Source: an uncultured Candidatus Saccharibacteria bacterium (GTDB lineage: Bacteria > Patescibacteriota > UBA1384 > JAGGWG01 > CAZAJM01). Taken from it: a DNA stretch of 64,000 bases. A model generated the notes under the pieces. It worked only from the letters and a program-made list of their open reading frames with translations. It was not told where the DNA came from and made no database searches. Within the stretch, counting starts at the first letter, position 1; each line of letters starts with the position of its first letter. Of this stretch, positions 1-64,000 are shown one piece after another. A program made the position numbers and the translations under genes. The stretch lies in contig CAZAJM010000002.1 of the NCBI GenBank assembly GCA_964485625.1, positions 36,167 through 100,166 of the forward strand, given 5' to 3'.

Positions 1-1901
1 TCTTAAAACAACCTACTCCCGGTGGCAAAGCAGATCAAATTGCTAAAACTGTTCAAGAAGGTGCTAGTGCTTTCTTAAATCGCCAGTACCGAACCATCGC
101 TATTGTAGCAATTATCTTAGCGGCCCTAATTTACTTTGGCCTTGGCTCAACCACAGCTCTAGGTTTTGTTATAGGTGCCGTTCTTTCAGGTGCTGCTGGA
201 TATATTGGCATGAACATTTCCGTTAGAACTAATGTACGTACTGTAGAGGCGGCTAAATCAGGTCTGGGTAAGGGCATGAAAGTTGCTTTTAGAGGCGGTA
301 GCGTAACCGGTTTTCTAGTAGCTGGCCTGGCTCTAGCCGGAGTAGTAATATTCTACTATTTCACCCGAGATATTAACGCTTTAGTTGGCCTAGGTTTTGG
401 AGGCTCTTTTATCTCTATCTTTGCCCGTCTGGGCGGAGGTATCTTTACTAAAGGCGCCGATGTTGGTGCAGATTTGGTTGGTAAAGTAGAGGCCGGTATT
501 CCTGAAGATGATCCAAGAAATGCTGGAGTAATTGCCGATAATGTTGGTGATAATGTGGGAGACTGTGCCGGTATGGCAGCAGACCTCTTTGAAACCTATG
601 TTGTTACCGCCATTGCCGCTATGCTTATTGGCCATCTTTCAATTGGCACTGATATAGCTGTGGTTCTGCCCCTAATTATTGGTGGGGTTGCCTTAGTGGC
701 TAGTGTGATTGGTTCACTTTTTGTGAAATTACCCAAGAGTAAAAACATTATGACTGGCCTATACTACGGTATCGGTGCTACTGTTATCCTAGCCGGTGCT
801 GCTCTCTATCCTACTATTACTAATCTTACAGATGATCTTAACCTTTTCTACTCAGCACTAGTTGGCATCTTAGTTACTATTCTTCTGGTTGTAATTACCG
901 AATACTACACCTCAACTAAATACTCTCCTGTTAAATCAATTGCTAAAGCCAGTCAATCAGGACATGCTACTAATATCATTACCGGACTAGCCGTTGGCAT
1001 GAAATCTACCGGCTGGCCAATTGTAGTTATTGGCGGAGCAATCTTAGCCGCCTACTACTTTTCAGGGGTCTATGGCATTGCTATCGGGGCTATGAGTATG
1101 CTCTCTCTAACCGGAATTATTGTCGCTCTAGATGCCTATGGGCCAATAGCTGATAATGCCGGCGGTATCGCTGAGATGAGTGGGATGGAAGAAGTAAGGG
1201 ATGTTACCGATCCACTAGATGCCGTTGGCAATACTACTAAAGCAGTTACTAAAGGCTATGCTATTGGTTCTGCCTCTCTAGCTGCACTAGTACTATTTGT
1301 CGCTTATACCGAAGACTTGGCTCGAGTATCAGAGAAGTTTGAAGATATTACTTTCATGCTCTCTAACCCTTATGTGTTAGTGGGGCTCTTTATTGGTGGA
1401 CTACTACCATATCTTTTTAGCGCCTACTCAATGGAAGCGGTCGGTAAGGCTGGAGCAGCTGTGGTCAAGGAAGTAAGAAGACAGTTTAAAGAGATCCCGG
1501 GTATTATGGAAGGCAAGAACGAACCGGAGTATGGCAAGGCAGTCGATATTGTTACTGCCTCTGCCCTAAGAGAGATGATCGTGCCGGCCCTGATCCCGGT
1601 CTTAACTCCAATCTTGGTTGGCTTACTACTAGGCGCTAAAGCCTTGGGTGGTATGCTAATTGGTTCTATTATCACTGGAGTATTTGTCGCTATCTCTATG
1701 ACCTCGGGTGGAGCTGCTTGGGACAATGCTAAAAAGTATATTGAGGATGATAACTACGGCGGCAAAGGCAGCGAGGCTCACAAAGCAGCCGTAACCGGCG
1801 ATACAGTTGGAGATCCTTACAAAGACACTGCAGGTCCAGCGATAAACCCTATGATCAAAATCATTAATATAATTGCTCTATTATTAATACCCTTCTTGTA
1901 A
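1..1901 (+). CDS. hppA: Membrane-bound proton/sodium-translocating pyrophosphatase (V-PPase), 5'-partial
   Basis: In-frame translation from the window start reads ...[20 protein letters not shown]...[15 protein letters not shown], continuous with the 210..1901 ORF. It carries the classic V-PPase motifs [19 protein letters not shown] and [21 protein letters not shown], and the C-terminal [13 protein letters not shown]. The gene starts upstream of the window. Confidence 0.9.
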
Positions 1902-1924
1902 GGATATCCAACAGGGAAGGGTGT

Positions 1925-1981
1925 CAGGGAAACGGAAGTTTCCCTGCTAGAGGAAAATACTAAAAACCGAGTGGTTTTTAG
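1925..1981. repeat. Two adjacent perfect 9-bp stem / tetraloop hairpins (cagggaaac-ggaa-gtttccctg at 1925-1946; ctaaaaacc-gagt-ggtttttag at 1960-1981), inside the 97-nt spacer between the two copies of the hppA 3' end
   Basis: Read directly from the sequence. Both stems are perfectly complementary. Confidence 0.6.
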
Positions 1982-2000
1982 GGAGCGAAGCGACGTTTGA

Positions 2001-2090
2001 GATCCTTACAAAGATACTGCGGGTCCAGCGATAAACCCTATGATAAAGATAATTAATATTATTGCCCTATTATTAATACCCTTCTTGTAG
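2001..2090 (+). repeat. Second, non-translated copy of the last 30 codons of hppA (duplicate of 1812-1901)
   Basis: 90-nt direct repeat of 1812-1901 with 8 nucleotide differences (7 third-position synonymous changes, plus TAA to TAG in the stop codon). An in-frame TGA at 1998-2000 lies immediately upstream, so this copy is not part of an ORF. Confidence 0.7.
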
Positions 2091-2114
2091 AAAGACTAGA
2101 AAAAAGAGAAGTCT

Positions 2115-2136
2115 CAGTCCAGCTGGGACTTTTTTC
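2115..2136 (+). terminator. Putative rho-independent terminator after hppA (agtcc-agctg-ggact followed by TTTTTCTT)
   Basis: 5-bp GC-containing stem, 5-nt loop and a U-tract, with an A-rich 5' flank (aaaagagaag) that could extend the stem. It lies downstream of the second hppA tail copy. Confidence 0.4.
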
Positions 2137-2190
2137 TTGAAAAAATCCAACCTATCAGTTAGTTTTAAATTAGTAATCTAGACCTGCACC

Positions 2191-2448
2191 ATGTGGGGAG
2201 GCAGAGAGATGAAACAAGCAGAAGTAGTTGTTAATAGAGATTTTCGTAACAGGTTAATGCTTGAAAGAGCTCACAAACATAGCATCAGACTAGAATCGAT
2301 ATCGAGAAGAAATGGCAACACTCTTTGCTTTGTGTTTAGCTTTCTTGATAATCCCAACTGTTTGGCACAAATAAGAAGAAATAGAGGTGGCCCAAGGATT
2401 ATAAGGGATTATGAGGAGTTCGAAACTTGCACAGAGGAGCTGATTTGA
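2191..2448 (+). CDS. Hypothetical small protein. A more likely start is the internal ATG near 2209, preceded by ggaggcagagag.
   Basis: ORF only. No recognisable motifs. Lies in an accessory-looking gap between hppA and the next genes. Confidence 0.2.
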   Translation: MWGGREMKQAEVVVNRDFRNRLMLERAHKHSIRLESISRRNGNTLCFVFSFLDNPNCLAQIRRNRGGPRIIRDYEEFETCTEELI

Positions 2449-2768
2449 TGGCCGAGGACATAGGAGCTGATGGGCTTCCAAAATTAACCATTGAGCTTAA
2501 CCCCAGTCACCCTGATTTTAGCCGGCTATTTGAGATAGTCACCTGTTTGAAGAAAATGTTTATAAGAAAACGCTTAGCTCTATTGATGTTAACCCAAAAC
2601 TCTAATCTGGGTTCAAAGCACTTAATCTCAATTGGCGGAGATGGCAATGGCAAAGGCGGAGATAAGATGGAATCGGTTAATCAGGTCAGAAGCTATTTTA
2701 GAAACTATGTAGCTAGCTTAGATTATGAACCTACCTTGATCGATCCTTGCTTTAGTTTGGATGAGTAA
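2427..2768 (+). CDS. Hypothetical protein (113 aa)
   Basis: ORF only. Overlaps the previous small ORF. No recognisable domain. Confidence 0.2.
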   Translation: MHRGADLMAEDIGADGLPKLTIELNPSHPDFSRLFEIVTCLKKMFIRKRLALLMLTQNSNLGSKHLISIGGDGNGKGGDKMESVNQVRSYFRNYVASLDYEPTLIDPCFSLDE

Positions 2769-2854
2769 TTTCAAACCAAATTAATATGTTTGTATATTTG
2801 CTCATCTTTTTAATTAAAAAGGCTATAAATAGATACTAGTTTTGGTGCTAAACA

Positions 2855-3550
2855 CTAAAATCTATCCATAGCTTGATTTAGAATAGCTACTAACTCATCT
2901 AGTAATTTAATTTGCTGGTCAGTTAGGACTTCTATACTCTGCTCGAGATAATAACTTGGTGACCTTAGAGCATTCCTGAAATCATAATAAGTAATATTAG
3001 CCAGTGCCAAACGAAGTTCCTCTGAAAATCTCTCCAAGTACCAGCAACGACTATATTTTCTTTTTACCAAGAACAGGCCCAAACCATTAACTCTTAAGTT
3101 TCTAAGAATATACCCTAGAGCGGCCTTTTTGTGTTGGTTTGGGATAACCAAACTTATCATCCTATCAAACTCGCTAGACAAACCCCTAAGGGCCTGTCTC
3201 ACGTCACAGCTAAGACCTTCTCCTAACATATCTTCTCTATCTGGAATGTTACCATTACTAATACCCCAGGCCTTAGTCCAAGATGGCCAATTATGATTAA
3301 TACCGTTCCAATTAAATATGTGCGTAACTTCATCATGATAGTAGGTCCCCAGGGGTGAGTAAAAGGAGTCTGGGGGCAAGACTTCAAATATACTACTCTT
3401 ACTTGGACTACCATTAGAATATCTTCTCGCCATAAAACCAAGAGTAATAGTAGCGTCACTAATTGATCGGCCAACAATTGCTTTAGTTGAAATTAAGTAT
3501 GTAACCAGAGAATAACTTTTGCCAACTGCTAAGCTAGCAATTATATTCAT
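2855..3550 (-). CDS. Hypothetical protein (231 aa), unknown function
   Basis: Clean ORF with no family recognised. Possible weak nucleotidyltransferase-like N-terminus (speculative). Confidence 0.45.
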   Translation of the reverse strand: MNIIASLAVGKSYSLVTYLISTKAIVGRSISDATITLGFMARRYSNGSPSKSSIFEVLPPDSFYSPLGTYYHDEVTHIFNWNGINHNWPSWTKAWGISNGNIPDREDMLGEGLSCDVRQALRGLSSEFDRMISLVIPNQHKKAALGYILRNLRVNGLGLFLVKRKYSRCWYLERFSEELRLALANITYYDFRNALRSPSYYLEQSIEVLTDQQIKLLDELVAILNQAMDRF

Positions 3551-3720
3551 AGCCCTACCTCCCTTTTCAAGGTGCTCTTACTCAACTTATTAAACACGCA
3601 TCTAATCTTTAAGTCAAAAAGTAAGAATAAAATATATTTCCATATTTGACCAAAGGGCTTTAGCTGTGGTTAAATAAGAGTAATAATTTGTATTAAGAGT
3701 ATTAGAAAGGCTAGATATAT

Positions 3721-5526
3721 ATGAAAAAGTACCAGAAACCAATACTGGCAATAGTTGTTGTCTCTTGTTTGCTAGTTTTAGTTTGGGGAGGCCTAAAGCT
3801 ATCTTACTATGGTAAGTTCTACCCTACTGCTAGAGTAGCCGGGGTAAGTGTGGCCGGAATGAGCGAAGAGCAGGCAGAGGAAGAATTAAAAGAGCAAGTT
3901 GATCGATTTAAGGGCTCTACTATCTGGTTTAGTTACAAAGATAGAGATTTTGCCTATGAGGTTGATTTTGAAAAAATTGATTTTTTGATCGAAGAATCTG
4001 TTAGAGAGGCAAAAGCCAGCAACAGACTATCTGATCTTCTAGATAGTAATTATCCAATAAAGGTCGAGGCTGATGAACAGCTAGAGAAGAATATCATCTC
4101 TTTCTTTTCTGATCATATCAACCAAGAGATGGTCGGGGAATCAATCTCTCTTGATGGAGGTGATATTAACTACCAAGAGGCCAAGCCCGAAATTAAACTT
4201 GATAAAAAAAAGACATGGAACAACTTTCTTAGCTCCATCTCCAGCCTACAAGATTCTGTGAATATAGCTTATCAGGAGACCTACCCCTCTACCAGCTCCA
4301 ATCTTTTTTCTACCTACCAAAAAGTCTCTAATTTGGTAAATCTGACCCCAATTAAGATTATCTCTGAAGATGAAGATAAAACTATTAATCAGATAGAGCA
4401 GAATGATATTATCAGCTGGCTTAATATTACCAACCAGAGAGAGAGCCGCTGTAAGATAAAAAAGGGTTGTTTATTACTGGATAATATGGATCCGATCACC
4501 AGCCAGACTACCTTTGATAAGGAGAAATTAAGCAGTTGGGCAGATAGACTGGCAGCTGAGGTTAATAAGGAGCCGACCAACGCCAAGCTTAGCTTCAATG
4601 GTAAAAAAATAGTTGTAGAAGAACCAGCCCAGTATGGCTACAAAATTAACAACAAGCAACTTCTAGAACAGATTAATAGTTTAATTGATAACCCAGAGCC
4701 GGAGATCAGTCTAGCAGTAGAAGTAGATAAGCCACCAGTCAGAGCTGACACCTTGGAAAAACTAGGCATTAAAGAGCTTGTTGGTCGGGGTGAGACAACC
4801 TTCTATGGTAGCTCAAGTAATAGGATTCATAATGTTCGTACCGGAGCTTCCAGGATATCCGGCGCCTTGATTGGCCCTGGGGAAACATTCTCAGCAGCCG
4901 AGAGAGTAGGAGACGTAGAGAAATCCACTGGATATCTGCCCGAGTATGTGATTAAAGGCAAAGAGACTATTAAAGAATATGGCGGTGGACTCTGTCAGGT
5001 CTCTTCTACTCTTTTTAGAGCCGCTATTAGATCTGGCTTTGAAATTGTTGAAAGGCATCCTCACGCTTACCGGGTTAGCTACTATGAACCACCAATCGGC
5101 ATGGATGCAGCAATCTATGTACCCTGGACTGATCTAAAATTTGTTAACAACACTAAAAACTGGGTCTTAATTCAATATGAGATGAGCGGCTATCAATTGG
5201 CTTTCAATGTCTATGGCACCAACGATGGCCGAAAGGTCTCTATTTCCGAACCTAAATCAGGTAATTTTCAGCCCCCACCGAAGCCGATTATCATTAAAGA
5301 CAAGACCTTAAAACCAGGAGATAAAGTGGTAGAAGAGAAAGGCCGCCAAGGAGCTGATGCTTGGTTTAAATACAAGGTTAAAAAAGACGGAGAATTTATT
5401 ATAAACCAAACTATTAGTAGCCACTACCAGGCCTGGCCGGCCAAAATTAGAGTCGGTCCAGAGAAAAAGAAGGACAATAAAAAGAAAGATAATAAAAAGG
5501 AGAAAAATGAAAAAAAAGAAGATTGA
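3721..5526 (+). CDS. VanW-family protein with N-terminal TM anchor and C-terminal G5-like region
   Basis: N-terminal hydrophobic helix. VanW-domain signature stretch RIHNVRTGASRISGALIGPGETFSAAERVGD...GGGLCQVSSTLFRAAIRSGFEIVERHPH...GMDAAIY. Lys-rich C-terminal tail. Confidence 0.75.
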   Translation: MKKYQKPILAIVVVSCLLVLVWGGLKLSYYGKFYPTARVAGVSVAGMSEEQAEEELKEQVDRFKGSTIWFSYKDRDFAYEVDFEKIDFLIEESVREAKASNRLSDLLDSNYPIKVEADEQLEKNIISFFSDHINQEMVGESISLDGGDINYQEAKPEIKLDKKKTWNNFLSSISSLQDSVNIAYQETYPSTSSNLFSTYQKVSNLVNLTPIKIISEDEDKTINQIEQNDIISWLNITNQRESRCKIKKGCLLLDNMDPITSQTTFDKEKLSSWADRLAAEVNKEPTNAKLSFNGKKIVVEEPAQYGYKINNKQLLEQINSLIDNPEPEISLAVEVDKPPVRADTLEKLGIKELVGRGETTFYGSSSNRIHNVRTGASRISGALIGPGETFSAAERVGDVEKSTGYLPEYVIKGKETIKEYGGGLCQVSSTLFRAAIRSGFEIVERHPHAYRVSYYEPPIGMDAAIYVPWTDLKFVNNTKNWVLIQYEMSGYQLAFNVYGTNDGRKVSISEPKSGNFQPPPKPIIIKDKTLKPGDKVVEEKGRQGADAWFKYKVKKDGEFIINQTISSHYQAWPAKIRVGPEKKKDNKKKDNKKEKNEKKED

Positions 5527-6886
5527 TAGAGATATTTTTCGATCTTACGATATCCGAGGAGAATATCCAGAAAGTTTAAACGAGGAAACTGCCTACTTAA
5601 TTGGGCGGGGCTATGGCAGCTTACTTAAAAAGGCTCGAACGATTGTCGTTGGTCGGGATATCAGAGAGAGTAGCAGCAAGATAAACAAAGATATTATCAA
5701 GGGTCTAGTAGATAGTGGTAAAGACGTTATTGATATCGGTCAAGTCTCAACGGAGATGGTCTACTTTGCCGTTAACCACCTAAAAGCCGATGGAGGGCTA
5801 GCTCTAACCGCCTCTCACAACCCAGCCGGTTGGGCAGGGGTTAAAATGGTTAGAGAAGAAGCCATACCAATTAGTGACGAGACGGGTATTAATGAGATTA
5901 GAGATATGATCTTAAAAGATGATTTAATTGAGCCAAAGAAGAAAGGAGAGGTGAGAAAAGAAGACGTCTTAGATGCCTATCACAAGAAACTTCTAAGCCT
6001 GGTTGATACTAAAAAAATTAAACCTCTTAAAATAGTTGTCAACGCCCTCAACGGGGTTGCCGGGCTAACAATTAAGAAACTACTAGACAGACTGCCAGTA
6101 GAGGTGATTGAGGTTGATTTTGAGCCTGAACCAAACTTTCCCAAGGGAGAACCCGACCCTCTCTTGCCTAAAAGACAGACCGAGACTTCTAAATTAGTTA
6201 AAAAACACCGAGCAGATTTAGGAGCCAGTTTTGACGGTGATGGAGACAGGTGCCTTTTCTTTACCGAAGAAGGCAATTTTATCAGAGGCAGCTACGTTGT
6301 TGCCCTACTAGCCGAGCATATTCTAAAGAAGAACAAAGACCAAGGCAAAGTAATTACCGACTGCCGACTGTTTTGGCCAGCCCAAGAGATCGTTGAGAAG
6401 GCCGGAGGCAAGCTAATTATTAACAAGCCAGGCCATACCTACTTAAAACAAGCGATGAGAGATCACCAAGCTCTCTTTGCCGGAGAGGTCTCCGGACATT
6501 TCTATTACAGGAACTACTACTATGCCGACTCCGGCCTGCTAACCCTACTTTATTTCCTAGAGTTTCTCTCTAGCTCTAAATCCACTCTTACAGAGATGAT
6601 CGCTCCTTTGGCTAAAAAATACCCAGCCAGTGATGAGATAAACTTTAAGGCAGAGAACAAAGAAGAGATACTAAAGAGAGCAGAGACTGTCTATGGCAAA
6701 GAAGGCAAGATAGAAAGAGTCGATGGCATTGGTGTTAATCTAGATAAATGGCGCTTCAATCTAAGACCTTCGGGTACAGAGCCTAAGATTAGACTAAACC
6801 TAGAAGCTAAAGACAAAACCACTTTAAATAAAAAAGAGCAAGAACTAATCTCTTTTATAAAAGATCTTGGCGGCAAACTATCCTAA
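5507..6886 (+). CDS. Phosphoglucomutase / phosphomannomutase (alpha-D-phosphohexomutase family)
   Basis: Active-site serine loop TASHNPAGW, metal-binding loop FDGDGDRCLF, sugar-binding GEVSGH. Start overlaps the upstream ORF by 20 nt. Confidence 0.8.
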   Translation: MKKKKIDRDIFRSYDIRGEYPESLNEETAYLIGRGYGSLLKKARTIVVGRDIRESSSKINKDIIKGLVDSGKDVIDIGQVSTEMVYFAVNHLKADGGLALTASHNPAGWAGVKMVREEAIPISDETGINEIRDMILKDDLIEPKKKGEVRKEDVLDAYHKKLLSLVDTKKIKPLKIVVNALNGVAGLTIKKLLDRLPVEVIEVDFEPEPNFPKGEPDPLLPKRQTETSKLVKKHRADLGASFDGDGDRCLFFTEEGNFIRGSYVVALLAEHILKKNKDQGKVITDCRLFWPAQEIVEKAGGKLIINKPGHTYLKQAMRDHQALFAGEVSGHFYYRNYYYADSGLLTLLYFLEFLSSSKSTLTEMIAPLAKKYPASDEINFKAENKEEILKRAETVYGKEGKIERVDGIGVNLDKWRFNLRPSGTEPKIRLNLEAKDKTTLNKKEQELISFIKDLGGKLS

Positions 6887-7849
6887 ACCAATCGCTTCTT
6901 TGACTTGTGCTAGTTTCTTACTAGATCTTTTTCTAGCTTTCTTTAAACCCTTTTCAAGTACTTTATCTAAAATATCTTTCTTCTCTACCTTCTCTTTTTC
7001 TTCTTGAATTTCTTCTAAAAATGTAGCTACTAACTGTGCTAAGTCTTTCTTAAACTCTCCATAACCCTCACCCTTATACTCCCCCTCAATCTCTTCGATC
7101 TTTTTACTACTAAATAAGCTATATAGGTCAAGCAGGTTAGAGATGGCAGGTTTCTCTTCTAGATCATATTTCACTTCACTACCTGAGTCGGTCACGGCGG
7201 AAATAATTTTTTCTTCTGCCTCTTTACTGCTATCGTTTAGATTGATCTTGCTCTTAGAGGGTCCGGACTTACTCATCTTTGAGCTGGGGTCGGTTAAGCT
7301 CATAATTCGAGCAGACTCTTTAACTACTTTGGCCTTAGGCTCAATAAAGACTTCTCCGTATTTGTTGTTAAATTTTCGAGCTAGCTTGCGAGCAAACTCA
7401 ATATGTTGAACTTGGTCCTCTCCTACCGGCACAATCTGAGTATCATAGAGCAAAATATCAGCAGCTTGAAGAATGGGGTAATTGAGAAGTCCGGCAGTAA
7501 CAATCTGCTCCTTATCTTTCTTATCTTTATACTGAGTCATCCGCCTTAGCTCACTATCACTGACCAAAGAACTTAAAATCCAGGTTAGATCGGTATGATC
7601 CGGATTATCTGAACCAATAAAAACGGTTGACTTGGAACTATCCAAACCTGCTGCTAAGAACCAGAGTAGGTAATCTCGTCTATAGTTTCTAATCTTCTCG
7701 GGTTCAAAACTAGTGGTAATGGCATGATAGTCGGCTACTGCAAAAACGCAGTCGTGTTTTTTCTGCAACTCCAACCACTGCTGGATCGCTCCGAAATAGT
7801 TACCAACTGTTAACTGACCCGAGGGTCTAATAGCGCTAAATACTTTCAT
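6878..7849 (-). CDS. trpS: Tryptophanyl-tRNA synthetase
   Basis: Class I aaRS motifs TVGNYFG (HIGH-type) and KMSKS. Length 323 aa, typical of TrpRS. N-terminus PSGQLTVGNYFGA. Confidence 0.85.
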   Translation of the reverse strand: MKVFSAIRPSGQLTVGNYFGAIQQWLELQKKHDCVFAVADYHAITTSFEPEKIRNYRRDYLLWFLAAGLDSSKSTVFIGSDNPDHTDLTWILSSLVSDSELRRMTQYKDKKDKEQIVTAGLLNYPILQAADILLYDTQIVPVGEDQVQHIEFARKLARKFNNKYGEVFIEPKAKVVKESARIMSLTDPSSKMSKSGPSKSKINLNDSSKEAEEKIISAVTDSGSEVKYDLEEKPAISNLLDLYSLFSSKKIEEIEGEYKGEGYGEFKKDLAQLVATFLEEIQEEKEKVEKKDILDKVLEKGLKKARKRSSKKLAQVKEAIGLG

Positions 7850-7888
7850 ATATCTAAAAGTCTATACTACCAGTGGTCTTTTTTCAAA

Positions 7889-7909
7889 CCGGAAGGTTAC
7901 CTTCCGATT
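7889..7909. repeat. REP-like palindrome variant ccggaaggttaccttccgatt in the trpS / 7962 intergenic region
   Basis: Same flanks as the RAYT-associated repeats (ttttcaaa...cggaag..cttccgatt), but with a different loop-proximal stem. Confidence 0.4.
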
Positions 7910-7961
7910 ATTATTCTACGCCTCAAATGGTCAACTAAAAATAGTTTGATATAATGAAGTT

Positions 7962-8870
7962 ATGAGATTAAATGACATCCAAAAGGCAGCATTACTAACA
8001 ATAAAATATTTTGATCTTTTTAATTACCCACCTGATCACAAACAGATTCATAAGTACCTTTATGGGCAGAAAACCCATATCCGCCAGACCAACCAGGCAC
8101 TATTTGAATTAAAGAAGTTAGGCCTAATAGGTAAAAAGTCTAATTATTGGTTCTTGAGCGGGAAGGAACAGTTGGTCGATCAGAGATTAATTAGAGTCAA
8201 ACACTCAAAAAAACTAAGAAAAAAACTACTATATATCGGCTGGCTCTTTAAACTAGTTCCCTTTGCTAGGTCAGTGGTGATCTCAAACAACCTGGCCTTT
8301 AACAACGCTAGTAAAACCTCTGATATCGATCTACTTATCTTAACCAGGGAGAACCGGCTCTGGACAGCTCGCTTTTTTGCCACTTTAATAGCCAACCTAA
8401 CAGGCTTGCGAGTAATGAGCAGAGAGGGTGACCCCGGGCAGCTCTGTTTAAGCTTCTTTATTTCTGAGGATAATATGAATTTAATTGGGATAGATAGAGA
8501 CTACCAGATATTTAGAAGCTTCTGGATAGCCTTACTGGACCCACTCTATGATAATGGGCTCTTCTCAAAGTTTCTTCAGGCCAACTCTTGGGCAATCAAG
8601 AACTTTCCTAATTTAAATAAGTCTTGGCAGAAAGGTGAGAGAAAACCGTTATCATTACTTGCATTTCTGGGTGAAAAAATTCTTAATCTAATACCAGGGC
8701 TTGAAAAGAGACTCTATCGTTTCCAAAAGAACAAAATCTCAAAGCCCAAAAAAGAATCTATCAAAAAAGAGGTAGTTATCACCACCTCAGTCTTTAAATC
8801 CCATTTTGATAATCACCGCCAAGAGGTAACTAAAATCTTAAAAAAGTACTACAAAAAAATCTACAACTAA
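7962..8870 (+). CDS. Hypothetical protein (302 aa), possible nucleotidyltransferase-fold
   Basis: Clean ORF. The segment ...NNASKTSDIDLLILTRE resembles a minimal nucleotidyltransferase h[GS]..D[IL]D motif. Not a confident match. Confidence 0.45.
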   Translation: MRLNDIQKAALLTIKYFDLFNYPPDHKQIHKYLYGQKTHIRQTNQALFELKKLGLIGKKSNYWFLSGKEQLVDQRLIRVKHSKKLRKKLLYIGWLFKLVPFARSVVISNNLAFNNASKTSDIDLLILTRENRLWTARFFATLIANLTGLRVMSREGDPGQLCLSFFISEDNMNLIGIDRDYQIFRSFWIALLDPLYDNGLFSKFLQANSWAIKNFPNLNKSWQKGERKPLSLLAFLGEKILNLIPGLEKRLYRFQKNKISKPKKESIKKEVVITTSVFKSHFDNHRQEVTKILKKYYKKIYN

Positions 8871-9292
8871 GCAGCCACCTTCTTTTCTAATCGAACAACT
8901 CTTTTTTCTAAAGCATTTAAATCTTCTTGATCTGCTTTCATTTTTAACTCTTGTTTAATAAGTGAAACATCCTCTTTTATTAAACCCACCTCTTCAAAAA
9001 CAGCATCAATTTTATTTGAATTATTCTCAATCTTTTCTTTATTTATTTGAATCCCATCACCCAAAGCTCTTAAATCATCCTGAAATTTTTCATAGATAAC
9101 TTCAATAGTTCTTTTAAAGTTATCATCGATTTCTTTGGTGTGCTTGTCAAACCTTCTATCAATCTCTTTGGTATGTTTATCAAATTTCTGGTCAATAGCC
9201 TTAGTATGCCTATCAAATTTTTGATCGATTATGTCCGTATGCTTTTCAAAACTTTTGTTGATTTGTTCTAAATCTTTCTTTGTCAAAGTCAT
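8867..9292 (-). CDS. Coiled-coil protein with four tandem 11-residue repeats (IDQKFD[KR]HTK[AE])
   Basis: Translation shows IDQKFDRHTKA / IDQKFDKHTKE / IDRRFDKHTKE / IDDNFKRTIEV. The underlying 33-bp DNA tandem repeats are visible at about 9110-9245. Confidence 0.5.
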   Translation of the reverse strand: MTLTKKDLEQINKSFEKHTDIIDQKFDRHTKAIDQKFDKHTKEIDRRFDKHTKEIDDNFKRTIEVIYEKFQDDLRALGDGIQINKEKIENNSNKIDAVFEEVGLIKEDVSLIKQELKMKADQEDLNALEKRVVRLEKKVAA

Positions 9293-9333
9293 ATTGAATA
9301 TATTATACCAAACTAATTACAATTTAGTAAAAT

Positions 9334-9789
9334 CTATTTAAGCTCAATTATTATCCGTCGGTTTGGCTCCTCGCCAATGCTTCTAGAGGTTAATTTAGGA
9401 TTGCTTCTGATTTCCATATGAATCATCTTTCTTTTAAATGGGTTCATTGGTTCTAGAACTACCGGTTCCTCTGTCTCTAAAGCTTTCTCTATCGCTTTCT
9501 GAGCCTCACTACTAGCCTCCTCTATTTGAGAGTACTTATAACTATTAATATCAATAGTTAAATAGGTAAACTCTCCTAATTCTTTATTAATTAGAAGTCT
9601 TAATAGATGCTGTATATCGGCCAGGTTCTGGCCACTCTTGCCAATTAGAATCCCGGGCTCATCTATCTCAATATTTATCCAGAGCCCATCATCGCTCTGC
9701 TCTTCTTTTAGACTAGCTTCTGCTAAGTAGCCTAGCTGGGAGAAAAAATCTTTGATAAGCTTCTGAATTTTTGATATCTTCTTTTCCAT
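9334..9789 (-). CDS. jag: Jag/KhpB-type RNA-binding protein (KH + R3H domains)
   Basis: Sits downstream of yidC, as in the conserved rnpA-yidD-yidC-jag operon. GKSGQNLADIQHLLRLL (KH-like) and a C-terminal R3H-like ...RKMIHMEI...RSIGEEPNRRIIIE. Confidence 0.7.
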   Translation of the reverse strand: MEKKISKIQKLIKDFFSQLGYLAEASLKEEQSDDGLWINIEIDEPGILIGKSGQNLADIQHLLRLLINKELGEFTYLTIDINSYKYSQIEEASSEAQKAIEKALETEEPVVLEPMNPFKRKMIHMEIRSNPKLTSRSIGEEPNRRIIIELK

Positions 9790-10544
9790 TATTTTTCTTT
9801 TATTTTAACCTCTACTTCACTATCTCTATTTAGTAGATAGTTCTGGGCAATAGTAAAGAGGTTTCTGGTTGTCCAATAAATTCCAATTGCTGCCGGGAAC
9901 TGAAGAACAATAATAAAACTCATCACAGGCAGAAAGCCCTTCATCTGCTTGCCCATCATCTTGGTTAGCTGAGACTGGAAATCTCCTTTCTTATCTTTGT
10001 CTTTGTCTTTTCCGTCTTCTTTATCATCTCCCATGCCCATCTGACTAGGAGTGGTTACTGTCTGCCAGTAGGTGGTTAACCCGGCAATTACAGCGATATA
10101 GATTGAGCCGGTCGCCGTCATATCCGCTATACCTAATAGGGTTGTATTTAGGATCTCTGGCCGACTGACAAAAGAGTAGAGTAAGTCTAAACTCTCTGGG
10201 TTGATATAGCTTCTAAAAAGATAGTAGACCGCAATAAAGATTGGAAACTGAATCAGCAAAGGCAAGCAACCACCGGCCGGATTTACCCCTTCCTCCTGAT
10301 AGAGTTTAAGTAACTCCTGGGATTGCTTCTCTTTATCGTCTTTGTGTTTCTCTTGGATCTCCTTCATCTTCGGCTGGATTTTTTTTAAATCTTTCTGGCT
10401 CTCAATTTGCTTCTTATAGAGTGGGGCTAACAAGAACTGGATTAGAACAGTAAGTACGATAATAGCTATACCCATATCCCCAACTAGGTTATAGATTAGA
10501 ATCAAAACATTAAAGATTGGCTGAATAAAGTAAGTTTCCCACAT
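9789..10544 (-). CDS. yidC: Membrane protein insertase YidC (short Gram-positive/Oxa1-like form)
   Basis: ...APLYKKQIESQKDLKKIQPKMKEIQEKHKDDKEK...YQEEGVNPAGGCLPLLIQFPIFIAVYY. Five predicted TM segments. Operon context. Confidence 0.85.
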   Translation of the reverse strand: MWETYFIQPIFNVLILIYNLVGDMGIAIIVLTVLIQFLLAPLYKKQIESQKDLKKIQPKMKEIQEKHKDDKEKQSQELLKLYQEEGVNPAGGCLPLLIQFPIFIAVYYLFRSYINPESLDLLYSFVSRPEILNTTLLGIADMTATGSIYIAVIAGLTTYWQTVTTPSQMGMGDDKEDGKDKDKDKKGDFQSQLTKMMGKQMKGFLPVMSFIIVLQFPAAIGIYWTTRNLFTIAQNYLLNRDSEVEVKIKEK

Positions 10545-10568
10545 ATATATTTATATTAATGTATTTAT

Positions 10569-10802
10569 TTACTTAACTGGGTCATAACCGCTACCACCCC
10601 AAGGATTACATCGAGCCACTCTTTTGATAGCTAACCAGCTGCCCTTTAGTATCCCATACTTTTCTATCGATTCATAGCCATACTGAGAACAGGTTGGGCT
10701 ATAGCGGCAGGCCTTAACAGGAATCAGTTTACCGAGAAGGCCGTGATCTAAAGAGAGTGTCTTCTGATATACTCTGATTAATCCTAGCAAAATATATTTC
10801 AT
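10569..10802 (-). CDS. yidD: Membrane protein insertion efficiency factor YidD
   Basis: 77 aa. YidD signature [19 protein letters not shown]...[13 protein letters not shown]. Confidence 0.8.
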
Positions 10803-11131
10803 CCTAGGTGCTTAGTTAATTTAGTCAGTTGCTCGTTAAAATCTTCCACCAGACCTTTCTCTTTTTGATAATCCTTCTTAACCATTAAGACCAAATAGCC
10901 TTGAGGTATTTTTTCTAGACTATCTTTAACCAGACCCCTCAATCTTCTCTTTATCCTATTTCTCCGACTTGCCTTGAGGCTCACCTTATTACTAACAACA
11001 AATCCGACCTTTTTCAAGTCTCTGGCTGATAAGTAGAACCAAATAGAGTTAGGAGAGTAGAACCTCTTCCCTTTTTTCATAACTCTCTTAAAAGTGCTAT
11101 CTTTCCTTATTCGACTATCTCTATTAAGCAT
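10799..11131 (-). CDS. rnpA: Ribonuclease P protein component
   Basis: 110 aa, basic. RNR-type motif [14 protein letters not shown]. Immediately upstream of yidD. No rpmH ORF was found between it and dnaA. Confidence 0.8.
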
Positions 11132-11298
11132 GGTTGTGGAAAACTTGTTTAGATATTAACAGGCTAAGCTTAACGGGTTTTTAGGCTATTGTCAAAATAT
11201 CCTGATCGTTATTTAACAAAGGAGATTTGACTCTAACTAAAACAAATATAGTCAATGTCAAGCTAAACCCCAATAACTGAGTACTTGTAATTATGGCT

Positions 11299-11354
11299 GT
11301 GGATAATTACAATATTAACAGGGTTTGTATCTAAGTTATCCACTTGTTAATATC
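11299..11354 (+). promoter_or_regulatory. dnaA promoter region with two DnaA boxes (tgtggataa about 11299-11307, inverted; ttatccact about 11337-11345) and a candidate -35/-10 (ttgtat-N17-taatat)
   Basis: Perfect or near-perfect TTATCCACA consensus 9-mers. The second box lies inside the promoter spacer, suggesting autoregulation. Coordinates carry +/-1 uncertainty. Confidence 0.5.
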
Positions 11355-11365
11355 AGAATAACGAA

Positions 11366-12754
11366 ATGAATTTAAACGAGGCTTGGCAAAATGTGTTGGG
11401 GGAACTAGAAGTTGAACTCTCACGAGCTAATTTTACAACGTGGTTTAAAGATACTTTTATCGATTCCTACACTGATGAGAATGAGGTGGTAGTGGGCGTG
11501 CCAACCAATTTTACGAAGAAATGGCTAGAGAAGAAGTATAAGCAGGATCTAAAAAAGTCTTTAGCCAAAAATTTACCCGAAGTTAAAGAGATAACCTTTG
11601 TTATTAAAGAGAGAAAAGAGACTCCCAAAGAGAAAGAGGTTGATAGTTTACCTGTTGAAAACAGATCTGGCCAAGAGATACGTAAAGAGAAGATGTCTGA
11701 GCCCAAAGAAGTTGGAAAGTCTTCCAAACCGGCCGGACTCAATCCCAACTATACTTTTAAAAAGTTTGTGGTTGGGGAATCCAATAAATTGGCCCATGCC
11801 GCTAGCAAGGCAGTAGCTAGCTCTCCTGGTGTTAGTTACAACCCTCTCTTTATCTATGGGGGGGTTGGTCTAGGTAAGACCCACCTAATGCATGCTATAG
11901 GCAACTCTATTAAGAACCGAGATCCGGAAAAAGAGATCCTCTATGTTACATTTGAAACTTTTACCAACCATTTTATCGATGTGGTTCAAAACGGTGGGGT
12001 AAAAAAATTCAAAGACAAGTACCGAAACCTCGATGTCTTGCTTGTCGATGATATTCAGTTTATTTCAAAAAAAGAGCGAACCCAAGAAGAGTTTTTTCAC
12101 ACCTTCAATGCCCTCCATCAAGAGAATAAGCAGATCGTTATCACCTCCGACCGCCAACCCAAAGAGATACCAACTTTAGAAGACCGACTACGAAGCAGAT
12201 TTGAGTGTGGGATGATAGCCGACGTTGGCAAACCAGATGTTGAGACCAGAATGGCCATAATCTCTAAAAAACTCGATGCTAAAAACTATGAGCTTTCTAG
12301 AAATATTGTTGAATATATTGCCGAAAATATCCATCATAGTATTAGAGAGCTAGAGGGAGCAGTTAATCGTTTGGTTGCTTATGGCGATCTCAAAGGCGAG
12401 ACAATAACCTTGGATACCGCCGAGGAAATATTGGGGAACATATTAACCGAACAAGAAAAAAGATTAAGTCCGGATAAGGTTATTGAAGAGATTGTCGGTT
12501 TTTTTGAAGTTAAAAAGAAAGATTTACTTGGTAAAAGAAGATTTAAAGAGTTGGTAGTACCACGACAGCTAACTATGTACCTACTCCGTCATGAACTAAA
12601 CCTATCTTTCCCTCAAATAGCTGAAGTATTAAACAAAAAAGACCACACAACTATAATCCATGGTTGTGAGAAGATTGAGAAAGAGTTACAGAAAAATAAG
12701 CGATTAAAAAAAGAATTCGATATTGTTAAAGAGAAGATATATATCGGTGGATAA
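11366..12754 (+). CDS. dnaA: Chromosomal replication initiator protein DnaA
   Basis: N-terminal ...WQNVLGELEVELSRANFTTWF. AAA+ Walker A GGVGLGKTHLMHAIGN. C-terminal DnaA-box binding domain ...LTMYLLRHELNLSFPQIAEVLNKKDHTTIIHGCEKI. Confidence 0.95.
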   Translation: MNLNEAWQNVLGELEVELSRANFTTWFKDTFIDSYTDENEVVVGVPTNFTKKWLEKKYKQDLKKSLAKNLPEVKEITFVIKERKETPKEKEVDSLPVENRSGQEIRKEKMSEPKEVGKSSKPAGLNPNYTFKKFVVGESNKLAHAASKAVASSPGVSYNPLFIYGGVGLGKTHLMHAIGNSIKNRDPEKEILYVTFETFTNHFIDVVQNGGVKKFKDKYRNLDVLLVDDIQFISKKERTQEEFFHTFNALHQENKQIVITSDRQPKEIPTLEDRLRSRFECGMIADVGKPDVETRMAIISKKLDAKNYELSRNIVEYIAENIHHSIRELEGAVNRLVAYGDLKGETITLDTAEEILGNILTEQEKRLSPDKVIEEIVGFFEVKKKDLLGKRRFKELVVPRQLTMYLLRHELNLSFPQIAEVLNKKDHTTIIHGCEKIEKELQKNKRLKKEFDIVKEKIYIGG

Positions 12755-13005
12755 GTTTGTGATTAGTTTAGTATAAGTTGTTAATAGAGTTTAAAAAACA
12801 TCATCATAATTACTTATCCCATAGTAATCCATAACAATTATCACCCACTTATCAGCAAATAATTATTAAATAAATTACTAAATTAATAGAAGTAAAAATC
12901 AATTAAATAAATCTTATCAACATATCCCCAGACCTTGTTATTACTACTATATAAATAAACTAAATACTTAATAATATAGAGCGGGTAAAAAAATAATATA
13001 TATTT
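12755..13005. other. Candidate oriC: AT-rich dnaA-dnaN spacer with four same-orientation TTATC-core DnaA-box-like 9-mers (ttatcccat 12814, ttatcaccc 12838, ttatcagca 12849, ttatcaaca 12914) and an AT-rich putative unwinding element
   Basis: Sequence inspection. Position between dnaA and dnaN, as in many bacteria. Confidence 0.5.
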
Positions 13006-14124
13006 ATGAAAATAACATTACTTAGAAAGAATTTAAATGAAGCTCTAAGGATAGCTTCACCGGCAATCTCAAACCAAGCCGATCTAGCCATACTATCTAA
13101 TTTTCTAATTAGAGCCGATCAAAGTATGGTTAGTATTTTAGCAACTGACTTAGAGATTGGAGTAACTATTAAAGTAAGAGGTAAGGTAGATGAGCCTGGA
13201 GAGATAACAATACCGGCTCAAATATTTTCTGAGTTTATTAGTAACTCTAATGAAGAGCGGGTTGAGATAGAGACAGAGAAAGATACTCTTAAAATAAACG
13301 ATGGTAAAAATAGGGCTACTATTAAAGGTCAGCCCACAGAAGACTATCCTCAAATACCAGATATTAATGAGGAGCAGACTGAGTCAATAACAATTAATGG
13401 TGAAAAAATATACTCGGCCTTAAATAGGGTCTTAACTGCACCGACCAAAGATGATTCAAGGCCAATTCTATCTGGAGTACTGTTTGAAGTGATGGAGAGC
13501 TCTTTAAAATTAGTTGCTACAGATTCTTATCGTTTGGCCGAAGAGGTGGTTAGTTTAAACGATAAACCAACCCAGAAATCAAAAGTGGTTGCACCACTAA
13601 AAGCTTGCCAAGAACTTTCAAGGATTTTGGAGAAAGAGATAGAGAACGATCTAGAGATAATATTCTCGGAGAACCAAATTGGTTTTCAAGTAAATAATAA
13701 AACTTTGGTCAGCCGCTTGATTGAGGGAGACTATCCGGATTATAGCCAGATTATTCCCGACAGTTTCAACACCAAACTAACTCTTAAAAGGAAAGAGTTT
13801 TTAAATGCCGCTAAAACTGCCTGGTTGTTTAGTCGCGATCAAGCTAATAATGTTAAGTTAAAAATTACAGATAATAACCTAACTATTTTAGCTACCTCTC
13901 CTCAGATTGGTGAGAGTAAGAGTAGCCTTGATCTATCAGATAAAAACGGACCTGATGTAGAGATCTCTTTTAACATTAAGTTTATCACCGATATTCTTAA
14001 TGTGATCTCCGGAGATGAGGTTGAGCTAAAACTCAACCAATCTAACCAACCCGGTCTGATTAGAGAGAGGGGTAATAATGATTTTCTTTACTTAATTATG
14101 CCTCTTAAAACCGAAGAGGAGTAG
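13006..14124 (+). CDS. dnaN: DNA polymerase III beta sliding clamp
   Basis: 372 aa. N-terminal MKITLLRKNLNEALRIASPAIS...LSNFLIRADQ...LATDLEIGV. Three-domain length. Synteny dnaA-dnaN-recF. Confidence 0.9.
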   Translation: MKITLLRKNLNEALRIASPAISNQADLAILSNFLIRADQSMVSILATDLEIGVTIKVRGKVDEPGEITIPAQIFSEFISNSNEERVEIETEKDTLKINDGKNRATIKGQPTEDYPQIPDINEEQTESITINGEKIYSALNRVLTAPTKDDSRPILSGVLFEVMESSLKLVATDSYRLAEEVVSLNDKPTQKSKVVAPLKACQELSRILEKEIENDLEIIFSENQIGFQVNNKTLVSRLIEGDYPDYSQIIPDSFNTKLTLKRKEFLNAAKTAWLFSRDQANNVKLKITDNNLTILATSPQIGESKSSLDLSDKNGPDVEISFNIKFITDILNVISGDEVELKLNQSNQPGLIRERGNNDFLYLIMPLKTEEE

Positions 14125-14153
14125 GTTGGGTATATAACCAAAAGAACTACTAG

Positions 14154-15260
14154 ATGAAGTTAAGATTAAACTTAGTTAACTTCCGTAATTTTAAGAAGCG
14201 GTCGTTTGACATCAAACCACCCACTATAATCATCGGCCACAATGCTAGTGGTAAGACCAATATAGTTGAGAGTATTTTTTTACTTTCAACTACCAACTCT
14301 TTTAAAAAATCTAAGAGCAAAGACTTTGTTCTTTTTAATAAAGATTTCACTAAGATTACTTTGGAAGAGATAAAGAAAGACCAAATTAATCAATTTGAGC
14401 TTAGAATTAAGAAAGATAACTCATATAAAAAAGAGGGCTATCTCGATGAGAGACAGGTAAGCCTATCGGAGTTAATTGGTGGCCTACCGACAGTCGTCTT
14501 TGCCCCCGAAAGCCTCCATATTATTAAAGGCAGTCCCTCCCTTAGAAGAAGTTTTTTAAATTTGGTTATCAGTCAGATCGATAGCAGTTATCTAAACAAT
14601 CTTTTAAAATACAAGCAAGTAAAGGAAGAGAGAAATAAACTACTTGGTCTAATTAGTGAGGGGCGAGCGGATAAAGATGAGTTGGAGTTCTGGGACCGGG
14701 AGCTAACCAAGACCGGAGCCTATCAAATATTAAAACGACATCAATTTATTAGCTACTTGAATAAAAATATCAACAAACTCTACAACCATATTTCAAGAGA
14801 GCGGCATAAAATTAAAATAAGCTATAAGACAAACTTTGGAGAGCTTAATAAAGATAACGATGAGTTAGACCAAATCAAAGATAGCTACTCTCAGACCCTG
14901 GCTGGTAGTCTCAAAACGGATCTCAGATACACTACCACCACCAAGGGACCACATCGAGATGATATAGAGATATTAATTGACTCTAGCCCAATTGCCGGCA
15001 CCGGTTCTCAAGGCGAGATCCGTTCGATGGCTTTTGTCATTAAACTTCTAGAGAGAGATTATTTAAAAAACCAAATAGACAAGGAACCAATATTTTTGCT
15101 TGATGATCCCTTGTCTGAGCTAGATGATTTTAGAGCCAAGTACTTACTTGATAAAATTAAAGATGATAGAGTAATAATAACCGCTCTAGAGGAGGAGCTT
15201 AGAGGAATTGAGAAATATATTGATAATTTTCAAATAATTAATTTAAGTCCCAAAGAATGA
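14154..15260 (+). CDS. recF: DNA replication/repair protein RecF
   Basis: Walker A GHNASGKTNIVESI. Signature/Walker B region ...LLDDPLSELD. Synteny. Confidence 0.9.
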   Translation: MKLRLNLVNFRNFKKRSFDIKPPTIIIGHNASGKTNIVESIFLLSTTNSFKKSKSKDFVLFNKDFTKITLEEIKKDQINQFELRIKKDNSYKKEGYLDERQVSLSELIGGLPTVVFAPESLHIIKGSPSLRRSFLNLVISQIDSSYLNNLLKYKQVKEERNKLLGLISEGRADKDELEFWDRELTKTGAYQILKRHQFISYLNKNINKLYNHISRERHKIKISYKTNFGELNKDNDELDQIKDSYSQTLAGSLKTDLRYTTTTKGPHRDDIEILIDSSPIAGTGSQGEIRSMAFVIKLLERDYLKNQIDKEPIFLLDDPLSELDDFRAKYLLDKIKDDRVIITALEEELRGIEKYIDNFQIINLSPKE

Positions 15261-15529
15261 AAAAAATATCAGAAGTACTGAAAAGTAAGGGAATAAGAAA
15301 GACGGCCGGTGCCGCCCTGGTCTGTAAAAAGGCAGAAGATTTAATCAAAGAGACTTTAAATATTAAAGATTTGGAAGTGGTTAAGTATCAAGGCAAGGCA
15401 CTTTTTCTCTCTACAAGAAGCTCAGCTAGCTCTCAAAAAATATTTGAGAACCAAACCAAGTTAATTGAAAAGATTAAAAAGAACTTAGATATCGATCTAG
15501 AGCGAATCAGTTATCGTAAGAAGTACTAA
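15257..15529 (+). CDS. DUF721-family (DciA-like) small protein downstream of recF
   Basis: 90 aa. Overlaps the recF stop. In the position where DUF721/DciA-like genes typically follow recF. Call rests on size and position. Confidence 0.45.
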   Translation: MKKISEVLKSKGIRKTAGAALVCKKAEDLIKETLNIKDLEVVKYQGKALFLSTRSSASSQKIFENQTKLIEKIKKNLDIDLERISYRKKY

Positions 15530-15556
15530 AAGCCAATATGGATATAAAACAAACCG

Positions 15557-16348
15557 TTAGGCCTTGTTCCAAATATCTAGTAATTTTTCTTGGCCTTTTC
15601 TTAAGTTTTTGTAAGGAAACAGTTCTAATATAAATGGACCATAGTAGCCAGCATCTTTACAGTTTTTTATAAATTTTTTGTAATCAATGTTGCCCTCACC
15701 AATAGATTTGTGTTGATCTTTGGTGCCGTCATTGTCATGAATATGAATATCTAACACTCTGTCATTAATTGATTTAAAAAACTCCAACGGGCTTTTGTTG
15801 CTGGTATTAGTATGCCCAACATCAAGAGTAACTTTTAGACCAGGTACTGCATTTAAAACCTTTAAAAAGTCTTCATAACTACTACAAAGATTTCTACCCC
15901 AAGCATCTAAGTTTTCCAGGCAAATTGATACATTTTTTTCTTTGCCCATCTTGGCGATTTTTTGCAAGTTATCAATTAGTGAATCATATACTTTATCTAT
16001 AGCCCTACTTGGCAGTTCTCGCCAGCCGGGGTGGATAGTTAACCTATCGCTGCCAACTTTTTGAGCCAAATCGATAGCTTTGGCTACGTTTTTGTATAGC
16101 CCTTCCCTGATTTCAGGTAATAGAGTAGAGGTGGGTAAATAGAAAGCAGTATGAATGATTAACTTGATATTGTTATCTTTGGCTTTCTGTTTGATTTCCA
16201 CAATCTTATCTTTAGATAGATTGAAGTTTTGTGGCCAATCTAAGGCTATCTCAAACCAATCAAAATCATTCTCAATGGCAAAATCAAGATCATCTATTAT
16301 ATCTTCAGTTGTTAATTGTCCCATGACACCGATTTGTGGTTTTTTCAT
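15557..16348 (-). CDS. Sugar phosphate isomerase/epimerase (xylose isomerase-like TIM barrel)
   Basis: 263 aa. Metal-ligand-like motifs ...IHTAF..., ...ICLENLD..., ...DVGH..., ...HIHD... spaced as in the AP endonuclease 2 / xylose isomerase-like fold. Confidence 0.6.
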   Translation of the reverse strand: MKKPQIGVMGQLTTEDIIDDLDFAIENDFDWFEIALDWPQNFNLSKDKIVEIKQKAKDNNIKLIIHTAFYLPTSTLLPEIREGLYKNVAKAIDLAQKVGSDRLTIHPGWRELPSRAIDKVYDSLIDNLQKIAKMGKEKNVSICLENLDAWGRNLCSSYEDFLKVLNAVPGLKVTLDVGHTNTSNKSPLEFFKSINDRVLDIHIHDNDGTKDQHKSIGEGNIDYKKFIKNCKDAGYYGPFILELFPYKNLRKGQEKLLDIWNKA

Positions 16349-16359
16349 GTTTGTTTGTT

Positions 16360-17703
16360 TTAATCTTGTTCTTTTTTACGCTCAATAATTTTTTCAGCTC
16401 TTTCTAAGGCGTTTCTTTTGGCTTGTTCTAGGTCAGCTAACATGTACTCCATAACTGTATCTTCGGTTGCTCCCTGCTTGATATATCTCTCTGACATCCA
16501 CTCATTCATACCCTTTAATGTAGGTGGACAATCTAAATATCGTGCTCTTTCACCATGGTAATCTTTTAGTATAGCATATATTATGCAATCTTCTGGATTG
16601 TTGGAAAAAACTGATTTAGAAAAATTACGCTCACGTTCAATGAAATCATCTCTAGCTGGACCATTGTTGTCTTTTATCTCCTGGGTTTCACTAATACGCT
16701 TCTGTAAATATTCATCATATTTTCCACTCTCAGCATCTGTTATACTTTTTTCTGACAAAATATTTCTGTGGCCAATAAAAAAAACACCCTCATTGCATCC
16801 GTAGTGAGCCAAGGCTGCCCAACCCTGGAAAGAGTTTTCTAGGGCCTGATCAATGTCCCCGGTTAAGTAGAGGGTGCCAAATAATGTTTCGGCGTCACCA
16901 TTAATATCAAAACGTAGTCTGCCTCGTAGTTCGTTTAATGATCCTCTAAAGATAGATGCTCCCAGGACGTGTGCAACGCAGTGCTCGTCTTCAATTATCT
17001 CTCTTTTTCCTTCACTCATTCTTTCTAGAGCCGATTCTACCTCTGTTTTAACAGAAGTATCTTGTTCAATTATTTCATTTTTTACTCTTTCTAGTTCGAT
17101 CATAGATAAAATTCTAGCTTCTTGTGCTATTTCCATTCTCTCACTCCCCCAATCACCGTGTTTTTTTGCTTCTTCAAACTCATATTCAATGCCATCCAAA
17201 GCGTGGTCTCCAGGCTTTAAGGCGCTAGCGGTCATATGTTTACCACTTCTTTCTTCCTGTTGCTTTTCTGCAAATTCTGGATTATCTCTTATTTCACTAA
17301 ACACCCAACTAATATTACCAATTCTGTCGACAAATGCCGAAATGCCATCATCGCTTTTTGTAACAGCTGTTTCCAATGATTCACCGCGATAAAGTGATTC
17401 GAATAACGTCACTATATCCATGGAGCCTTTTCTTGAATCACCTTTTAGCTCTCTTTGATGTGCTTTAAATAGTTGGCGTCCGTAAATAAAACTGACCATA
17501 CCTTTGTCGTTGGCAGATTCTTTTTGCCAATCTTTTAGGTTTTCTACAGATCTCTTTAAATATTCAACACGCTCTTTGCGGTTTTTACTCATAATTTTCT
17601 CATCATTAGTCAGATGCTCTTCGGCATTTTTGTACTCTTCTGGTGTTGGTTGATAGCTTGTTTCTTTTTCAATCATAATATTTGTTAATTTTCTATTATC
17701 CAC
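16360..17703 (-). CDS. Hypothetical protein (447 aa), unknown function. Lies in a higher-GC segment.
   Basis: Clean ORF. E/R-rich composition unlike its neighbours. No recognisable motif. Confidence 0.5.
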   Translation of the reverse strand: MDNRKLTNIMIEKETSYQPTPEEYKNAEEHLTNDEKIMSKNRKERVEYLKRSVENLKDWQKESANDKGMVSFIYGRQLFKAHQRELKGDSRKGSMDIVTLFESLYRGESLETAVTKSDDGISAFVDRIGNISWVFSEIRDNPEFAEKQQEERSGKHMTASALKPGDHALDGIEYEFEEAKKHGDWGSERMEIAQEARILSMIELERVKNEIIEQDTSVKTEVESALERMSEGKREIIEDEHCVAHVLGASIFRGSLNELRGRLRFDINGDAETLFGTLYLTGDIDQALENSFQGWAALAHYGCNEGVFFIGHRNILSEKSITDAESGKYDEYLQKRISETQEIKDNNGPARDDFIERERNFSKSVFSNNPEDCIIYAILKDYHGERARYLDCPPTLKGMNEWMSERYIKQGATEDTVMEYMLADLEQAKRNALERAEKIIERKKEQD

Positions 17704-17794
17704 TCAGGGGGAACTCAGATAAAGGATTTCAATTAGTTGGCGGGGAGGCCAAATCTAATCTGAATCTCTACCTGAGTGGAAAACGGGGATGGTG

Positions 17795-18001
17795 CTAACT
17801 TGCGAGGAGCTTCTTAATGGGGCGATAGAGCGGGGAAACGGCCACAAGTAGAAGAATCACACCTCCAAGTACTGCAGAGTGAGTTGTCAGCATTACTGTG
17901 GTCCCTAGAGCTACTCCCAGCAGGTTGCCAATGACTAGTGCCAGGATTGCCCGGGACGCAGAGCCGTAGTAGGCCCTAAAGTGCTTCCAAAACTCCAGCA
18001 A
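17795..18001 (-). CDS. Small two-TM membrane protein (68 aa), hypothetical
   Basis: Hydrophobic segments ILALVIGNLLGVALG and LGGVILLLVAV. The local GC is about 50%, far above that of the rest of the window. Confidence 0.35.
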   Translation of the reverse strand: MLEFWKHFRAYYGSASRAILALVIGNLLGVALGTTVMLTTHSAVLGGVILLLVAVSPLYRPIKKLLAS

Positions 18002-18195
18002 GTTATTTCACCTCCTCGTGTTTATAAGTTACGCTTCTATTGAAGCTGCCAGTAATATACTAGTTAATGTCAAATGTGTCAATGATATTTAACAACAATT
18101 AATTAATTATTATATAATTAACAGGTTAAATTTGACTTTTTAGATAATATAATATATAATATGTAAAAGAATTTTACAACAAATTAAATCAATTT

Positions 18196-18942
18196 ATGGA
18201 TCAAAAACTACTTAAGGCCCTATCTGGGCTTAACCTGTCGGATAATGAGTCTAGAGTATATATAGCCGCTCTAGAATTGGGTTCAGCTACTGTTTCTCAG
18301 ATAGCTAAAAAAGCTGGTGTGGAGAGGGTTAATACATATAATGTTATAGAGAAGCTGATGAGTAAGGGTTTTGTCTATCAGACTGGAGAAGGAAAATTGA
18401 AAACCTACTCCGCCGTTAGCCCTAAAAGATTAGAGGCAATATCAAGATCTAGAACAGAAAATCTTAAAAATGCCCTACCCCAATTACTATCAATTGAAAA
18501 CTCAAACGAGGTTAAGCCTAAGGTTAGATATTATCAAGGCATTGAAGGAATCAAGGAGGCTTTTGAAGAAACCTTAAAGTGCGATAAAGATGAAGAAATA
18601 CTGGCGGTTGCTACCGCTGAAGGAATATATCAAGCATTAGGAGATTGGACCAGTGAATATTTAAAAAGAAGGATAGAGAAAGGTATTAAAATGAGAGCTA
18701 TAGTCGATAATTCAAAAATAGGTAAAAAGCATAAATCTAACGACAAACAGGAACTACGTACTACAAGATTAGTTGATAAGGATAAGTTTTATTTTTCTAA
18801 TGAGATCAATATATTCGATAATAAGGTAATGATCGTTTCCTATAAAGACAAGATGGGTCTAATAATTGAATCTAAACAAGTTGCCGACACTCAAAGATCG
18901 GTATTTGAACTAGCCTGGAAAGGGGCAAATAATAAATCTTAG
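18196..18942 (+). CDS. TrmB-family transcriptional regulator
   Basis: N-terminal HTH LSDNESRVYIAALELGSATVSQIAKKAGVERVNTYNVIEKLMSKGFV matches the TrmB/archaeal sugar-regulator wHTH pattern. A C-terminal domain follows. Confidence 0.65.
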   Translation: MDQKLLKALSGLNLSDNESRVYIAALELGSATVSQIAKKAGVERVNTYNVIEKLMSKGFVYQTGEGKLKTYSAVSPKRLEAISRSRTENLKNALPQLLSIENSNEVKPKVRYYQGIEGIKEAFEETLKCDKDEEILAVATAEGIYQALGDWTSEYLKRRIEKGIKMRAIVDNSKIGKKHKSNDKQELRTTRLVDKDKFYFSNEINIFDNKVMIVSYKDKMGLIIESKQVADTQRSVFELAWKGANNKS

Positions 18943-21900
18943 TAGCCAATATGGATATGGTTCCACATATGATTATTAGAAAACAGCCCTCTATTACCAC
19001 GCTCTTCTAAGGAGCCATATTTATCATAGATTAGATTAGGTCGATCTTGGTCTTCTTCTCCCTCATCGCTTAACCCATTGTAGTAGTTAACATCTTCTTC
19101 TCTAAAGACCCCTATTTGAAGAGGTAGATCTTCGGCTCTTAGAGTCCAGCCGACCAGCTCTCTAATATGTTCTCTGGTGATCTCGGTTGGGTCTTGGCAT
19201 TTAGTCTCACCGATTCCCAACAAATTACTCAAAACAGTGACTCCTAATTCATACCAATTCTGTGTTACTAAACCGACTATTAATCCACGACTAAAACCTC
19301 TAATTCCAGTTGCCTCATCTATCTCCTCTCCAATTCCAATTTGGTAGGCCATATAGCCGATGGTGCCGACTCCGACCTCCCCACCGCTAATAATACTCTC
19401 TGCTGCTCTAGCAGACTCAACCACATCTCTGTCAACGCCAAAGCTTGTTGCTAGTTGTGTATAGAACTCTCCTTCCTCTAAGTTTCCGTTCTGGAAGCCT
19501 TGGTAGATATCTCTTATCTGCCTTGCTTGACCAACTGTTATACCGGCAAATTGTTGGAACTCATCATCAAAGAACATCTCAGTCATCTCCAAGTAATCTA
19601 GATCTCCTTCAATTACATTTACTACTGCCGGATCTACTACTTCAAAACTACTGTTTAGAACACTGATTAATCTTCCGTCACCTACATTGCCATCTTCCCA
19701 GCCATTATAGGTTTCCTCAATTGCATCTATCTCGGCCCTAGTTAGGCCAATTGCGCCATCGAGCCTTAAATCTATCCAGCTACCGATTAGGGTCTGTTGG
19801 GTCTGATCTTTTATTACCTCTTGGTTAATTTCATCGAAGGCACTATCGATATTTCCGTTAAACAAGTTCGTTAGAACGGTTCTATCAGTAACTGTTGAGC
19901 CAGAAACCCCAACAAAGCTAAGTCCGGCCTCTAGGTACTCATCTTGGCCTATCTCCTCTCCCCTAATATATGAGCGGTCAAATAGATTGGAGAGAACATT
20001 GGCTTGGCTACGATTACCGTCAGTTAGAATTAGAGAGAGTCTCTCCATCCCTGCCGAGAGGGCCCGGTCTCTAGATTCCGGGTCGTTAGTAATTTGAGAT
20101 AGGGCTAGGTCTTTAGGCCAAGACAGTTCCTGCCCTAGATACCTGTCATATAGCTGGGATAACCCAGTGATTAATTGGTTGTTATCTACGTTGCCATTTA
20201 GAATTAGATCAGCGATATTAACGTCTATGTCCGGCCTTTCATCTAGGCCAACTAAATCAGCCAGTTTCTTGTTGCTTAAACCAAATAATTGAGCTTGGGC
20301 AACCCTGCGGGCATAATCTTCGGCTTTTATCTCTCCTTGATAGAGCCTGTAGGTCAACCCTCTATCTAAACCCAAAGATGAATCGGCCCAAGAGAGCTTA
20401 TCTATAACGGTCTGGTCCGGCACCTCATCAGTCTCAATTATCTGATCTAGTTCTTCAACAGAGATGTTAAAACTTGCCGCTACCCGTTCTTTGCCGTTCT
20501 GCTTAATGATCTCTTCCATATCGCCAAAAAATGAACCACTAGTTAAGCCTTTGCTCTCAACTATGGCTTGACCTACCTCTAACTTGATGTTTTTACTTGG
20601 CCCATCATACTCCCACTCATCAAACCAGCCATAGCTATTAGTGTTATCGACTCCCAACCTCTCAAGAATTAAGGCTAGTCCGGCCCTGGCAATTGCTTCG
20701 TCTGTATTAGAGCCCCCATCGACTATCGCCATAAAACTATTGCCCGGCAGACCTAGTTCGGTCTCGACATATGATGAACCGATTCGATTGACTACATCTT
20801 GCCAGTTACCGTCTTTGATCGAGTGGTAGTCATAGATTGTTGGTTGGTAGTTGCCAAAGTTAGGTCGGTATTGGTAGAAAAGCTCTTCTTCCAAACTACT
20901 TCCTGCCAATTTAATATATTCATTTAATCTTTCTTTGTTGGTTAACAGGTTTTTTAGATCTTCTGCTCCGACTTGGTAGTAATCAACCCCCGTAAGTTCG
21001 GTTAATTTTTCCCGAGTAAGATTATCTATCTGCTCGTCTTTAATCCGCTCAATTACATCTTGGCCTAAATTCTCTAGCCCCTCTTCTCTTCTCTGGTCAT
21101 CCTGGTTAGCGATAATTGATTGGACTTGAGCTTTGGAGATACCCAAAGGCAGGCTGATCTCTCCTGAGCTTATCAGACTATTTAGAAGATCAAGACTAAT
21201 ATCTTGACTACTCTCTTGATTATATGGATCTATTCCTAGGGCTCCTGATAGATGGTAGAGACCGGCGGTTAATAGTGAACTCTCTTTACTACTAGATAGA
21301 TCTGAGATTGTATCGCTAGGCAGGCCAATGCTCTTACTAAGCCCGGATAAACTTTGGGAGTTATTAACTCTAGTTCGGTAGGCCTGACCGACTAAGCTAA
21401 GCGTCTCATTGTTACTGCCCCCCAAGCTCTCTATGCCGGTCTTTCTAATAAACTGGTTGGGGTTGGTGTTAATTATTTTCTCTAGATTGTCCTCGCTATA
21501 ATCAATCCGGTAAGCGTTCTCTACTACTGCCTTGCCTAGCTCATAGTTGCTCCAATCTCCCTGCCAGTTAGAGTAGTCCAGACCTAGACCTTCTCTAATC
21601 ACCCGCAGGCCAATAGACTTTAGAATATCTTCTTGGCTACTGCCTTCTATTGAGCCTCCGGGCAGACCCAAGATCTGTTCAAGATAACGGCTACCAACAC
21701 TTAACTCTCCACTGCCGCTCCCGGCAACTATGGAGTTAATGGTGCCAGAGGGTAGGCCTAGCCCGTCTTCCAGGTGGGCCGAACCAAGATTGGGGCTATC
21801 AAGACGACTATTAATTAAGTACCTAGGATCTATGCCTAGTTCTTGGGCGATTTGAGATAGGCCCGATTCCATTAGGGCCGAGTCGATATTATGATGACCT

Positions 21901-23465
21901 CTTTGGTTACCAGGCAGGCGAATAACGGAAGCCAGATCATTTAAGTTGGGGTTTAGGTAGTTGTTAAGCCCGGGTGGCCGGTACTCTGTTTGATAAGCTA
22001 CATGTGCCGGATACCATTTGGTCTTATCACCAAATCCTAAAAAACCCTTAGTCTCACATTTATAGCTACCAACTACAGAGATATCGGCCGCTTTGCCCCC
22101 GTAGTGGGCTGAGCGGGTCGCTTCAGACTCACTAGTTACCGCCTCTTCATCTGACTTGGGGTCAAATTGAGTTAACCGGGAAACTTTAATCTGTGACCAC
22201 TTTTTAGAAGGTTTGGTAAGCTCATCTATTTTTTTAGTCCGAGTGGCCTTAGGAGACTTAATTATCTGGTAGAGTTCATCTTCGTCCACTTGATTAACTC
22301 CAACTCCCTCGTTCTCACCTTGGGCTCTCCGAGCAAGCTCATTAAGTAGTCGTAGTAATCTAATATCTATTTTAAACTCTTTGATTAGGCGAAGATCGTA
22401 TTGATTAATTGCTAGAACCGGCTCTTTCTGCCCCCTGTTAACTGCTTGGAGGGCTTTTAGAATATTTTGATTGTACTCTGATAGTAGGGTTAGGTCATCT
22501 CTTAAGCCTTCGTTGTCTGCTAAGCTCTGGCTACTATTAAGATCGGAGATGGTTGATTTGATTAGTTGGTGATTATCCAATGCCATCTCCAGGCTGGCTC
22601 GATTCCGGCCACCCATAGCTGATAGAGCAGAGAAGTTGGTTAAAATCCGATCGGTCTTAGTAGATAAGTTCTTTATTTCCCTGCTAAGCTCTTGCTTGTC
22701 TTGAGCCCGGGCAAATTGCCAGAAGCTGGTCTGGCTATCTGTCTCCTCGCTCTCCTCTTCCACTTCTTCATCAATTCCTTTAGCTACCTTTCTGGCCTCA
22801 TCGGCCGCCTTGTCACACTCGCCTGCCCAACAGACCGCCTCGGCCACATCTTGCCTGTCAGCAGCTAAGTCCTCATCTGGAAGCTCGGTTGGGGTTGAGC
22901 CCATATTACTAGCAAGATATATCAGGCCAAAAATTAATATTACTGCTAATAAAACCAACCCAATTATTGCAGCATATTCACCAATAAAAGCAATAGCCGC
23001 TCCGGCTCCTCTAGCAATAGCTCCACCGGCCCTACTAAGCAAACCCCCGGCCTTGGCTGCCTCCTTGCCACCCTTGGCAGCTTTGGCGGCATCTTTTGCC
23101 TCCTTCTTAACTGCTTTCTCACCTACATCCTCTGCTTTATCTTCAGCCTCATCTTTCGCCTTCTCTCCTAGGTCACTATCGTCTTTCTCCTGGTCTTCTT
23201 TCTGGTCCTTTTCTTCTTGATCTTTCTCTTCTTCTTTGTCCTCCTCCTCTTCCTTCTCATCCTGCTCTTCTTCATCTCTCTCTTCATCCTCATCTTCTTC
23301 TTGCTGCTGGTCTTGTCTGCCAACAGAAGTAGGCTTCTTCTTTAGGCGCTTAATAGTCTCTTCTGTGATCTCTGTCTCCTCTGTTTTTTCAACGTCAAGC
23401 TCCGTTTTAAGACGTTCGTAGTAACTATCTTCTTCTCTTTTTTTCTTTTTTTTATCTTTAGCCAT
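18939..23465 (-). CDS. Giant membrane-anchored surface protein (1508 aa): acidic/Lys-rich cytoplasmic N-terminus, one TM helix, about 1300-aa extracytoplasmic region. Last gene of the T4SS-like operon.
   Basis: Continuous ORF. N-terminal 150 aa are E/D/K low complexity. TM AIAFIGEYAAIIGLVLLAVILIFGLIYL at about 160-187. No enzymatic motif recognised. Confidence 0.6.
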   Translation of the reverse strand: MAKDKKKKKREEDSYYERLKTELDVEKTEETEITEETIKRLKKKPTSVGRQDQQQEEDEDEERDEEEQDEKEEEEDKEEEKDQEEKDQKEDQEKDDSDLGEKAKDEAEDKAEDVGEKAVKKEAKDAAKAAKGGKEAAKAGGLLSRAGGAIARGAGAAIAFIGEYAAIIGLVLLAVILIFGLIYLASNMGSTPTELPDEDLAADRQDVAEAVCWAGECDKAADEARKVAKGIDEEVEEESEETDSQTSFWQFARAQDKQELSREIKNLSTKTDRILTNFSALSAMGGRNRASLEMALDNHQLIKSTISDLNSSQSLADNEGLRDDLTLLSEYNQNILKALQAVNRGQKEPVLAINQYDLRLIKEFKIDIRLLRLLNELARRAQGENEGVGVNQVDEDELYQIIKSPKATRTKKIDELTKPSKKWSQIKVSRLTQFDPKSDEEAVTSESEATRSAHYGGKAADISVVGSYKCETKGFLGFGDKTKWYPAHVAYQTEYRPPGLNNYLNPNLNDLASVIRLPGNQRGHHNIDSALMESGLSQIAQELGIDPRYLINSRLDSPNLGSAHLEDGLGLPSGTINSIVAGSGSGELSVGSRYLEQILGLPGGSIEGSSQEDILKSIGLRVIREGLGLDYSNWQGDWSNYELGKAVVENAYRIDYSEDNLEKIINTNPNQFIRKTGIESLGGSNNETLSLVGQAYRTRVNNSQSLSGLSKSIGLPSDTISDLSSSKESSLLTAGLYHLSGALGIDPYNQESSQDISLDLLNSLISSGEISLPLGISKAQVQSIIANQDDQRREEGLENLGQDVIERIKDEQIDNLTREKLTELTGVDYYQVGAEDLKNLLTNKERLNEYIKLAGSSLEEELFYQYRPNFGNYQPTIYDYHSIKDGNWQDVVNRIGSSYVETELGLPGNSFMAIVDGGSNTDEAIARAGLALILERLGVDNTNSYGWFDEWEYDGPSKNIKLEVGQAIVESKGLTSGSFFGDMEEIIKQNGKERVAASFNISVEELDQIIETDEVPDQTVIDKLSWADSSLGLDRGLTYRLYQGEIKAEDYARRVAQAQLFGLSNKKLADLVGLDERPDIDVNIADLILNGNVDNNQLITGLSQLYDRYLGQELSWPKDLALSQITNDPESRDRALSAGMERLSLILTDGNRSQANVLSNLFDRSYIRGEEIGQDEYLEAGLSFVGVSGSTVTDRTVLTNLFNGNIDSAFDEINQEVIKDQTQQTLIGSWIDLRLDGAIGLTRAEIDAIEETYNGWEDGNVGDGRLISVLNSSFEVVDPAVVNVIEGDLDYLEMTEMFFDDEFQQFAGITVGQARQIRDIYQGFQNGNLEEGEFYTQLATSFGVDRDVVESARAAESIISGGEVGVGTIGYMAYQIGIGEEIDEATGIRGFSRGLIVGLVTQNWYELGVTVLSNLLGIGETKCQDPTEITREHIRELVGWTLRAEDLPLQIGVFREEDVNYYNGLSDEGEEDQDRPNLIYDKYGSLEERGNRGLFSNNHMWNHIHIGY

Positions 23466-23468
23466 TTG

Positions 23469-24770
23469 TTAATAGTTTTTAGAGATTAATTCAAGGCTAA
23501 CTAACTGATTATCTGTAGTTAAATATATTTGGTTGTTATTATTATCTACCTCGACCTCTCTAACTACCTCCTTATTATCCTCTGGCCAGCCATACTCTAG
23601 TAGTTCTCCACTGTTAATATCGTATCTAAACAATTTATCTTCTTCGTCGATTCTGCCTGTTCCAATAAACTGGTTGTTGCTGACCCAGTCGATATTGTTT
23701 AGATCTAGATTAATATTTAAATTCTCCTTATTCTCACCACCTATATCCATAATCGAAAGAGGTTTTAGTCTTTCTGGGGATTGACTTAGGTAGAGAATCT
23801 TCTTGCTATCAGCACTTACCTGGGCCCAGCTAATTTGGCTGTTCTCTAGTGGTGTCCGGAGCCGATCCAAGTAGCTATCATAGATTGAGATACTTTCGCT
23901 GTTACTAATTAGAATATATTCCTTGTTTGGTGACCAAGATATCTCTGGGTCGGTATAACCACTAATCTTAGCTACCCTTCTAACATTTTTTCTCTCCAAG
24001 TCACTTACCACTAGAGAGCTCTCTGGCTCTAGGGTTGAATAGTAGTAGGCGACCTGGTCAAGATCAGGATTAATACTGATACTACCAATGCCGGTGCCCC
24101 AAAACTTAGCTGTTTGATTGAGTAGGTCGTAGCGATTAAAATCATAGAAATATGTAGCAGCACTAGAAGTATCTTTAAAAAATTTAGTGCCGGTTAATTG
24201 GTAGGGCTTATCTATTTGGGCGATAACTCCTAGGTGATCTTTGGTCCAGATAAGGTTTTTAATGTTTCTAAAGATATTTGGAGAGATCCTTTCGGGGTTA
24301 GCCCCATCTCTTCCTAGATTTAATCTCCAACAAGAGCTGTTTTTAAGATAGAAGAGGGTGTTTCTGTTTGAGTCGTAGCTTAGATACTCTATCTTACCCT
24401 TATCAAGCTCATTAAACGACGGCTCTTTCTGCAGATTTACTTTAATTGGCTCGTTGGAGAAGTAGTCGACATTAATTGTCTGTCTGTAAGTTAGATATCC
24501 AGGAGCGGAGATCATTAACAGGTGCTCTCCGGGGCTGGCAGAGAAGCCCTTGTCAACCTCTCTGTTATCCAAAGCTATACTGACCTCTTCTGGTTGGCTA
24601 ATAACTTTAACTGGTGCCTGGTAGAAAAAAAGCAAGTAAAGACCACCAAGCACCAGAACAATTGCTAGGCCGATAATTGCCCTATTAAGCCAACTTAAAC
24701 CAGCTCCTGACTTTTTAATCTTCTGGTTGGTGCTAAACTCCTTCTCTAACTTTTCTAACTGTTTATTCAT
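23469..24770 (-). CDS. Membrane-anchored TolB-like / PD40 beta-propeller protein with a PEGA-like domain
   Basis: N-terminal TM LAIVLVLGGLYLLFF. The LLMISAPGYLTYRQTINV segment resembles a PEGA domain. Repeated ...SWSPN.../...ILY.S... propeller-like blades. Confidence 0.45.
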   Translation of the reverse strand: MNKQLEKLEKEFSTNQKIKKSGAGLSWLNRAIIGLAIVLVLGGLYLLFFYQAPVKVISQPEEVSIALDNREVDKGFSASPGEHLLMISAPGYLTYRQTINVDYFSNEPIKVNLQKEPSFNELDKGKIEYLSYDSNRNTLFYLKNSSCWRLNLGRDGANPERISPNIFRNIKNLIWTKDHLGVIAQIDKPYQLTGTKFFKDTSSAATYFYDFNRYDLLNQTAKFWGTGIGSISINPDLDQVAYYYSTLEPESSLVVSDLERKNVRRVAKISGYTDPEISWSPNKEYILISNSESISIYDSYLDRLRTPLENSQISWAQVSADSKKILYLSQSPERLKPLSIMDIGGENKENLNINLDLNNIDWVSNNQFIGTGRIDEEDKLFRYDINSGELLEYGWPEDNKEVVREVEVDNNNNQIYLTTDNQLVSLELISKNY

Positions 24771-25932
24771 GAGAGTAGATTATTGTTCCACTTGAATCAG
24801 TGTGAGACAGATTACTTGCTTGATTGTATAAAGATCTATCTAACTGACAGCTATAGGCGCCTCTTGTTGTTGAACTATTAACCATAAGTGTATCTGTTGC
24901 TGGATCGTAACCTCTTATCACTATGATGTGACCATAGCTTGATCTTGATCTTTGGCAATTTGAATTGAAGTGGAATCTTTGGAATAATATTACAGGATTT
25001 TTTGCTTTAAGTGATTTCATAACAGTCGACCAACCATTTCCATTGGAGCTTACTCTGCCAACCTTCCAGGCTTTGCCACTTTGTTTTTTTAGTTGAGACA
25101 ATGCTGCTGAGGGAGTGTTAACTGGCCCACCTGAGTATGTATCATCTATTGTCCAGTTACCACCGTAGTAATTAAGCACCATGGCAACCGAAGCTCTGCC
25201 ACAAGTCATACTTGTCTTTTGACCAACTAGGGGCACATTAAGTTTAACATAGTCTCCTCTGATAATATTAGAGGCAGTAGCCGTTTTTAGACTTGGACAA
25301 GAGCCAATAATTTCATTAAAAACTTTAGGTACTACATCAAACCAATGATTGCAATTTTTTCCGCAATATATTTCTCCTATCGACCTAATGTCTGTTATTC
25401 CTTTGCTCAGATATTTTCTTTGCATATATTCAGCATGATTGGCAATTGAGGTATCGTAGTCCGGAAAATCCTCCCAGTCTCTTGGATTAGAACCATTAGA
25501 AGGTACACAAGGATAATCTCCTAATTTAGCAGTATTGCAAGTCATGCTTTGGTAATTATGAGTTGAGGATGAAGCTGCTCCGTAGTTAGTGGCATAAGTT
25601 GTTTCAGCGCCAGCAATAGCAATCATCAGGGCCGGATTCACATTATACTTCTTTCCCTCCCCGGCAAAAATTAACCCCTTATCGGCTAGAGGAGAGTCCG
25701 GTCTTTTTTTAGAAAACCAAGAGTTAAGACATTTTCCGACCTCTTCTGGATCGGCTCCTGAAGGATAGAATAGGCTGCCACTACCACCAGCCTGGGCTGA
25801 GGGCATATACCCACCAGCAATGCCGGAAGTTCTTTCGTGAAATGCAAAAGCGCCAACTGCGCCAAAGATTAGCATGGCGATACCAATAACAAAGACAATT
25901 ATTGTGGCTACTAACCCATCCTGTCTTATCAT
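24763..25932 (-). CDS. Membrane-anchored cell-wall hydrolase: N-acetylglucosaminidase-like domain plus C39/papain-like cysteine peptidase domain (CwlT/PrgK/TcpG analogue)
   Basis: The start is placed at the ATGA overlap with the upstream gene (MIRQDGL...), not the longer ORF-track start. Glucosaminidase-like VNPALMIAIAGAETTYATNYG...SIANHAEYMQRKY. Peptidase part QKTSMTCGRASVAMVLNYYG (Gln/Cys) with GHIIVIRGYD (His). Confidence 0.6.
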   Translation of the reverse strand: MIRQDGLVATIIVFVIGIAMLIFGAVGAFAFHERTSGIAGGYMPSAQAGGSGSLFYPSGADPEEVGKCLNSWFSKKRPDSPLADKGLIFAGEGKKYNVNPALMIAIAGAETTYATNYGAASSSTHNYQSMTCNTAKLGDYPCVPSNGSNPRDWEDFPDYDTSIANHAEYMQRKYLSKGITDIRSIGEIYCGKNCNHWFDVVPKVFNEIIGSCPSLKTATASNIIRGDYVKLNVPLVGQKTSMTCGRASVAMVLNYYGGNWTIDDTYSGGPVNTPSAALSQLKKQSGKAWKVGRVSSNGNGWSTVMKSLKAKNPVILFQRFHFNSNCQRSRSSYGHIIVIRGYDPATDTLMVNSSTTRGAYSCQLDRSLYNQASNLSHTDSSGTIIYSHE

Positions 25933-26627
25933 GGCGCCCTCCAAGCATAACCGACTTGATCGTGAGGATTTTTTAGGAAAAATGATCTGGATATCCATTG
26001 TACGCTGCAAGAACTCTTGCCGCTATTGTGAACTAAGAAGGCATCTTTGTTTTTATCATATTGAGTAGTTGCCATAATATGCATAGTTCCACCGGTGCCG
26101 TTTCTTTTGGGATACTTGGTATAGATAATGACAGCGTCGCCATTTCTAATGGTGTTAATTATGCTGTTCATACCATCGTTTTTATAACTTGTTCTTCTTG
26201 TCCAACTCCCCGGAACCTTTCTTTGTAGTTCAGGACCCCAAGGCCTTCTTCCACCTGACCAATAAGTAAGATCTGTTGGTTTTATGTATTCTCCGGTATA
26301 GCCCATAATAATAGCGGCAGCAGAGGTACAGCCACAGTAACCGCTTTTGAATTGTTTTAGGCAGGGTATATAGTGGTTGTTTGGGTCACCATTAATATAT
26401 GAGCCATCACCGGCTACAGATTCAATATTAACAGGTTGGTTAGGATCTGACGCAATATACTCTCCTTCTGAGGGGCTAAACCCGGCCCCAGCCACAGGCG
26501 AGTAACTAGCCAAACTAACTCCTGCTGCTATGGCTAGGTCAACCAAAAGAATGCCGGCTAAGATAAATATTCCGGCGATTAGGCAACTTACCGCTCCAGC
26601 TTGCTTATTCTCCCTGGCTCTCATCAC
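25929..26627 (-). CDS. Membrane-anchored papain-like (C39-like) cysteine peptidase domain protein
   Basis: N-terminal TM. GYCGCTSAAAIIMGY (catalytic Cys context) and MHIMATTQYD (His), resembling the C39-like fold of the next gene. Confidence 0.45.
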   Translation of the reverse strand: MMRARENKQAGAVSCLIAGIFILAGILLVDLAIAAGVSLASYSPVAGAGFSPSEGEYIASDPNQPVNIESVAGDGSYINGDPNNHYIPCLKQFKSGYCGCTSAAAIIMGYTGEYIKPTDLTYWSGGRRPWGPELQRKVPGSWTRRTSYKNDGMNSIINTIRNGDAVIIYTKYPKRNGTGGTMHIMATTQYDKNKDAFLVHNSGKSSCSVQWISRSFFLKNPHDQVGYAWRAP

Positions 26628-28404
26628 CCTCCTCCTCTTTCATCTCTAGGATCTCCTTGGGATCAGTGGTAATCATCTTGTCTTCAATATATGAGCCGAT
26701 GACTTTGATAGCGGCATGGTTTAGACCGGCAAAGAAAAGCCCTTCACCTACATCTGATTGGAGTAGTAGATATCTTTCTCCTTGGGTTAGATTAAATGTT
26801 TTGCTAACTAGATCGATTGATGACGGAGATTGTTTGAGCAGCATCTGTAGGGAGGAGTTAGAGACAATCGCCTTGCCATACTTGTTATTAAGCACATCTT
26901 CTACATCTTGACTGACCACGGTTAGACCTAAGTAATATTTTCGAGCCCTTTTAGCTAGAGCATAGAGGAACTTAGCTGAATCTTCATGTTGCATCATCCA
27001 CCAGGCCTCATCGACGACCATCAGTCTTCTTTTCTTCTCTTTTCTAATCTGGTTCCAGACGTAACCTAGAATATTGTAGATCGCCAGTGGTCTTAGCTCT
27101 TCATCTAGGTCTCTTACGGAGAAGACATTCATCTGGTTGTTCATATCGATGTTGGTCTGGTGCTTGAAGAGGCCTGAGAAGGTACCCTGGGTATACTTCT
27201 CTAATCTTCTAGCCAGGCTCTCACCATCCTTCATACCGGTTAGTACTCTCTGAAGATCTTCCAGTAGAGGTGGCTCGTTCTTGTGGGTCTCAATATTTTC
27301 GTTAATATCTTTTAGGGCATATGTTTCAAAGAGAGCTTTCTCTAAAATAGCATCTTCTTCTACGCTTAAGCCCTCCATCATCAGCCCGACTAAACCTTTG
27401 ATTCTAATAATAGTGCCTTTTAAGATTGCCTCCCCATCTTCTTCTTGGCCACCGGAGAGATCAAATGGGTTGATCCAATTGCCGGCCTCTAGGTCAACCT
27501 GTAAGTAGTTACCACCAATTCCTTCACACATCCGCTTGTACTCTTCTTCCGGGTCAACTACTATTACCTGCGTGTCATACATCATCGATCTAATAATCTC
27601 TAGCTTAACAGCGTAGGATTTTCCCGAACCAGACTTACCGAAGACAACTGAGTTGGCATTCTCCAGTTCAAAGCGGTCAAAGATGATAAGGGAGTTGTTG
27701 TTACGGTTGATTCCATAAAGAATACCACTGTTACCAGTTAGATTGGAAGAGATAAAGGGGAAGGTAGAAGACAGAGAGCCGGTATCAAAATTACGATTAA
27801 TCATTAATTTGTTTAGTCCTAGGGGAAGGGTTGAGTCAAAACCATCTTTCATTCTAAAGAGGGCTCTTTTGGTTAGAACGATTCCTCCGGCTAAGCGAGT
27901 CTCTATCTGAGAGGTGAGAGTATCTAGTTCCTCAAGGGTTTTAGCATAGATTGTAAAGTAGAGCCCAAATTGGAAGAGCTTAACCTCTCCTTTCTGTAGG
28001 GCATGCCTTAGGGATTCAACATCTTCCATAGCTGTTTCAAGCTCTGGGTCGGAGACTAGGCCCTTCTCTTTTTTCATTCGCCAACTCGATTCCATCTGGC
28101 CCAGCCTGGTCTGGAGTTGTTTCATGATCCGCTTGGTGTCTACCGGATAGACAAACATAGATATATCCATGGTAGCATCGTAGTTAATTAGGGGGGAGAG
28201 CCAGTTGGTGTTTAGATATCTTGGGTAGGTAAAGACAAAGAAGGTTTTAGCATAACGATCATTTATCTTGATATGATCGGGATTAACCAAAAAACTAGCT
28301 GGAGCGATTAGGTCTTTAACCTCAATCATTCCCTTCTCGTAGATCTCCAGGGCTTTCTGGGGGCTTAAGTCGTCATTTTTCTTCTTCTCGCCAATGCCAA
28401 ACAT
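26605..28404 (-). CDS. virB4: VirB4/TraE/ConE-type type IV secretion ATPase (ATPase core)
   Basis: Walker A VVFGKSGSGKSYAV. Walker B RRLMVVDEAWWMM (the DEAW motif typical of VirB4). 599 aa. Confidence 0.8.
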   Translation of the reverse strand: MFGIGEKKKNDDLSPQKALEIYEKGMIEVKDLIAPASFLVNPDHIKINDRYAKTFFVFTYPRYLNTNWLSPLINYDATMDISMFVYPVDTKRIMKQLQTRLGQMESSWRMKKEKGLVSDPELETAMEDVESLRHALQKGEVKLFQFGLYFTIYAKTLEELDTLTSQIETRLAGGIVLTKRALFRMKDGFDSTLPLGLNKLMINRNFDTGSLSSTFPFISSNLTGNSGILYGINRNNNSLIIFDRFELENANSVVFGKSGSGKSYAVKLEIIRSMMYDTQVIVVDPEEEYKRMCEGIGGNYLQVDLEAGNWINPFDLSGGQEEDGEAILKGTIIRIKGLVGLMMEGLSVEEDAILEKALFETYALKDINENIETHKNEPPLLEDLQRVLTGMKDGESLARRLEKYTQGTFSGLFKHQTNIDMNNQMNVFSVRDLDEELRPLAIYNILGYVWNQIRKEKKRRLMVVDEAWWMMQHEDSAKFLYALAKRARKYYLGLTVVSQDVEDVLNNKYGKAIVSNSSLQMLLKQSPSSIDLVSKTFNLTQGERYLLLQSDVGEGLFFAGLNHAAIKVIGSYIEDKMITTDPKEILEMKEEEGDESQGE

Positions 28405-28405
28405 A

Positions 28406-29146
28406 TTATTTACTTTCTTTTTTAGATTTAATTACCGCTCCCATCACATCTTCCGGGTTAGCTATTTTTTTGAACTGAGCCGAGGTTGGGTTGTAGGAGG
28501 TGTATAGTAGCTCAATAATCTCCTGGGTGTTAAGCTGGACTGCTCTGATGCCAATAGAGCTTAGCCCAGAGGCTACCAGGCCTGCTCTCTGTCGCAGTTC
28601 TTTCTTCGCCGCTTCCTTATCTTTGATCTCTATCTTCTTTTTCTGTTTGCTCCTAAAACCGGCAAATAGTTTCTCAAAAGGATTTAAGGCCTTAGAGGAG
28701 ATTGGTTCATAGGGGACAACAACGAAGAAGTTCTTATCCATAATATTGGCAACATCGATTATTCGACGGACAAAGTCGGTATAGTCGGCCATCTGAGCCC
28801 GGAGTAGACTATTGGATTGGTTCTTGGTCCGCTTCTCCAGGTCTTGTAGATATCCTGTTAAGTTTAACTTTCGAGATTGAGTAATAATTTGAATGGGGAA
28901 GGAGAGAGAGTTGAGAAAAGCTTGATAGCCACCGATAATAGCGTTCTGTTCCTCCTCGTTTTTTAAGGAGAAATTAACGGCCGAGACCATTAAGACGATT
29001 CTTATGCCTCCGTTTTTTAAATAAACAAAACCATCCTCAATCCGATCGATATCCAGATTCTCTTGAGTTGGATTATATTTAGTCTCCGTAGACTCTTCTA
29101 GGCCCTCCGGGACTTCTCTGTCTTTCTCTTCTTCTTTCTTTGCTAT
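28406..29146 (-). CDS. VirB4 N-terminal-domain-like protein. Probably begins upstream of the first ATG at a non-canonical start near 29146.
   Basis: ORF track gives 28406..28990 (194 aa). The same frame stays open upstream to a TAA at 29156-29158 and encodes ...NPTQENLDIDRIEDGFVYLKNGGIRIVLMVSAVNFSLKNEEEQNAIIGGYQAFLNSL, which resembles N-termini of Gram-positive conjugative VirB4 proteins (pattern recalled from memory). A perfect SD AAGGAGG sits 4 nt before an ATA codon at 29146-29144. The gene ends 1 nt before the virB4 ATG. Confidence 0.45.
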   Translation of the reverse strand: MAKKEEEKDREVPEGLEESTETKYNPTQENLDIDRIEDGFVYLKNGGIRIVLMVSAVNFSLKNEEEQNAIIGGYQAFLNSLSFPIQIITQSRKLNLTGYLQDLEKRTKNQSNSLLRAQMADYTDFVRRIIDVANIMDKNFFVVVPYEPISSKALNPFEKLFAGFRSKQKKKIEIKDKEAAKKELRQRAGLVASGLSSIGIRAVQLNTQEIIELLYTSYNPTSAQFKKIANPEDVMGAVIKSKKESK

Positions 29147-29189
29147 ATTCCCTCCTTAATTAATATCTGCCTTCTAACTTCTAATTATA

Positions 29190-29723
29190 TCACACAGCCT
29201 CTACTTCGTTTAATGGATCTTCTAAGCCCTCTTTTCTCTCTTGGGGTGACTCAACTCTGCCCTCCGGTTCATCTTCACTGACCACCCTCTTGCCCGTATC
29301 TCTATGCCGCCAGCCGTGGGTATCGACAATCTCCGCTAAAATCTGTAGGCGGCTACGGACCTTTTTGGGGTCTTTAGTTAGCTGGTCGTCATCTTCCTCC
29401 TCATCTTCTTTAGCAATTTTAGGTAGCTCTTGCCCTTTTTTAAAGTATTGCTTTGTCCAGACGAAGATCTTGGGAGAAAAAACAAAAGAGATAAAGGCGG
29501 ATAGAAAGTAAGCAAAGTCTTGTTCTTGAACTTTTAAGAAGGCGAAGGCCAGAGCAGCGGCAGTGATTAGAAAGATTAGCAACCAGCCGGACCAATGGGT
29601 AAAGGTAGAGTAGATGATATAGTCGAGCATGCCGGCTACCAAAAGAAAAATGAACTGCTTTAAAGTCAGAGGCCCAATCACCTTATCTTCCAAGTCTATA
29701 TTTTGTGGGACTTTGTATTGCAT
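29190..29723 (-). CDS. PrgI-family (VirB3-like) two-TM protein
   Basis: N-terminus MQYKVPQNIDLEDKVIGPLTLKQFIFLLVAGML matches the PrgI-family signature (VP.[DN]I...E.K.iGp.TlrQ). Two TM helices. Immediately upstream of the VirB4 genes. Acidic C-terminal tail. Confidence 0.6.
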   Translation of the reverse strand: MQYKVPQNIDLEDKVIGPLTLKQFIFLLVAGMLDYIIYSTFTHWSGWLLIFLITAAALAFAFLKVQEQDFAYFLSAFISFVFSPKIFVWTKQYFKKGQELPKIAKEDEEEDDDQLTKDPKKVRSRLQILAEIVDTHGWRHRDTGKRVVSEDEPEGRVESPQERKEGLEDPLNEVEAV

Positions 29724-29726
29724 AAA

Positions 29727-31814
29727 TTATTCATTTAGATTTTCTTCGTATCTACTTAATTCGCTAATTTGCTCTCTAATTACCTCTTCTATGGTTGAGC
29801 TCTCAATTCTTCCTTCGCTTATCTCCCTAGAAAGAGCCCCTATTATTTCATCAATTCTCTCTTCGGGGATATCTCCTACAGCTTCATGTTCAAGGGTTCT
29901 TTTAATCTGTTCCTTTATCTCTTTTCTGGTTGCTAATTCCTGAGTGGTAATGCCTCTAGTTTCAGTGCTAAGCACTTGAGTTGGTCTTGGGGCGTCAGCA
30001 ACAGTTCTGCTAATAGCAGTTGCTCTGGTGGAAATAGTATCATTTAAACCTATTTCTAGCGCTAATTGTTCGCTATTTGGAGCACTTCCAGTTCGACCTA
30101 CATAACTTTTAAATGCTGGTGCAGATATTGAATAATTAGAAAGTGCTCCCAAGGCACTTTCTTTGGTGTGAACCATATCTTCAGGAAGGCCCGTTACACT
30201 TACCACACGATCTACTACACTGCTTTCTAGATCACCCTCACTTCTATTTTTTATTTCGGCTTGGAGTTCTTCGATGTTGGTAATTGTTACATCAATGTCT
30301 TCTTGGCTTCTAAGGTTATCAATTGTTGCTTCAGCTATTAAATCGTAATTGCCCCCTCCTATCTCCAGGCCTGCCATTTTTTGCAAATTTTTAATATCTT
30401 TATCACTAATTTTTTCAAATAATATACCCTTTTCATCATTTATCATTTGTTGCCCGGCAGTTGTGCTAGGATCATAAAATCCCTTGCCTTTACCTGAAGC
30501 TTCACCTATACCTTGCAGTAAGCTTTTTATAAGTGGTTTGTCGTCTTTGTAATCCGGATCATTAAACATCATACCGAGGGCTCTTATTGCTGCGGTTCTT
30601 GTGTCTGCGTTGCCAGCGTAGAGTGCTCCAAGTGCGCCCTCGATTCCTCCATTTTTGATGTTCTCAGCTGAAGACATCGCTTTATCATGATATTGGGTCC
30701 TTAGCATCTCTTGACCAAGCCTATGTTTTTCCCAGCTCTTCCTAACACTTTTGCCTGTCTCTTTTGACTCAACTTCCAAGGCATTTTCTAGTATATCATC
30801 AATATGCTTTCCCCCTTCTAGACCCTTGTTAATATTACTAAAAAATCTACCAGCACCTACTGCCTGATCATCATCTCCCAATTTTCGACTGCCTACTTTT
30901 GCTCCCCACTTTAAAAAACCCCCAGCCCTTCCTAGCGATTTAGATACAGTTTCTCCAGCTTTTCCTTTAAAAAAACCTAGAACAGCTCCAGAAATGCTAT
31001 TCATACCAACTATTTGATAGGAAATTATTAATGCGGCTATGATTAAAACAATGCCACCGATAAATCCTCCCCAAGGAGTATCGCTGGCTTGCACTTGCAA
31101 GACATTTATCAACCAGACTGAAATAAATATTACCGGACCTACTAGTAAGAATTTTAAAAACCAATCAAACCATATCCCAGCAATGGATTTTCCTAGTGGA
31201 ATGAAGTACAGAACTACGGCGACAGGAGATAGGACGAACAGTATAACTATTACGTAGTATCTAACATATAAGATGAAGGTGAGCATCACCCAGAGAATAA
31301 GAGGAATTAACAAGAGTAATGCCCCGACAATTATCAAGGGAAGGCCGAGTGCTCCAACATAGGGAAAAAACAAGGCGATTACCCCAGTTAAAGTAAAGAT
31401 TCCGCCAACAGTGGTTTGGCCAGTCATGGAACTATAAAGTATCTCACCAATTCCATCCCCAGGACCAGCTAATTGAATAAAAAAATCAGTAACGGAGCTT
31501 ACAATATCTACAACTTCAATAATTAGAAAATAGCTAAAATTTGCTAGAATTATTCCAACAATAAGTCCAGGTAGCGTTCGTTTGATGTCATAGGTTTCTA
31601 AATCAATTCTAAGTAGATAAGCTAAAGCAATAAATATTAATCCAACTACGGCAACAAAATTAACCAGCCCAAGCACAACACTCCAAGCCTCTTCCATCCC
31701 TGCTGATCTAAGCTCTCCGGCAATTCTTGGATAGCCATACGACAGGTTCGGAACAGTTAAAGCTGCCATTAAAAAGAAAAAAATAATTAACTTTTTTATT
31801 TTACACAGGAACAT
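29727..31814 (-). CDS. VirB6-like polytopic membrane protein with a large C-terminal soluble domain
   Basis: Signal-like N-terminus, at least 6 hydrophobic helices within the first about 280 aa, then a roughly 400-aa hydrophilic domain. Position next to PrgI/VirB4, as for VirB6/ConG/PrgH analogues. Confidence 0.5.
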   Translation of the reverse strand: MFLCKIKKLIIFFFLMAALTVPNLSYGYPRIAGELRSAGMEEAWSVVLGLVNFVAVVGLIFIALAYLLRIDLETYDIKRTLPGLIVGIILANFSYFLIIEVVDIVSSVTDFFIQLAGPGDGIGEILYSSMTGQTTVGGIFTLTGVIALFFPYVGALGLPLIIVGALLLLIPLILWVMLTFILYVRYYVIVILFVLSPVAVVLYFIPLGKSIAGIWFDWFLKFLLVGPVIFISVWLINVLQVQASDTPWGGFIGGIVLIIAALIISYQIVGMNSISGAVLGFFKGKAGETVSKSLGRAGGFLKWGAKVGSRKLGDDDQAVGAGRFFSNINKGLEGGKHIDDILENALEVESKETGKSVRKSWEKHRLGQEMLRTQYHDKAMSSAENIKNGGIEGALGALYAGNADTRTAAIRALGMMFNDPDYKDDKPLIKSLLQGIGEASGKGKGFYDPSTTAGQQMINDEKGILFEKISDKDIKNLQKMAGLEIGGGNYDLIAEATIDNLRSQEDIDVTITNIEELQAEIKNRSEGDLESSVVDRVVSVTGLPEDMVHTKESALGALSNYSISAPAFKSYVGRTGSAPNSEQLALEIGLNDTISTRATAISRTVADAPRPTQVLSTETRGITTQELATRKEIKEQIKRTLEHEAVGDIPEERIDEIIGALSREISEGRIESSTIEEVIREQISELSRYEENLNE

Positions 31815-33261
31815 TGTTTAGTAGATTGTTTAATATATTAAAAATACTTTCAACTATTTCGTTTACCCACTTCTTTAATTTTTCCGTGATTGATTTTAAA
31901 AATTGATTACCCCCCTTTAAGCTTCCTCTATCAGTCTGGTCATCAACAGTTAGCATTAGTGAATTAAAGTTCTCTCTCTCTTTCTTTACTATTTCCAATA
32001 AATTTTCATCTTGAGAAGCTAAACACTCTCTATATTCGATATATTTGCTTAAATAGTTTGAGGCTAGATAAAGTTTTTCCCAATCTTTTTGTTGATTTTG
32101 GTTATAATTAAGTAGTCCAAGCAGGACATCTGGGGTTACCTCACTTAGTTCTGTTACACAAGTTGCCAAATCAACAAACTTATTATATTTAGATGTTTCG
32201 CTGTTAACTTGATTTGATATAGCGGTTTTTGTTAATCCAGATTTACTTTTTCCGGTACAATAAGGTATTCGATCGACAATTTCTTCATGATCAGCCCAGG
32301 CACTAGTTATTGTTTTTTCTGTTTCATGTATTATATTATTCATTTGTTGATAGGTGCCAGTGTTTATACTAGACAAGCCTGCATTGGCAAAGAAGCTAAG
32401 AAATAAATTTTTATCCTCTTGGAAGCTAAGAAGCAATAAGTCTGGGTCGTCGAATATCACATTGTTGTTTTCTGACCACCAATTATTAGCTTGCTTTTTT
32501 ATTTGGCTAATAATCTCTTTCCCATTGTCTTGTGCTTGATAATTATTTTCCAAATTTTTGTTAGTGCAATAATCAATTGCATCTTGAGAGGCTTCTCTTT
32601 GATGTAAATTATCAGTTGTATTTAGCTTGGCCCCATTAGCATAAATGTCTTTGGATAATTTTGCTAAAGTAGGATTATCTTTTTCATCAATAATATCAAA
32701 TTTATATGTTTGAAACGGTCCAGTGAACCATTGGAGCTTCCTAACTATTTCGTCTATAACATTAGTTGTGTCAGGTTGGTTGTATTGAAAAGAGTAATCA
32801 GATTCATCCCTGTCTGTGTGTTTTACCAGAGCCAAAACAGATTTGTTGGATACAAATAACACGCTTCTTTTATCACTTTCCAGTATGTACCAATTTGCAT
32901 CTACCATTCTGTTCGCTGAAAGCGGATCATTCGGGTCAAACCTTTCTGTTGATCTAGGAGGCTGCCCTCTGTATAAAGATCCTAGACTAGAAGCTGGCCC
33001 CTTGAAATAATAGACTTTATCAGTATCATCAATTGTCAATTTTATTTTTTTAGTATCTGATTCCGGCTCTATAATTAGGTCAAACTGATAATCTCTAGAG
33101 TAGCTTAAACTGGGTAAGTCATCAATATTAATACCTTTTGTTTTTGTCGGATTTATTAAAATTATAGACGTAACAAAAACCAATAAAACAAAAATAGGAA
33201 AAAAAGCTAGCAACAAATTTTTTGTATTTTTTTTATTGTTCTTTCTGTTTTTTCCTTTCAC
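31801..33261 (-). CDS. Bitopic membrane protein (486 aa), unknown function. Possible VirB8-like scaffold analogue.
   Basis: Basic N-terminus, single TM LLLAFFPIFVLLVFVTSIILI, large extracytoplasmic domain. Translationally coupled within the cluster. Confidence 0.4.
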   Translation of the reverse strand: MKGKNRKNNKKNTKNLLLAFFPIFVLLVFVTSIILINPTKTKGINIDDLPSLSYSRDYQFDLIIEPESDTKKIKLTIDDTDKVYYFKGPASSLGSLYRGQPPRSTERFDPNDPLSANRMVDANWYILESDKRSVLFVSNKSVLALVKHTDRDESDYSFQYNQPDTTNVIDEIVRKLQWFTGPFQTYKFDIIDEKDNPTLAKLSKDIYANGAKLNTTDNLHQREASQDAIDYCTNKNLENNYQAQDNGKEIISQIKKQANNWWSENNNVIFDDPDLLLLSFQEDKNLFLSFFANAGLSSINTGTYQQMNNIIHETEKTITSAWADHEEIVDRIPYCTGKSKSGLTKTAISNQVNSETSKYNKFVDLATCVTELSEVTPDVLLGLLNYNQNQQKDWEKLYLASNYLSKYIEYRECLASQDENLLEIVKKERENFNSLMLTVDDQTDRGSLKGGNQFLKSITEKLKKWVNEIVESIFNILNNLLNNVPV

Positions 33262-34296
33262 TTATCCCTCCTCTTTTAGTGAGTTTGCTTTTAGCTGCAT
33301 CTGCTTAGCAGTCTCTGTTTCGTTTTTTGATTGGTAGGCTTTGGAGAGCAGCTCATAGGTTAGGCTGTAGCTGGGGTCTAGCTCCTTAGCCTTATTTAAA
33401 TTCTCTATTGCTTGATCAGTTTGGTTCTCTTGAATCTGGCCATAAGCTAGAAAGACATAGCCATCTCTTAGATCCGGATATTCTGATATTAACTCCTCTA
33501 GTTTAGCAGTGGCTAGACCGGACTCCCCTACCTGATTAAGCAGTTGGCCTAAAAGTAGCTTTCTAGTGGCTGGGCTATTGGTGGCTAGCATTCTTTTAAA
33601 AGCGGTCTCTATTTGCTGGCAGTCTTCCTTGGTTGCTGCTAGAACAGACTTCTCTAAATTGCTAAAGCTTACTTCTTGGTTTTTGGAGTATTTCTCGATT
33701 TGCTCATAGCCATTTTCAACATCTCTGTAGGCCAGTACTAATCCGAGGTAGAGATTATAGTCAGCTGAAGGGAAGATCTCTAAGGCAGCTTGGAAACTCT
33801 CTTCTGCCTGTTTGAGCTGATTCTGGTTCATCTGGGCCCTACCTAGCCAGTAATATATTTCACTGTTGGTCGGTTCATAGGCGAAGCAATTTTCAAAGTA
33901 GCTCTGAGCTTGGGCGTAATCTTTTTGATTGTAATAGGTTTTGGCTAGAGCGAAGGTGGGCGCCATCTCTTCTCTGGCAAACTGGATTGACTTTTTGTAT
34001 GAGTCTATTGCCATCTCTGTCTGGCCTATCTTCTCAAGCACTCTGCCTTGGTGGTAGTAGGGGGCAAAACTTCTGGGGGTGGCCATCTGAGCTTTCTTGT
34101 ACTGCAAATAGGCCTGTTTGTACTCTTGGCTCTGTTCTAATTCTTGACCTTTAGCTAGATAATCTTCGGCCAGACTAGCTCTTTTGCCATCCATTAGAAA
34201 CCAAAAAGCACCAAACAGGATAAGAATTGATAAAAAAACAATTAAACCGATCTGTAATCCTCGATTTTTCATAAGCTTGAGTTTATTATAGCACAA
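33262..34296 (-). CDS. TPR-repeat membrane-anchored protein
   Basis: N-terminal TM. At least 6 TPR-like 34-residue repeats (A..Y...G......A...Y..AL...P). Its stop abuts the next gene (1-nt gap). Confidence 0.6.
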   Translation of the reverse strand: MCYNKLKLMKNRGLQIGLIVFLSILILFGAFWFLMDGKRASLAEDYLAKGQELEQSQEYKQAYLQYKKAQMATPRSFAPYYHQGRVLEKIGQTEMAIDSYKKSIQFAREEMAPTFALAKTYYNQKDYAQAQSYFENCFAYEPTNSEIYYWLGRAQMNQNQLKQAEESFQAALEIFPSADYNLYLGLVLAYRDVENGYEQIEKYSKNQEVSFSNLEKSVLAATKEDCQQIETAFKRMLATNSPATRKLLLGQLLNQVGESGLATAKLEELISEYPDLRDGYVFLAYGQIQENQTDQAIENLNKAKELDPSYSLTYELLSKAYQSKNETETAKQMQLKANSLKEEG

Positions 34297-34319
34297 ATTT
34301 AGATTTTGATGTAAGATTT

Positions 34320-36407
34320 TTAATTAGGCCAGTCCGACACTATTAGATCCTTATACTCCTCTTCATCAAAGGCCTGGTTTAGTTCTTGCCAGAGAGTTTC
34401 GGTGATATGGGGGATAAAGGGATGGAGCAGTTTTAGGCTAATGGCAATTACTCCGCCTAAGAACTCGACTGCCTCTTGTTTTTTCTTTTCGTCTTTGCCA
34501 AAAATAGCGTCTTTGTTATCTTCTAGGCATTTATCGCAGAAAGAGTGCCAGAAGAAGTGATAGACTTCCTTTATCGCTAGATCATAACGGTACTTATCTA
34601 GGTATTTATTGGTCTTATCAATAGTTGTTTTTAGCTCCTCTTTGATCTCTTGGTTATGTTTTGACTTTGGTTCTAGCTCACTTAATTTGGTTGGTAGTTG
34701 GTAGCTTCTCTCTACGTTCATTAGTATAAAGCGAACTGCATTCCAGATTTTGTTATTAAACTTCTGTCCGGCCAGTACGTCTTCTTCGCTATACTTTATC
34801 TCTTGGTTATGGCCTGAGTTCCAAGCCAGGCTAAATCGAGTAGCATCGGCGCCGTATTTCTCTATTAGCTCCAGTGGGTCGATGCCTGTGCCTAGACTCT
34901 TGCTCATCCGCTGGCCTTTCTTGTTTTTAACTGTGGCATGAATATATACCTCGTTAAAGGGGATCTTTTCTGTTAGTTCTAAGGAAGAGAAGATCATCCG
35001 GGCTACCCATAGGTAAAGAATATCTCGAGCAGTAGTTAGCAGTTGGGTTGGGTAGAAATCTGCCATATCTTTGCTTTCTTTGGGCCAGCCTAGAGTGGCA
35101 AAGGGCCAGAGAGCTGAGGAGAACCAAGTATCAAGAACGTCTTTCTCGCCCTTAATTGGGATCTCGTGGCCCCACCAGATCTGTCGGCTAATACACCAAT
35201 CGCGGACGTTCTCCATCCAATCAAGATAGATCTTTTTGTATCTTTCCGGATAGAATTTAATCTTACCTTCCTCTACTGCTTTAATGGCTGGACCTTTGAT
35301 TTTGTCCATATCAACAAACCATTGTTTGCTGGGAAGAGGCTCAATCACCGTGTCGCATCTATAGCAGAGGGCGATTCGGTTATCTATCTCCTCGGTCTTC
35401 TCTATTAGTTTATCTTTTTCCAGGTCTTTAATGACTTCTTTTCTAGCCTTAAACCTATCTAGGTCTTGGTATTTATCAGGGACTTTCTTGGTCATCTTGC
35501 CCTCTTTGTTTATAATTCGGATGGTCTCTAAGTTGTGTCTCTTGGCCATCCGCTCATCTGCTAGGTCCGAAGAGGGGGTTACTTTAACGGCGCCAGTGCC
35601 AAATTTGGCATCGACCTCATGATCGGCAATAATCTTAATGGTCCGGTCGGTAATCGGAAGTCGGACTTCCGCACCAATCAGGTCTTTATATCTATCGTCG
35701 CTCTTGTTGACCGCTATTGCAGTATCACCGAGCATAGTCTCGGGCCTGGTAGTAGCAACGGTGATATATTTGTCTTTCTTATTCTTAAGGGGGTATTTGA
35801 TATAGTAGAACTTTGACTTGCTCTCTTTATATTCCAACTCTAGATCCGACAAGCTGCTAGCACACCTTGGACACCAGTTTACAACCCGACTGCCTTGGTA
35901 GATATATCCTTTTTCTTTGTATTTAAGGAAGGCCTGTTTAACCGCTTCTTGGTAATCATTATCTAAAGTAAATCTCTGTCGGCTCCAGTCACAACTTGCT
36001 CCCAGCCTTTTGAGCTGGTCAAGGATCTTGCCCCCATACTCCTCTTTCCACTTCCAGACCTCTTCGATAAATTTCTCTTTACCCAAATCTTTTCTGGTTT
36101 TGCCCTCTTTGGCCAGTTTTTTCTCAACTACATTTTGAGTAGCTATGCCAGCATGATCTAGGCCGGGCATCCATAGGGTTTTTAGGCCCATCATTCTTTT
36201 TTGTCGAACTATAATATCTTGAACAGTAGCATTTAGGGCGTGGCCAATATGAAGAGAGCCGGTAACATTTGGCGGAGGTAGCATGGTAGTAAAGGTTTTA
36301 GCATCTTTCTTTAGTTCTAGATTGTCAGGATTAAAGTAGCCCTTCTTCTGCCAAGAACCATATATCTTCTCTTCTGATTTTTTATAGTTATATTTTTTAT
36401 CAAGCAT
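34320..36407 (-). CDS. valS: Valyl-tRNA synthetase (short form lacking a C-terminal coiled-coil)
   Basis: PPPNVTGSLHIGHA and KMSKS-type RMSKSLGTG. Editing and anticodon-binding regions present. Only 695 aa. Confidence 0.85.
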   Translation of the reverse strand: MLDKKYNYKKSEEKIYGSWQKKGYFNPDNLELKKDAKTFTTMLPPPNVTGSLHIGHALNATVQDIIVRQKRMMGLKTLWMPGLDHAGIATQNVVEKKLAKEGKTRKDLGKEKFIEEVWKWKEEYGGKILDQLKRLGASCDWSRQRFTLDNDYQEAVKQAFLKYKEKGYIYQGSRVVNWCPRCASSLSDLELEYKESKSKFYYIKYPLKNKKDKYITVATTRPETMLGDTAIAVNKSDDRYKDLIGAEVRLPITDRTIKIIADHEVDAKFGTGAVKVTPSSDLADERMAKRHNLETIRIINKEGKMTKKVPDKYQDLDRFKARKEVIKDLEKDKLIEKTEEIDNRIALCYRCDTVIEPLPSKQWFVDMDKIKGPAIKAVEEGKIKFYPERYKKIYLDWMENVRDWCISRQIWWGHEIPIKGEKDVLDTWFSSALWPFATLGWPKESKDMADFYPTQLLTTARDILYLWVARMIFSSLELTEKIPFNEVYIHATVKNKKGQRMSKSLGTGIDPLELIEKYGADATRFSLAWNSGHNQEIKYSEEDVLAGQKFNNKIWNAVRFILMNVERSYQLPTKLSELEPKSKHNQEIKEELKTTIDKTNKYLDKYRYDLAIKEVYHFFWHSFCDKCLEDNKDAIFGKDEKKKQEAVEFLGGVIAISLKLLHPFIPHITETLWQELNQAFDEEEYKDLIVSDWPN
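35655..35671. repeat. In-frame copy of the REP palindrome cggaagtcggacttccg inside valS (encodes EVRLP)
   Basis: Exact 17-nt palindrome identical to the RAYT-flanking repeat core, with an aatc flank. Confidence 0.5.
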
Positions 36408-36429
36408 TGTTTTTTTAGTATATCCTTAT

Positions 36430-37446
36430 TTAGGGTAGAATTTCAAGTTCTTGCCAAGGTGTGAATTGATTGTTTTCGGCTAAATAACTTCCTCTGGCAG
36501 CGATTATTGCCCCATTGTCCGTACTATATTTCATCTCCGGAAGCATAAGATTGGGCAAGTTCTTCTGTTCTAGTTTTTGCCTAATTCGCTTATTAGCACT
36601 AACCCCTCCACCAACAAGAACTGATTTAGTCGGTTGTTCTAGGGCTGCTCTCTCCACTTTCTCACTTATTACCTCTGCTACTGCTTCTTGAAACTCATAG
36701 GCCAGATAGGGGATATTCTTCTCACTAAAATCTAGCCTTGTAGTCTCCGTTAGAACAGCGGTTTTAAGCCCTGAGAAGGAAAAATCGTAGCTTTTATCAT
36801 TGATAAGCGGCCGCGGCAAACTAAACTCATCTTCTTCCTTCTCTGGTTTCTTGGTTACTCTCTCTATCTCCGGTCCGCCTGGATAGTCTAGCCCAAGCAG
36901 AATTGCTACCTTATCAAAGCTCTCTCCTGCCGCATCGTCTCGACTCTGGCCTAACAGCCTCATCTCTTGATGATTTATTAAGTGATAGATCTGAGTGTGA
37001 CCGCCTGAGATTACTAGGCCAATAGCGGGGAATTTAACTTGGTTTTTGTTTGAAATAATCGATCCATAAAGATGGGCAACTACGTGATCGACTTCTATTA
37101 AAGGAATATTTAGGACATAGGAGAGGGTTTTTGCTAGATTGACCCCGATTAGTAGAGAGCCGACTAGCCCCGGTCGGTTAGCAACGGCAATAGCATCGAC
37201 TCTATCTAGTTTGAACTTTTTATTTAATTTATCCAACAAAGGGAAGATCTTTGCCACTTGTTCTCTGGCCGCTATCTCAGGTACCACGCCTTTAGTTAGC
37301 TTGTGGATCTCTTCCTGGCTATAGACTAGATTGTGTATAATTTTCGGTCTCTTTCCTTTTTCTTTTTTAGCTATAGCTAGGCCCGTTTCATCGCAGGTTG
37401 TCTCTATGCCTAAGATATATTGTATTTCTTTCTGTTTTCTACTCAT
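36430..37446 (-). CDS. tsaD: tRNA N6-adenosine threonylcarbamoyltransferase TsaD (Kae1/Gcp family)
   Basis: N-terminal ILGIETTCDETGLAI. ...GGVSANKRIR.... Length 338 aa. Confidence 0.85.
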   Translation of the reverse strand: MSRKQKEIQYILGIETTCDETGLAIAKKEKGKRPKIIHNLVYSQEEIHKLTKGVVPEIAAREQVAKIFPLLDKLNKKFKLDRVDAIAVANRPGLVGSLLIGVNLAKTLSYVLNIPLIEVDHVVAHLYGSIISNKNQVKFPAIGLVISGGHTQIYHLINHQEMRLLGQSRDDAAGESFDKVAILLGLDYPGGPEIERVTKKPEKEEDEFSLPRPLINDKSYDFSFSGLKTAVLTETTRLDFSEKNIPYLAYEFQEAVAEVISEKVERAALEQPTKSVLVGGGVSANKRIRQKLEQKNLPNLMLPEMKYSTDNGAIIAARGSYLAENNQFTPWQELEILP

Positions 37447-37538
37447 ACTTCTATCAGTTTTAACAAAAAATTCCCGCTTGTCAATTGGACGGCAGTTAGT
37501 TAATATTAACTTAGTAATAATTAAGAATTGATTTAGTT

Positions 37539-38591
37539 ATGAAAGTAAATGTTGATCCTAAAGAGAGCTTTAAGCCGGTCTGGGATGGGTTTGTGAAAAA
37601 TTCTCCTAATGGTTCTCTAACCCAGTCTTGGGTTTGGGGCGATTTTTTAGACTCAATGGGAGAGCAGACATTACGGTTGGCAGTGACCAGCTCTCAGCTT
37701 TCAAGTGAGAGCCAAGATTTCCTGGCAGCCAAAAGCCAAGTACTAGGGACTCTACTTCTAGTAAAAAGAGAGGCCAAGTCTTTTAATTATTGGTATGCTC
37801 CTTACGGCCCGGTTTTAGGCCAGATAAAGACAGAAAAAACTTTTTCTCAACTGATAAGTAAGACATATAGCTTGGCTAAAGAGAGGAATATAGATTTTTT
37901 AAGATTAGAGCCGAAACTTCCTCTTGATAACTATCTAACAATTCCTGCTGTCGATGATACTGCTCAGGCCCAGCACACTTTAATAGTTGATATTAGCAAA
38001 GAAGAGAAGGAGATAATGGCCGAGATGAAATCAAAATGGCGATATAATATCCGTCTGGCAAAGAAGAAGGGGGTTAGGATTAAACAGGCCGAGACGGTAG
38101 AAGAGATCGGTGAGTTCTGGAAGCTTTTAAAGCAAAATTCGATCGATAATAGTTTCTCAACTCATTCTAAAGAGTACTACTATCGCCAACTAGAAATTCT
38201 TTCAGGGCAAGATATGGAGGTTCTCTTGTTGGCGAAAAAAGGCAAGAAGACAGTCGCTGCTAATCTAATTGGTTTCTATGGTCCAACCGCCTACTATCTT
38301 CACGGTGCCATGGATCGGGAGTACTCTAACTTAATGGCACCTCATCTGCTACAATGGCAGGCGATTAAATTAGCTAAAAAAAGAGGTTGTACTCGTTATG
38401 ATCTTTTTGGTATTGCTCCACCTAAGGCCAGTAAAGATCATCCTTGGCAAGGCTTTAGTCGATTTAAGAAGGGCTTTGCGCCAGAGACCAAGATTACTAG
38501 TTATCCGGGCGCCTACTTTATACCCATAAGTAGCTTAAAGTATCTTGCTTACAAGTCAGTTAAGAAGGTTAAAAATTATTTCGATCTATGA
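37539..38591 (+). CDS. FemAB-family peptidoglycan interpeptide-bridge peptidyltransferase
   Basis: 350 aa. Family-typical ...WRYNIRLAKKKGV... and ...YYLHGAMDREYSNLMAPHLLQWQAIKLAKKRGCTRYDLFGI.... Adjacent to a Mur ligase. Confidence 0.6.
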   Translation: MKVNVDPKESFKPVWDGFVKNSPNGSLTQSWVWGDFLDSMGEQTLRLAVTSSQLSSESQDFLAAKSQVLGTLLLVKREAKSFNYWYAPYGPVLGQIKTEKTFSQLISKTYSLAKERNIDFLRLEPKLPLDNYLTIPAVDDTAQAQHTLIVDISKEEKEIMAEMKSKWRYNIRLAKKKGVRIKQAETVEEIGEFWKLLKQNSIDNSFSTHSKEYYYRQLEILSGQDMEVLLLAKKGKKTVAANLIGFYGPTAYYLHGAMDREYSNLMAPHLLQWQAIKLAKKRGCTRYDLFGIAPPKASKDHPWQGFSRFKKGFAPETKITSYPGAYFIPISSLKYLAYKSVKKVKNYFDL

Positions 38592-39904
38592 TTAAAGATA
38601 AAATAAAAGAGATTATACCCGAAAGTCTTCTAGATTTCTACCATCAGGCAATGACCTGGCTTGCTTTAAATTACTATCGTCGACCGACAGAGAGAATGAA
38701 GGTTATTGGTGTAACTGGAACTAACGGCAAGACGACTACTTGTCATCTAATTAACCGTCTTCTAGAAGATGCCGGTTACAAGACAGGTATGATTACAACC
38801 ACTGCAATCAAAATCGACAAGAAGGTAGAGGTGAACAAAATGAAGATGACTACCCCCGAGCCCTTTACCCTCTTTTCCCTAATCAGGCAGATGAAAGATA
38901 GGGGCTGTCAATATCTAATACTGGAAACCTCCTCTCATGCTATTGCTCAGCACCGAGTGGCTGGAGTTGATTTTGATATGGCGGTGATGACCAATTTGAC
39001 TCGAGAGCATCTGGATTATCATAAGACATTTGAAGAGTACAAGCAGGCCAAGTTCTGGCTTTTTAATAATCTAACTAATTTTAAACGAAAACCAAACACA
39101 CCAAAGGTAGCAATCTTAAATCGTGATGATCGGAGTTGGTCTGATTTTTCTCAGGCTCAGGCCGACCGGACTTTTGCCTATGGTATTTTAAAAGGAGATA
39201 TTGTTGCTAAGTCTGTCAATTACCATGAAGATGGCAGTCAGTTTTTGGTAGAGACTCCTATTGGGCAGATAAGAATCGAGACTAATTTGCCGGGCAGGTT
39301 CAATGTCTATAACTCCCTAGCCGCCATATCGGCTGCAGTCGCTTTTGGTATCGATCTTAAGACAATCAAAAAGTCTCTTAAGTCTGCCAAGGGTGTGCCG
39401 GGGCGGATGGAGGTGATCGATCAAGGCCAAGATTTTAAAGTAATAGTCGATTATGCTCATACCCCCGATGGACTCAATCAGGTGCTCCAAACTCTAAAGC
39501 CAAGCCTAAAAGGCAAACTAATTATTGTTGTCGGAGCTGAGGGTAGGAGGTCCAAGACCAAGCGCCCCTTGCTTGGTGCTCTCTCGGCTAAGTATGGAGA
39601 TTATGTTATTGTCAGTAATGTTGATCCTCGGGATGAAGACCCTAATCAAATAATTAGTGATGTTGCCGATGGGGCAATTAGGGCAGAGAAGGGCGAAAAA
39701 CGAATTAAAGAAGGCAAGAACTTATTTAAGATTCCTGACCGTAAGAAGGCTATTAAGAAAGCTTTCTTTTTAGCCCGGCCCCAGGATACAGTTCTTCTGC
39801 TAGCTAAGGGTGCTGAGCAGGCAATGGAGTTAAAAGATAAGACTATTAGCTGGGATGACCGAAAAGTTGCCAGAGAACTTCTAAAATCAACCAAGAATGG
39901 CTGA
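38588..39904 (+). CDS. murE: Mur ligase, MurE-like (UDP-MurNAc-tripeptide synthetase), lacking the usual N-terminal domain
   Basis: P-loop VIGVTGTNGKTTT near the N-terminus. DYAHTPDGLNQVL motif typical of MurE/MurF. 438 aa. Confidence 0.6.
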   Translation: MIKDKIKEIIPESLLDFYHQAMTWLALNYYRRPTERMKVIGVTGTNGKTTTCHLINRLLEDAGYKTGMITTTAIKIDKKVEVNKMKMTTPEPFTLFSLIRQMKDRGCQYLILETSSHAIAQHRVAGVDFDMAVMTNLTREHLDYHKTFEEYKQAKFWLFNNLTNFKRKPNTPKVAILNRDDRSWSDFSQAQADRTFAYGILKGDIVAKSVNYHEDGSQFLVETPIGQIRIETNLPGRFNVYNSLAAISAAVAFGIDLKTIKKSLKSAKGVPGRMEVIDQGQDFKVIVDYAHTPDGLNQVLQTLKPSLKGKLIIVVGAEGRRSKTKRPLLGALSAKYGDYVIVSNVDPRDEDPNQIISDVADGAIRAEKGEKRIKEGKNLFKIPDRKKAIKKAFFLARPQDTVLLLAKGAEQAMELKDKTISWDDRKVARELLKSTKNG

Positions 39905-42608
39905 AGATAAAAAGAAAGAAAAATTAGTCTTAATCGATGGCCATGCCCTAATTCATCGGGCCTTCCATGCTCTGCCCGAGCTAACGACTAAAGATGGCCA
40001 GTTGGTAAACGCTGCCTATGGCTTCTGTCTGATTATGCTTAATGCCCTAGAAGACTTAAGGCCGGAATATGGTGCGGTTAGTTTTGATTTGGCTAAGCCA
40101 ACTTTTAGGCATAAAGAGTATGATCAGTATAAGGGGAAGAGAAAGAAGACTCCCAAAGAGCTCTCAAAACAGATTCCCTTAATAAAAGAGATTGTTCGTG
40201 CTTTTAACATTCCCATTTTTGAGCAGCAGGGTTATGAGGCTGATGATGTGGTTGGTTCTCTGGCCAAGCAATTAACAAACGTGCATCCAGGTCTTGAGGT
40301 AGTAATCGTTACTGGCGATCTGGATATCCTACAATTAGTAGACAGTAACATCTCTGTCTATACCATGAGAAAAGGCCTTACTAATATGATTAAGTATGAT
40401 AGAGATAAAGTTAAGCAGAGATATGGCTTTAAACCGGAGAAACTAATAGATTATAAGGGGCTAAAGGGTGACCCCAGTGACAACTTGCCGGGCGTAGAAG
40501 GCGTTGGAGACAAAACAGCCAAGATCTTAATCGATAAGCATGGCAGCCTAGAGCAGATATATGAGGATTTAGATAATGGTCTAGTCGATCTCTCCGATCG
40601 ATTGAAAGAAAGTCTAGAGAAAAATAGACAGATTGCCTTTCAGAGCAAAGACTTAGCCACTATTAGAACCGATGTTAAACTTGATGCTGGTCTAGATAAG
40701 ATGAAACTATCTGATTATGACAGAGAGAAAGTAGTTGAGTTGTTTAAAGGGCTTGAGTTTAGGTCTCTAATCCAGAGATTACCGGAATCTGATGGTAAAA
40801 AAAATTCGGATAACTCCAATAAAAGTAAAAAAGAAGCTAAATGCAGCTATCTACTTATTAAGTCAAAAAATCAGCTTAAGAAGATAATTGAAGAGATTAA
40901 AAATAAGAAGGTGTCAGCGATCGACTTAGAGACCGACAATCTAGGTGGCAAGATTGTTGGAGTATCTCTAGCTTGTTCGGCCGATAAAGCCTACTATCTT
41001 CCAATTGGCAAAAAATTCAAAACAGCGGACCTAGAAGATTTAATTGAGGATAAATCTATTATTAAAATTGGCCACGGATTAAAATATGACTACCAAATGT
41101 TAGCAGAAAACGGGCTTAGTTTGGAAGGAGAGCTCTTCGACACGATGGTTGCGGCCTATCTAATCAATCCGGAAAGAAGGAGCTATAAGCTAGATAATTT
41201 AGTGATGGATGAGTTTGGCGAAGAGATTACTCCCTTAACCGATCTGATGGGCAAAGATTACGGTACCAATTTAAGCCAAGTAGAGGTGGAGAAAGTCAAA
41301 GACTATGCCTGTGAGGATGCCGAGATGGCCTATCGACTCTACAAGCTATATAGAGATCAACTTAAAGATCTCAAACTACAAAAACTATTTGGGCAGATTG
41401 AGATGCCTCTGATGCCAATTTTAGCGACTATGGAGAGTTTGGGGATCAGGGTGAGTAAGGCTAAGCTAGAGGAATTAAAAAGTAAGGTTAGTTCTAAGCT
41501 GGAAACGACCGAAAAAAAGATAAAAGATTTAGCCGGCAGTGACTTTAATCTTAACTCCCCTCTTCAGCTTAGAGAGGTGCTCTTTGATAAACTAGAGATT
41601 AGTAGCAAAGGAATTAGAAAGACTAAGACAGGGCTCTCCACTGCAGCTAGCGAATTGGAGAAGATAAAAGACCGCCATCCGATAGCCAAATTAATTTTAG
41701 AGTATCGCCAGGTTGAAAAGATTAGGAACACCTATATCGAGCCTCTCTTAGAGAGAGAAGTTCAAAGAATTAAGACCAACTTCAATCAAGTAGCGACAGC
41801 TACAGGCCGACTCTCTTCTTCTGACCCTAATCTACAGAACATCCCAACTAGAAGTGAGTTGGGTCAGGAGGTCAGAAAGGTTTTTATTCCAGAGGATGGC
41901 TTTAGGTTGGTGAGTTTAGACTACTCTCAAATCGAGCTGAGGGTAGCTGCTCATCTCTCTGGAGATAAGACAATGGAAGAAGCTTTTAATAGTAATCAGG
42001 ATATTCATTCCAAGACTGCCTCCGAGCTCTTTGAAGTTAGCTTGGATAAAGTTAGTGAAAAACAGAGAGACCAAGCTAAAACGATTAACTTTGCCGTACT
42101 TTATGGCATGAGCCCCTACGGCCTCTCCCAGTCCTTGGATGAATCAAGAGAGTATGCCTCAAAGTTTATCAATAATTACTTCAAAACTTTTTCGGGAGTG
42201 AAAAAATATCTCGACAGTCTCGTTGATCAGGCCAAAGAAGAGGGCTATGTTGAAACAATGTTAGGTCGAAGAAGATACTTTGATCTAAAACAAGGTTCCA
42301 ACCGAAGACAGCTTGAAAGAGCGGCTATTAATACCCCAATTCAGGGTAGCGCGGCCGATATCATGAAAAAAGCAATGATTGATGTCAGTAATAGTATCTC
42401 TTTGTCAAAGACTCTTAAATCAAAGAAACCCAGAATGATATTACAAGTACATGATGAACTTATTTTTGAGATTAGGGAGAATAATTGGCTCTTGGAGGCA
42501 GAGAAAATTAAAAAAATTATGGAGTCGGTTGTTGATTTGAAGGTGCCTCTTAAGGTTGATATTAAGTCAGGTAGCAGTTGGGGAGAGATGGAGAAAGAAG
42601 ATGTCTAA
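39897..42608 (+). CDS. polA: DNA polymerase I (5'-3' exonuclease, 3'-5' exonuclease-like and polymerase domains)
   Basis: N-terminal 5' nuclease LVLIDGHALIHRAFHA...YEADDVVGSLA. Polymerase motifs ...DYSQIELRVAAHLS... and ...QVHDELIFE.... 903 aa. Confidence 0.9.
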   Translation: MAEDKKKEKLVLIDGHALIHRAFHALPELTTKDGQLVNAAYGFCLIMLNALEDLRPEYGAVSFDLAKPTFRHKEYDQYKGKRKKTPKELSKQIPLIKEIVRAFNIPIFEQQGYEADDVVGSLAKQLTNVHPGLEVVIVTGDLDILQLVDSNISVYTMRKGLTNMIKYDRDKVKQRYGFKPEKLIDYKGLKGDPSDNLPGVEGVGDKTAKILIDKHGSLEQIYEDLDNGLVDLSDRLKESLEKNRQIAFQSKDLATIRTDVKLDAGLDKMKLSDYDREKVVELFKGLEFRSLIQRLPESDGKKNSDNSNKSKKEAKCSYLLIKSKNQLKKIIEEIKNKKVSAIDLETDNLGGKIVGVSLACSADKAYYLPIGKKFKTADLEDLIEDKSIIKIGHGLKYDYQMLAENGLSLEGELFDTMVAAYLINPERRSYKLDNLVMDEFGEEITPLTDLMGKDYGTNLSQVEVEKVKDYACEDAEMAYRLYKLYRDQLKDLKLQKLFGQIEMPLMPILATMESLGIRVSKAKLEELKSKVSSKLETTEKKIKDLAGSDFNLNSPLQLREVLFDKLEISSKGIRKTKTGLSTAASELEKIKDRHPIAKLILEYRQVEKIRNTYIEPLLEREVQRIKTNFNQVATATGRLSSSDPNLQNIPTRSELGQEVRKVFIPEDGFRLVSLDYSQIELRVAAHLSGDKTMEEAFNSNQDIHSKTASELFEVSLDKVSEKQRDQAKTINFAVLYGMSPYGLSQSLDESREYASKFINNYFKTFSGVKKYLDSLVDQAKEEGYVETMLGRRRYFDLKQGSNRRQLERAAINTPIQGSAADIMKKAMIDVSNSISLSKTLKSKKPRMILQVHDELIFEIRENNWLLEAEKIKKIMESVVDLKVPLKVDIKSGSSWGEMEKEDV

Positions 42609-43563
42609 GTATTTGCTATTTGGAGAAGATAAATTAAAAAAAGAGCAGGCTGTAAAAAAACTAAAAGAGAAGTTTGGTAAGAAATACTCGGTTCATAATA
42701 TTGAGCAGTTTGATTTTAGTCGGGCCGATCTCTCCATCCAGGACTTACAGGCCAAGTTGCAGGCAGTACCTTTTCTGGCCAAGAAGAGGCTTTTAATAAT
42801 TAGTAATGTTCTTTCTTCTTTTAATAAAAATCAGACCAAAAAAAGAGAGATTGTCAGTAGGCAGTTGACCGCTGCTCCGGAGACTACCATTTTAGTTATT
42901 ATCGAGGAGAAGGTCCATCATGCCACTGCCAAGAAGCTTGGCCAGAGCGGATTTAAGGTTAAAGATTTTAAATCTAGCTATGGTTATCAGCTTGAAAGTT
43001 GGTTAAAAGATAAGGTCGATCAGATGGATCTAAGTATTGATTCCAAGAATACTAAATTAGTAATTGAGCGTCTTGGCTCAGACAGCGGAGCAATCTATCA
43101 GGAGCTGATCAAACTCAAACACTATCTTGGCTATGATGACAGAAGAAAAATAACCAGTGAGGATATTGAGCAAGTGGTTAGTATCAAAACTGATCTAGTT
43201 ATCTTTGATCTAATCGACAAAGTGGCGACCAAACAACTTGATAAGGCAGTTGAGTACTTGTTTGACTTACTTGATCAAGGTGTCTCGGAGACCTATATTG
43301 TGGCGATGATCGACTCAACTTTAACTAAGATAATTCAAGCTTTGGACTGTGGGGAGCAAGAAGAGTCTCTTAGCCCCGATAAGCTTAAGAACAAATTTGG
43401 CTGGCATCCTTATGTTTCTAAGAAGATTTTCTCTCAGATGAAAAGCTTTAACAAAAAAGCTCTGATAGATAGTTATCAGAAGCTATATCAAACTGATTAC
43501 AACCTTAAGCTTGCCAAAACGGAACCAAAGACCCAATTAGCTCTCTTTCTTAGCCAATTGTGA
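42601..43563 (+). CDS. holA: DNA polymerase III delta subunit-like protein
   Basis: The start is placed at ATGTCTAAG overlapping the polA stop (MSKYLLFGED...). The ORF-track 42556 start would overlap the polA C-terminus. HolA-like length and position. Confidence 0.55.
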   Translation: MSKYLLFGEDKLKKEQAVKKLKEKFGKKYSVHNIEQFDFSRADLSIQDLQAKLQAVPFLAKKRLLIISNVLSSFNKNQTKKREIVSRQLTAAPETTILVIIEEKVHHATAKKLGQSGFKVKDFKSSYGYQLESWLKDKVDQMDLSIDSKNTKLVIERLGSDSGAIYQELIKLKHYLGYDDRRKITSEDIEQVVSIKTDLVIFDLIDKVATKQLDKAVEYLFDLLDQGVSETYIVAMIDSTLTKIIQALDCGEQEESLSPDKLKNKFGWHPYVSKKIFSQMKSFNKKALIDSYQKLYQTDYNLKLAKTEPKTQLALFLSQL

Positions 43564-43782
43564 TTTTAGCCGAGCTGCTTTATTGGGATGGATAATATTT
43601 TTCTTAGCCGCCTTATCTATAGCTTTATAGGCTCTGGCAATCGCCTCTTCGCGGGCTTTTTTTGATTTGGCCGATTCGAGCTCTTTTCTGGACTCTCGGA
43701 TCTTTTCTAAGTAATCTAAATTCTTTTGGCGGTTGCGCCGATTGATTTGAATTCGTTTTTTAGATGATTTGATAATTGCCAT
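43537..43782 (-). CDS. rpsT: 30S ribosomal protein S20
   Basis: MAIIKSSKKRIQINRRNRQKN... is S20-like from the internal Met. Basic, about 80 aa. Confidence 0.8.
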   Translation of the reverse strand: MAIIKSSKKRIQINRRNRQKNLDYLEKIRESRKELESAKSKKAREEAIARAYKAIDKAAKKNIIHPNKAARLKSQLAKKES

Positions 43783-43862
43783 ATGAGAAGATGTTAACAT
43801 AGGCTATCTGATAAGTCAATCATCGACCAAGAAAATTATGATATAATTAGATTAAGCTATAT

Positions 43863-45503
43863 ATGATAAAAACATTAGAAGGAAGGGGCAAGTATAGTTT
43901 GGAATTTGTTTTAGCAGTATCTTCTTTATTACTGCTGTTTTTTCTTGTTTTTCCCGCTAGGATCTCTGCCTATAGCTATAGCCCGGTTATTGAGCAGGTC
44001 GATGCTATGGTTGAGATTGGTAAAGATGGTTCAGTGACTGTTGATCAGGAGATGGTATTTAATTCTAATAGTAATTACCTGTTTTGGATAATTCCCTCCA
44101 AAAATGCTACTAATATCTCTATTAGTCAGGGGGGCCAGATGGTGATGCCCTCTAAGATAAAAAAAGAGGGTGACCGAACGATTGTCTTCTGGCTTAGCCA
44201 GGATAGTCAGGACTATTACACTCAGTCCAAATCTTCTTTGAGCTATCAGCTGCCTTCAGATATCTCTCTTCGCTCAGGCAAGGAACTTATTAATCATATC
44301 TATCTAAAAGAGCCGGGCCAGATGATTGAGGAGCTTAATTTAAGTGTTACTTATCCAGGAGAGATAGTTTCTTCAGAGCAAAGATATTACGGTGTCCATG
44401 GTGTAGGGGAGGTTGAATACAGCCAGGAAAATAACCGTTTCGACTATCAGGTTAGCCAGATCTCTGAATATGGCATCTTCTCTTTTGACCTAGTTGCGCC
44501 AAGAGGCTCTTTCGAGCAGACCTTCTGGGAGGAGTTAAAGCTATCAATTGGCTCCCTTAGCTTAGAGGTAGTCTTGCTTATTAGCCTGGTCTTGCCCCTG
44601 ATAGCTCTCTTCTTTCTTTTCTCTATCTACCGCAATCATATCTATACTAAGGATATCTCCAACCTTAAAGGTTATCTCGACCAGCCCCCGTCTAAATTGA
44701 GCCCGATGGAGGTAGATATTTTACGCAGAGGAAGACTAAGCCAGAGTGGGATTGGAGCTCAGATTCTAAGTCTGCTTAACAGAGGTTATCTAACGGTAGT
44801 CGAGAAACCGGATAAGACAATCCTTGGCAAGATTAAAGAGCCAAATGAGGAGATTAGTGAGCAGGACCGGATGCTTATCAATATTCTATTTGAGAGGAAG
44901 AAACTAAAGGGTGGCTTAGGTGAAATTGAGAAGAAGAAGAGAGAGTCTCTTTTTGATAAGCTAACTGATGAGTTGTTTAAAAAAGTTAACAGAAAAGTTT
45001 TTGATATGAATCTTTTTGTTGCCGATCAAACCAAGATTAAAAACAGAGTTTTAAAACAAGCGATATTAATCTTTTTTGTTGCGCTACTGTTGGCTATCTT
45101 CTTGTTGCTATTTTTTCCTTCCTCGCCTTGGTTAGCAGTAGCACCTGTTAGCATGGTCTTTATCTCCCTATTAATTGTTCGTCTAAGACATTTCTTTACT
45201 GTTCGTAGTCCAAAAGGCCAGGACGAGTTGGTTAGTTGGCTTAAATTTAAAAATTACTTAAAAGAAGAGCATCCCGTTACTCGGGCCGATAAGGCTACTT
45301 TTTTAGAGTATCTGCCTTGGGCCTACCTTTTCTCAGTCAGCCAGAGCTGGACAAGAAAGTTTAATCGCTATCCCATCGCTTGCCCTTCTTGGTTTGCAAG
45401 TTGTACGCATGGAGAGCGAATAGAAGACCGAATTAAAAAGACGACCGATTTAATTGATAGGATATCCGAAGAGATTGTTGGCCTAAAATCGCCTCTATCT
45501 TAA
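43863..45503 (+). CDS. DUF2207-like membrane protein
   Basis: Signal/TM N-terminus. SYS...IEQVDAMVEIGKDGSVTVDQEMVF resembles the DUF2207 N-terminal domain. Internal TM pair and Cys-containing C-terminus. Confidence 0.4.
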   Translation: MIKTLEGRGKYSLEFVLAVSSLLLLFFLVFPARISAYSYSPVIEQVDAMVEIGKDGSVTVDQEMVFNSNSNYLFWIIPSKNATNISISQGGQMVMPSKIKKEGDRTIVFWLSQDSQDYYTQSKSSLSYQLPSDISLRSGKELINHIYLKEPGQMIEELNLSVTYPGEIVSSEQRYYGVHGVGEVEYSQENNRFDYQVSQISEYGIFSFDLVAPRGSFEQTFWEELKLSIGSLSLEVVLLISLVLPLIALFFLFSIYRNHIYTKDISNLKGYLDQPPSKLSPMEVDILRRGRLSQSGIGAQILSLLNRGYLTVVEKPDKTILGKIKEPNEEISEQDRMLINILFERKKLKGGLGEIEKKKRESLFDKLTDELFKKVNRKVFDMNLFVADQTKIKNRVLKQAILIFFVALLLAIFLLLFFPSSPWLAVAPVSMVFISLLIVRLRHFFTVRSPKGQDELVSWLKFKNYLKEEHPVTRADKATFLEYLPWAYLFSVSQSWTRKFNRYPIACPSWFASCTHGERIEDRIKKTTDLIDRISEEIVGLKSPLS

Positions 45504-45573
45504 CTGTTGACTAACCAATTATTATATGATTAAATGGAGTTAAGACGACTCCTAATTAATTTTTATTTCTAAG

Positions 45574-46713
45574 ATGAACTCAAGCGATCTGACTGAAAAA
45601 CAAAAAGCAGTACAAGAGATTAAAGAGGCCAAGCATATCTTGCTGGCTATCTCTCAAAGACCGACCGGTGATCAGATAGGTTCACTTTTAGCATTAGCCG
45701 AAGGGTTAAGGTTGGGTAAGAAAAATATTTTCTTTGCCAGTGGCAGCCAACTTGATGACAGATATAGTTATTTGAGTGGATTTAAAAACATTAACTACAA
45801 TCTTACAGGTTCAAAGGATTTTATTTTACAGATAGACCAGAAGGGTGCCAAGGCAGATCACCTGGGTTATAAGATGGAAGATGGCAAATTAAAAATTACT
45901 ATTACTCCTGAGATGGGTAATTTTGAGCCTGATGATGTTAGTTACTCTTATGGTGACTATCAGTACGACCTAATAATCACTCTCGGAGTTAGTGAACTTA
46001 AAACTTTGGGCAAGCTCTACGAAGATGATCCGGAAATCTTCTATAAGACCAAAACTATTAATATTGACAATAACGCCAAAAACCAACAGTACGGAGAGAT
46101 TAATTGGCTCGATAAAAAATCCTCTTCTCTTTCTGAAATGATGGTTTCAATTATGGAGGCTTTGGAGATTGATTTAAACGAAGAGATTGCCACTGCCCTA
46201 TTAACCGGCCTTATTAGCTCGACTAATCGATTTCAAGATGAAAATACTACATCAAAAGCCTTAACTGTTGCAGCCCAACTAATGGCGGCTGGGGCTGATC
46301 GTTCTAAGATAATAAACAATCTTTATGACCAGACCCCCTACCTTTATTTAAAAGGCTGGGGCAGAATTATGGAGAACTTAAACCTAGATCCGGCACTTAA
46401 TTTTGCTTTCTCTAACTTAAGCAAGAAAGACTTAACGGAACTGAAAATTGAAGGCCCAGCCATTAACCAGGCACTTGATAAGTTGCTTTCCAATATTAAG
46501 GAGGCTCGAATAGCTGCCCTAATTCAACAGACTGATGACGGAGTGAAAGTATCTCTGAGATCCGGAGGAGAGATAGATGTTTCTACGCTAGCTAAAAAGT
46601 ATGATGGAGGTGGCCAGAAGACCAAGGCCGGCTTTGACTTAAAAGGAGACTATGAGGATTTAAAGAAGAAATCGGTTAGATTGATTAAAGACTATCTAAA
46701 AGAAAATCTCTAG
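45574..46713 (+). CDS. NrnA-like DHH/DHHA1-family protein with substituted catalytic motifs (probable pseudo-enzyme)
   Basis: Architecture parallels NrnA. Motif I HxxPDxD is RPTGDQ. Motif III DHH is IDNN. DHHA1 GGGH is GGGQ. Confidence 0.5.
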   Translation: MNSSDLTEKQKAVQEIKEAKHILLAISQRPTGDQIGSLLALAEGLRLGKKNIFFASGSQLDDRYSYLSGFKNINYNLTGSKDFILQIDQKGAKADHLGYKMEDGKLKITITPEMGNFEPDDVSYSYGDYQYDLIITLGVSELKTLGKLYEDDPEIFYKTKTINIDNNAKNQQYGEINWLDKKSSSLSEMMVSIMEALEIDLNEEIATALLTGLISSTNRFQDENTTSKALTVAAQLMAAGADRSKIINNLYDQTPYLYLKGWGRIMENLNLDPALNFAFSNLSKKDLTELKIEGPAINQALDKLLSNIKEARIAALIQQTDDGVKVSLRSGGEIDVSTLAKKYDGGGQKTKAGFDLKGDYEDLKKKSVRLIKDYLKENL

Positions 46714-46739
46714 ATTTCTGATATAATAGAGCTAACGAT

Positions 46740-47297
46740 ATGAAATTCTTAAATCGTTTAGAGCGAGGTTTTGTTTGGTTTTTTGATATCGGTCGGGTAG
46801 TTATTCTAATAGCGATAACTGCTATAGTTTTCTACTACTCAACCGGACAGTTCTTTGTCGTTAGCGGAGTATCCATGAACCCTAGTTTAGTTGATGGAGA
46901 GTGGTTAGCTATTTCAAAAATTAACCACTATATCAGGGATATAAAAAGAGGCGAGGTGATCGTCTTTCATTTTCCCGGCACCAGAGAGGACAAATATATT
47001 AAAAGAGTTATCGGTCTGCCCGGCGAAGAAGTAAAAGTAAAGAATAGCAAGATTTTCATTGATAACCAACAGCTCTATGAGGGTTATTTAGACAAAAAAG
47101 AGATTACTGAAGGAGAGGTAAATATTAAATTAAACAAAGACGAGTACTTTGTTATGGGAGATAACCGTAATCAGTCCAACGACTCTAGGGCCTGGGGGCC
47201 TTTGCCTAAAGAAGAGATCATTGGTCAGGCAGTCTTTGTGCTCTATCCAAATAAAGATAGTCGCTCAATTATTGTGCCGGGTTATCACCTGAACTGA
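46740..47297 (+). CDS. lepB: Signal peptidase I
   Basis: GVSMNPSL (Ser box), IKRVIGLPGE (Lys box), VMGDNRNQSNDSRAWG. Confidence 0.85.
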   Translation: MKFLNRLERGFVWFFDIGRVVILIAITAIVFYYSTGQFFVVSGVSMNPSLVDGEWLAISKINHYIRDIKRGEVIVFHFPGTREDKYIKRVIGLPGEEVKVKNSKIFIDNQQLYEGYLDKKEITEGEVNIKLNKDEYFVMGDNRNQSNDSRAWGPLPKEEIIGQAVFVLYPNKDSRSIIVPGYHLN

Positions 47298-47356
47298 GAA
47301 GGCTTGCAATATTAAGGAAAGTTTGATACTATGTTCTCATAAAGATAGAAACTACT

Positions 47357-47617
47357 ATGGCTAGAAAAACCAAAGAAGAAAAACTAAAGGATAAATACCA
47401 GGAGCACAAAGAGGATACTGGCTCTACTCCTGTTCAAGTAATTGATCTATCTGCTAAGATTAACGAGTTAGCCGACCACCTTAAAGAACACAAGAAAGAT
47501 TTTGACTCTAAGGTTGGTCTTTTAAAGATGATTTCCAAAAGAAGGAAACTTCTGATATACTTAAGAAAAGAAGACGAAGATAGGTACACAAAATTAATTA
47601 AGGACTTAGATCTCTAA
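47357..47617 (+). CDS. rpsO: 30S ribosomal protein S15
   Basis: 86 aa. ...DTGSTPVQVIDLSAKINELADHLKEHKKDFDSKVGLLKMISKRRKLLIYL. Confidence 0.9.
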   Translation: MARKTKEEKLKDKYQEHKEDTGSTPVQVIDLSAKINELADHLKEHKKDFDSKVGLLKMISKRRKLLIYLRKEDEDRYTKLIKDLDL

Positions 47618-47739
47618 AAAGGTAGATAGTTCAAAGTTTAAGGGAGGAAGAGAATTGATTAAGGAGCTTAGAGCTTGATTAGTTCCTTTTCTCTCTCGTG
47701 TTTGAACTCATCACTTCTAACGGATCTATTATCTAAACT

Positions 47740-49854
47740 ATGTCTAAAAATTTGATTAAGCGTAAGCAAGCAAAAGCTACCGGAAAAGTATCCGGTCGTG
47801 ATTTTGCCCTAGAGACAGGAAAGCTGGCTCAGTATGCTGATGGCTCGGTTTTAGCCCGATTTGGCGATACAGTGGTTTTGGCAACAGCCGTTATTTCGGA
47901 TGAACCAAAAGATGATGCTAGCTTCTTTCCATTACTAGTAGATTATGAGGAGAGGCTCTATGCAGCCGGCAAGATTTCAGGTTCTAGATTTTTTAAACGA
48001 GAAGGTCGACCAAGTGAAGAAGCAGTTCTGATGGCAAGAATGATTGACCGTCCGATTAGACCTCTTTTTCCTAAAGGCTACCGAAACGATGTTCAGTTAA
48101 TTATTACCGCTCTATCATATGACCCAAACAGTGAGATTGAGGTACCGGCAATTGTTGCTGCCTCCTCCGCTCTTTTAATGGCCGGTGCTCCTTTCGAGGG
48201 GCCAATTGGTGCCGTTAAGATGGGTCTGGAGAACGATAAACTGATTGCCAATCCGACTACCGACCAATTAGAAGAGTCTGATCTAAATATTACTGTAGTC
48301 GGCACTAAAGAAAGAATGTTGATGGTGGACGGTGAGGCTAATGAAGTTTCTACTGATATATTACTCAAAGCATTTAAGCAGGCTCAAAAAGAACTTCAGG
48401 CAACTATTAAGGTCCAGGAAGAGTTAGTTAAGAAAGGTGATCCTCTCACAAGACCAGACCCAATTCTGCCTGACCCTCAGATTAAAAAACAGATTAAAGA
48501 TGAGCTAGGCGCTAAGATAAAAAAAGCAATTAAGCTCGAAAAAGATGAGAGGGATGAAGAGATTAGTAACTTAGAAGATGAAGCAGTTGGTTTTTTAGAA
48601 GGCGAGTTTAAGAAGGCCGATATTAAAGATAGTTTCGAGCAGATCTACTACGATTTAATTAGGGCAATGATTTTTGAAGAAGGTGTTCGACCTGATAAAA
48701 GAAAACCCGATCAAATCAGAGATATTAGTGTTGAGCTGCCAGATCTACCAAGAAGCCATGGTGCTGGTCTCTTTCAGCGAGGTATGACTCAAGTGATGTC
48801 AGTTATTACCTTAGCCTCAACTAGTAAAGAGGGTCTTATCGATACAATGGAGACAGAGGCCTCTAGAAGGTTCTATCACCATTATAACTTCCCGCCATTT
48901 ACAGTTGGTGAGATTAGGCCAATGAGAGGTCCTGGTCGAAGAGAGATAGGCCACTCCCGATTAGGCGAGAAAGCTCTCCGACCGGTTCTGCCTACCAGTG
49001 AAGAGTTTCCATATGTGATTAGAGCAGTCTCAGAGTGTCTGTCATCTAATGGCTCAACCAGTATGGGTGCGGTCTGTGCTAGTAGTGTTGCTTTAATGGC
49101 AGCGGGAGTACCGCTTAAAAACTCTGTTTCAGGTGTTGCTACTGGACTGGTAGCTAAAACTAAAGGTGATAAAATTGAAGACTACACTATTTTAGCCGAT
49201 ATTCAGGGTTTAGAAGACTTTTTGGGCCATATGGATCTGAAATTAGCCGGTACTAAGAATGGTATTACGGCCGTTCAGCTAGATGTTAAAGTAGCCGGAA
49301 TTACTTTTGAGATTATTGAAGAGGCCCTAGAGGTCTCTCAAAAAGCTCGAAACAAAATTAGAGAGACAATGGACAAAGTTATTGCCAAGCCCGCTAAAAC
49401 AATTTCTGACTATGCTCCTCAGATTGAAGTAGTTAAAATTGATAAAGAGAAGATTGGTGATGTGATTGGTCCGGGAGGTAAAACAATTAACAAGATCATC
49501 GAAGATACAGAGACTGAGATCGATATTGACGACGATGGCACAGTTGCCATTAGTGGTCAGAGCAAGGAAGGTTTAACCAAGGCAATTGAGATGGTCAAGG
49601 CTCTGGGTCAGAAACCAAAAACAGGCCAAATCTACCAGGGCGAGGTTACCAGAGTGGAAGATTATGGTGCTTTTGTTGAGTTCCTGCCCGGCCAAGAAGG
49701 CTTGGTCCATATTTCCGAGTTAGCTGAGGGCCACGTTAAAAAGACAACCGATGTTGTTAAGAAGGGTCAGAAGATTCCAGTTATGATTCTAGGGGTGGAC
49801 GAGAAAGGCAGAGTTAATCTTTCATATAAGTCGGCTAAAAAGAAAGAGAAATAG
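47740..49854 (+). CDS. pnp: Polynucleotide phosphorylase
   Basis: Two RNase PH domains, KH (IGPGGKTINKI) and S1 (GQIYQGEVTRVEDYGAFVEF). 704 aa. Follows rpsO. Confidence 0.9.
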   Translation: MSKNLIKRKQAKATGKVSGRDFALETGKLAQYADGSVLARFGDTVVLATAVISDEPKDDASFFPLLVDYEERLYAAGKISGSRFFKREGRPSEEAVLMARMIDRPIRPLFPKGYRNDVQLIITALSYDPNSEIEVPAIVAASSALLMAGAPFEGPIGAVKMGLENDKLIANPTTDQLEESDLNITVVGTKERMLMVDGEANEVSTDILLKAFKQAQKELQATIKVQEELVKKGDPLTRPDPILPDPQIKKQIKDELGAKIKKAIKLEKDERDEEISNLEDEAVGFLEGEFKKADIKDSFEQIYYDLIRAMIFEEGVRPDKRKPDQIRDISVELPDLPRSHGAGLFQRGMTQVMSVITLASTSKEGLIDTMETEASRRFYHHYNFPPFTVGEIRPMRGPGRREIGHSRLGEKALRPVLPTSEEFPYVIRAVSECLSSNGSTSMGAVCASSVALMAAGVPLKNSVSGVATGLVAKTKGDKIEDYTILADIQGLEDFLGHMDLKLAGTKNGITAVQLDVKVAGITFEIIEEALEVSQKARNKIRETMDKVIAKPAKTISDYAPQIEVVKIDKEKIGDVIGPGGKTINKIIEDTETEIDIDDDGTVAISGQSKEGLTKAIEMVKALGQKPKTGQIYQGEVTRVEDYGAFVEFLPGQEGLVHISELAEGHVKKTTDVVKKGQKIPVMILGVDEKGRVNLSYKSAKKKEK

Positions 49855-49875
49855 TATAGGCAATTAACTAAACTT

Positions 49876-50490
49876 ATGAGCGATAGTTTAGAGAAGATCG
49901 CCAAAGAGGCTGGAAAGTGCCAAGAGTGCCAGCTTTATCAAGGAACCAATAATGTGGTTCCTGGCGAGGGCAGTGGTAAGAGTGGCATCTTCTTTATCGG
50001 TGAGGCACCGGGACAGAAAGAGGATGAGACCGGTAGGCCATTCTGTGGTCGAGCGGGGAAGTTTTTAGATGAGATGCTGGAGATAATTGAGCTTAAAAGG
50101 GAAGATGTTTTTATTGGCAATGTTATCAAGCACCGCCCGCCTAATAACAGGGATCCGGAAGAAGAAGAGAAAGAAGCCTGTTTTAAGTTCTTGCTTCGTC
50201 AACTCAATGTCCTAAAACCTAAACTAATCGCTACTCTGGGTAGACATGCTCTAAACTCTTTCCTGCCCGATCTGGCCATCAGTCAAGTCCATGGTCAGCC
50301 CAAACGGATTAGTTGGCAGAAGAGTCCCCGAATTAGCAAGAAAGAGAAGATGTATAGTCAGAAGGTAGTTATTATGCCTCTCTATCATCCAGCAGCCGGT
50401 CTTTACCGGGCTAGTATGAAAGAGACACTAATAAGCGACTTTAAAAAGATACCAAAAGTATTAGAAAAGATAGATAGTTCTAATATCTAA
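49876..50490 (+). CDS. Uracil-DNA glycosylase, family 4
   Basis: CQECQLY...GEAPGQKEDETGRPFCGRAGKFLDEML motif set, with a 4Fe-4S Cys pair. Confidence 0.8.
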   Translation: MSDSLEKIAKEAGKCQECQLYQGTNNVVPGEGSGKSGIFFIGEAPGQKEDETGRPFCGRAGKFLDEMLEIIELKREDVFIGNVIKHRPPNNRDPEEEEKEACFKFLLRQLNVLKPKLIATLGRHALNSFLPDLAISQVHGQPKRISWQKSPRISKKEKMYSQKVVIMPLYHPAAGLYRASMKETLISDFKKIPKVLEKIDSSNI

Positions 50491-50576
50491 GAAGATAATA
50501 TAAATATTAATAATAAGAAATATATTAAATAGAAATTTTAATTTTAAAAGTTCTAAAGAATATTAACTAAAATTAC

Positions 50577-52319
50577 ATGAACAAGAAAACTAAGAGAAAA
50601 ATTACGACAAGAAACAATTCAAACAAGAGCCAGGCAGGTGCCGAGGTAATGTTTGAGAAAGACAAACTAAAAATTATTCCTCTAGGAGGAGTAGATGAGA
50701 TCGGGAAGAATATGACCATCTTCGAATATGATGAGAATATTCTGCTCGTTGATTGCGGGATGATGTTCCCGACCGGAGAGATGTTAGGCATAGATTTTGT
50801 CTTGCCAAACACTAAATACCTAGAAGAGAGAAAAGACCAGATTAAAGGCATAGTCATTACTCATGGACATGAGGATCATATTGGTGCTCTGCCTTACGTT
50901 CTGCCTAGATTGGGTCATCCTACCGTCTATGCGACTAAGCTTACCAAGGGCTTGATTGAAGCGAAATTAAGAGAATTTAATCTGCCAAGCCAGAAGATTG
51001 CCCTAATACAACCTAGAAAGAAGTTTAAGTTAGGTTGCTTTGACATTGAACCATTTAGAGTAACTCATTCCATCCCCGATGGTGTTGGCCTGGGTATTGA
51101 TACTCCGGTGGGCAAAGTAGTTCACACAGGAGACTTTAAACTAGATTTTACCCCAGCCGATAAAGAAGTAACAGACCTTTCTGCCCTAGCTAGATTTGGG
51201 GATGAGGGGGTGCTCTGCTTGCTCTCCGATAGTACTAATGTGGAGGTACCAGGCTATACGGTTAGTGAGAAAGAGGTAGGCAAGACTTTCAACAGCATTA
51301 TTGCTAAGGCTAAAGGCAGAGTTATTGTCTCTTCTTTTGCCTCTCTAATTAATAGAATCCAGCAGGTAATTGATGCTGCTCATAAATATAACCGGAAGGT
51401 AATGATCTCCGGTCGATCGATGGAAGAGAACGTGGTCACCGCTATTAACTTGGGCTTTCTCGATATTCCCCCAGGGGTATTAGTTGAGCCTAAGCAAGCT
51501 AGAAAACTTAACGATGATCAGCTGGTAGTAATGTGTACCGGCTCTCAAGGTGAGGCCTACTCCGCTCTAGTTAGAATGGGCTCAGGAGATCATCGAGATG
51601 TTACAATTAAAAAGGGTGATACAGTAGTAATCTCTGCCTCAGCAATTCCGGGCAACGAATCTTCAATTCATCGTACAATTAACGATCTGTTTAGACTTGG
51701 TGCCAAGGTAGTCTATGGTCGGGATGTTGATATTCATGTTTCGGGACACGCTTCCCAAGAAGAGCTGAAGATGATCATTGAACTAGTAAGACCAAACTAC
51801 TTAATCCCTATTCATGGCGAGGACAGACATACTGTCCAGCATGCTGAGCTAGCTCAAGAGTTGGGTATGAAAGCAGATAATACTTTTGTTATTGATGATG
51901 GGCAAGTAGTAACTTTTGATGAGGACGGCAAGGGCAAGATAGCCAAGCAACGCATTCCATCAGGCTACGTCATGGTCGACGGACTGGGTGTAGGAGATGT
52001 TGGCAATATTGTACTGAGAGATAGACAGGCCATGGCTAAAGAGGGCGTCTTTATGATTGTGGTAACAGTAGATCATAAGACAGGCGAGTTGGTTACTAGC
52101 CCCGATCTAATCTCTAGAGGTTTTGTCTATATGAAAGCCAGAGAGAAGTTGGTTGAAGATACTCGTCAGAAAGTAAAAGACCTAATGAAAGACTATAACG
52201 ATAAAAATAAGGCTAACTGGTCTCTAATCAAAGATAAGCTAAGAGATGAGATTGGCAAGTTCCTTTACCAAAAAACCCAAAGAAGACCAATGGTTCTCCC
52301 TGTGGTAATTGAGGTCTAG
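50577..52319 (+). CDS. rnj: Ribonuclease J (beta-CASP metallo-beta-lactamase)
   Basis: HGHEDHIGALPY motif, beta-CASP region, C-terminal domain. 580 aa. Confidence 0.85.
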   Translation: MNKKTKRKITTRNNSNKSQAGAEVMFEKDKLKIIPLGGVDEIGKNMTIFEYDENILLVDCGMMFPTGEMLGIDFVLPNTKYLEERKDQIKGIVITHGHEDHIGALPYVLPRLGHPTVYATKLTKGLIEAKLREFNLPSQKIALIQPRKKFKLGCFDIEPFRVTHSIPDGVGLGIDTPVGKVVHTGDFKLDFTPADKEVTDLSALARFGDEGVLCLLSDSTNVEVPGYTVSEKEVGKTFNSIIAKAKGRVIVSSFASLINRIQQVIDAAHKYNRKVMISGRSMEENVVTAINLGFLDIPPGVLVEPKQARKLNDDQLVVMCTGSQGEAYSALVRMGSGDHRDVTIKKGDTVVISASAIPGNESSIHRTINDLFRLGAKVVYGRDVDIHVSGHASQEELKMIIELVRPNYLIPIHGEDRHTVQHAELAQELGMKADNTFVIDDGQVVTFDEDGKGKIAKQRIPSGYVMVDGLGVGDVGNIVLRDRQAMAKEGVFMIVVTVDHKTGELVTSPDLISRGFVYMKAREKLVEDTRQKVKDLMKDYNDKNKANWSLIKDKLRDEIGKFLYQKTQRRPMVLPVVIEV

Positions 52320-52672
52320 GAAATAGCAATTTAGATTGATTTTCGAACTAAGGGCTGGTAAGTTTATATCAGCCCTTTAACATTCCGTCAAAAAAGAAGA
52401 GAGGGGAGCCCATAGATGGTAGAGAATCAGAATCTTTTAGACTGGGATAAGTGTATGGGTATTTTGTGTGAAGATCTGTTATCGCCCGAATTTAGTGAAA
52501 GCTCAAGAAGTTTTTTCATTTCCATCTTAGCTTCGCTAGATAATAATCTTTTAGCTGATATTCATACTTTACGAGACCTTAGAAGAGCAGCACCTTTTTC
52601 CACTAATTAAGTTTTGAGTTTGTATAGTTTGTGTTTGTGCACAAAGCATTATTATTCTCAAGACTTATTTTA

Positions 52673-52701
52673 TTGCAAAAAAGTAATTTTTAACCTAATA
52701 T
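52673..52701 (+). promoter_or_regulatory. Candidate sigma70-type promoter for tRNA-Ser (ttgcaa-N17-taatat)
   Basis: Read from sequence. 17-nt spacer. The -10 lies about 27 nt upstream of the tRNA 5' end. Confidence 0.35.
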
Positions 52702-52727
52702 ATTATTAAAGGCTGGGTAGTTAACCT

Positions 52728-52820
<93 letters not shown>

Positions 52821-52843
52821 TAATTTGTAAATAATTAATCATT

Positions 52844-53026
52844 ATGAAAAAGACAGTAGAAAAACATGGTGCCTCTAGTGCGGTCTATGGTTTAGGCTTT
52901 GTTGGTGCGGTGATCTATTTCGTTTCTACAGCCACAGGTTTCTGGATGGGAGTTTTGGGTATTATTAAGGCAATTGTTTGGCCAGCCTTTCTGGTCTATG
53001 AGCTATTAGCCTATCTGGGTCTGTAG
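52844..53026 (+). CDS. Small hydrophobic protein (60 aa), hypothetical
   Basis: Two predicted TM segments. ORF only. Confidence 0.3.
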   Translation: MKKTVEKHGASSAVYGLGFVGAVIYFVSTATGFWMGVLGIIKAIVWPAFLVYELLAYLGL

Positions 53027-53032
53027 TTTTCT

Positions 53033-53899
53033 ATGAATAATAAAACCAAAAAAGAACCACCTTCTAATGAAGTTAAGATAGCTAATGAGGCTAGTCTCGA
53101 GGCTAAGATAGAGAATATGGCTGAGGCAGGAGTCGATCGCCTGGCAGTTATGGCTGATTTTGATCGAACCTTAACGACTGCTTATGTTGATGGAGAGCGG
53201 CGACCTTCAATAATTTCAATTTTGCGTGATGGAGACTATATCTCCTTTGATTATGCTAAACGGGCCCACGAGCTTTATGACAAATATCATCCAATTGAAA
53301 TTGATCCTGAGGTTGGCGAAGAGGAGAGAGTTGAGGCGATGAATAACTGGTGGCGAGAGCATTTCGATCTATTGATCGAATCCGGCCTTAAAATTGATCA
53401 TATTCATCAGGCAGTAGAGGCAGGTAAGATAAAATTTCGCTTAGGAGCTAAAGATTTTTTCAAGGGTTTAGCAGACCAAGGTGTGCCTTTAGTCATAGTC
53501 TCCTCTAGTGGTCTGGGGGTTGAGTCTATCCAGTTTGTCTTAGAAGAAGAGGGGTTTTATAGTGGTAATATTAAAATTGTTTCCAATCAATTTGTTTGGG
53601 ATAAAGATGGCAGGGCGGTCGGAGTAGAAGAGCCATTAGTGCATATAGCTAACAAAGATCAGGTTGTTGCTGGAGAAGCGGGTTTAGAAGGTAGAGATAA
53701 TATCATTTTGCTAGGTGATAGTATAGATGATTTGAAGATGGTTGAGGGAGTTAGTTATAGTAATTTGGTTTCAGTTGGCTTTTTAAATGAAGAGGTTGAG
53801 AAGAATATAGGGAGATACTTGGATAGTTTTGATGTAGTAGTCAGGGATGATGGTTCGATGGCTTTAGTTAATAAGATAATATCTAGAATAAAGGGGTAG
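53033..53899 (+). CDS. HAD-superfamily hydrolase, pyrimidine 5'-nucleotidase (UMPH-1)-like
   Basis: HAD motif I DFDRTLT. Motif IV LGDSIDD. Cap-domain length pattern as in cytosolic 5'-nucleotidase III-like proteins. Confidence 0.5.
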   Translation: MNNKTKKEPPSNEVKIANEASLEAKIENMAEAGVDRLAVMADFDRTLTTAYVDGERRPSIISILRDGDYISFDYAKRAHELYDKYHPIEIDPEVGEEERVEAMNNWWREHFDLLIESGLKIDHIHQAVEAGKIKFRLGAKDFFKGLADQGVPLVIVSSSGLGVESIQFVLEEEGFYSGNIKIVSNQFVWDKDGRAVGVEEPLVHIANKDQVVAGEAGLEGRDNIILLGDSIDDLKMVEGVSYSNLVSVGFLNEEVEKNIGRYLDSFDVVVRDDGSMALVNKIISRIKG

Positions 53900-53900
53900 G

Positions 53901-54182
53901 ATGTTAAGCATAATAATTAATTTGTTGATTGGGCTAGTGATTGGCTATGTTGCTACTATAATCTATGAATATATTTTTGACTTGATTTGGTATCTAACTG
54001 GGGAAGAACCGATTATTGTCTTGTTTGGTTGGCATCTTCACCACAGTCTCTATGGCATATTTGTTTTGATAATATTTTTAATTTTCTTTACCAACTATAT
54101 TTTTCTTGGCATTGGATTAGGCGTAGTTGCCAGACATACCCAAGACGAGAAGCTAGTCTTTATTGATAAACAGAAATATTAA
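53901..54182 (+). CDS. Small membrane protein (93 aa), hypothetical
   Basis: Three hydrophobic segments. ORF only. Confidence 0.3.
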   Translation: MLSIIINLLIGLVIGYVATIIYEYIFDLIWYLTGEEPIIVLFGWHLHHSLYGIFVLIIFLIFFTNYIFLGIGLGVVARHTQDEKLVFIDKQKY

Positions 54183-54194
54183 TTAATAGATAAA

Positions 54195-54845
54195 TTGATG
54201 AAAAAACGTTATTACATGTTAATTCTTTTGGTCTTTGTTCTCGCCTCTTTAGTTATTAGCTATATTTATTACCCTCATTTGCCTGAGCAGATTGCTAGCC
54301 ATTGGAACGCTCAAGGGGAGGTCGATGGTTATACTAGTAAGTTTTGGGGTGTTTTAATCGGACCTTTAACTTTATTGGGGATGTTGGTTCTCTATTGGAT
54401 AGTGCCAAAAATTGACCCTTTAAAAGAAAATATCGACAAATTTGCCGGTTATTTTAATATATTTATTATTATTCTTTCTCTTTTTCTGCTAACAATTCAT
54501 ATATTAATGATTTTGTGGAATGTTGGTACCCAAGTAGCAATAGATATGGTAGCGGCGGCTGGGATAGGGATCATCATGATTGTTGCTGGGGTTTTGATTA
54601 GTAACGCCAAACAGAACTACTCTATCGGTATACGCACACCTTGGACATTGGCTAACAAGCAGGTTTGGGAAGATACTCATAAGTTGTTTGGCCCTATTTT
54701 TTCTATTGTCGGCATTTTAATTGTTTTTGGTCTGGTATTGTTTAACAACTATCTCTTTATAGTTGCTATAGTTTCTATTATTGGGGTTGCTGTCGCCAGT
54801 TATATCTACTCTTACTTGGACTATCTTAGGGTTAATAAACAATGA
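54195..54845 (+). CDS. SdpI/YhfL-family membrane protein (DUF1648 + SdpI domains)
   Basis: IASHWNAQGEVDGYTSK and NYSIGIRTPWTLANKQVWEDTHK are diagnostic for the family. Multiple TM helices. Confidence 0.65.
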   Translation: MMKKRYYMLILLVFVLASLVISYIYYPHLPEQIASHWNAQGEVDGYTSKFWGVLIGPLTLLGMLVLYWIVPKIDPLKENIDKFAGYFNIFIIILSLFLLTIHILMILWNVGTQVAIDMVAAAGIGIIMIVAGVLISNAKQNYSIGIRTPWTLANKQVWEDTHKLFGPIFSIVGILIVFGLVLFNNYLFIVAIVSIIGVAVASYIYSYLDYLRVNKQ

Positions 54846-55291
54846 AAAGAAGGATTATCTCAATTCCTCCGAACTACTTCTATTTAAGCATAATAATTTC
54901 AGCGTTATTGTTCTATCTTTTGCCTGGATATAATCTGATTGGCTATCCTTATCGTTGGCTAGGAGCTCTATTGTTATTGATTGGGATAGTCTTTGTTTCT
55001 TATTCCTTTCTGCAGTTTAACAAGGCACAGACTAGCGAAAAATTCCAAAAATCAGATAGTTTGGTCACCAACGGTCTTTACCGTTACTCTCGCAATCCGA
55101 TGTATTTAGGAGCAGTTATTTTTTTGATTGGTTTTTCAGTTTTTTTAGGTAACATAATCTCTTTTTTAGTCCCAATCGCATTTTTTATGATAATTAATCA
55201 GATGTTTATCCCATATGAAGAAGAGAAAGCCGAAAAAGAGTTTGATCAGAAGTACTTAGATTACAAAAAACAAGTTAGAAGGTGGCTTTAG
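54842..55291 (+). CDS. Isoprenylcysteine carboxyl methyltransferase (ICMT)-family membrane methyltransferase
   Basis: ...YRYSRNPMYLGAVIFLIGFSV... RNPMY motif. Four TM segments. Confidence 0.55.
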   Translation: MKRRIISIPPNYFYLSIIISALLFYLLPGYNLIGYPYRWLGALLLLIGIVFVSYSFLQFNKAQTSEKFQKSDSLVTNGLYRYSRNPMYLGAVIFLIGFSVFLGNIISFLVPIAFFMIINQMFIPYEEEKAEKEFDQKYLDYKKQVRRWL

Positions 55292-55294
55292 CAC

Positions 55295-56122
55295 AAAATC
55301 GGAAGTCGGACTTCCGATTTTAAATAGTTCTTAATAATCTAATTCTATAGTCAGATCTCTTATTGAGTCAATTTCAATTTCCATCAACCAATCTTTTACT
55401 TCCCGCTTATATTCATCTGGATCTTGATAATTGTCAGATAAGAATTCTCTCTGAGTTAATGAAGGGAAATTTTTCTTTCCGATGTAGTCTAGATAACTAC
55501 TCCAGCGGTAGCTCTCCAAAAAATTGACTGCTCTATTTATGTTGTTCAACTTTCCTTCTTTCCAATTTGGCTCGATCAGTTCTAACGGGTTCAAATGAAT
55601 GTAATTAGGAAGATAGTTAAAGTGTTCATCCTCTTCAATTAGCACAGCTTTATACTTACCTTGGAATAGTGGCCCGACTCTATCGTTTTTTAGGTTGAAG
55701 TAATTTGTGTATCCGGTACCAATTTTTCTCATAAATTCGGTTATACCTTCGTCTTTAACTTGTTTTAATAACAAATGATAGTGATTTGGCATCAGGCAAA
55801 ATACTAATATATTCACTAAAAAGTCTCTTGGTTTTTTATTGCTCTCTTGCTTATCTCTGAGTTTCTCAATATACGGAAGTCCGACTTCCGAATATTGATT
55901 AACATAATATTTATCCGATGGATTTGTGTCGTTGAATTCGTATAGATTGTGAATAAACCTAACGTAATCTTTCTCTTCAGGGTAAATAATCCGTTTCTCA
56001 ACTCCTCTGTTATAGACATGATAGAATTTTCCAGTAATCGGTTTATCCCGATTAGTCATATTATTGATATTCTAGCCTAAAATTAGATATTTTTCAAAAT
56101 CGGAAGTCCGACTTCCGATTTT
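55295..56122. mobile_element. REPtron / IS200-like unit: RAYT gene bounded by 27-nt inverted palindromic repeats (aaaatcggaagtcggacttccgatttt at 55295-55321, and its reverse complement at 56096-56122)
   Basis: Exact reverse-complementary 27-mers flank the single transposase ORF. Each is itself an imperfect hairpin (cggaagtc/gacttccg). Confidence 0.6.
55331..56059 (-). CDS. REP-associated tyrosine transposase (RAYT) / IS200-like Y1 transposase
   Basis: YHVYNRGVEKRIIY, LMPNHYHLLL (HuH motif) and GPLFQGKYKAVLIEE (catalytic Tyr region). An internal REP copy at 55874-55890 encodes SEVGLP. Confidence 0.7.
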   Translation of the reverse strand: MTNRDKPITGKFYHVYNRGVEKRIIYPEEKDYVRFIHNLYEFNDTNPSDKYYVNQYSEVGLPYIEKLRDKQESNKKPRDFLVNILVFCLMPNHYHLLLKQVKDEGITEFMRKIGTGYTNYFNLKNDRVGPLFQGKYKAVLIEEDEHFNYLPNYIHLNPLELIEPNWKEGKLNNINRAVNFLESYRWSSYLDYIGKKNFPSLTQREFLSDNYQDPDEYKREVKDWLMEIEIDSIRDLTIELDY

Positions 56123-56165
56123 GGGGTTGTTTTAATTTTGGTTAGGCTTTAGTATTGAAACTAGT

Positions 56166-57896
56166 ATGGATCAGGTGGAAGAGATAAAGCAGAAGACCGA
56201 TATTGTTGATTTGATCGGTTCATATATTAAATTAAAAAAAGCCGGTGCCAACTATAAGGCGGCCTGTCCTTTTCATAATGAAAAAGACCCTTCCTTTATG
56301 GTTAATCCTAATCGGCAGATATATAAATGTTTTGGTTGTGATCGGGGTGGGGATGTCTATGATTTTGTTCAAGAGATTGAAGGTGTTGATTTTCCCGGTG
56401 CTCTCAAAATTTTGGCCGATCGGGCCGGTGTGCGTCTGGAAAAAATTGATAAAAAACATTATGACCAGACCAAAGAGTACTATGAGATCAATGAACTGGC
56501 GGCTAAATTTTACCAGTATGTGTTGAAGAAAGAAGACTTAGGCAAGAAGGGGCTTAAATATTTAAAAAATGAAAGGTTGTTGGAAGAAAAGGTAATTGAG
56601 CAATTTAGGATAGGTTATGCGCCTAAGGCCTGGGATAATTTGGTTAAGTTTCTAACCAAAAAAGGTTTTGATGAGGAGAAGATTGTTAAAGCAGGTTTAG
56701 CAATTAAGAGTGATAAGAATAATTCAGTCTATGACAGGTTTAGGGGTAGGATTATGGTGCCAATTTTAAACCCGGCCGATGGAGTAGTTGGTTTTACCTC
56801 TAGAATCTTGCCCCAATTTGATGATGGCAAGATGGGTAAGTATATTAATTCGCCTGAGACCCCAATATTTAATAAGAGCCGGACTCTTTTTGGTAAGAAT
56901 TTTGCTAATAAAAAAATAAGGGAAAGCAAAAGAGCAATTTTAGTGGAAGGGCAATTCGATGTAATTAGCTCTCATCAAAATGGTTTTACTAATACTATTG
57001 CTACTTCGGGTACTTCTTTAACTCCGGAGCAAGTCGAGCTGATTGGTCGGGTGGCTGAAGAGATAGTCTTTGCTTTTGATAGCGATAGTGCCGGTCAGAG
57101 GGCGACTAATAAGGGTATCGATTTGGCTTTAGTCAGTAATTTGGAGGTAAAAGTTGCAATAATACCAGGCAAATTTGGTGATGTTGATGACGTGCTTAGA
57201 GCCGATCCAGACTTATGGAAGGGCGCTTTGGCTGAGGCTAAGGAGGTAATTCGGTACTATTTTGACAAATTAATTCCTCAAGATACTTCTAGTCTTTCGG
57301 CAAATGATAAGAGAAAGATAGTTAAGGAGTTGATGGAGCAAGTTAAGAAAGCAGAGGACCCAATTATTGAGGGTGATTGGATAAATCAAATTAGTGAGGC
57401 TCTGGAGATTGATGAAGAGTTTGTTAATAAAGCTATGACTAAATATGATCAAGCCCAGCCAAGTTATTCAAACAGAACTGATGAGGACTCTTCGTCAGAG
57501 AGCACAAAAAGCAATTCAAGAGATAGCCAAAGAAGAATTATTGGCCTAATGATGACATTTGAGGATTTATCTGATAGTATAGAGGAAGAGTTTGATCTAG
57601 ACCTAATAACCGATTCTAAGTTGAAAGATCTATTTCAAGCTTACAGAGAGAATAAACTATCTAGAGGCCAGGAAAAGTTGGTCGATAGTTTGGTTCTTGA
57701 AGTAGAGAGTGAATATGAGGATGAGGACGAAGAGACAGCCCGGGATGAGTTTAGGCAATTAATTAACAGGTTAAAGTCAAAGCAGAAAGATAAGATTAAA
57801 GAGAAATTTGCTCAAAAGATAAAGGCGGCAGAGAAGGAAGGGGATATTAAAAAGGTTAAGGATTTAATAGCAAAATTTCAAAAGATAATTAAATAA
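56166..57896 (+). CDS. dnaG: DNA primase
   Basis: Zinc ribbon [13 protein letters not shown]...[17 protein letters not shown] ...[12 protein letters not shown]...[11 protein letters not shown]. Precedes rpoD. Confidence 0.9.
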
Positions 57897-59017
57897 TGGA
57901 AGAGAAAAAAGAATCAAACAAAGAAGTAAAAGAGCTAACAGAGAAACTGCCTAGCAAGTTTAAAAAGCTTATTGATAAAGGCGGTGAGCATGGCTTTATC
58001 TCTTATCAGGAAATTATTCAAACTGAACCAAACGTTGAGTCAAGACAGAAATGGCTCGATGATTTTTTCCATATTATCCACCGGGAAGGCATTGAGGTGG
58101 TAGATGGTAGAGCCAATACCAAAATATTACAAGATACCGATGATGAGGAAGAACTTCTAGAATCTATTAATACCTCTCAAATATCAGACTATATCGATGA
58201 CTCTGTTCGGATGTATTTGCGTGAGATCGGCAAGGTACCTCTTTTGGATAAAGAGGGTGAGGTAAGATTGGCTAAAAGAATTGAGAAGGGTGATGAAGTG
58301 GCTAGGAGAAAACTGGCCGAAGCTAACTTACGTTTGGTAGTTTCAATTGCCAAAAAATATATCGGCCGAGGACTTAATTTGCTTGATCTTATTCAAGAAG
58401 GCAATGAGGGCTTACTTAAGGCAGTTAACAAGTTTGACTACACCAAAGGCTATAAGTTCTCAACCTATGCCACTTGGTGGATTCGCCAGGCTATTATGAG
58501 AGCGATTGCCGATCAGTCTCGAACTATCAGGGTGCCTGTTCATATGGTAGAGAAGATTAATAAGATGAACCGAATCCAAAGACAGTTGGTTCAAGATTTG
58601 GGCCGAGAGCCTTTACCGGAGGAAATTTCAGCAGAGATGGGTGTGGAAGTTGATGAGGTAGAGAAAATTATCAAAATTTCTCAGGAAACGGTCTCTCTTG
58701 AGGCACCAGTGGGCGAGGAGGAAGATTCCAAGCTGGGTGACTTTATTGAAGATGAAGAGATGGAATCACCGCGTGATGCTGCAACTTATGACCTGCTAAA
58801 AGAAGATGTTGATAAGATACTAAACAAACTTGAGCCTAGAGAGAAGCGTATTTTAGAGATGAGATTTGGTCTAGAAGATGGTACTACCCATACTCTAGAA
58901 GAGGTAGGACAGGAGTTTGGCGTTACTAGAGAAAGAATTAGGCAGATTGAAGCTAAGGCTTTAGAGAAACTAAAAGAACAAGAACAAGATACAAAATTAA
59001 GTGAGTACTTGAGATAG
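57896..59017 (+). CDS. rpoD: RNA polymerase sigma factor RpoD (sigma-70 family)
   Basis: Region 2 ...[36 protein letters not shown].... Region 4 ...[24 protein letters not shown].... Confidence 0.9.
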
Positions 59018-59929
59018 ATGGTTAAGCTAGAATTTAACAACCAAAGGCTGGTAATTGATAAGCTGGGTGCTGGAATCGCCCAGTATTTTATTAAAGAGAA
59101 TGGCCGTCAGCAAAATATCGTTTATGGCTATAGTTCTAGAGAGAAGAAGGATGGTTCTATGGGAGATATCCTCTCTCCTTTTCCCGGTAGAGTTGAAGAT
59201 GCCCGATATTGTTATAATGGAAAATCGCATCGTCTTCGGAAGGTAAAAATCAAAGGGGGCCAGGCTATTCATGGTTTTGTAAAAGAAAGAAGCTGGGACT
59301 TAAAAAAGGTTGGGGATAGTCAAATCATAGCCTCCTATTTGCTTGATGGCACCAAAGATCAGATTGGTTATCCGTTCAAGCTAGATTATCAAATAGACTA
59401 TACTCTCTCTAATAAGGGTCTTACTGTGGATTCTAGAGTTAAGAATGTTGGCAGTAACAAAGCACCTTTCGGCCTGGGTTTTCACCCCTATTTTGATCTC
59501 GGCTGCCAAGTTGATGAAATGGAGATTAGCTTCCAAGCTAAGAAGATGGTTGAATTTGATCGAGATCTAAAGCCAACTGGGAAATTAATTGATATTGAGG
59601 AGACCGATTATGATTTTATAGAACCAAAAAAGATAAACGATCTTGTGATCGATAATTGTTTCACAGAACTAGTTAGAAATAGTAATGGTATTCATGAAAT
59701 GGTTCTGGATAACAAGCAAAATAAAAGAAAGATAACTATCTGGCAAGATAGAGCCTATGATTACTTACAGCTCTATTCGGCAGATACTAAAAAAGAACCT
59801 CTGAAAAGAAGGGCTTTAGCTGTTGAGCCCCAGACCTGTTCTGGTTTTGCTTTTAATCTACCGGAACTGGGTTTGATAGATTTAAGGCCAAATGAAACAT
59901 TCAAGGCCTCTTGGGGTGTGACTATCTGA
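59018..59929 (+). CDS. Aldose 1-epimerase (galactose mutarotase-like) family protein
   Basis: ...GFHPYF... motif and about 300-aa beta-sandwich length pattern. Confidence 0.55.
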   Translation: MVKLEFNNQRLVIDKLGAGIAQYFIKENGRQQNIVYGYSSREKKDGSMGDILSPFPGRVEDARYCYNGKSHRLRKVKIKGGQAIHGFVKERSWDLKKVGDSQIIASYLLDGTKDQIGYPFKLDYQIDYTLSNKGLTVDSRVKNVGSNKAPFGLGFHPYFDLGCQVDEMEISFQAKKMVEFDRDLKPTGKLIDIEETDYDFIEPKKINDLVIDNCFTELVRNSNGIHEMVLDNKQNKRKITIWQDRAYDYLQLYSADTKKEPLKRRALAVEPQTCSGFAFNLPELGLIDLRPNETFKASWGVTI

Positions 59930-59930
59930 T

Positions 59931-60137
59931 TTACTCTTCTTGGTTCTTTGTTGTTTGGTTTGATTTGTGAGCGAAGTAACCCAAGGCTATCCCTAATAAG
60001 GCCATAGCAGCGACAATGTAGATAAGGATGTAGGCTTGATCTTGGGCAAAGATCAAAACAATTGCAGCCATTGCTACCATCAACCCACCAATTGAGCCGG
60101 CAATTTTTACGAACTTGTTTCCGTCATCCATAATCAA
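59931..60137 (-). CDS. Small membrane protein (68 aa), hypothetical
   Basis: Two TM segments. Overlaps the yvcK start by 4 nt (translational coupling). Confidence 0.35.
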   Translation of the reverse strand: MIMDDGNKFVKIAGSIGGLMVAMAAIVLIFAQDQAYILIYIVAAMALLGIALGYFAHKSNQTTKNQEE

Positions 60138-61168
60138 TTATTATTAAATATTTCTATTATCTTTTCAGAAAGCTTTTTGTGGTCGTGATAGAGAGGTTTT
60201 TTGCTATTAATCAGATCTGCTTTAATTACTTTACAGCCATCTATTGAATCTTTTTTAGTAGTAATATTGAAAATACTGCCAATTGTTTCTTGATCTCTAT
60301 TTTCCTCAATTATCTTATCATTTACTAGACATATTTCAAACAGATCTGATTTGGCGTGATCTCTAATTGCTCTGAGATGCTTCTTAACACCAAGGCCTTC
60401 AGTCTCTCCTCTCTCAGTGGAGCAGTTAGCAACATATATTTTACAAGCATTACTATTACTATCAATTGCTTTTGGGATATCCGGTAAAATTAAATTGGGT
60501 ATAATACTGGTAAATAGGCTGCCTGGACCGATAATTATCAAATCAGCACTTTCTATTGCAGCTACTGTTTTTGGGTAGGCTCTAACTTTTTGACTGTAGC
60601 TAATTTTGTTAATCTTCTTCCCTGGGCGAGGAATCTCTGACTCTCCCTTAACCCTAGTCTTATCTTTATAGGTCGCCACTAACTCAGCTTTTTCCAAGGT
60701 AGCCGGCAGTATCTGGCCGCTGGTAAAAAAGATTTGGCTAGTTAACTCAACTGCTTTTTCAAACGAACCAAACTGTTGTGATAGTGCTGTCAACCAGATG
60801 TTACCCAGCGTATGGCCACTTAAGGAGTTAGATTTTTTATCAAAACGATGATTAAAGATTTTTGAGATTAACTCTTCATCATAAGCCAGGGCGGCGATAC
60901 ACTTTCTAATATCACCTGGTGGGGGAATATCAAAATCATTTCTAAGCCTGCCCGTAGAGCCGCCACTATCGGCCATGGCGACAATGGCCGAGATGTCATC
61001 ACAATAATCTTTCAAACCTCTAAGTAATGTAGAGAGGCCGGTGCCTCCACCAATAGCAACAATTTTTAAGGCTTTGCCTGTGTGCCGGCGCTTGTCGTCT
61101 CTTTCATAGATAAGCTCTCGCCAGTATTTTTTAAACAGCTTATTTAAAGATCTTGGGGAATTATTCAT
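60134..61168 (-). CDS. yvcK: YvcK/CofD-family gluconeogenesis factor (UPF0052)
   Basis: ...KIVAIGGGTGLSTLLRGLK... N-terminal signature. 344 aa. Confidence 0.75.
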   Translation of the reverse strand: MNNSPRSLNKLFKKYWRELIYERDDKRRHTGKALKIVAIGGGTGLSTLLRGLKDYCDDISAIVAMADSGGSTGRLRNDFDIPPPGDIRKCIAALAYDEELISKIFNHRFDKKSNSLSGHTLGNIWLTALSQQFGSFEKAVELTSQIFFTSGQILPATLEKAELVATYKDKTRVKGESEIPRPGKKINKISYSQKVRAYPKTVAAIESADLIIIGPGSLFTSIIPNLILPDIPKAIDSNSNACKIYVANCSTERGETEGLGVKKHLRAIRDHAKSDLFEICLVNDKIIEENRDQETIGSIFNITTKKDSIDGCKVIKADLINSKKPLYHDHKKLSEKIIEIFNNN

Positions 61169-61544
61169 CGTCTTTCAATAGCTTAAGTGCTGCTGAGTTA
61201 ATACAGAACCTTTTGCCCGTGGACTGATTTTTCTCATCAAAGACATGTCCTAGATGAGCATGACACTTGCCACAGAGAACCTCTGTTCTTTCCATGCCGT
61301 GAGACTTGTCTTTTTTGGTCTCTATAGCACCATCAATAGCTTTGTTAAAACTAGGCCAACCGGTACCCGAATCGAATTTAGCATTAGAAGAGAACAGCTT
61401 ATGACCACAACAGATACAGAGATAGTCCCCTTTTTTGTTGGTCTTTAGATATTTGCCACTAAAAGGTGGCTCTGTGGCGCCCTCTTGGGTAACCTTGTAT
61501 GATATGTCGTCTAGTTCTTCCTTATGTTTGACCATAATCAACAA
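61161..61544 (-). CDS. msrB: Peptide-methionine (R)-S-oxide reductase
   Basis: Zn Cys pairs CICCGHKLF and CGKCHAHLGHVF. Catalytic RFCINSAAL. Confidence 0.85.
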   Translation of the reverse strand: MLIMVKHKEELDDISYKVTQEGATEPPFSGKYLKTNKKGDYLCICCGHKLFSSNAKFDSGTGWPSFNKAIDGAIETKKDKSHGMERTEVLCGKCHAHLGHVFDEKNQSTGKRFCINSAALKLLKDDE

Positions 61545-61550
61545 TTTTAA

Positions 61551-62957
61551 CTATTCGTATTTTAATGCTTCTACCGGGTCAAGCCGAGCTGCTTTTTTGG
61601 CTGGGATTATGCCTGCAATCAAACCTATTGTCATTGTAAATAGAATGACCGCAATGGGGAGCCAGAAGGGTGTGGAGAAGATATCTTTTGCTCCTCCAGC
61701 TAAGACCGGATCGTTGGCTACATCTATTGTGGTTAGAACGTAGGTATTTAACACATAGCTAATAATTATTTGAGCGATCCAGGCTAGGGCGACACCGACC
61801 GCTCCACCAATCAGCCCCATTAATCCTGCCTCCCAAGTAAAAATCCGGCTAATGTTCTTTCTGGAGGCTCCGGTTGCTCTCATTACCCCGATCTCTCGAG
61901 TTCTTTCGTAGGTAGACATGATCATGGTGTTGATGATCCCAATTGATGCTACAATTAAGGCAATTAGGCTGAAGACTCCAAGCACAGAAGCAACGACTGT
62001 AAAGACTGTAAAAATCTCCTTAAACATGCTCTTGAAAGATTCTGTGCCCAGATCTAATTTATTAATTTCTTCTCTAACCCAATCGACATTATCAATATTA
62101 TCGGTTGTTACTAGAATTGAGTGATAGCCATATTTTTCTGTCCAGTCTTTCTCATTTCTTTGAAAAGCAAATATATCACTTGCCCAAGCTAAGGTGATAT
62201 TGATATCACTAGACTCAAAGGTACTGGCAGTTACTCCAACAATTTCTGCTTCAAAAACCTGGCTTTGATTGGCTAGAAGATCTCTTTCTACCTCCTGCCA
62301 AAGCTCATCGTGAGTTTCTTTTGGTATTCTCTCCCAGTAATTATCTCCATATCGGTTTAATAGTTCTTGCTCTACAACTTCACCCTCGATCCAGTCTTTC
62401 TGGATATTTATATTAATATTTTTGCCAAGCAAATTATTGGCTTCTGCTTCACTATAGCCAAAAGCACTTAAATATGTTCTTCCAATAACTATTGCTCTCT
62501 CCTCGCCCTGGTATAGGTTTCTGCCTACTAACATCTCTTTTTCAGTTCCCAAGCTAGATTTTATAGCGGTAATATTAGCGGCATAAGATTTGTTTTGGTC
62601 TGCCAACTGGATTGATTTTGGATCGATATTTATGCTAGGAGCTACGTCGATAACATGATCAATTGTTTCTATCTGGTCTACTTTCTCAGCCGGAATCTCA
62701 TAAGATCTCACTTGTCCTTCCTCGACTTCTGCTGGCCCATCTTCTCCCCCCTCAATAGCTGGCCTGACAATTATTTGAGTTATCTTACCTGTCTTTTCAA
62801 GCTCTCCTAAGACGATATCTTCCATCCCAAACCCCAAAGAAGAAATTATCATGATTAAGAATGCCCCAATACTTATTGCCAGGACTGTTAAAACAGTTCT
62901 GGATTTTCTTCTAAATAGGTTTTTGATTCCCAGACTAATTACATCAAAAAATGACAT
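61551..62957 (-). CDS. ABC transporter permease, FtsX/MacB-like
   Basis: N-terminal TM, large extracytoplasmic domain, C-terminal 3-TM FtsX domain. Immediately downstream of the ATPase gene. Confidence 0.8.
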   Translation of the reverse strand: MSFFDVISLGIKNLFRRKSRTVLTVLAISIGAFLIMIISSLGFGMEDIVLGELEKTGKITQIIVRPAIEGGEDGPAEVEEGQVRSYEIPAEKVDQIETIDHVIDVAPSINIDPKSIQLADQNKSYAANITAIKSSLGTEKEMLVGRNLYQGEERAIVIGRTYLSAFGYSEAEANNLLGKNININIQKDWIEGEVVEQELLNRYGDNYWERIPKETHDELWQEVERDLLANQSQVFEAEIVGVTASTFESSDINITLAWASDIFAFQRNEKDWTEKYGYHSILVTTDNIDNVDWVREEINKLDLGTESFKSMFKEIFTVFTVVASVLGVFSLIALIVASIGIINTMIMSTYERTREIGVMRATGASRKNISRIFTWEAGLMGLIGGAVGVALAWIAQIIISYVLNTYVLTTIDVANDPVLAGGAKDIFSTPFWLPIAVILFTMTIGLIAGIIPAKKAARLDPVEALKYE

Positions 62958-62963
62958 AGATAA

Positions 62964-63626
62964 TTAGTTTAACTTTCCATCTTTTATTTCAATAACCCTT
63001 TGGCCCGTTTTGGCAATTTTTGGGTCGTGAGTTATTACAACCAAAGTAGCTCCGTAGGATTTGTTGATCTCTTGTAGCAACTCCATAATGTTATTGCCTG
63101 TCTTGCTATCTAGATTGCCCGTTGGTTCATCGGCCAGGATGATCTTTGGATTATTTATAATTGCCCTAGCAATAGAGACTCTCTGTCTTTGCCCGGAGGA
63201 TAGTTGGGTAGGTCGGAAACCCATCCTGTTCTTGAGGCCAACTTTAGTTAGAGCTTCTTCTGCTCTTTCTGTACGTTCTTTTGAGCTAACCCCAGCCCAG
63301 AGCAGAGGCAGGAGGGTATTTTCTAAAGCGGTATAGAAGGGCATTAGATTAAATGTTTGAAAAACAAAACCTATAGTTTTATTGGTAAACTCAGATTTTT
63401 CTTTGTCATCGAAGCTATTGATGTCATTATCATCAACTATTATCTGGCCTTCTGTTGGGCTATCTAAACCGCCAATAACATTCAATAGTGTGGTTTTGCC
63501 CGATCCTGATGGCCCGACCACACAGACAAATTCACCCTTATTAATTTCAAGATCAATATTTTTTAAAGCAAATATCTTCTCTGAGCCCATCTGATAAATA
63601 CGAGAGACATTATTTAGTTCAATCAT
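62964..63626 (-). CDS. ABC transporter ATP-binding protein (MacB/LolD type)
   Basis: Walker [10 protein letters not shown], signature LSGGQRQRV, Walker [12 protein letters not shown]. Confidence 0.85.
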
Positions 63627-63744
63627 ATTATTATATTTTCTTTACTTAATTATACCAGAAACTATCAATCATATATATTATTTACAATTACCTCTTTATA
63701 TGATAAAGTTCTATTGCTTGTCTAAGAATAAAATAATATAGAAT

Positions 63745-64000
63745 ATGAGCACAAAAGAATTAATTAGCAAATTTTCCGGCTACTTCGTTAGGTACTTTCG
63801 AGTAACTATTATTCTCTTTCTATCTTTTCTGGTTTTAGGCTACTATTCATATACCACTTTTTTGGATAGAGAAGGATTCCCTCCTACAGAGGTTCCTGTC
63901 GGTGTCATTCAAGCTACCTACTTTGTTGATGACGCTAATAAGGTTAACAATCAGGTTACCAAACCAGTAGAAGAGGCAATATCTGAGATCGAAGAGGTGA
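63745..64000 (+). CDS. RND-family (AcrB/MMPL-like) transporter, N-terminal fragment. Runs off the window end.
   Basis: Translation MSTKELISKFSGYFVRYFRVTIILFLSFLVLGYYSYTTFLDREGFPPTEVPVGVIQATYFVDDANKVNNQVTKPVEEAISEIEEV matches the RND TM1 / start-of-periplasmic-loop pattern. No stop within the window. Confidence 0.45.
   Translation, partial: MSTKELISKFSGYFVRYFRVTIILFLSFLVLGYYSYTTFLDREGFPPTEVPVGVIQATYFVDDANKVNNQVTKPVEEAISEIEEV

Follow-up and report, generated by a model that had tools for sequence, protein, structure and literature searches.

The window, i.e. the whole 64-kb stretch of DNA analysed here, contains a single RAYT-like Y1/HUH transposase gene (positions 55331-56059, minus strand, 242 aa) that is bracketed by palindromic repeats and carries a further palindrome copy within its own reading frame; a single gene copy per locus is also found in the family loci examined. 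The deduced protein displays the motifs YHVYNRG, MPNHYHLLL and GPLFQGKY and possesses a C-terminal extension with YRWSS; the HUH motif is represented by H93-Y94-H95, the presumed catalytic residue is Tyr153 (located in YIHLNP), and H93, H95 and Y153 are invariant among 20 homologues. The Pfam profile Y1_Tnp (PF01797) matched residues 78-155 with 28.8 bits (cut-off 23), and the NCBIfam RAYT equivalog NF047646 gave 40.2 bits, a value below its cut-off of 80. When an AlphaFold2 model of moderate quality (pLDDT 67.7) was used for the fold search, the top match was the E. coli RAYT with REP hairpin (4ER8_A; E 2.2e-5, TMt 0.63), with IS608 and ISDra2 TnpA ranking behind it (E 3.6e-3 or weaker); the sequence search of solved structures yielded marginal matches to ISDra2 (E about 0.07). 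Based on this model, the protein is best read as a Y1/HUH enzyme of the RAYT type, the fold of which is closer to TnpA_REP than to IS200-family TnpA, in agreement with the class assigned to it in the original prediction. There was no match to PHROGs, and hence a relation to phages is not supported. Residues 50-73 constitute a loop with a pLDDT of less than 50 that contains the stretch encoded by the internal palindrome copy.

The upstream copy (U, 56095-56123) is a perfect palindrome of 29 nt, CAAAATCGGAAGTC-C-GACTTCCGATTTTG, with its centre 49 nt 5' of the transposase-gene ATG; as single-stranded DNA it folds with -13 kcal/mol (z -5.5). The internal copy (I, 55866-55898; core 55874-55890) is a 33-nt palindrome with one mismatch that is read in frame as N54-E65 (NQYSEVGLPYIE), its core encoding S57-P62 (SEVGLP), and has a DNA folding energy of -12.1 kcal/mol (z -6.3). 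The downstream copy (D, 55295-55321; -11.3 kcal/mol, z -6.7) consists of a perfect 27-nt palindrome that includes both an A-tract and a T-tract; it begins 10 nt past the transposase stop codon and 4 nt past the stop codon of a convergent PEMT-like gene and has, in the window, the shape of a bidirectional terminator. The 27-mers at 55295-55321 (AAAATCGGAAGTCGGACTTCCGATTTT) and 56096-56122 (AAAATCGGAAGTCCGACTTCCGATTTT) are identical except for the centre base (G versus C). The inverted orientation of the flanking copies, to which the original prediction had attached a meaning, is of no significance: the reverse complement of the palindrome differs from it at the centre base only, G and C are about equally frequent at this position across the family (upstream and downstream alike), and the presence of all centre-base combinations shows that U and D are in no fixed inverted orientation to each other.

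Beyond U and D, the 17-nt core (CGGAAGTC[C/G]GACTTCCG) is present at 55874-55890 in the transposase gene and at 35655-35671 in valS. A search of the window for this core (N at two central positions, up to two mismatches allowed) returned four sites (U, D, I and valS), each on both strands; with dinucleotide shuffles as the null (n=100), the mean count was 0.06 and the observed count was reached in 0 of 100, by which a chance origin is ruled out. A variant, the perfect 17-nt palindrome CGGAAGGTTACCTTCCG at 7890-7906 (-6.7 kcal/mol, z -2.9), agrees with the core in the outer 6 bp and the 3' ATT and differs from it in the inner 2 bp and the centre; it is positioned in a divergent intergenic region, 41 nt 5' of the start of trpS (6878-7849, minus strand). 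In the remaining 63 kb of the window there are two copies, the exact one of valS and this variant. All of these features, i.e. the positions of the repeats and core copies, the single 242-aa HuH/Y1 ORF between the palindrome pair, the SEVGLP-encoding core inside it, the variant upstream of trpS and a copy number beyond chance, had been listed in the original prediction and were recovered by the re-scan of the window. The same palindromes were present at the transposase locus and in valS in Logan assemblies from two sequencing runs; since these independent assemblies agree, an artefact of a single assembly was rejected.

A promoter-like site was predicted on the minus strand at 56069-56097 (TTGAAA-17-TAGAAT, 10 of 12 consensus matches). 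Three nucleotides of its -35 hexamer are shared with the end of U, its -10 hexamer stops 9 nt 5' of the ATG, and there is no Shine-Dalgarno motif, which corresponds to the leaderless type; across the family, SD-like motifs hardly occur and TAnnnT shows an enrichment between positions -21 and -12 relative to the ATG. According to this prediction, U occupies the -35/spacer region of a leaderless-type promoter and would thus be located upstream of the transcription start, outside the mRNA.

Conservation of the three-copy layout

The family comprises thousands of members across the CPR/Patescibacteria. Its layout was analysed in a sample of 74 homologous loci using the longest shared word (threshold of at least 13 nt), a statistic that was preferred because the palindrome-detection script misses imperfect palindromes. 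In 67 of the 74 loci, the word common to U and D was 13 nt or longer; the region of I (gene nt 121-260) reached this value with U in 56, with D in 54 and with both in 52 of 74, whereas control gene regions did so in 0-2 of 74. The copies are typically centred at -20 to -50 (U), +159 to +207 (I) and +12 to +25 (D), and the layout of U, I and D in the window, L003, L004 and L005 is realized with three different palindromes. Indeed, the palindrome sequence varies between genomes, whereas the copies inside one genome match: outer stem positions, which had not been used for selection, pair in 82-89% (controls, 31-49%), and identity at stem positions 7-11 is 0.82 within a locus versus 0.40 between loci with a common inner arm. 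The proteins of L185 and L194 are 81% identical, yet their palindromes differ, each in all three copies; between L163 and L196, a compensatory change from T.A to C.G is found. The loop peptide follows the local palindrome and reads EVGLP, EVRLP or YEASPRK. The internal copy is therefore no stray but a conserved, co-evolving trait of the whole family. Copies that are alike within a genome and drift between genomes point either to selection for recognition by a co-evolving protein or to frequent copying among the sites. About one quarter of the family loci have no recognisable internal copy, and in at least one homologue (P0079) the loop is altogether absent; in consequence, I is not indispensable. 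The T-run at D of the window is missing from many other loci, so that termination is no general role of this copy.

Dispersed and intragenic copies

In the 332 kb flanking 63 loci, 13 extra copies were detected (approximately 1 per 25 kb); given this scarcity, a role as "REP disperser" is weakly indicated in most genomes. Copy-rich CPR cases among the matches listed are L046 (8 copies in 8 kb) and JBBTVT (at least 9 loci), and among the same matches the identical 17-mer is present in many CPR lineages. A homologue is encoded in only about 6 of 117 palindrome-bearing stretches, most exact copies being solo or doublets far from any such gene; the palindrome is found in other genes as well as in intergenic DNA, in either orientation. 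In CPR low-GC loci, 57 of 108 exact copies are positioned in frame within ORFs of at least 100 aa. The palindrome is free of stop codons in any frame, which explains its survival inside genes; confirmed hosts are purD, murC, uvrC, gatB, mnmA, uvrB, topA, gdh, atpG and fmt, in addition to valS and the RAYT-like gene itself in the window, and where fmt and atpG of other genomes carry doublets, these resemble insertions. A REP within a housekeeping gene, regarded as unusual in the original prediction, is so for classical REPs but is common for the CPR palindrome. Conservation of a 5'-guide tetranucleotide, proposed there as a check, was not observed: beside the repeats there was no GTAG/CGTC, and the flanks are symmetric (ATWTT-core-AAWAT, 108 copies).

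In relatives (60-77% DnaG identity), the cassette is missing from the SdpI-PEMT-[slot]-dnaG-rpoD neighbourhood; approximately 69 kb from near relatives contained neither a RAYT in the PEMT-dnaG slot nor such a palindrome. The slot of the relatives is filled by other genes, so that a clean empty site was not seen. Among lineages, the genomic neighbours of the cassette vary.

The palindrome copy in valS

The patch in valS (gene 34320-36407, minus strand; patch 35652-35671) comprises 20 nt that equal the repeat (cggaagtccgacttccgatt) and encode (A)EVRLPI in frame, the 17-nt core accounting for AEVRLP. The original prediction was right about the reading frame (EVRLP) but had placed the copy in a variable loop; its host stretch is the length-conserved G-K-x-V-x-L-P. 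No indel was found at the patch in the 45 orthologues displayed (120 aligned), two of different length excepted. The nearest orthologue (L204) matches the repeat at 14 of 20 nt of the site, the window at 20 of 20; the two genes differ by six substitutions within the patch and one adjacent base (7 of 21 nt), all toward the repeat, with the effect that K-K of ValRS is changed to A-E at unchanged length. The palindrome is absent from the nearest valS orthologues (76-79% identity). An insertion, as had been suggested besides gene conversion, is ruled out by the orthologue alignment (n=120) and the codon-level comparison; the suggestion of a recent event was upheld. Quasipalindrome self-correction was rejected by inspection, as the arm of the orthologue would template a different palindrome, and valS as a recurrent target was rejected as well (0 other palindrome-bearing loci with a copy in valS). 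Judged from the aligned orthologues, the valS copy is a same-length replacement of a 20-nt patch at a pre-matching site and looks like a recent, templated event. Y1 transposases cut and paste single strands and are not known to replace a patch by another of the same length.

Comparison with known palindrome-associated systems

The CPR family resembles the RAYT/REP systems (REPtron, REPIN-RAYT; E. coli TnpA_REP 4ER8 and the Pseudomonas RAYTs) in the apparently single-copy Y1/HUH gene, in the short palindrome on both sides of the gene and elsewhere in the genome, and in the REPIN-like doublets of some CPR genomes. It differs from them in several respects: A cognate copy occupies a conserved position inside the ORF, the symmetric palindrome is devoid of the GTAG/CGTC tag of classical REPs, approximately one in two copies resides in frame within a gene, a location that the definition of REPs as extragenic elements precludes, the copy numbers are mostly low, and the NF047646 score is under the cut-off. 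The RAYT surveys (PMC5581495, PMC6006769) describe flanking REPINs only and do not mention an in-gene copy; the literature searched, with partial coverage, held nothing relevant on RAYT/REP in CPR or on intragenic REPs. The IS200/IS605 elements (IS608, ISDra2 TnpA) share the HUH/Y1 fold, the hairpins at both gene ends and the overlap of the promoter with the left-end structure, but the CPR protein is larger and bears the C-terminal extension, its gene ends are identical symmetric palindromes, a third copy is internal, solo hairpins are dispersed, and multiple gene copies were not seen. Rickettsia palindromic elements (RPE) were reportedly described by Ogata and colleagues in 2000 as inserted in frame in protein-coding genes. 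Like the CPR palindromes, they persist in essential genes of a reduced genome and are translated into extra or altered surface peptides; in contrast, RPE are insertions of about 100-150 bp with no known cognate transposase, whereas the CPR unit of 17-33 nt is tied to a RAYT-like gene and, in valS, replaces sequence and adds nothing. RPE are also a subject of PMC1779305.

Interpretation and alternative explanations

The locus probably represents a RAYT/REP system found in a clade that spans the CPR, the layout of which is unusual in being self-embedded and intragenic; the REPtron-like arrangement of the original prediction is sustained by the cognate palindrome on both gene sides and the further copies inside coding sequences. 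The palindrome would be the cognate recognition hairpin of a single-strand-DNA Y1/HUH enzyme that binds or cuts it. At U, within the predicted promoter, protein binding or hairpin extrusion may shut off transcription, by which the transposase gene would be autoregulated; I would be tolerated in a surface loop that is predicted to be disordered and links the first strand/helix to the HUH strand, and would be kept matched to U and D, and a few further copies may be seeded elsewhere in the genome. In valS, a 20-nt patch would have been overwritten where the conserved V-x-L-P codons already resembled the palindrome; this patch may have been made by the protein, through a mechanism of copying, and not by recombination or replication of the host.

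An autonomous IS200-like insertion sequence, with U as left end that includes the promoter, as is the case in many insertion sequences, D as right end and the solo palindromes as footprints or targets, is a rather unlikely alternative. U and D closely hug the gene and U overlaps its promoter, the Pfam match denotes the IS200-like family, and the absence of the cassette from a conserved slot in relatives together with its lineage-dependent neighbours would suit a mobile element; the gene is, however, present once in 64 kb and once per locus throughout those examined, most exact palindromes occur singly or as doublets, remote from any homologue, and no clean empty site was seen in the slot occupied by other genes. 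In addition, a protein of 242 aa with C-terminal extension and RAYT as best fold does not match IS200-family TnpA, and the ends are one and the same symmetric palindrome and not two different hairpins, left and right, on one strand. Even less probable are hairpins with a function in RNA or for the host (mRNA stability, attenuation, termination, RNase processing), independent of the DNA activity of the protein and alike through local gene conversion: The stems are stable, I and D are within the transcript and D is shaped as a terminator, but U would be placed 5' of the transcription start, the hairpins have no match among the Rfam families (one tRNA was the sole match), and the palindrome recurs in other genes and intergenic DNA in either orientation. 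Moreover, structure would suffice for such a function, yet it is the sequence that is common to the three sites of a genome and that changes from one genome to the next.

The same change between genomes, in step with the three copies of the gene, contradicts another genome-wide signal (DNA-uptake sequence or host-factor site) that is dense near the gene by coincidence. CPR bacteria are believed to depend on the uptake of DNA, uptake sequences of other bacteria also occur in frame within genes, and the 17-mer is widespread among the CPR lineages listed; the density nevertheless falls far short of such a signal (with the variant counted, 64 kb contain five copies, of which a single gene accounts for three, and the frequency in the family flanks is low, as mentioned above), and the near relatives without the gene are devoid of the palindrome, which makes this explanation very improbable. 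Hardly credible at all is I as a conserved functional peptide (Q-S-x-E-V-G-L-P-K-I) with incidental nucleotide symmetry: The motif appears conserved in the protein alignment, but the peptide changes with the palindrome of the genome (QSYEASPRKI in L004, with further peptides to be expected from the remaining palindrome types), the alternation of G and R corresponds to the exchange of the centre base, disorder is predicted for the stretch, and the same nucleotides recur outside the ORF.

If the RAYT/REP reading is correct, it extends a biology that has so far been described almost entirely from Proteobacteria, with REPs extragenic by definition and a RAYT gene that is merely flanked, to a family in which the presumed target of the enzyme is built into its own promoter and reading frame and co-evolves there. 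The family would provide a natural panel of matched protein-hairpin pairs for the reading of hairpins by HUH enzymes, and its layout a means of studying possible self-control by a domesticated transposase; the in-frame copies in valS, gatB, purD, uvrC, mnmA and others suggest that essential proteins of supposedly streamlined genomes are subject to editing by a mobile palindrome. A further-reaching and rather doubtful possibility is that the hairpin which the clade maintains in its own ORF works in cis (in self-targeted switching, excision or autoregulation) and that the system overwrites short patches of essential genes with its hairpin at unchanged length. Such hairpin writing, if true, would be a templated activity not known for Y1 transposases and would imply a steady peptide variation in the housekeeping proteins of ultra-small genomes. 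In practical terms, the palindromes give rise to "conserved motifs" in protein alignments that are in reality DNA symmetry, and they break assemblies: two Logan contigs terminate precisely at D.

The palindromic repeats of the transposase gene

The 242-aa ORF (55331-56059, minus strand; containing YHVYNRG, MPNHYHLLL and GPLFQGKY) is situated between two 27-mers, the downstream copy D (55295-55321) and the upstream copy U (56096-56122). This layout, with copies of the 17-nt core CGGAAGTC[C/G]GACTTCCG inside the ORF (internal copy I, 55874-55890) and inside the 695-aa ValRS gene valS (35655-35671), was re-found as described in the original prediction; of the exact inverted pair proposed there, both 27-mers were present but differed in their centre base alone. 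U extends to a perfect palindrome of 29 nt (56095-56123), and a related perfect 17-nt palindrome at 7890-7906 has the outer six base pairs in common with the repeat core. The copies are indeed beyond chance: shuffled window sequence gave 0.06 core matches on average and never attained the observed count. The folding energies predicted for single DNA strands of U, I and D are -11 to -13 kcal/mol (z -5.5 to -6.7). Perfect palindromes outside the repeat family (stem of at least 8 bp, at least 30% G+C) numbered three in the window; two perfect hairpins with 9-bp stems stand back to back (1925-1946 and 1960-1981) just past an ORF ending at 1901; they do not belong to the repeat family and are probably terminators.

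Identical palindrome sequences were present in independent assemblies of sequencing runs (Logan). Two Logan contigs (L001 and L002), from independent short-read assemblies of this organism, terminate exactly at D (55295-55321). Assemblies of CPR bacteria (Patescibacteria) may be fragmented by palindromes of this kind in general.

The transposase and its predicted promoter

The protein matched Pfam Y1_Tnp above the cut-off, in line with its earlier naming as a Y1 transposase, and the NCBIfam RAYT model only weakly (40 bits versus a cut-off of 80). Its more than 5,700 relatives are mostly nameless or labelled CPR/Patescibacteria; in the homologue alignment, His-93, His-95 and Tyr-153 are invariant. 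The best solved-structure match of the AlphaFold2 model (pLDDT 67.7) was the REP-associated tyrosine transposase of E. coli with bound REP hairpin (4ER8), ahead of the transposases of IS608 and ISDra2.

Next to U, the window has a TTGAAA-17-TAGAAT site whose -10 hexamer ends 9 nt 5' of the ATG. Across the family, TAnnnT hexamers are concentrated between positions -21 and -12 relative to the ATG, and motifs resembling a Shine-Dalgarno sequence hardly occur; at many loci, the left arm of the palindrome forms the -35-like hexamer and the right arm the spacer (e.g. TTGACG-16-TATAAT in the family locus L160). By sequence, U is thus part of the predicted promoter of a leaderless-type transcript. At 74 loci of the family (-25 to -1), TATAAT-like hexamers end 6-12 nt before the start codon; this spacing, together with the near lack of Shine-Dalgarno-like motifs, suggests expression of these genes in CPR bacteria from leaderless or near-leaderless transcripts. 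D is terminator-shaped in the window (A-tract, stem and T-tract between convergent genes); its T-run is missing in many other family loci.

Conservation of the internal copy

In an otherwise variable, gapped stretch of the protein alignment, Q-S-x-E-V-G-L-P-K-I appeared as a motif, its Gly alternating with Arg in exact correspondence to a flip of the palindrome centre base (GGA versus CGA). The encoded residues Asn-54 to Glu-65 lie in a loop (50-73, pLDDT below 50) between helix 29-41 and strand 82-89. Four loci each carry their own palindrome three times: 5' of the ATG, within the gene at about nt +160 to +200, and right after the stop codon. Its sequence varies between genomes, being TCGGAAGTC-S-GACTTCCGA in the window and the homologue locus L003, GGGGAAGTC-S-GACTTCCCC in L005, and AATCTTACGAGGC-GAA/TTC-GCCTCGTAAGATT, unrelated to both other types, in L004, where the loop peptide consequently reads QSYEASPRKI.

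The family sample comprised the window, L003-L006 and 80 further metagenome loci; for the 74 loci with at least 100 nt per flank, the longest word common to two regions on either strand was determined. A shared word of at least 13 nt connected U and D in 67 of the 74 loci, gene nt 121-260 and U in 56, the same gene region and D in 54, and this gene region and each of the two flanks in 52, versus 0-2 of 74 for control gene regions and a flank (median shared word 8). The palindromes are usually centred at -20 to -50 (U), +159 to +207 (I) and +12 to +25 (D), the centre of I falling almost always on codon position 1. With hairpins located by six stem positions and pairing tested beyond these six, positions 7-10 paired in 82-89%, compared with 31-49% when arms were swapped between loci; for loci with the same inner arm, identity at positions 7-11 was 82% within and 40% between loci. 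The proteins of L185 and L194 are 81% identical, and their palindromes differ, each type occupying all three sites; L163 and L196 show a compensatory T.A to C.G difference. U and D have G or C at their centre with about equal frequency; I mostly has G (Gly), as expected given the coding constraint. What is conserved is therefore not the peptide but the symmetry, along with the agreement between I and the flanks.

Copies in other genes and genomes

The search for further copies proposed originally for the source genome, here extended to one genome per species (exact 17-mer, 596 Gb), matched at least 117 stretches, against about 70 lone chance matches by our own estimate, with which the lone matches in high-GC non-CPR genomes are consistent. 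Among the matches listed, CPR lineages predominate, several CPR genomes having many copies or close doublets, and a transposase homologue accompanies the palindrome in only about six stretches; in the low-GC loci listed, 57 of 108 copies lie within ORFs of at least 100 aa (ORFs making up 86% of the DNA). The palindrome contains no stop codon in any of its three frames, and all three are used within genes (EV[G/R]LP, GS[P/R]TS, RKSDFR); host genes by Pfam among the listed matches include purD, murC, uvrC, gatB, mnmA, uvrB, topA, gdh, atpG and fmt. Among these matches, the same codon position is occupied in gatB of four species (L050, L062, L086, L108), mnmA of three (L031, L090, L096), and purD (L010, L048; centre base flipped) and uvrC (L023, L083) of two each. 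These are either old retained copies or recurrent events at favoured sites; the sample, picked by exact 17-mer match, gives no measure of conservation. The flanks, where a check for a guide tetranucleotide had been suggested, are symmetric (ATWTT...AAWAT) and contain no GTAG/CGTC tag. Dispersal is usually modest, with just 13 extra copies of a locus's own palindrome in 332 kb around 63 family loci.

REPIN-like doublets, 22-35 nt apart, were observed in L007, L034, L049, L055, L061, L065, L103 and L110; several stand in frame within fmt, atpG, alr and murE, where a Pfam match exceeding the profile span suggests true insertions of about 17-25 residues. The Nomurabacteria locus L046 (JANYAX010000036.1, 1-8000) holds eight exact 17-mers within 8 kb surrounding a single RAYT homologue (3249-3914), a density far above most family loci; its genome may harbour an actively spreading repeat.

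The copy in valS had been taken to suggest a recent in-frame insertion or gene conversion by the RAYT. The segment is of constant length across 120 orthologues and usually reads G-K-K-V-I-L-P-L. Orthologues closest to the window (76-79% identical) have GKKV[K/R]LP[L/I], and the window itself G-A-E-V-R-L-P-I, with an Ala where every other listed orthologue differs (mostly Lys, Gln, Glu or Arg). Compared with the near relative L204 (GGT AAA AAA GTC CGG CTT CCA ATC), the window codons (GGT GCG GAA GTC CGA CTT CCG ATT) carry seven substitutions within 21 nt, each of which brings the sequence closer to the repeat (match 14/20 to 20/20). The valS copy is thus a same-length patch on a site that was already repeat-like due to the conserved V-x-L-P codons.

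Relation to known repeat systems

On the best-supported reading, this is a RAYT/REP system whose enzyme has its cognate hairpin in the promoter, the reading frame and the 3' end of its own gene; a few copies would have been seeded elsewhere, in-gene sites included. Hairpin binding by the protein, its autoregulation and the copying route are presumed. The main rival is an autonomous element of the IS200 type, U and D being its ends. Such an element would account for ends tight around the gene, the variable slot and the overlap with the promoter, but agrees less with there being one copy beside many solo palindromes, and with the size and best fold match of the protein. An RNA-only function of the hairpins, an uptake signal and, for the internal copy, a conserved peptide all fit poorly.

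The proposed RAYT/REP system resembles known RAYTs with REPs in working principle, fold and flanking repeats, but falls below the NCBIfam cut-off, is without tag, is not confined to extragenic DNA and adds a conserved in-ORF copy. With the Rickettsia RPEs it shares palindromes in frame within genes, whereas its unit is far shorter and linked to a transposase-like gene. A partial literature search, which is no proof of absence, revealed no published description of these features.

Genomic neighbourhood

No palindrome of this kind was detected in about 69 kb of near-relative DNA, and no transposase gene in the relatives' syntenic SdpI-PEMT-[slot]-dnaG-rpoD neighbourhood; both being missing there, gene and palindromes appear to occur together in the window's lineage. 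The PEMT-dnaG slot (window 55292-56165) contains a 356-aa ORF without Pfam match in the relative L207 (2448-3518) and, in L209 (779-1900), a NUDIX gene together with an ORF of 228 aa; as its cargo differs between syntenic flanking genes, it is a small variable island. ARAGORN and Rfam detected only one RNA gene in the window, tRNA-Ser(GGA) (52728-52819). Just downstream of valS, a minus-strand cluster (18939-34296) resembles type IV secretion or conjugation machinery, with a TPR protein (33262-34296), a PrgI-family protein (29190-29723), a TraG/VirB4-type P-loop ATPase (26605-28404), a C39-like peptidase (24763-26010), a 1508-aa ORF (18939-23465) and several ORFs without Pfam match; its gene order is the same in the relatives L204 and L205.
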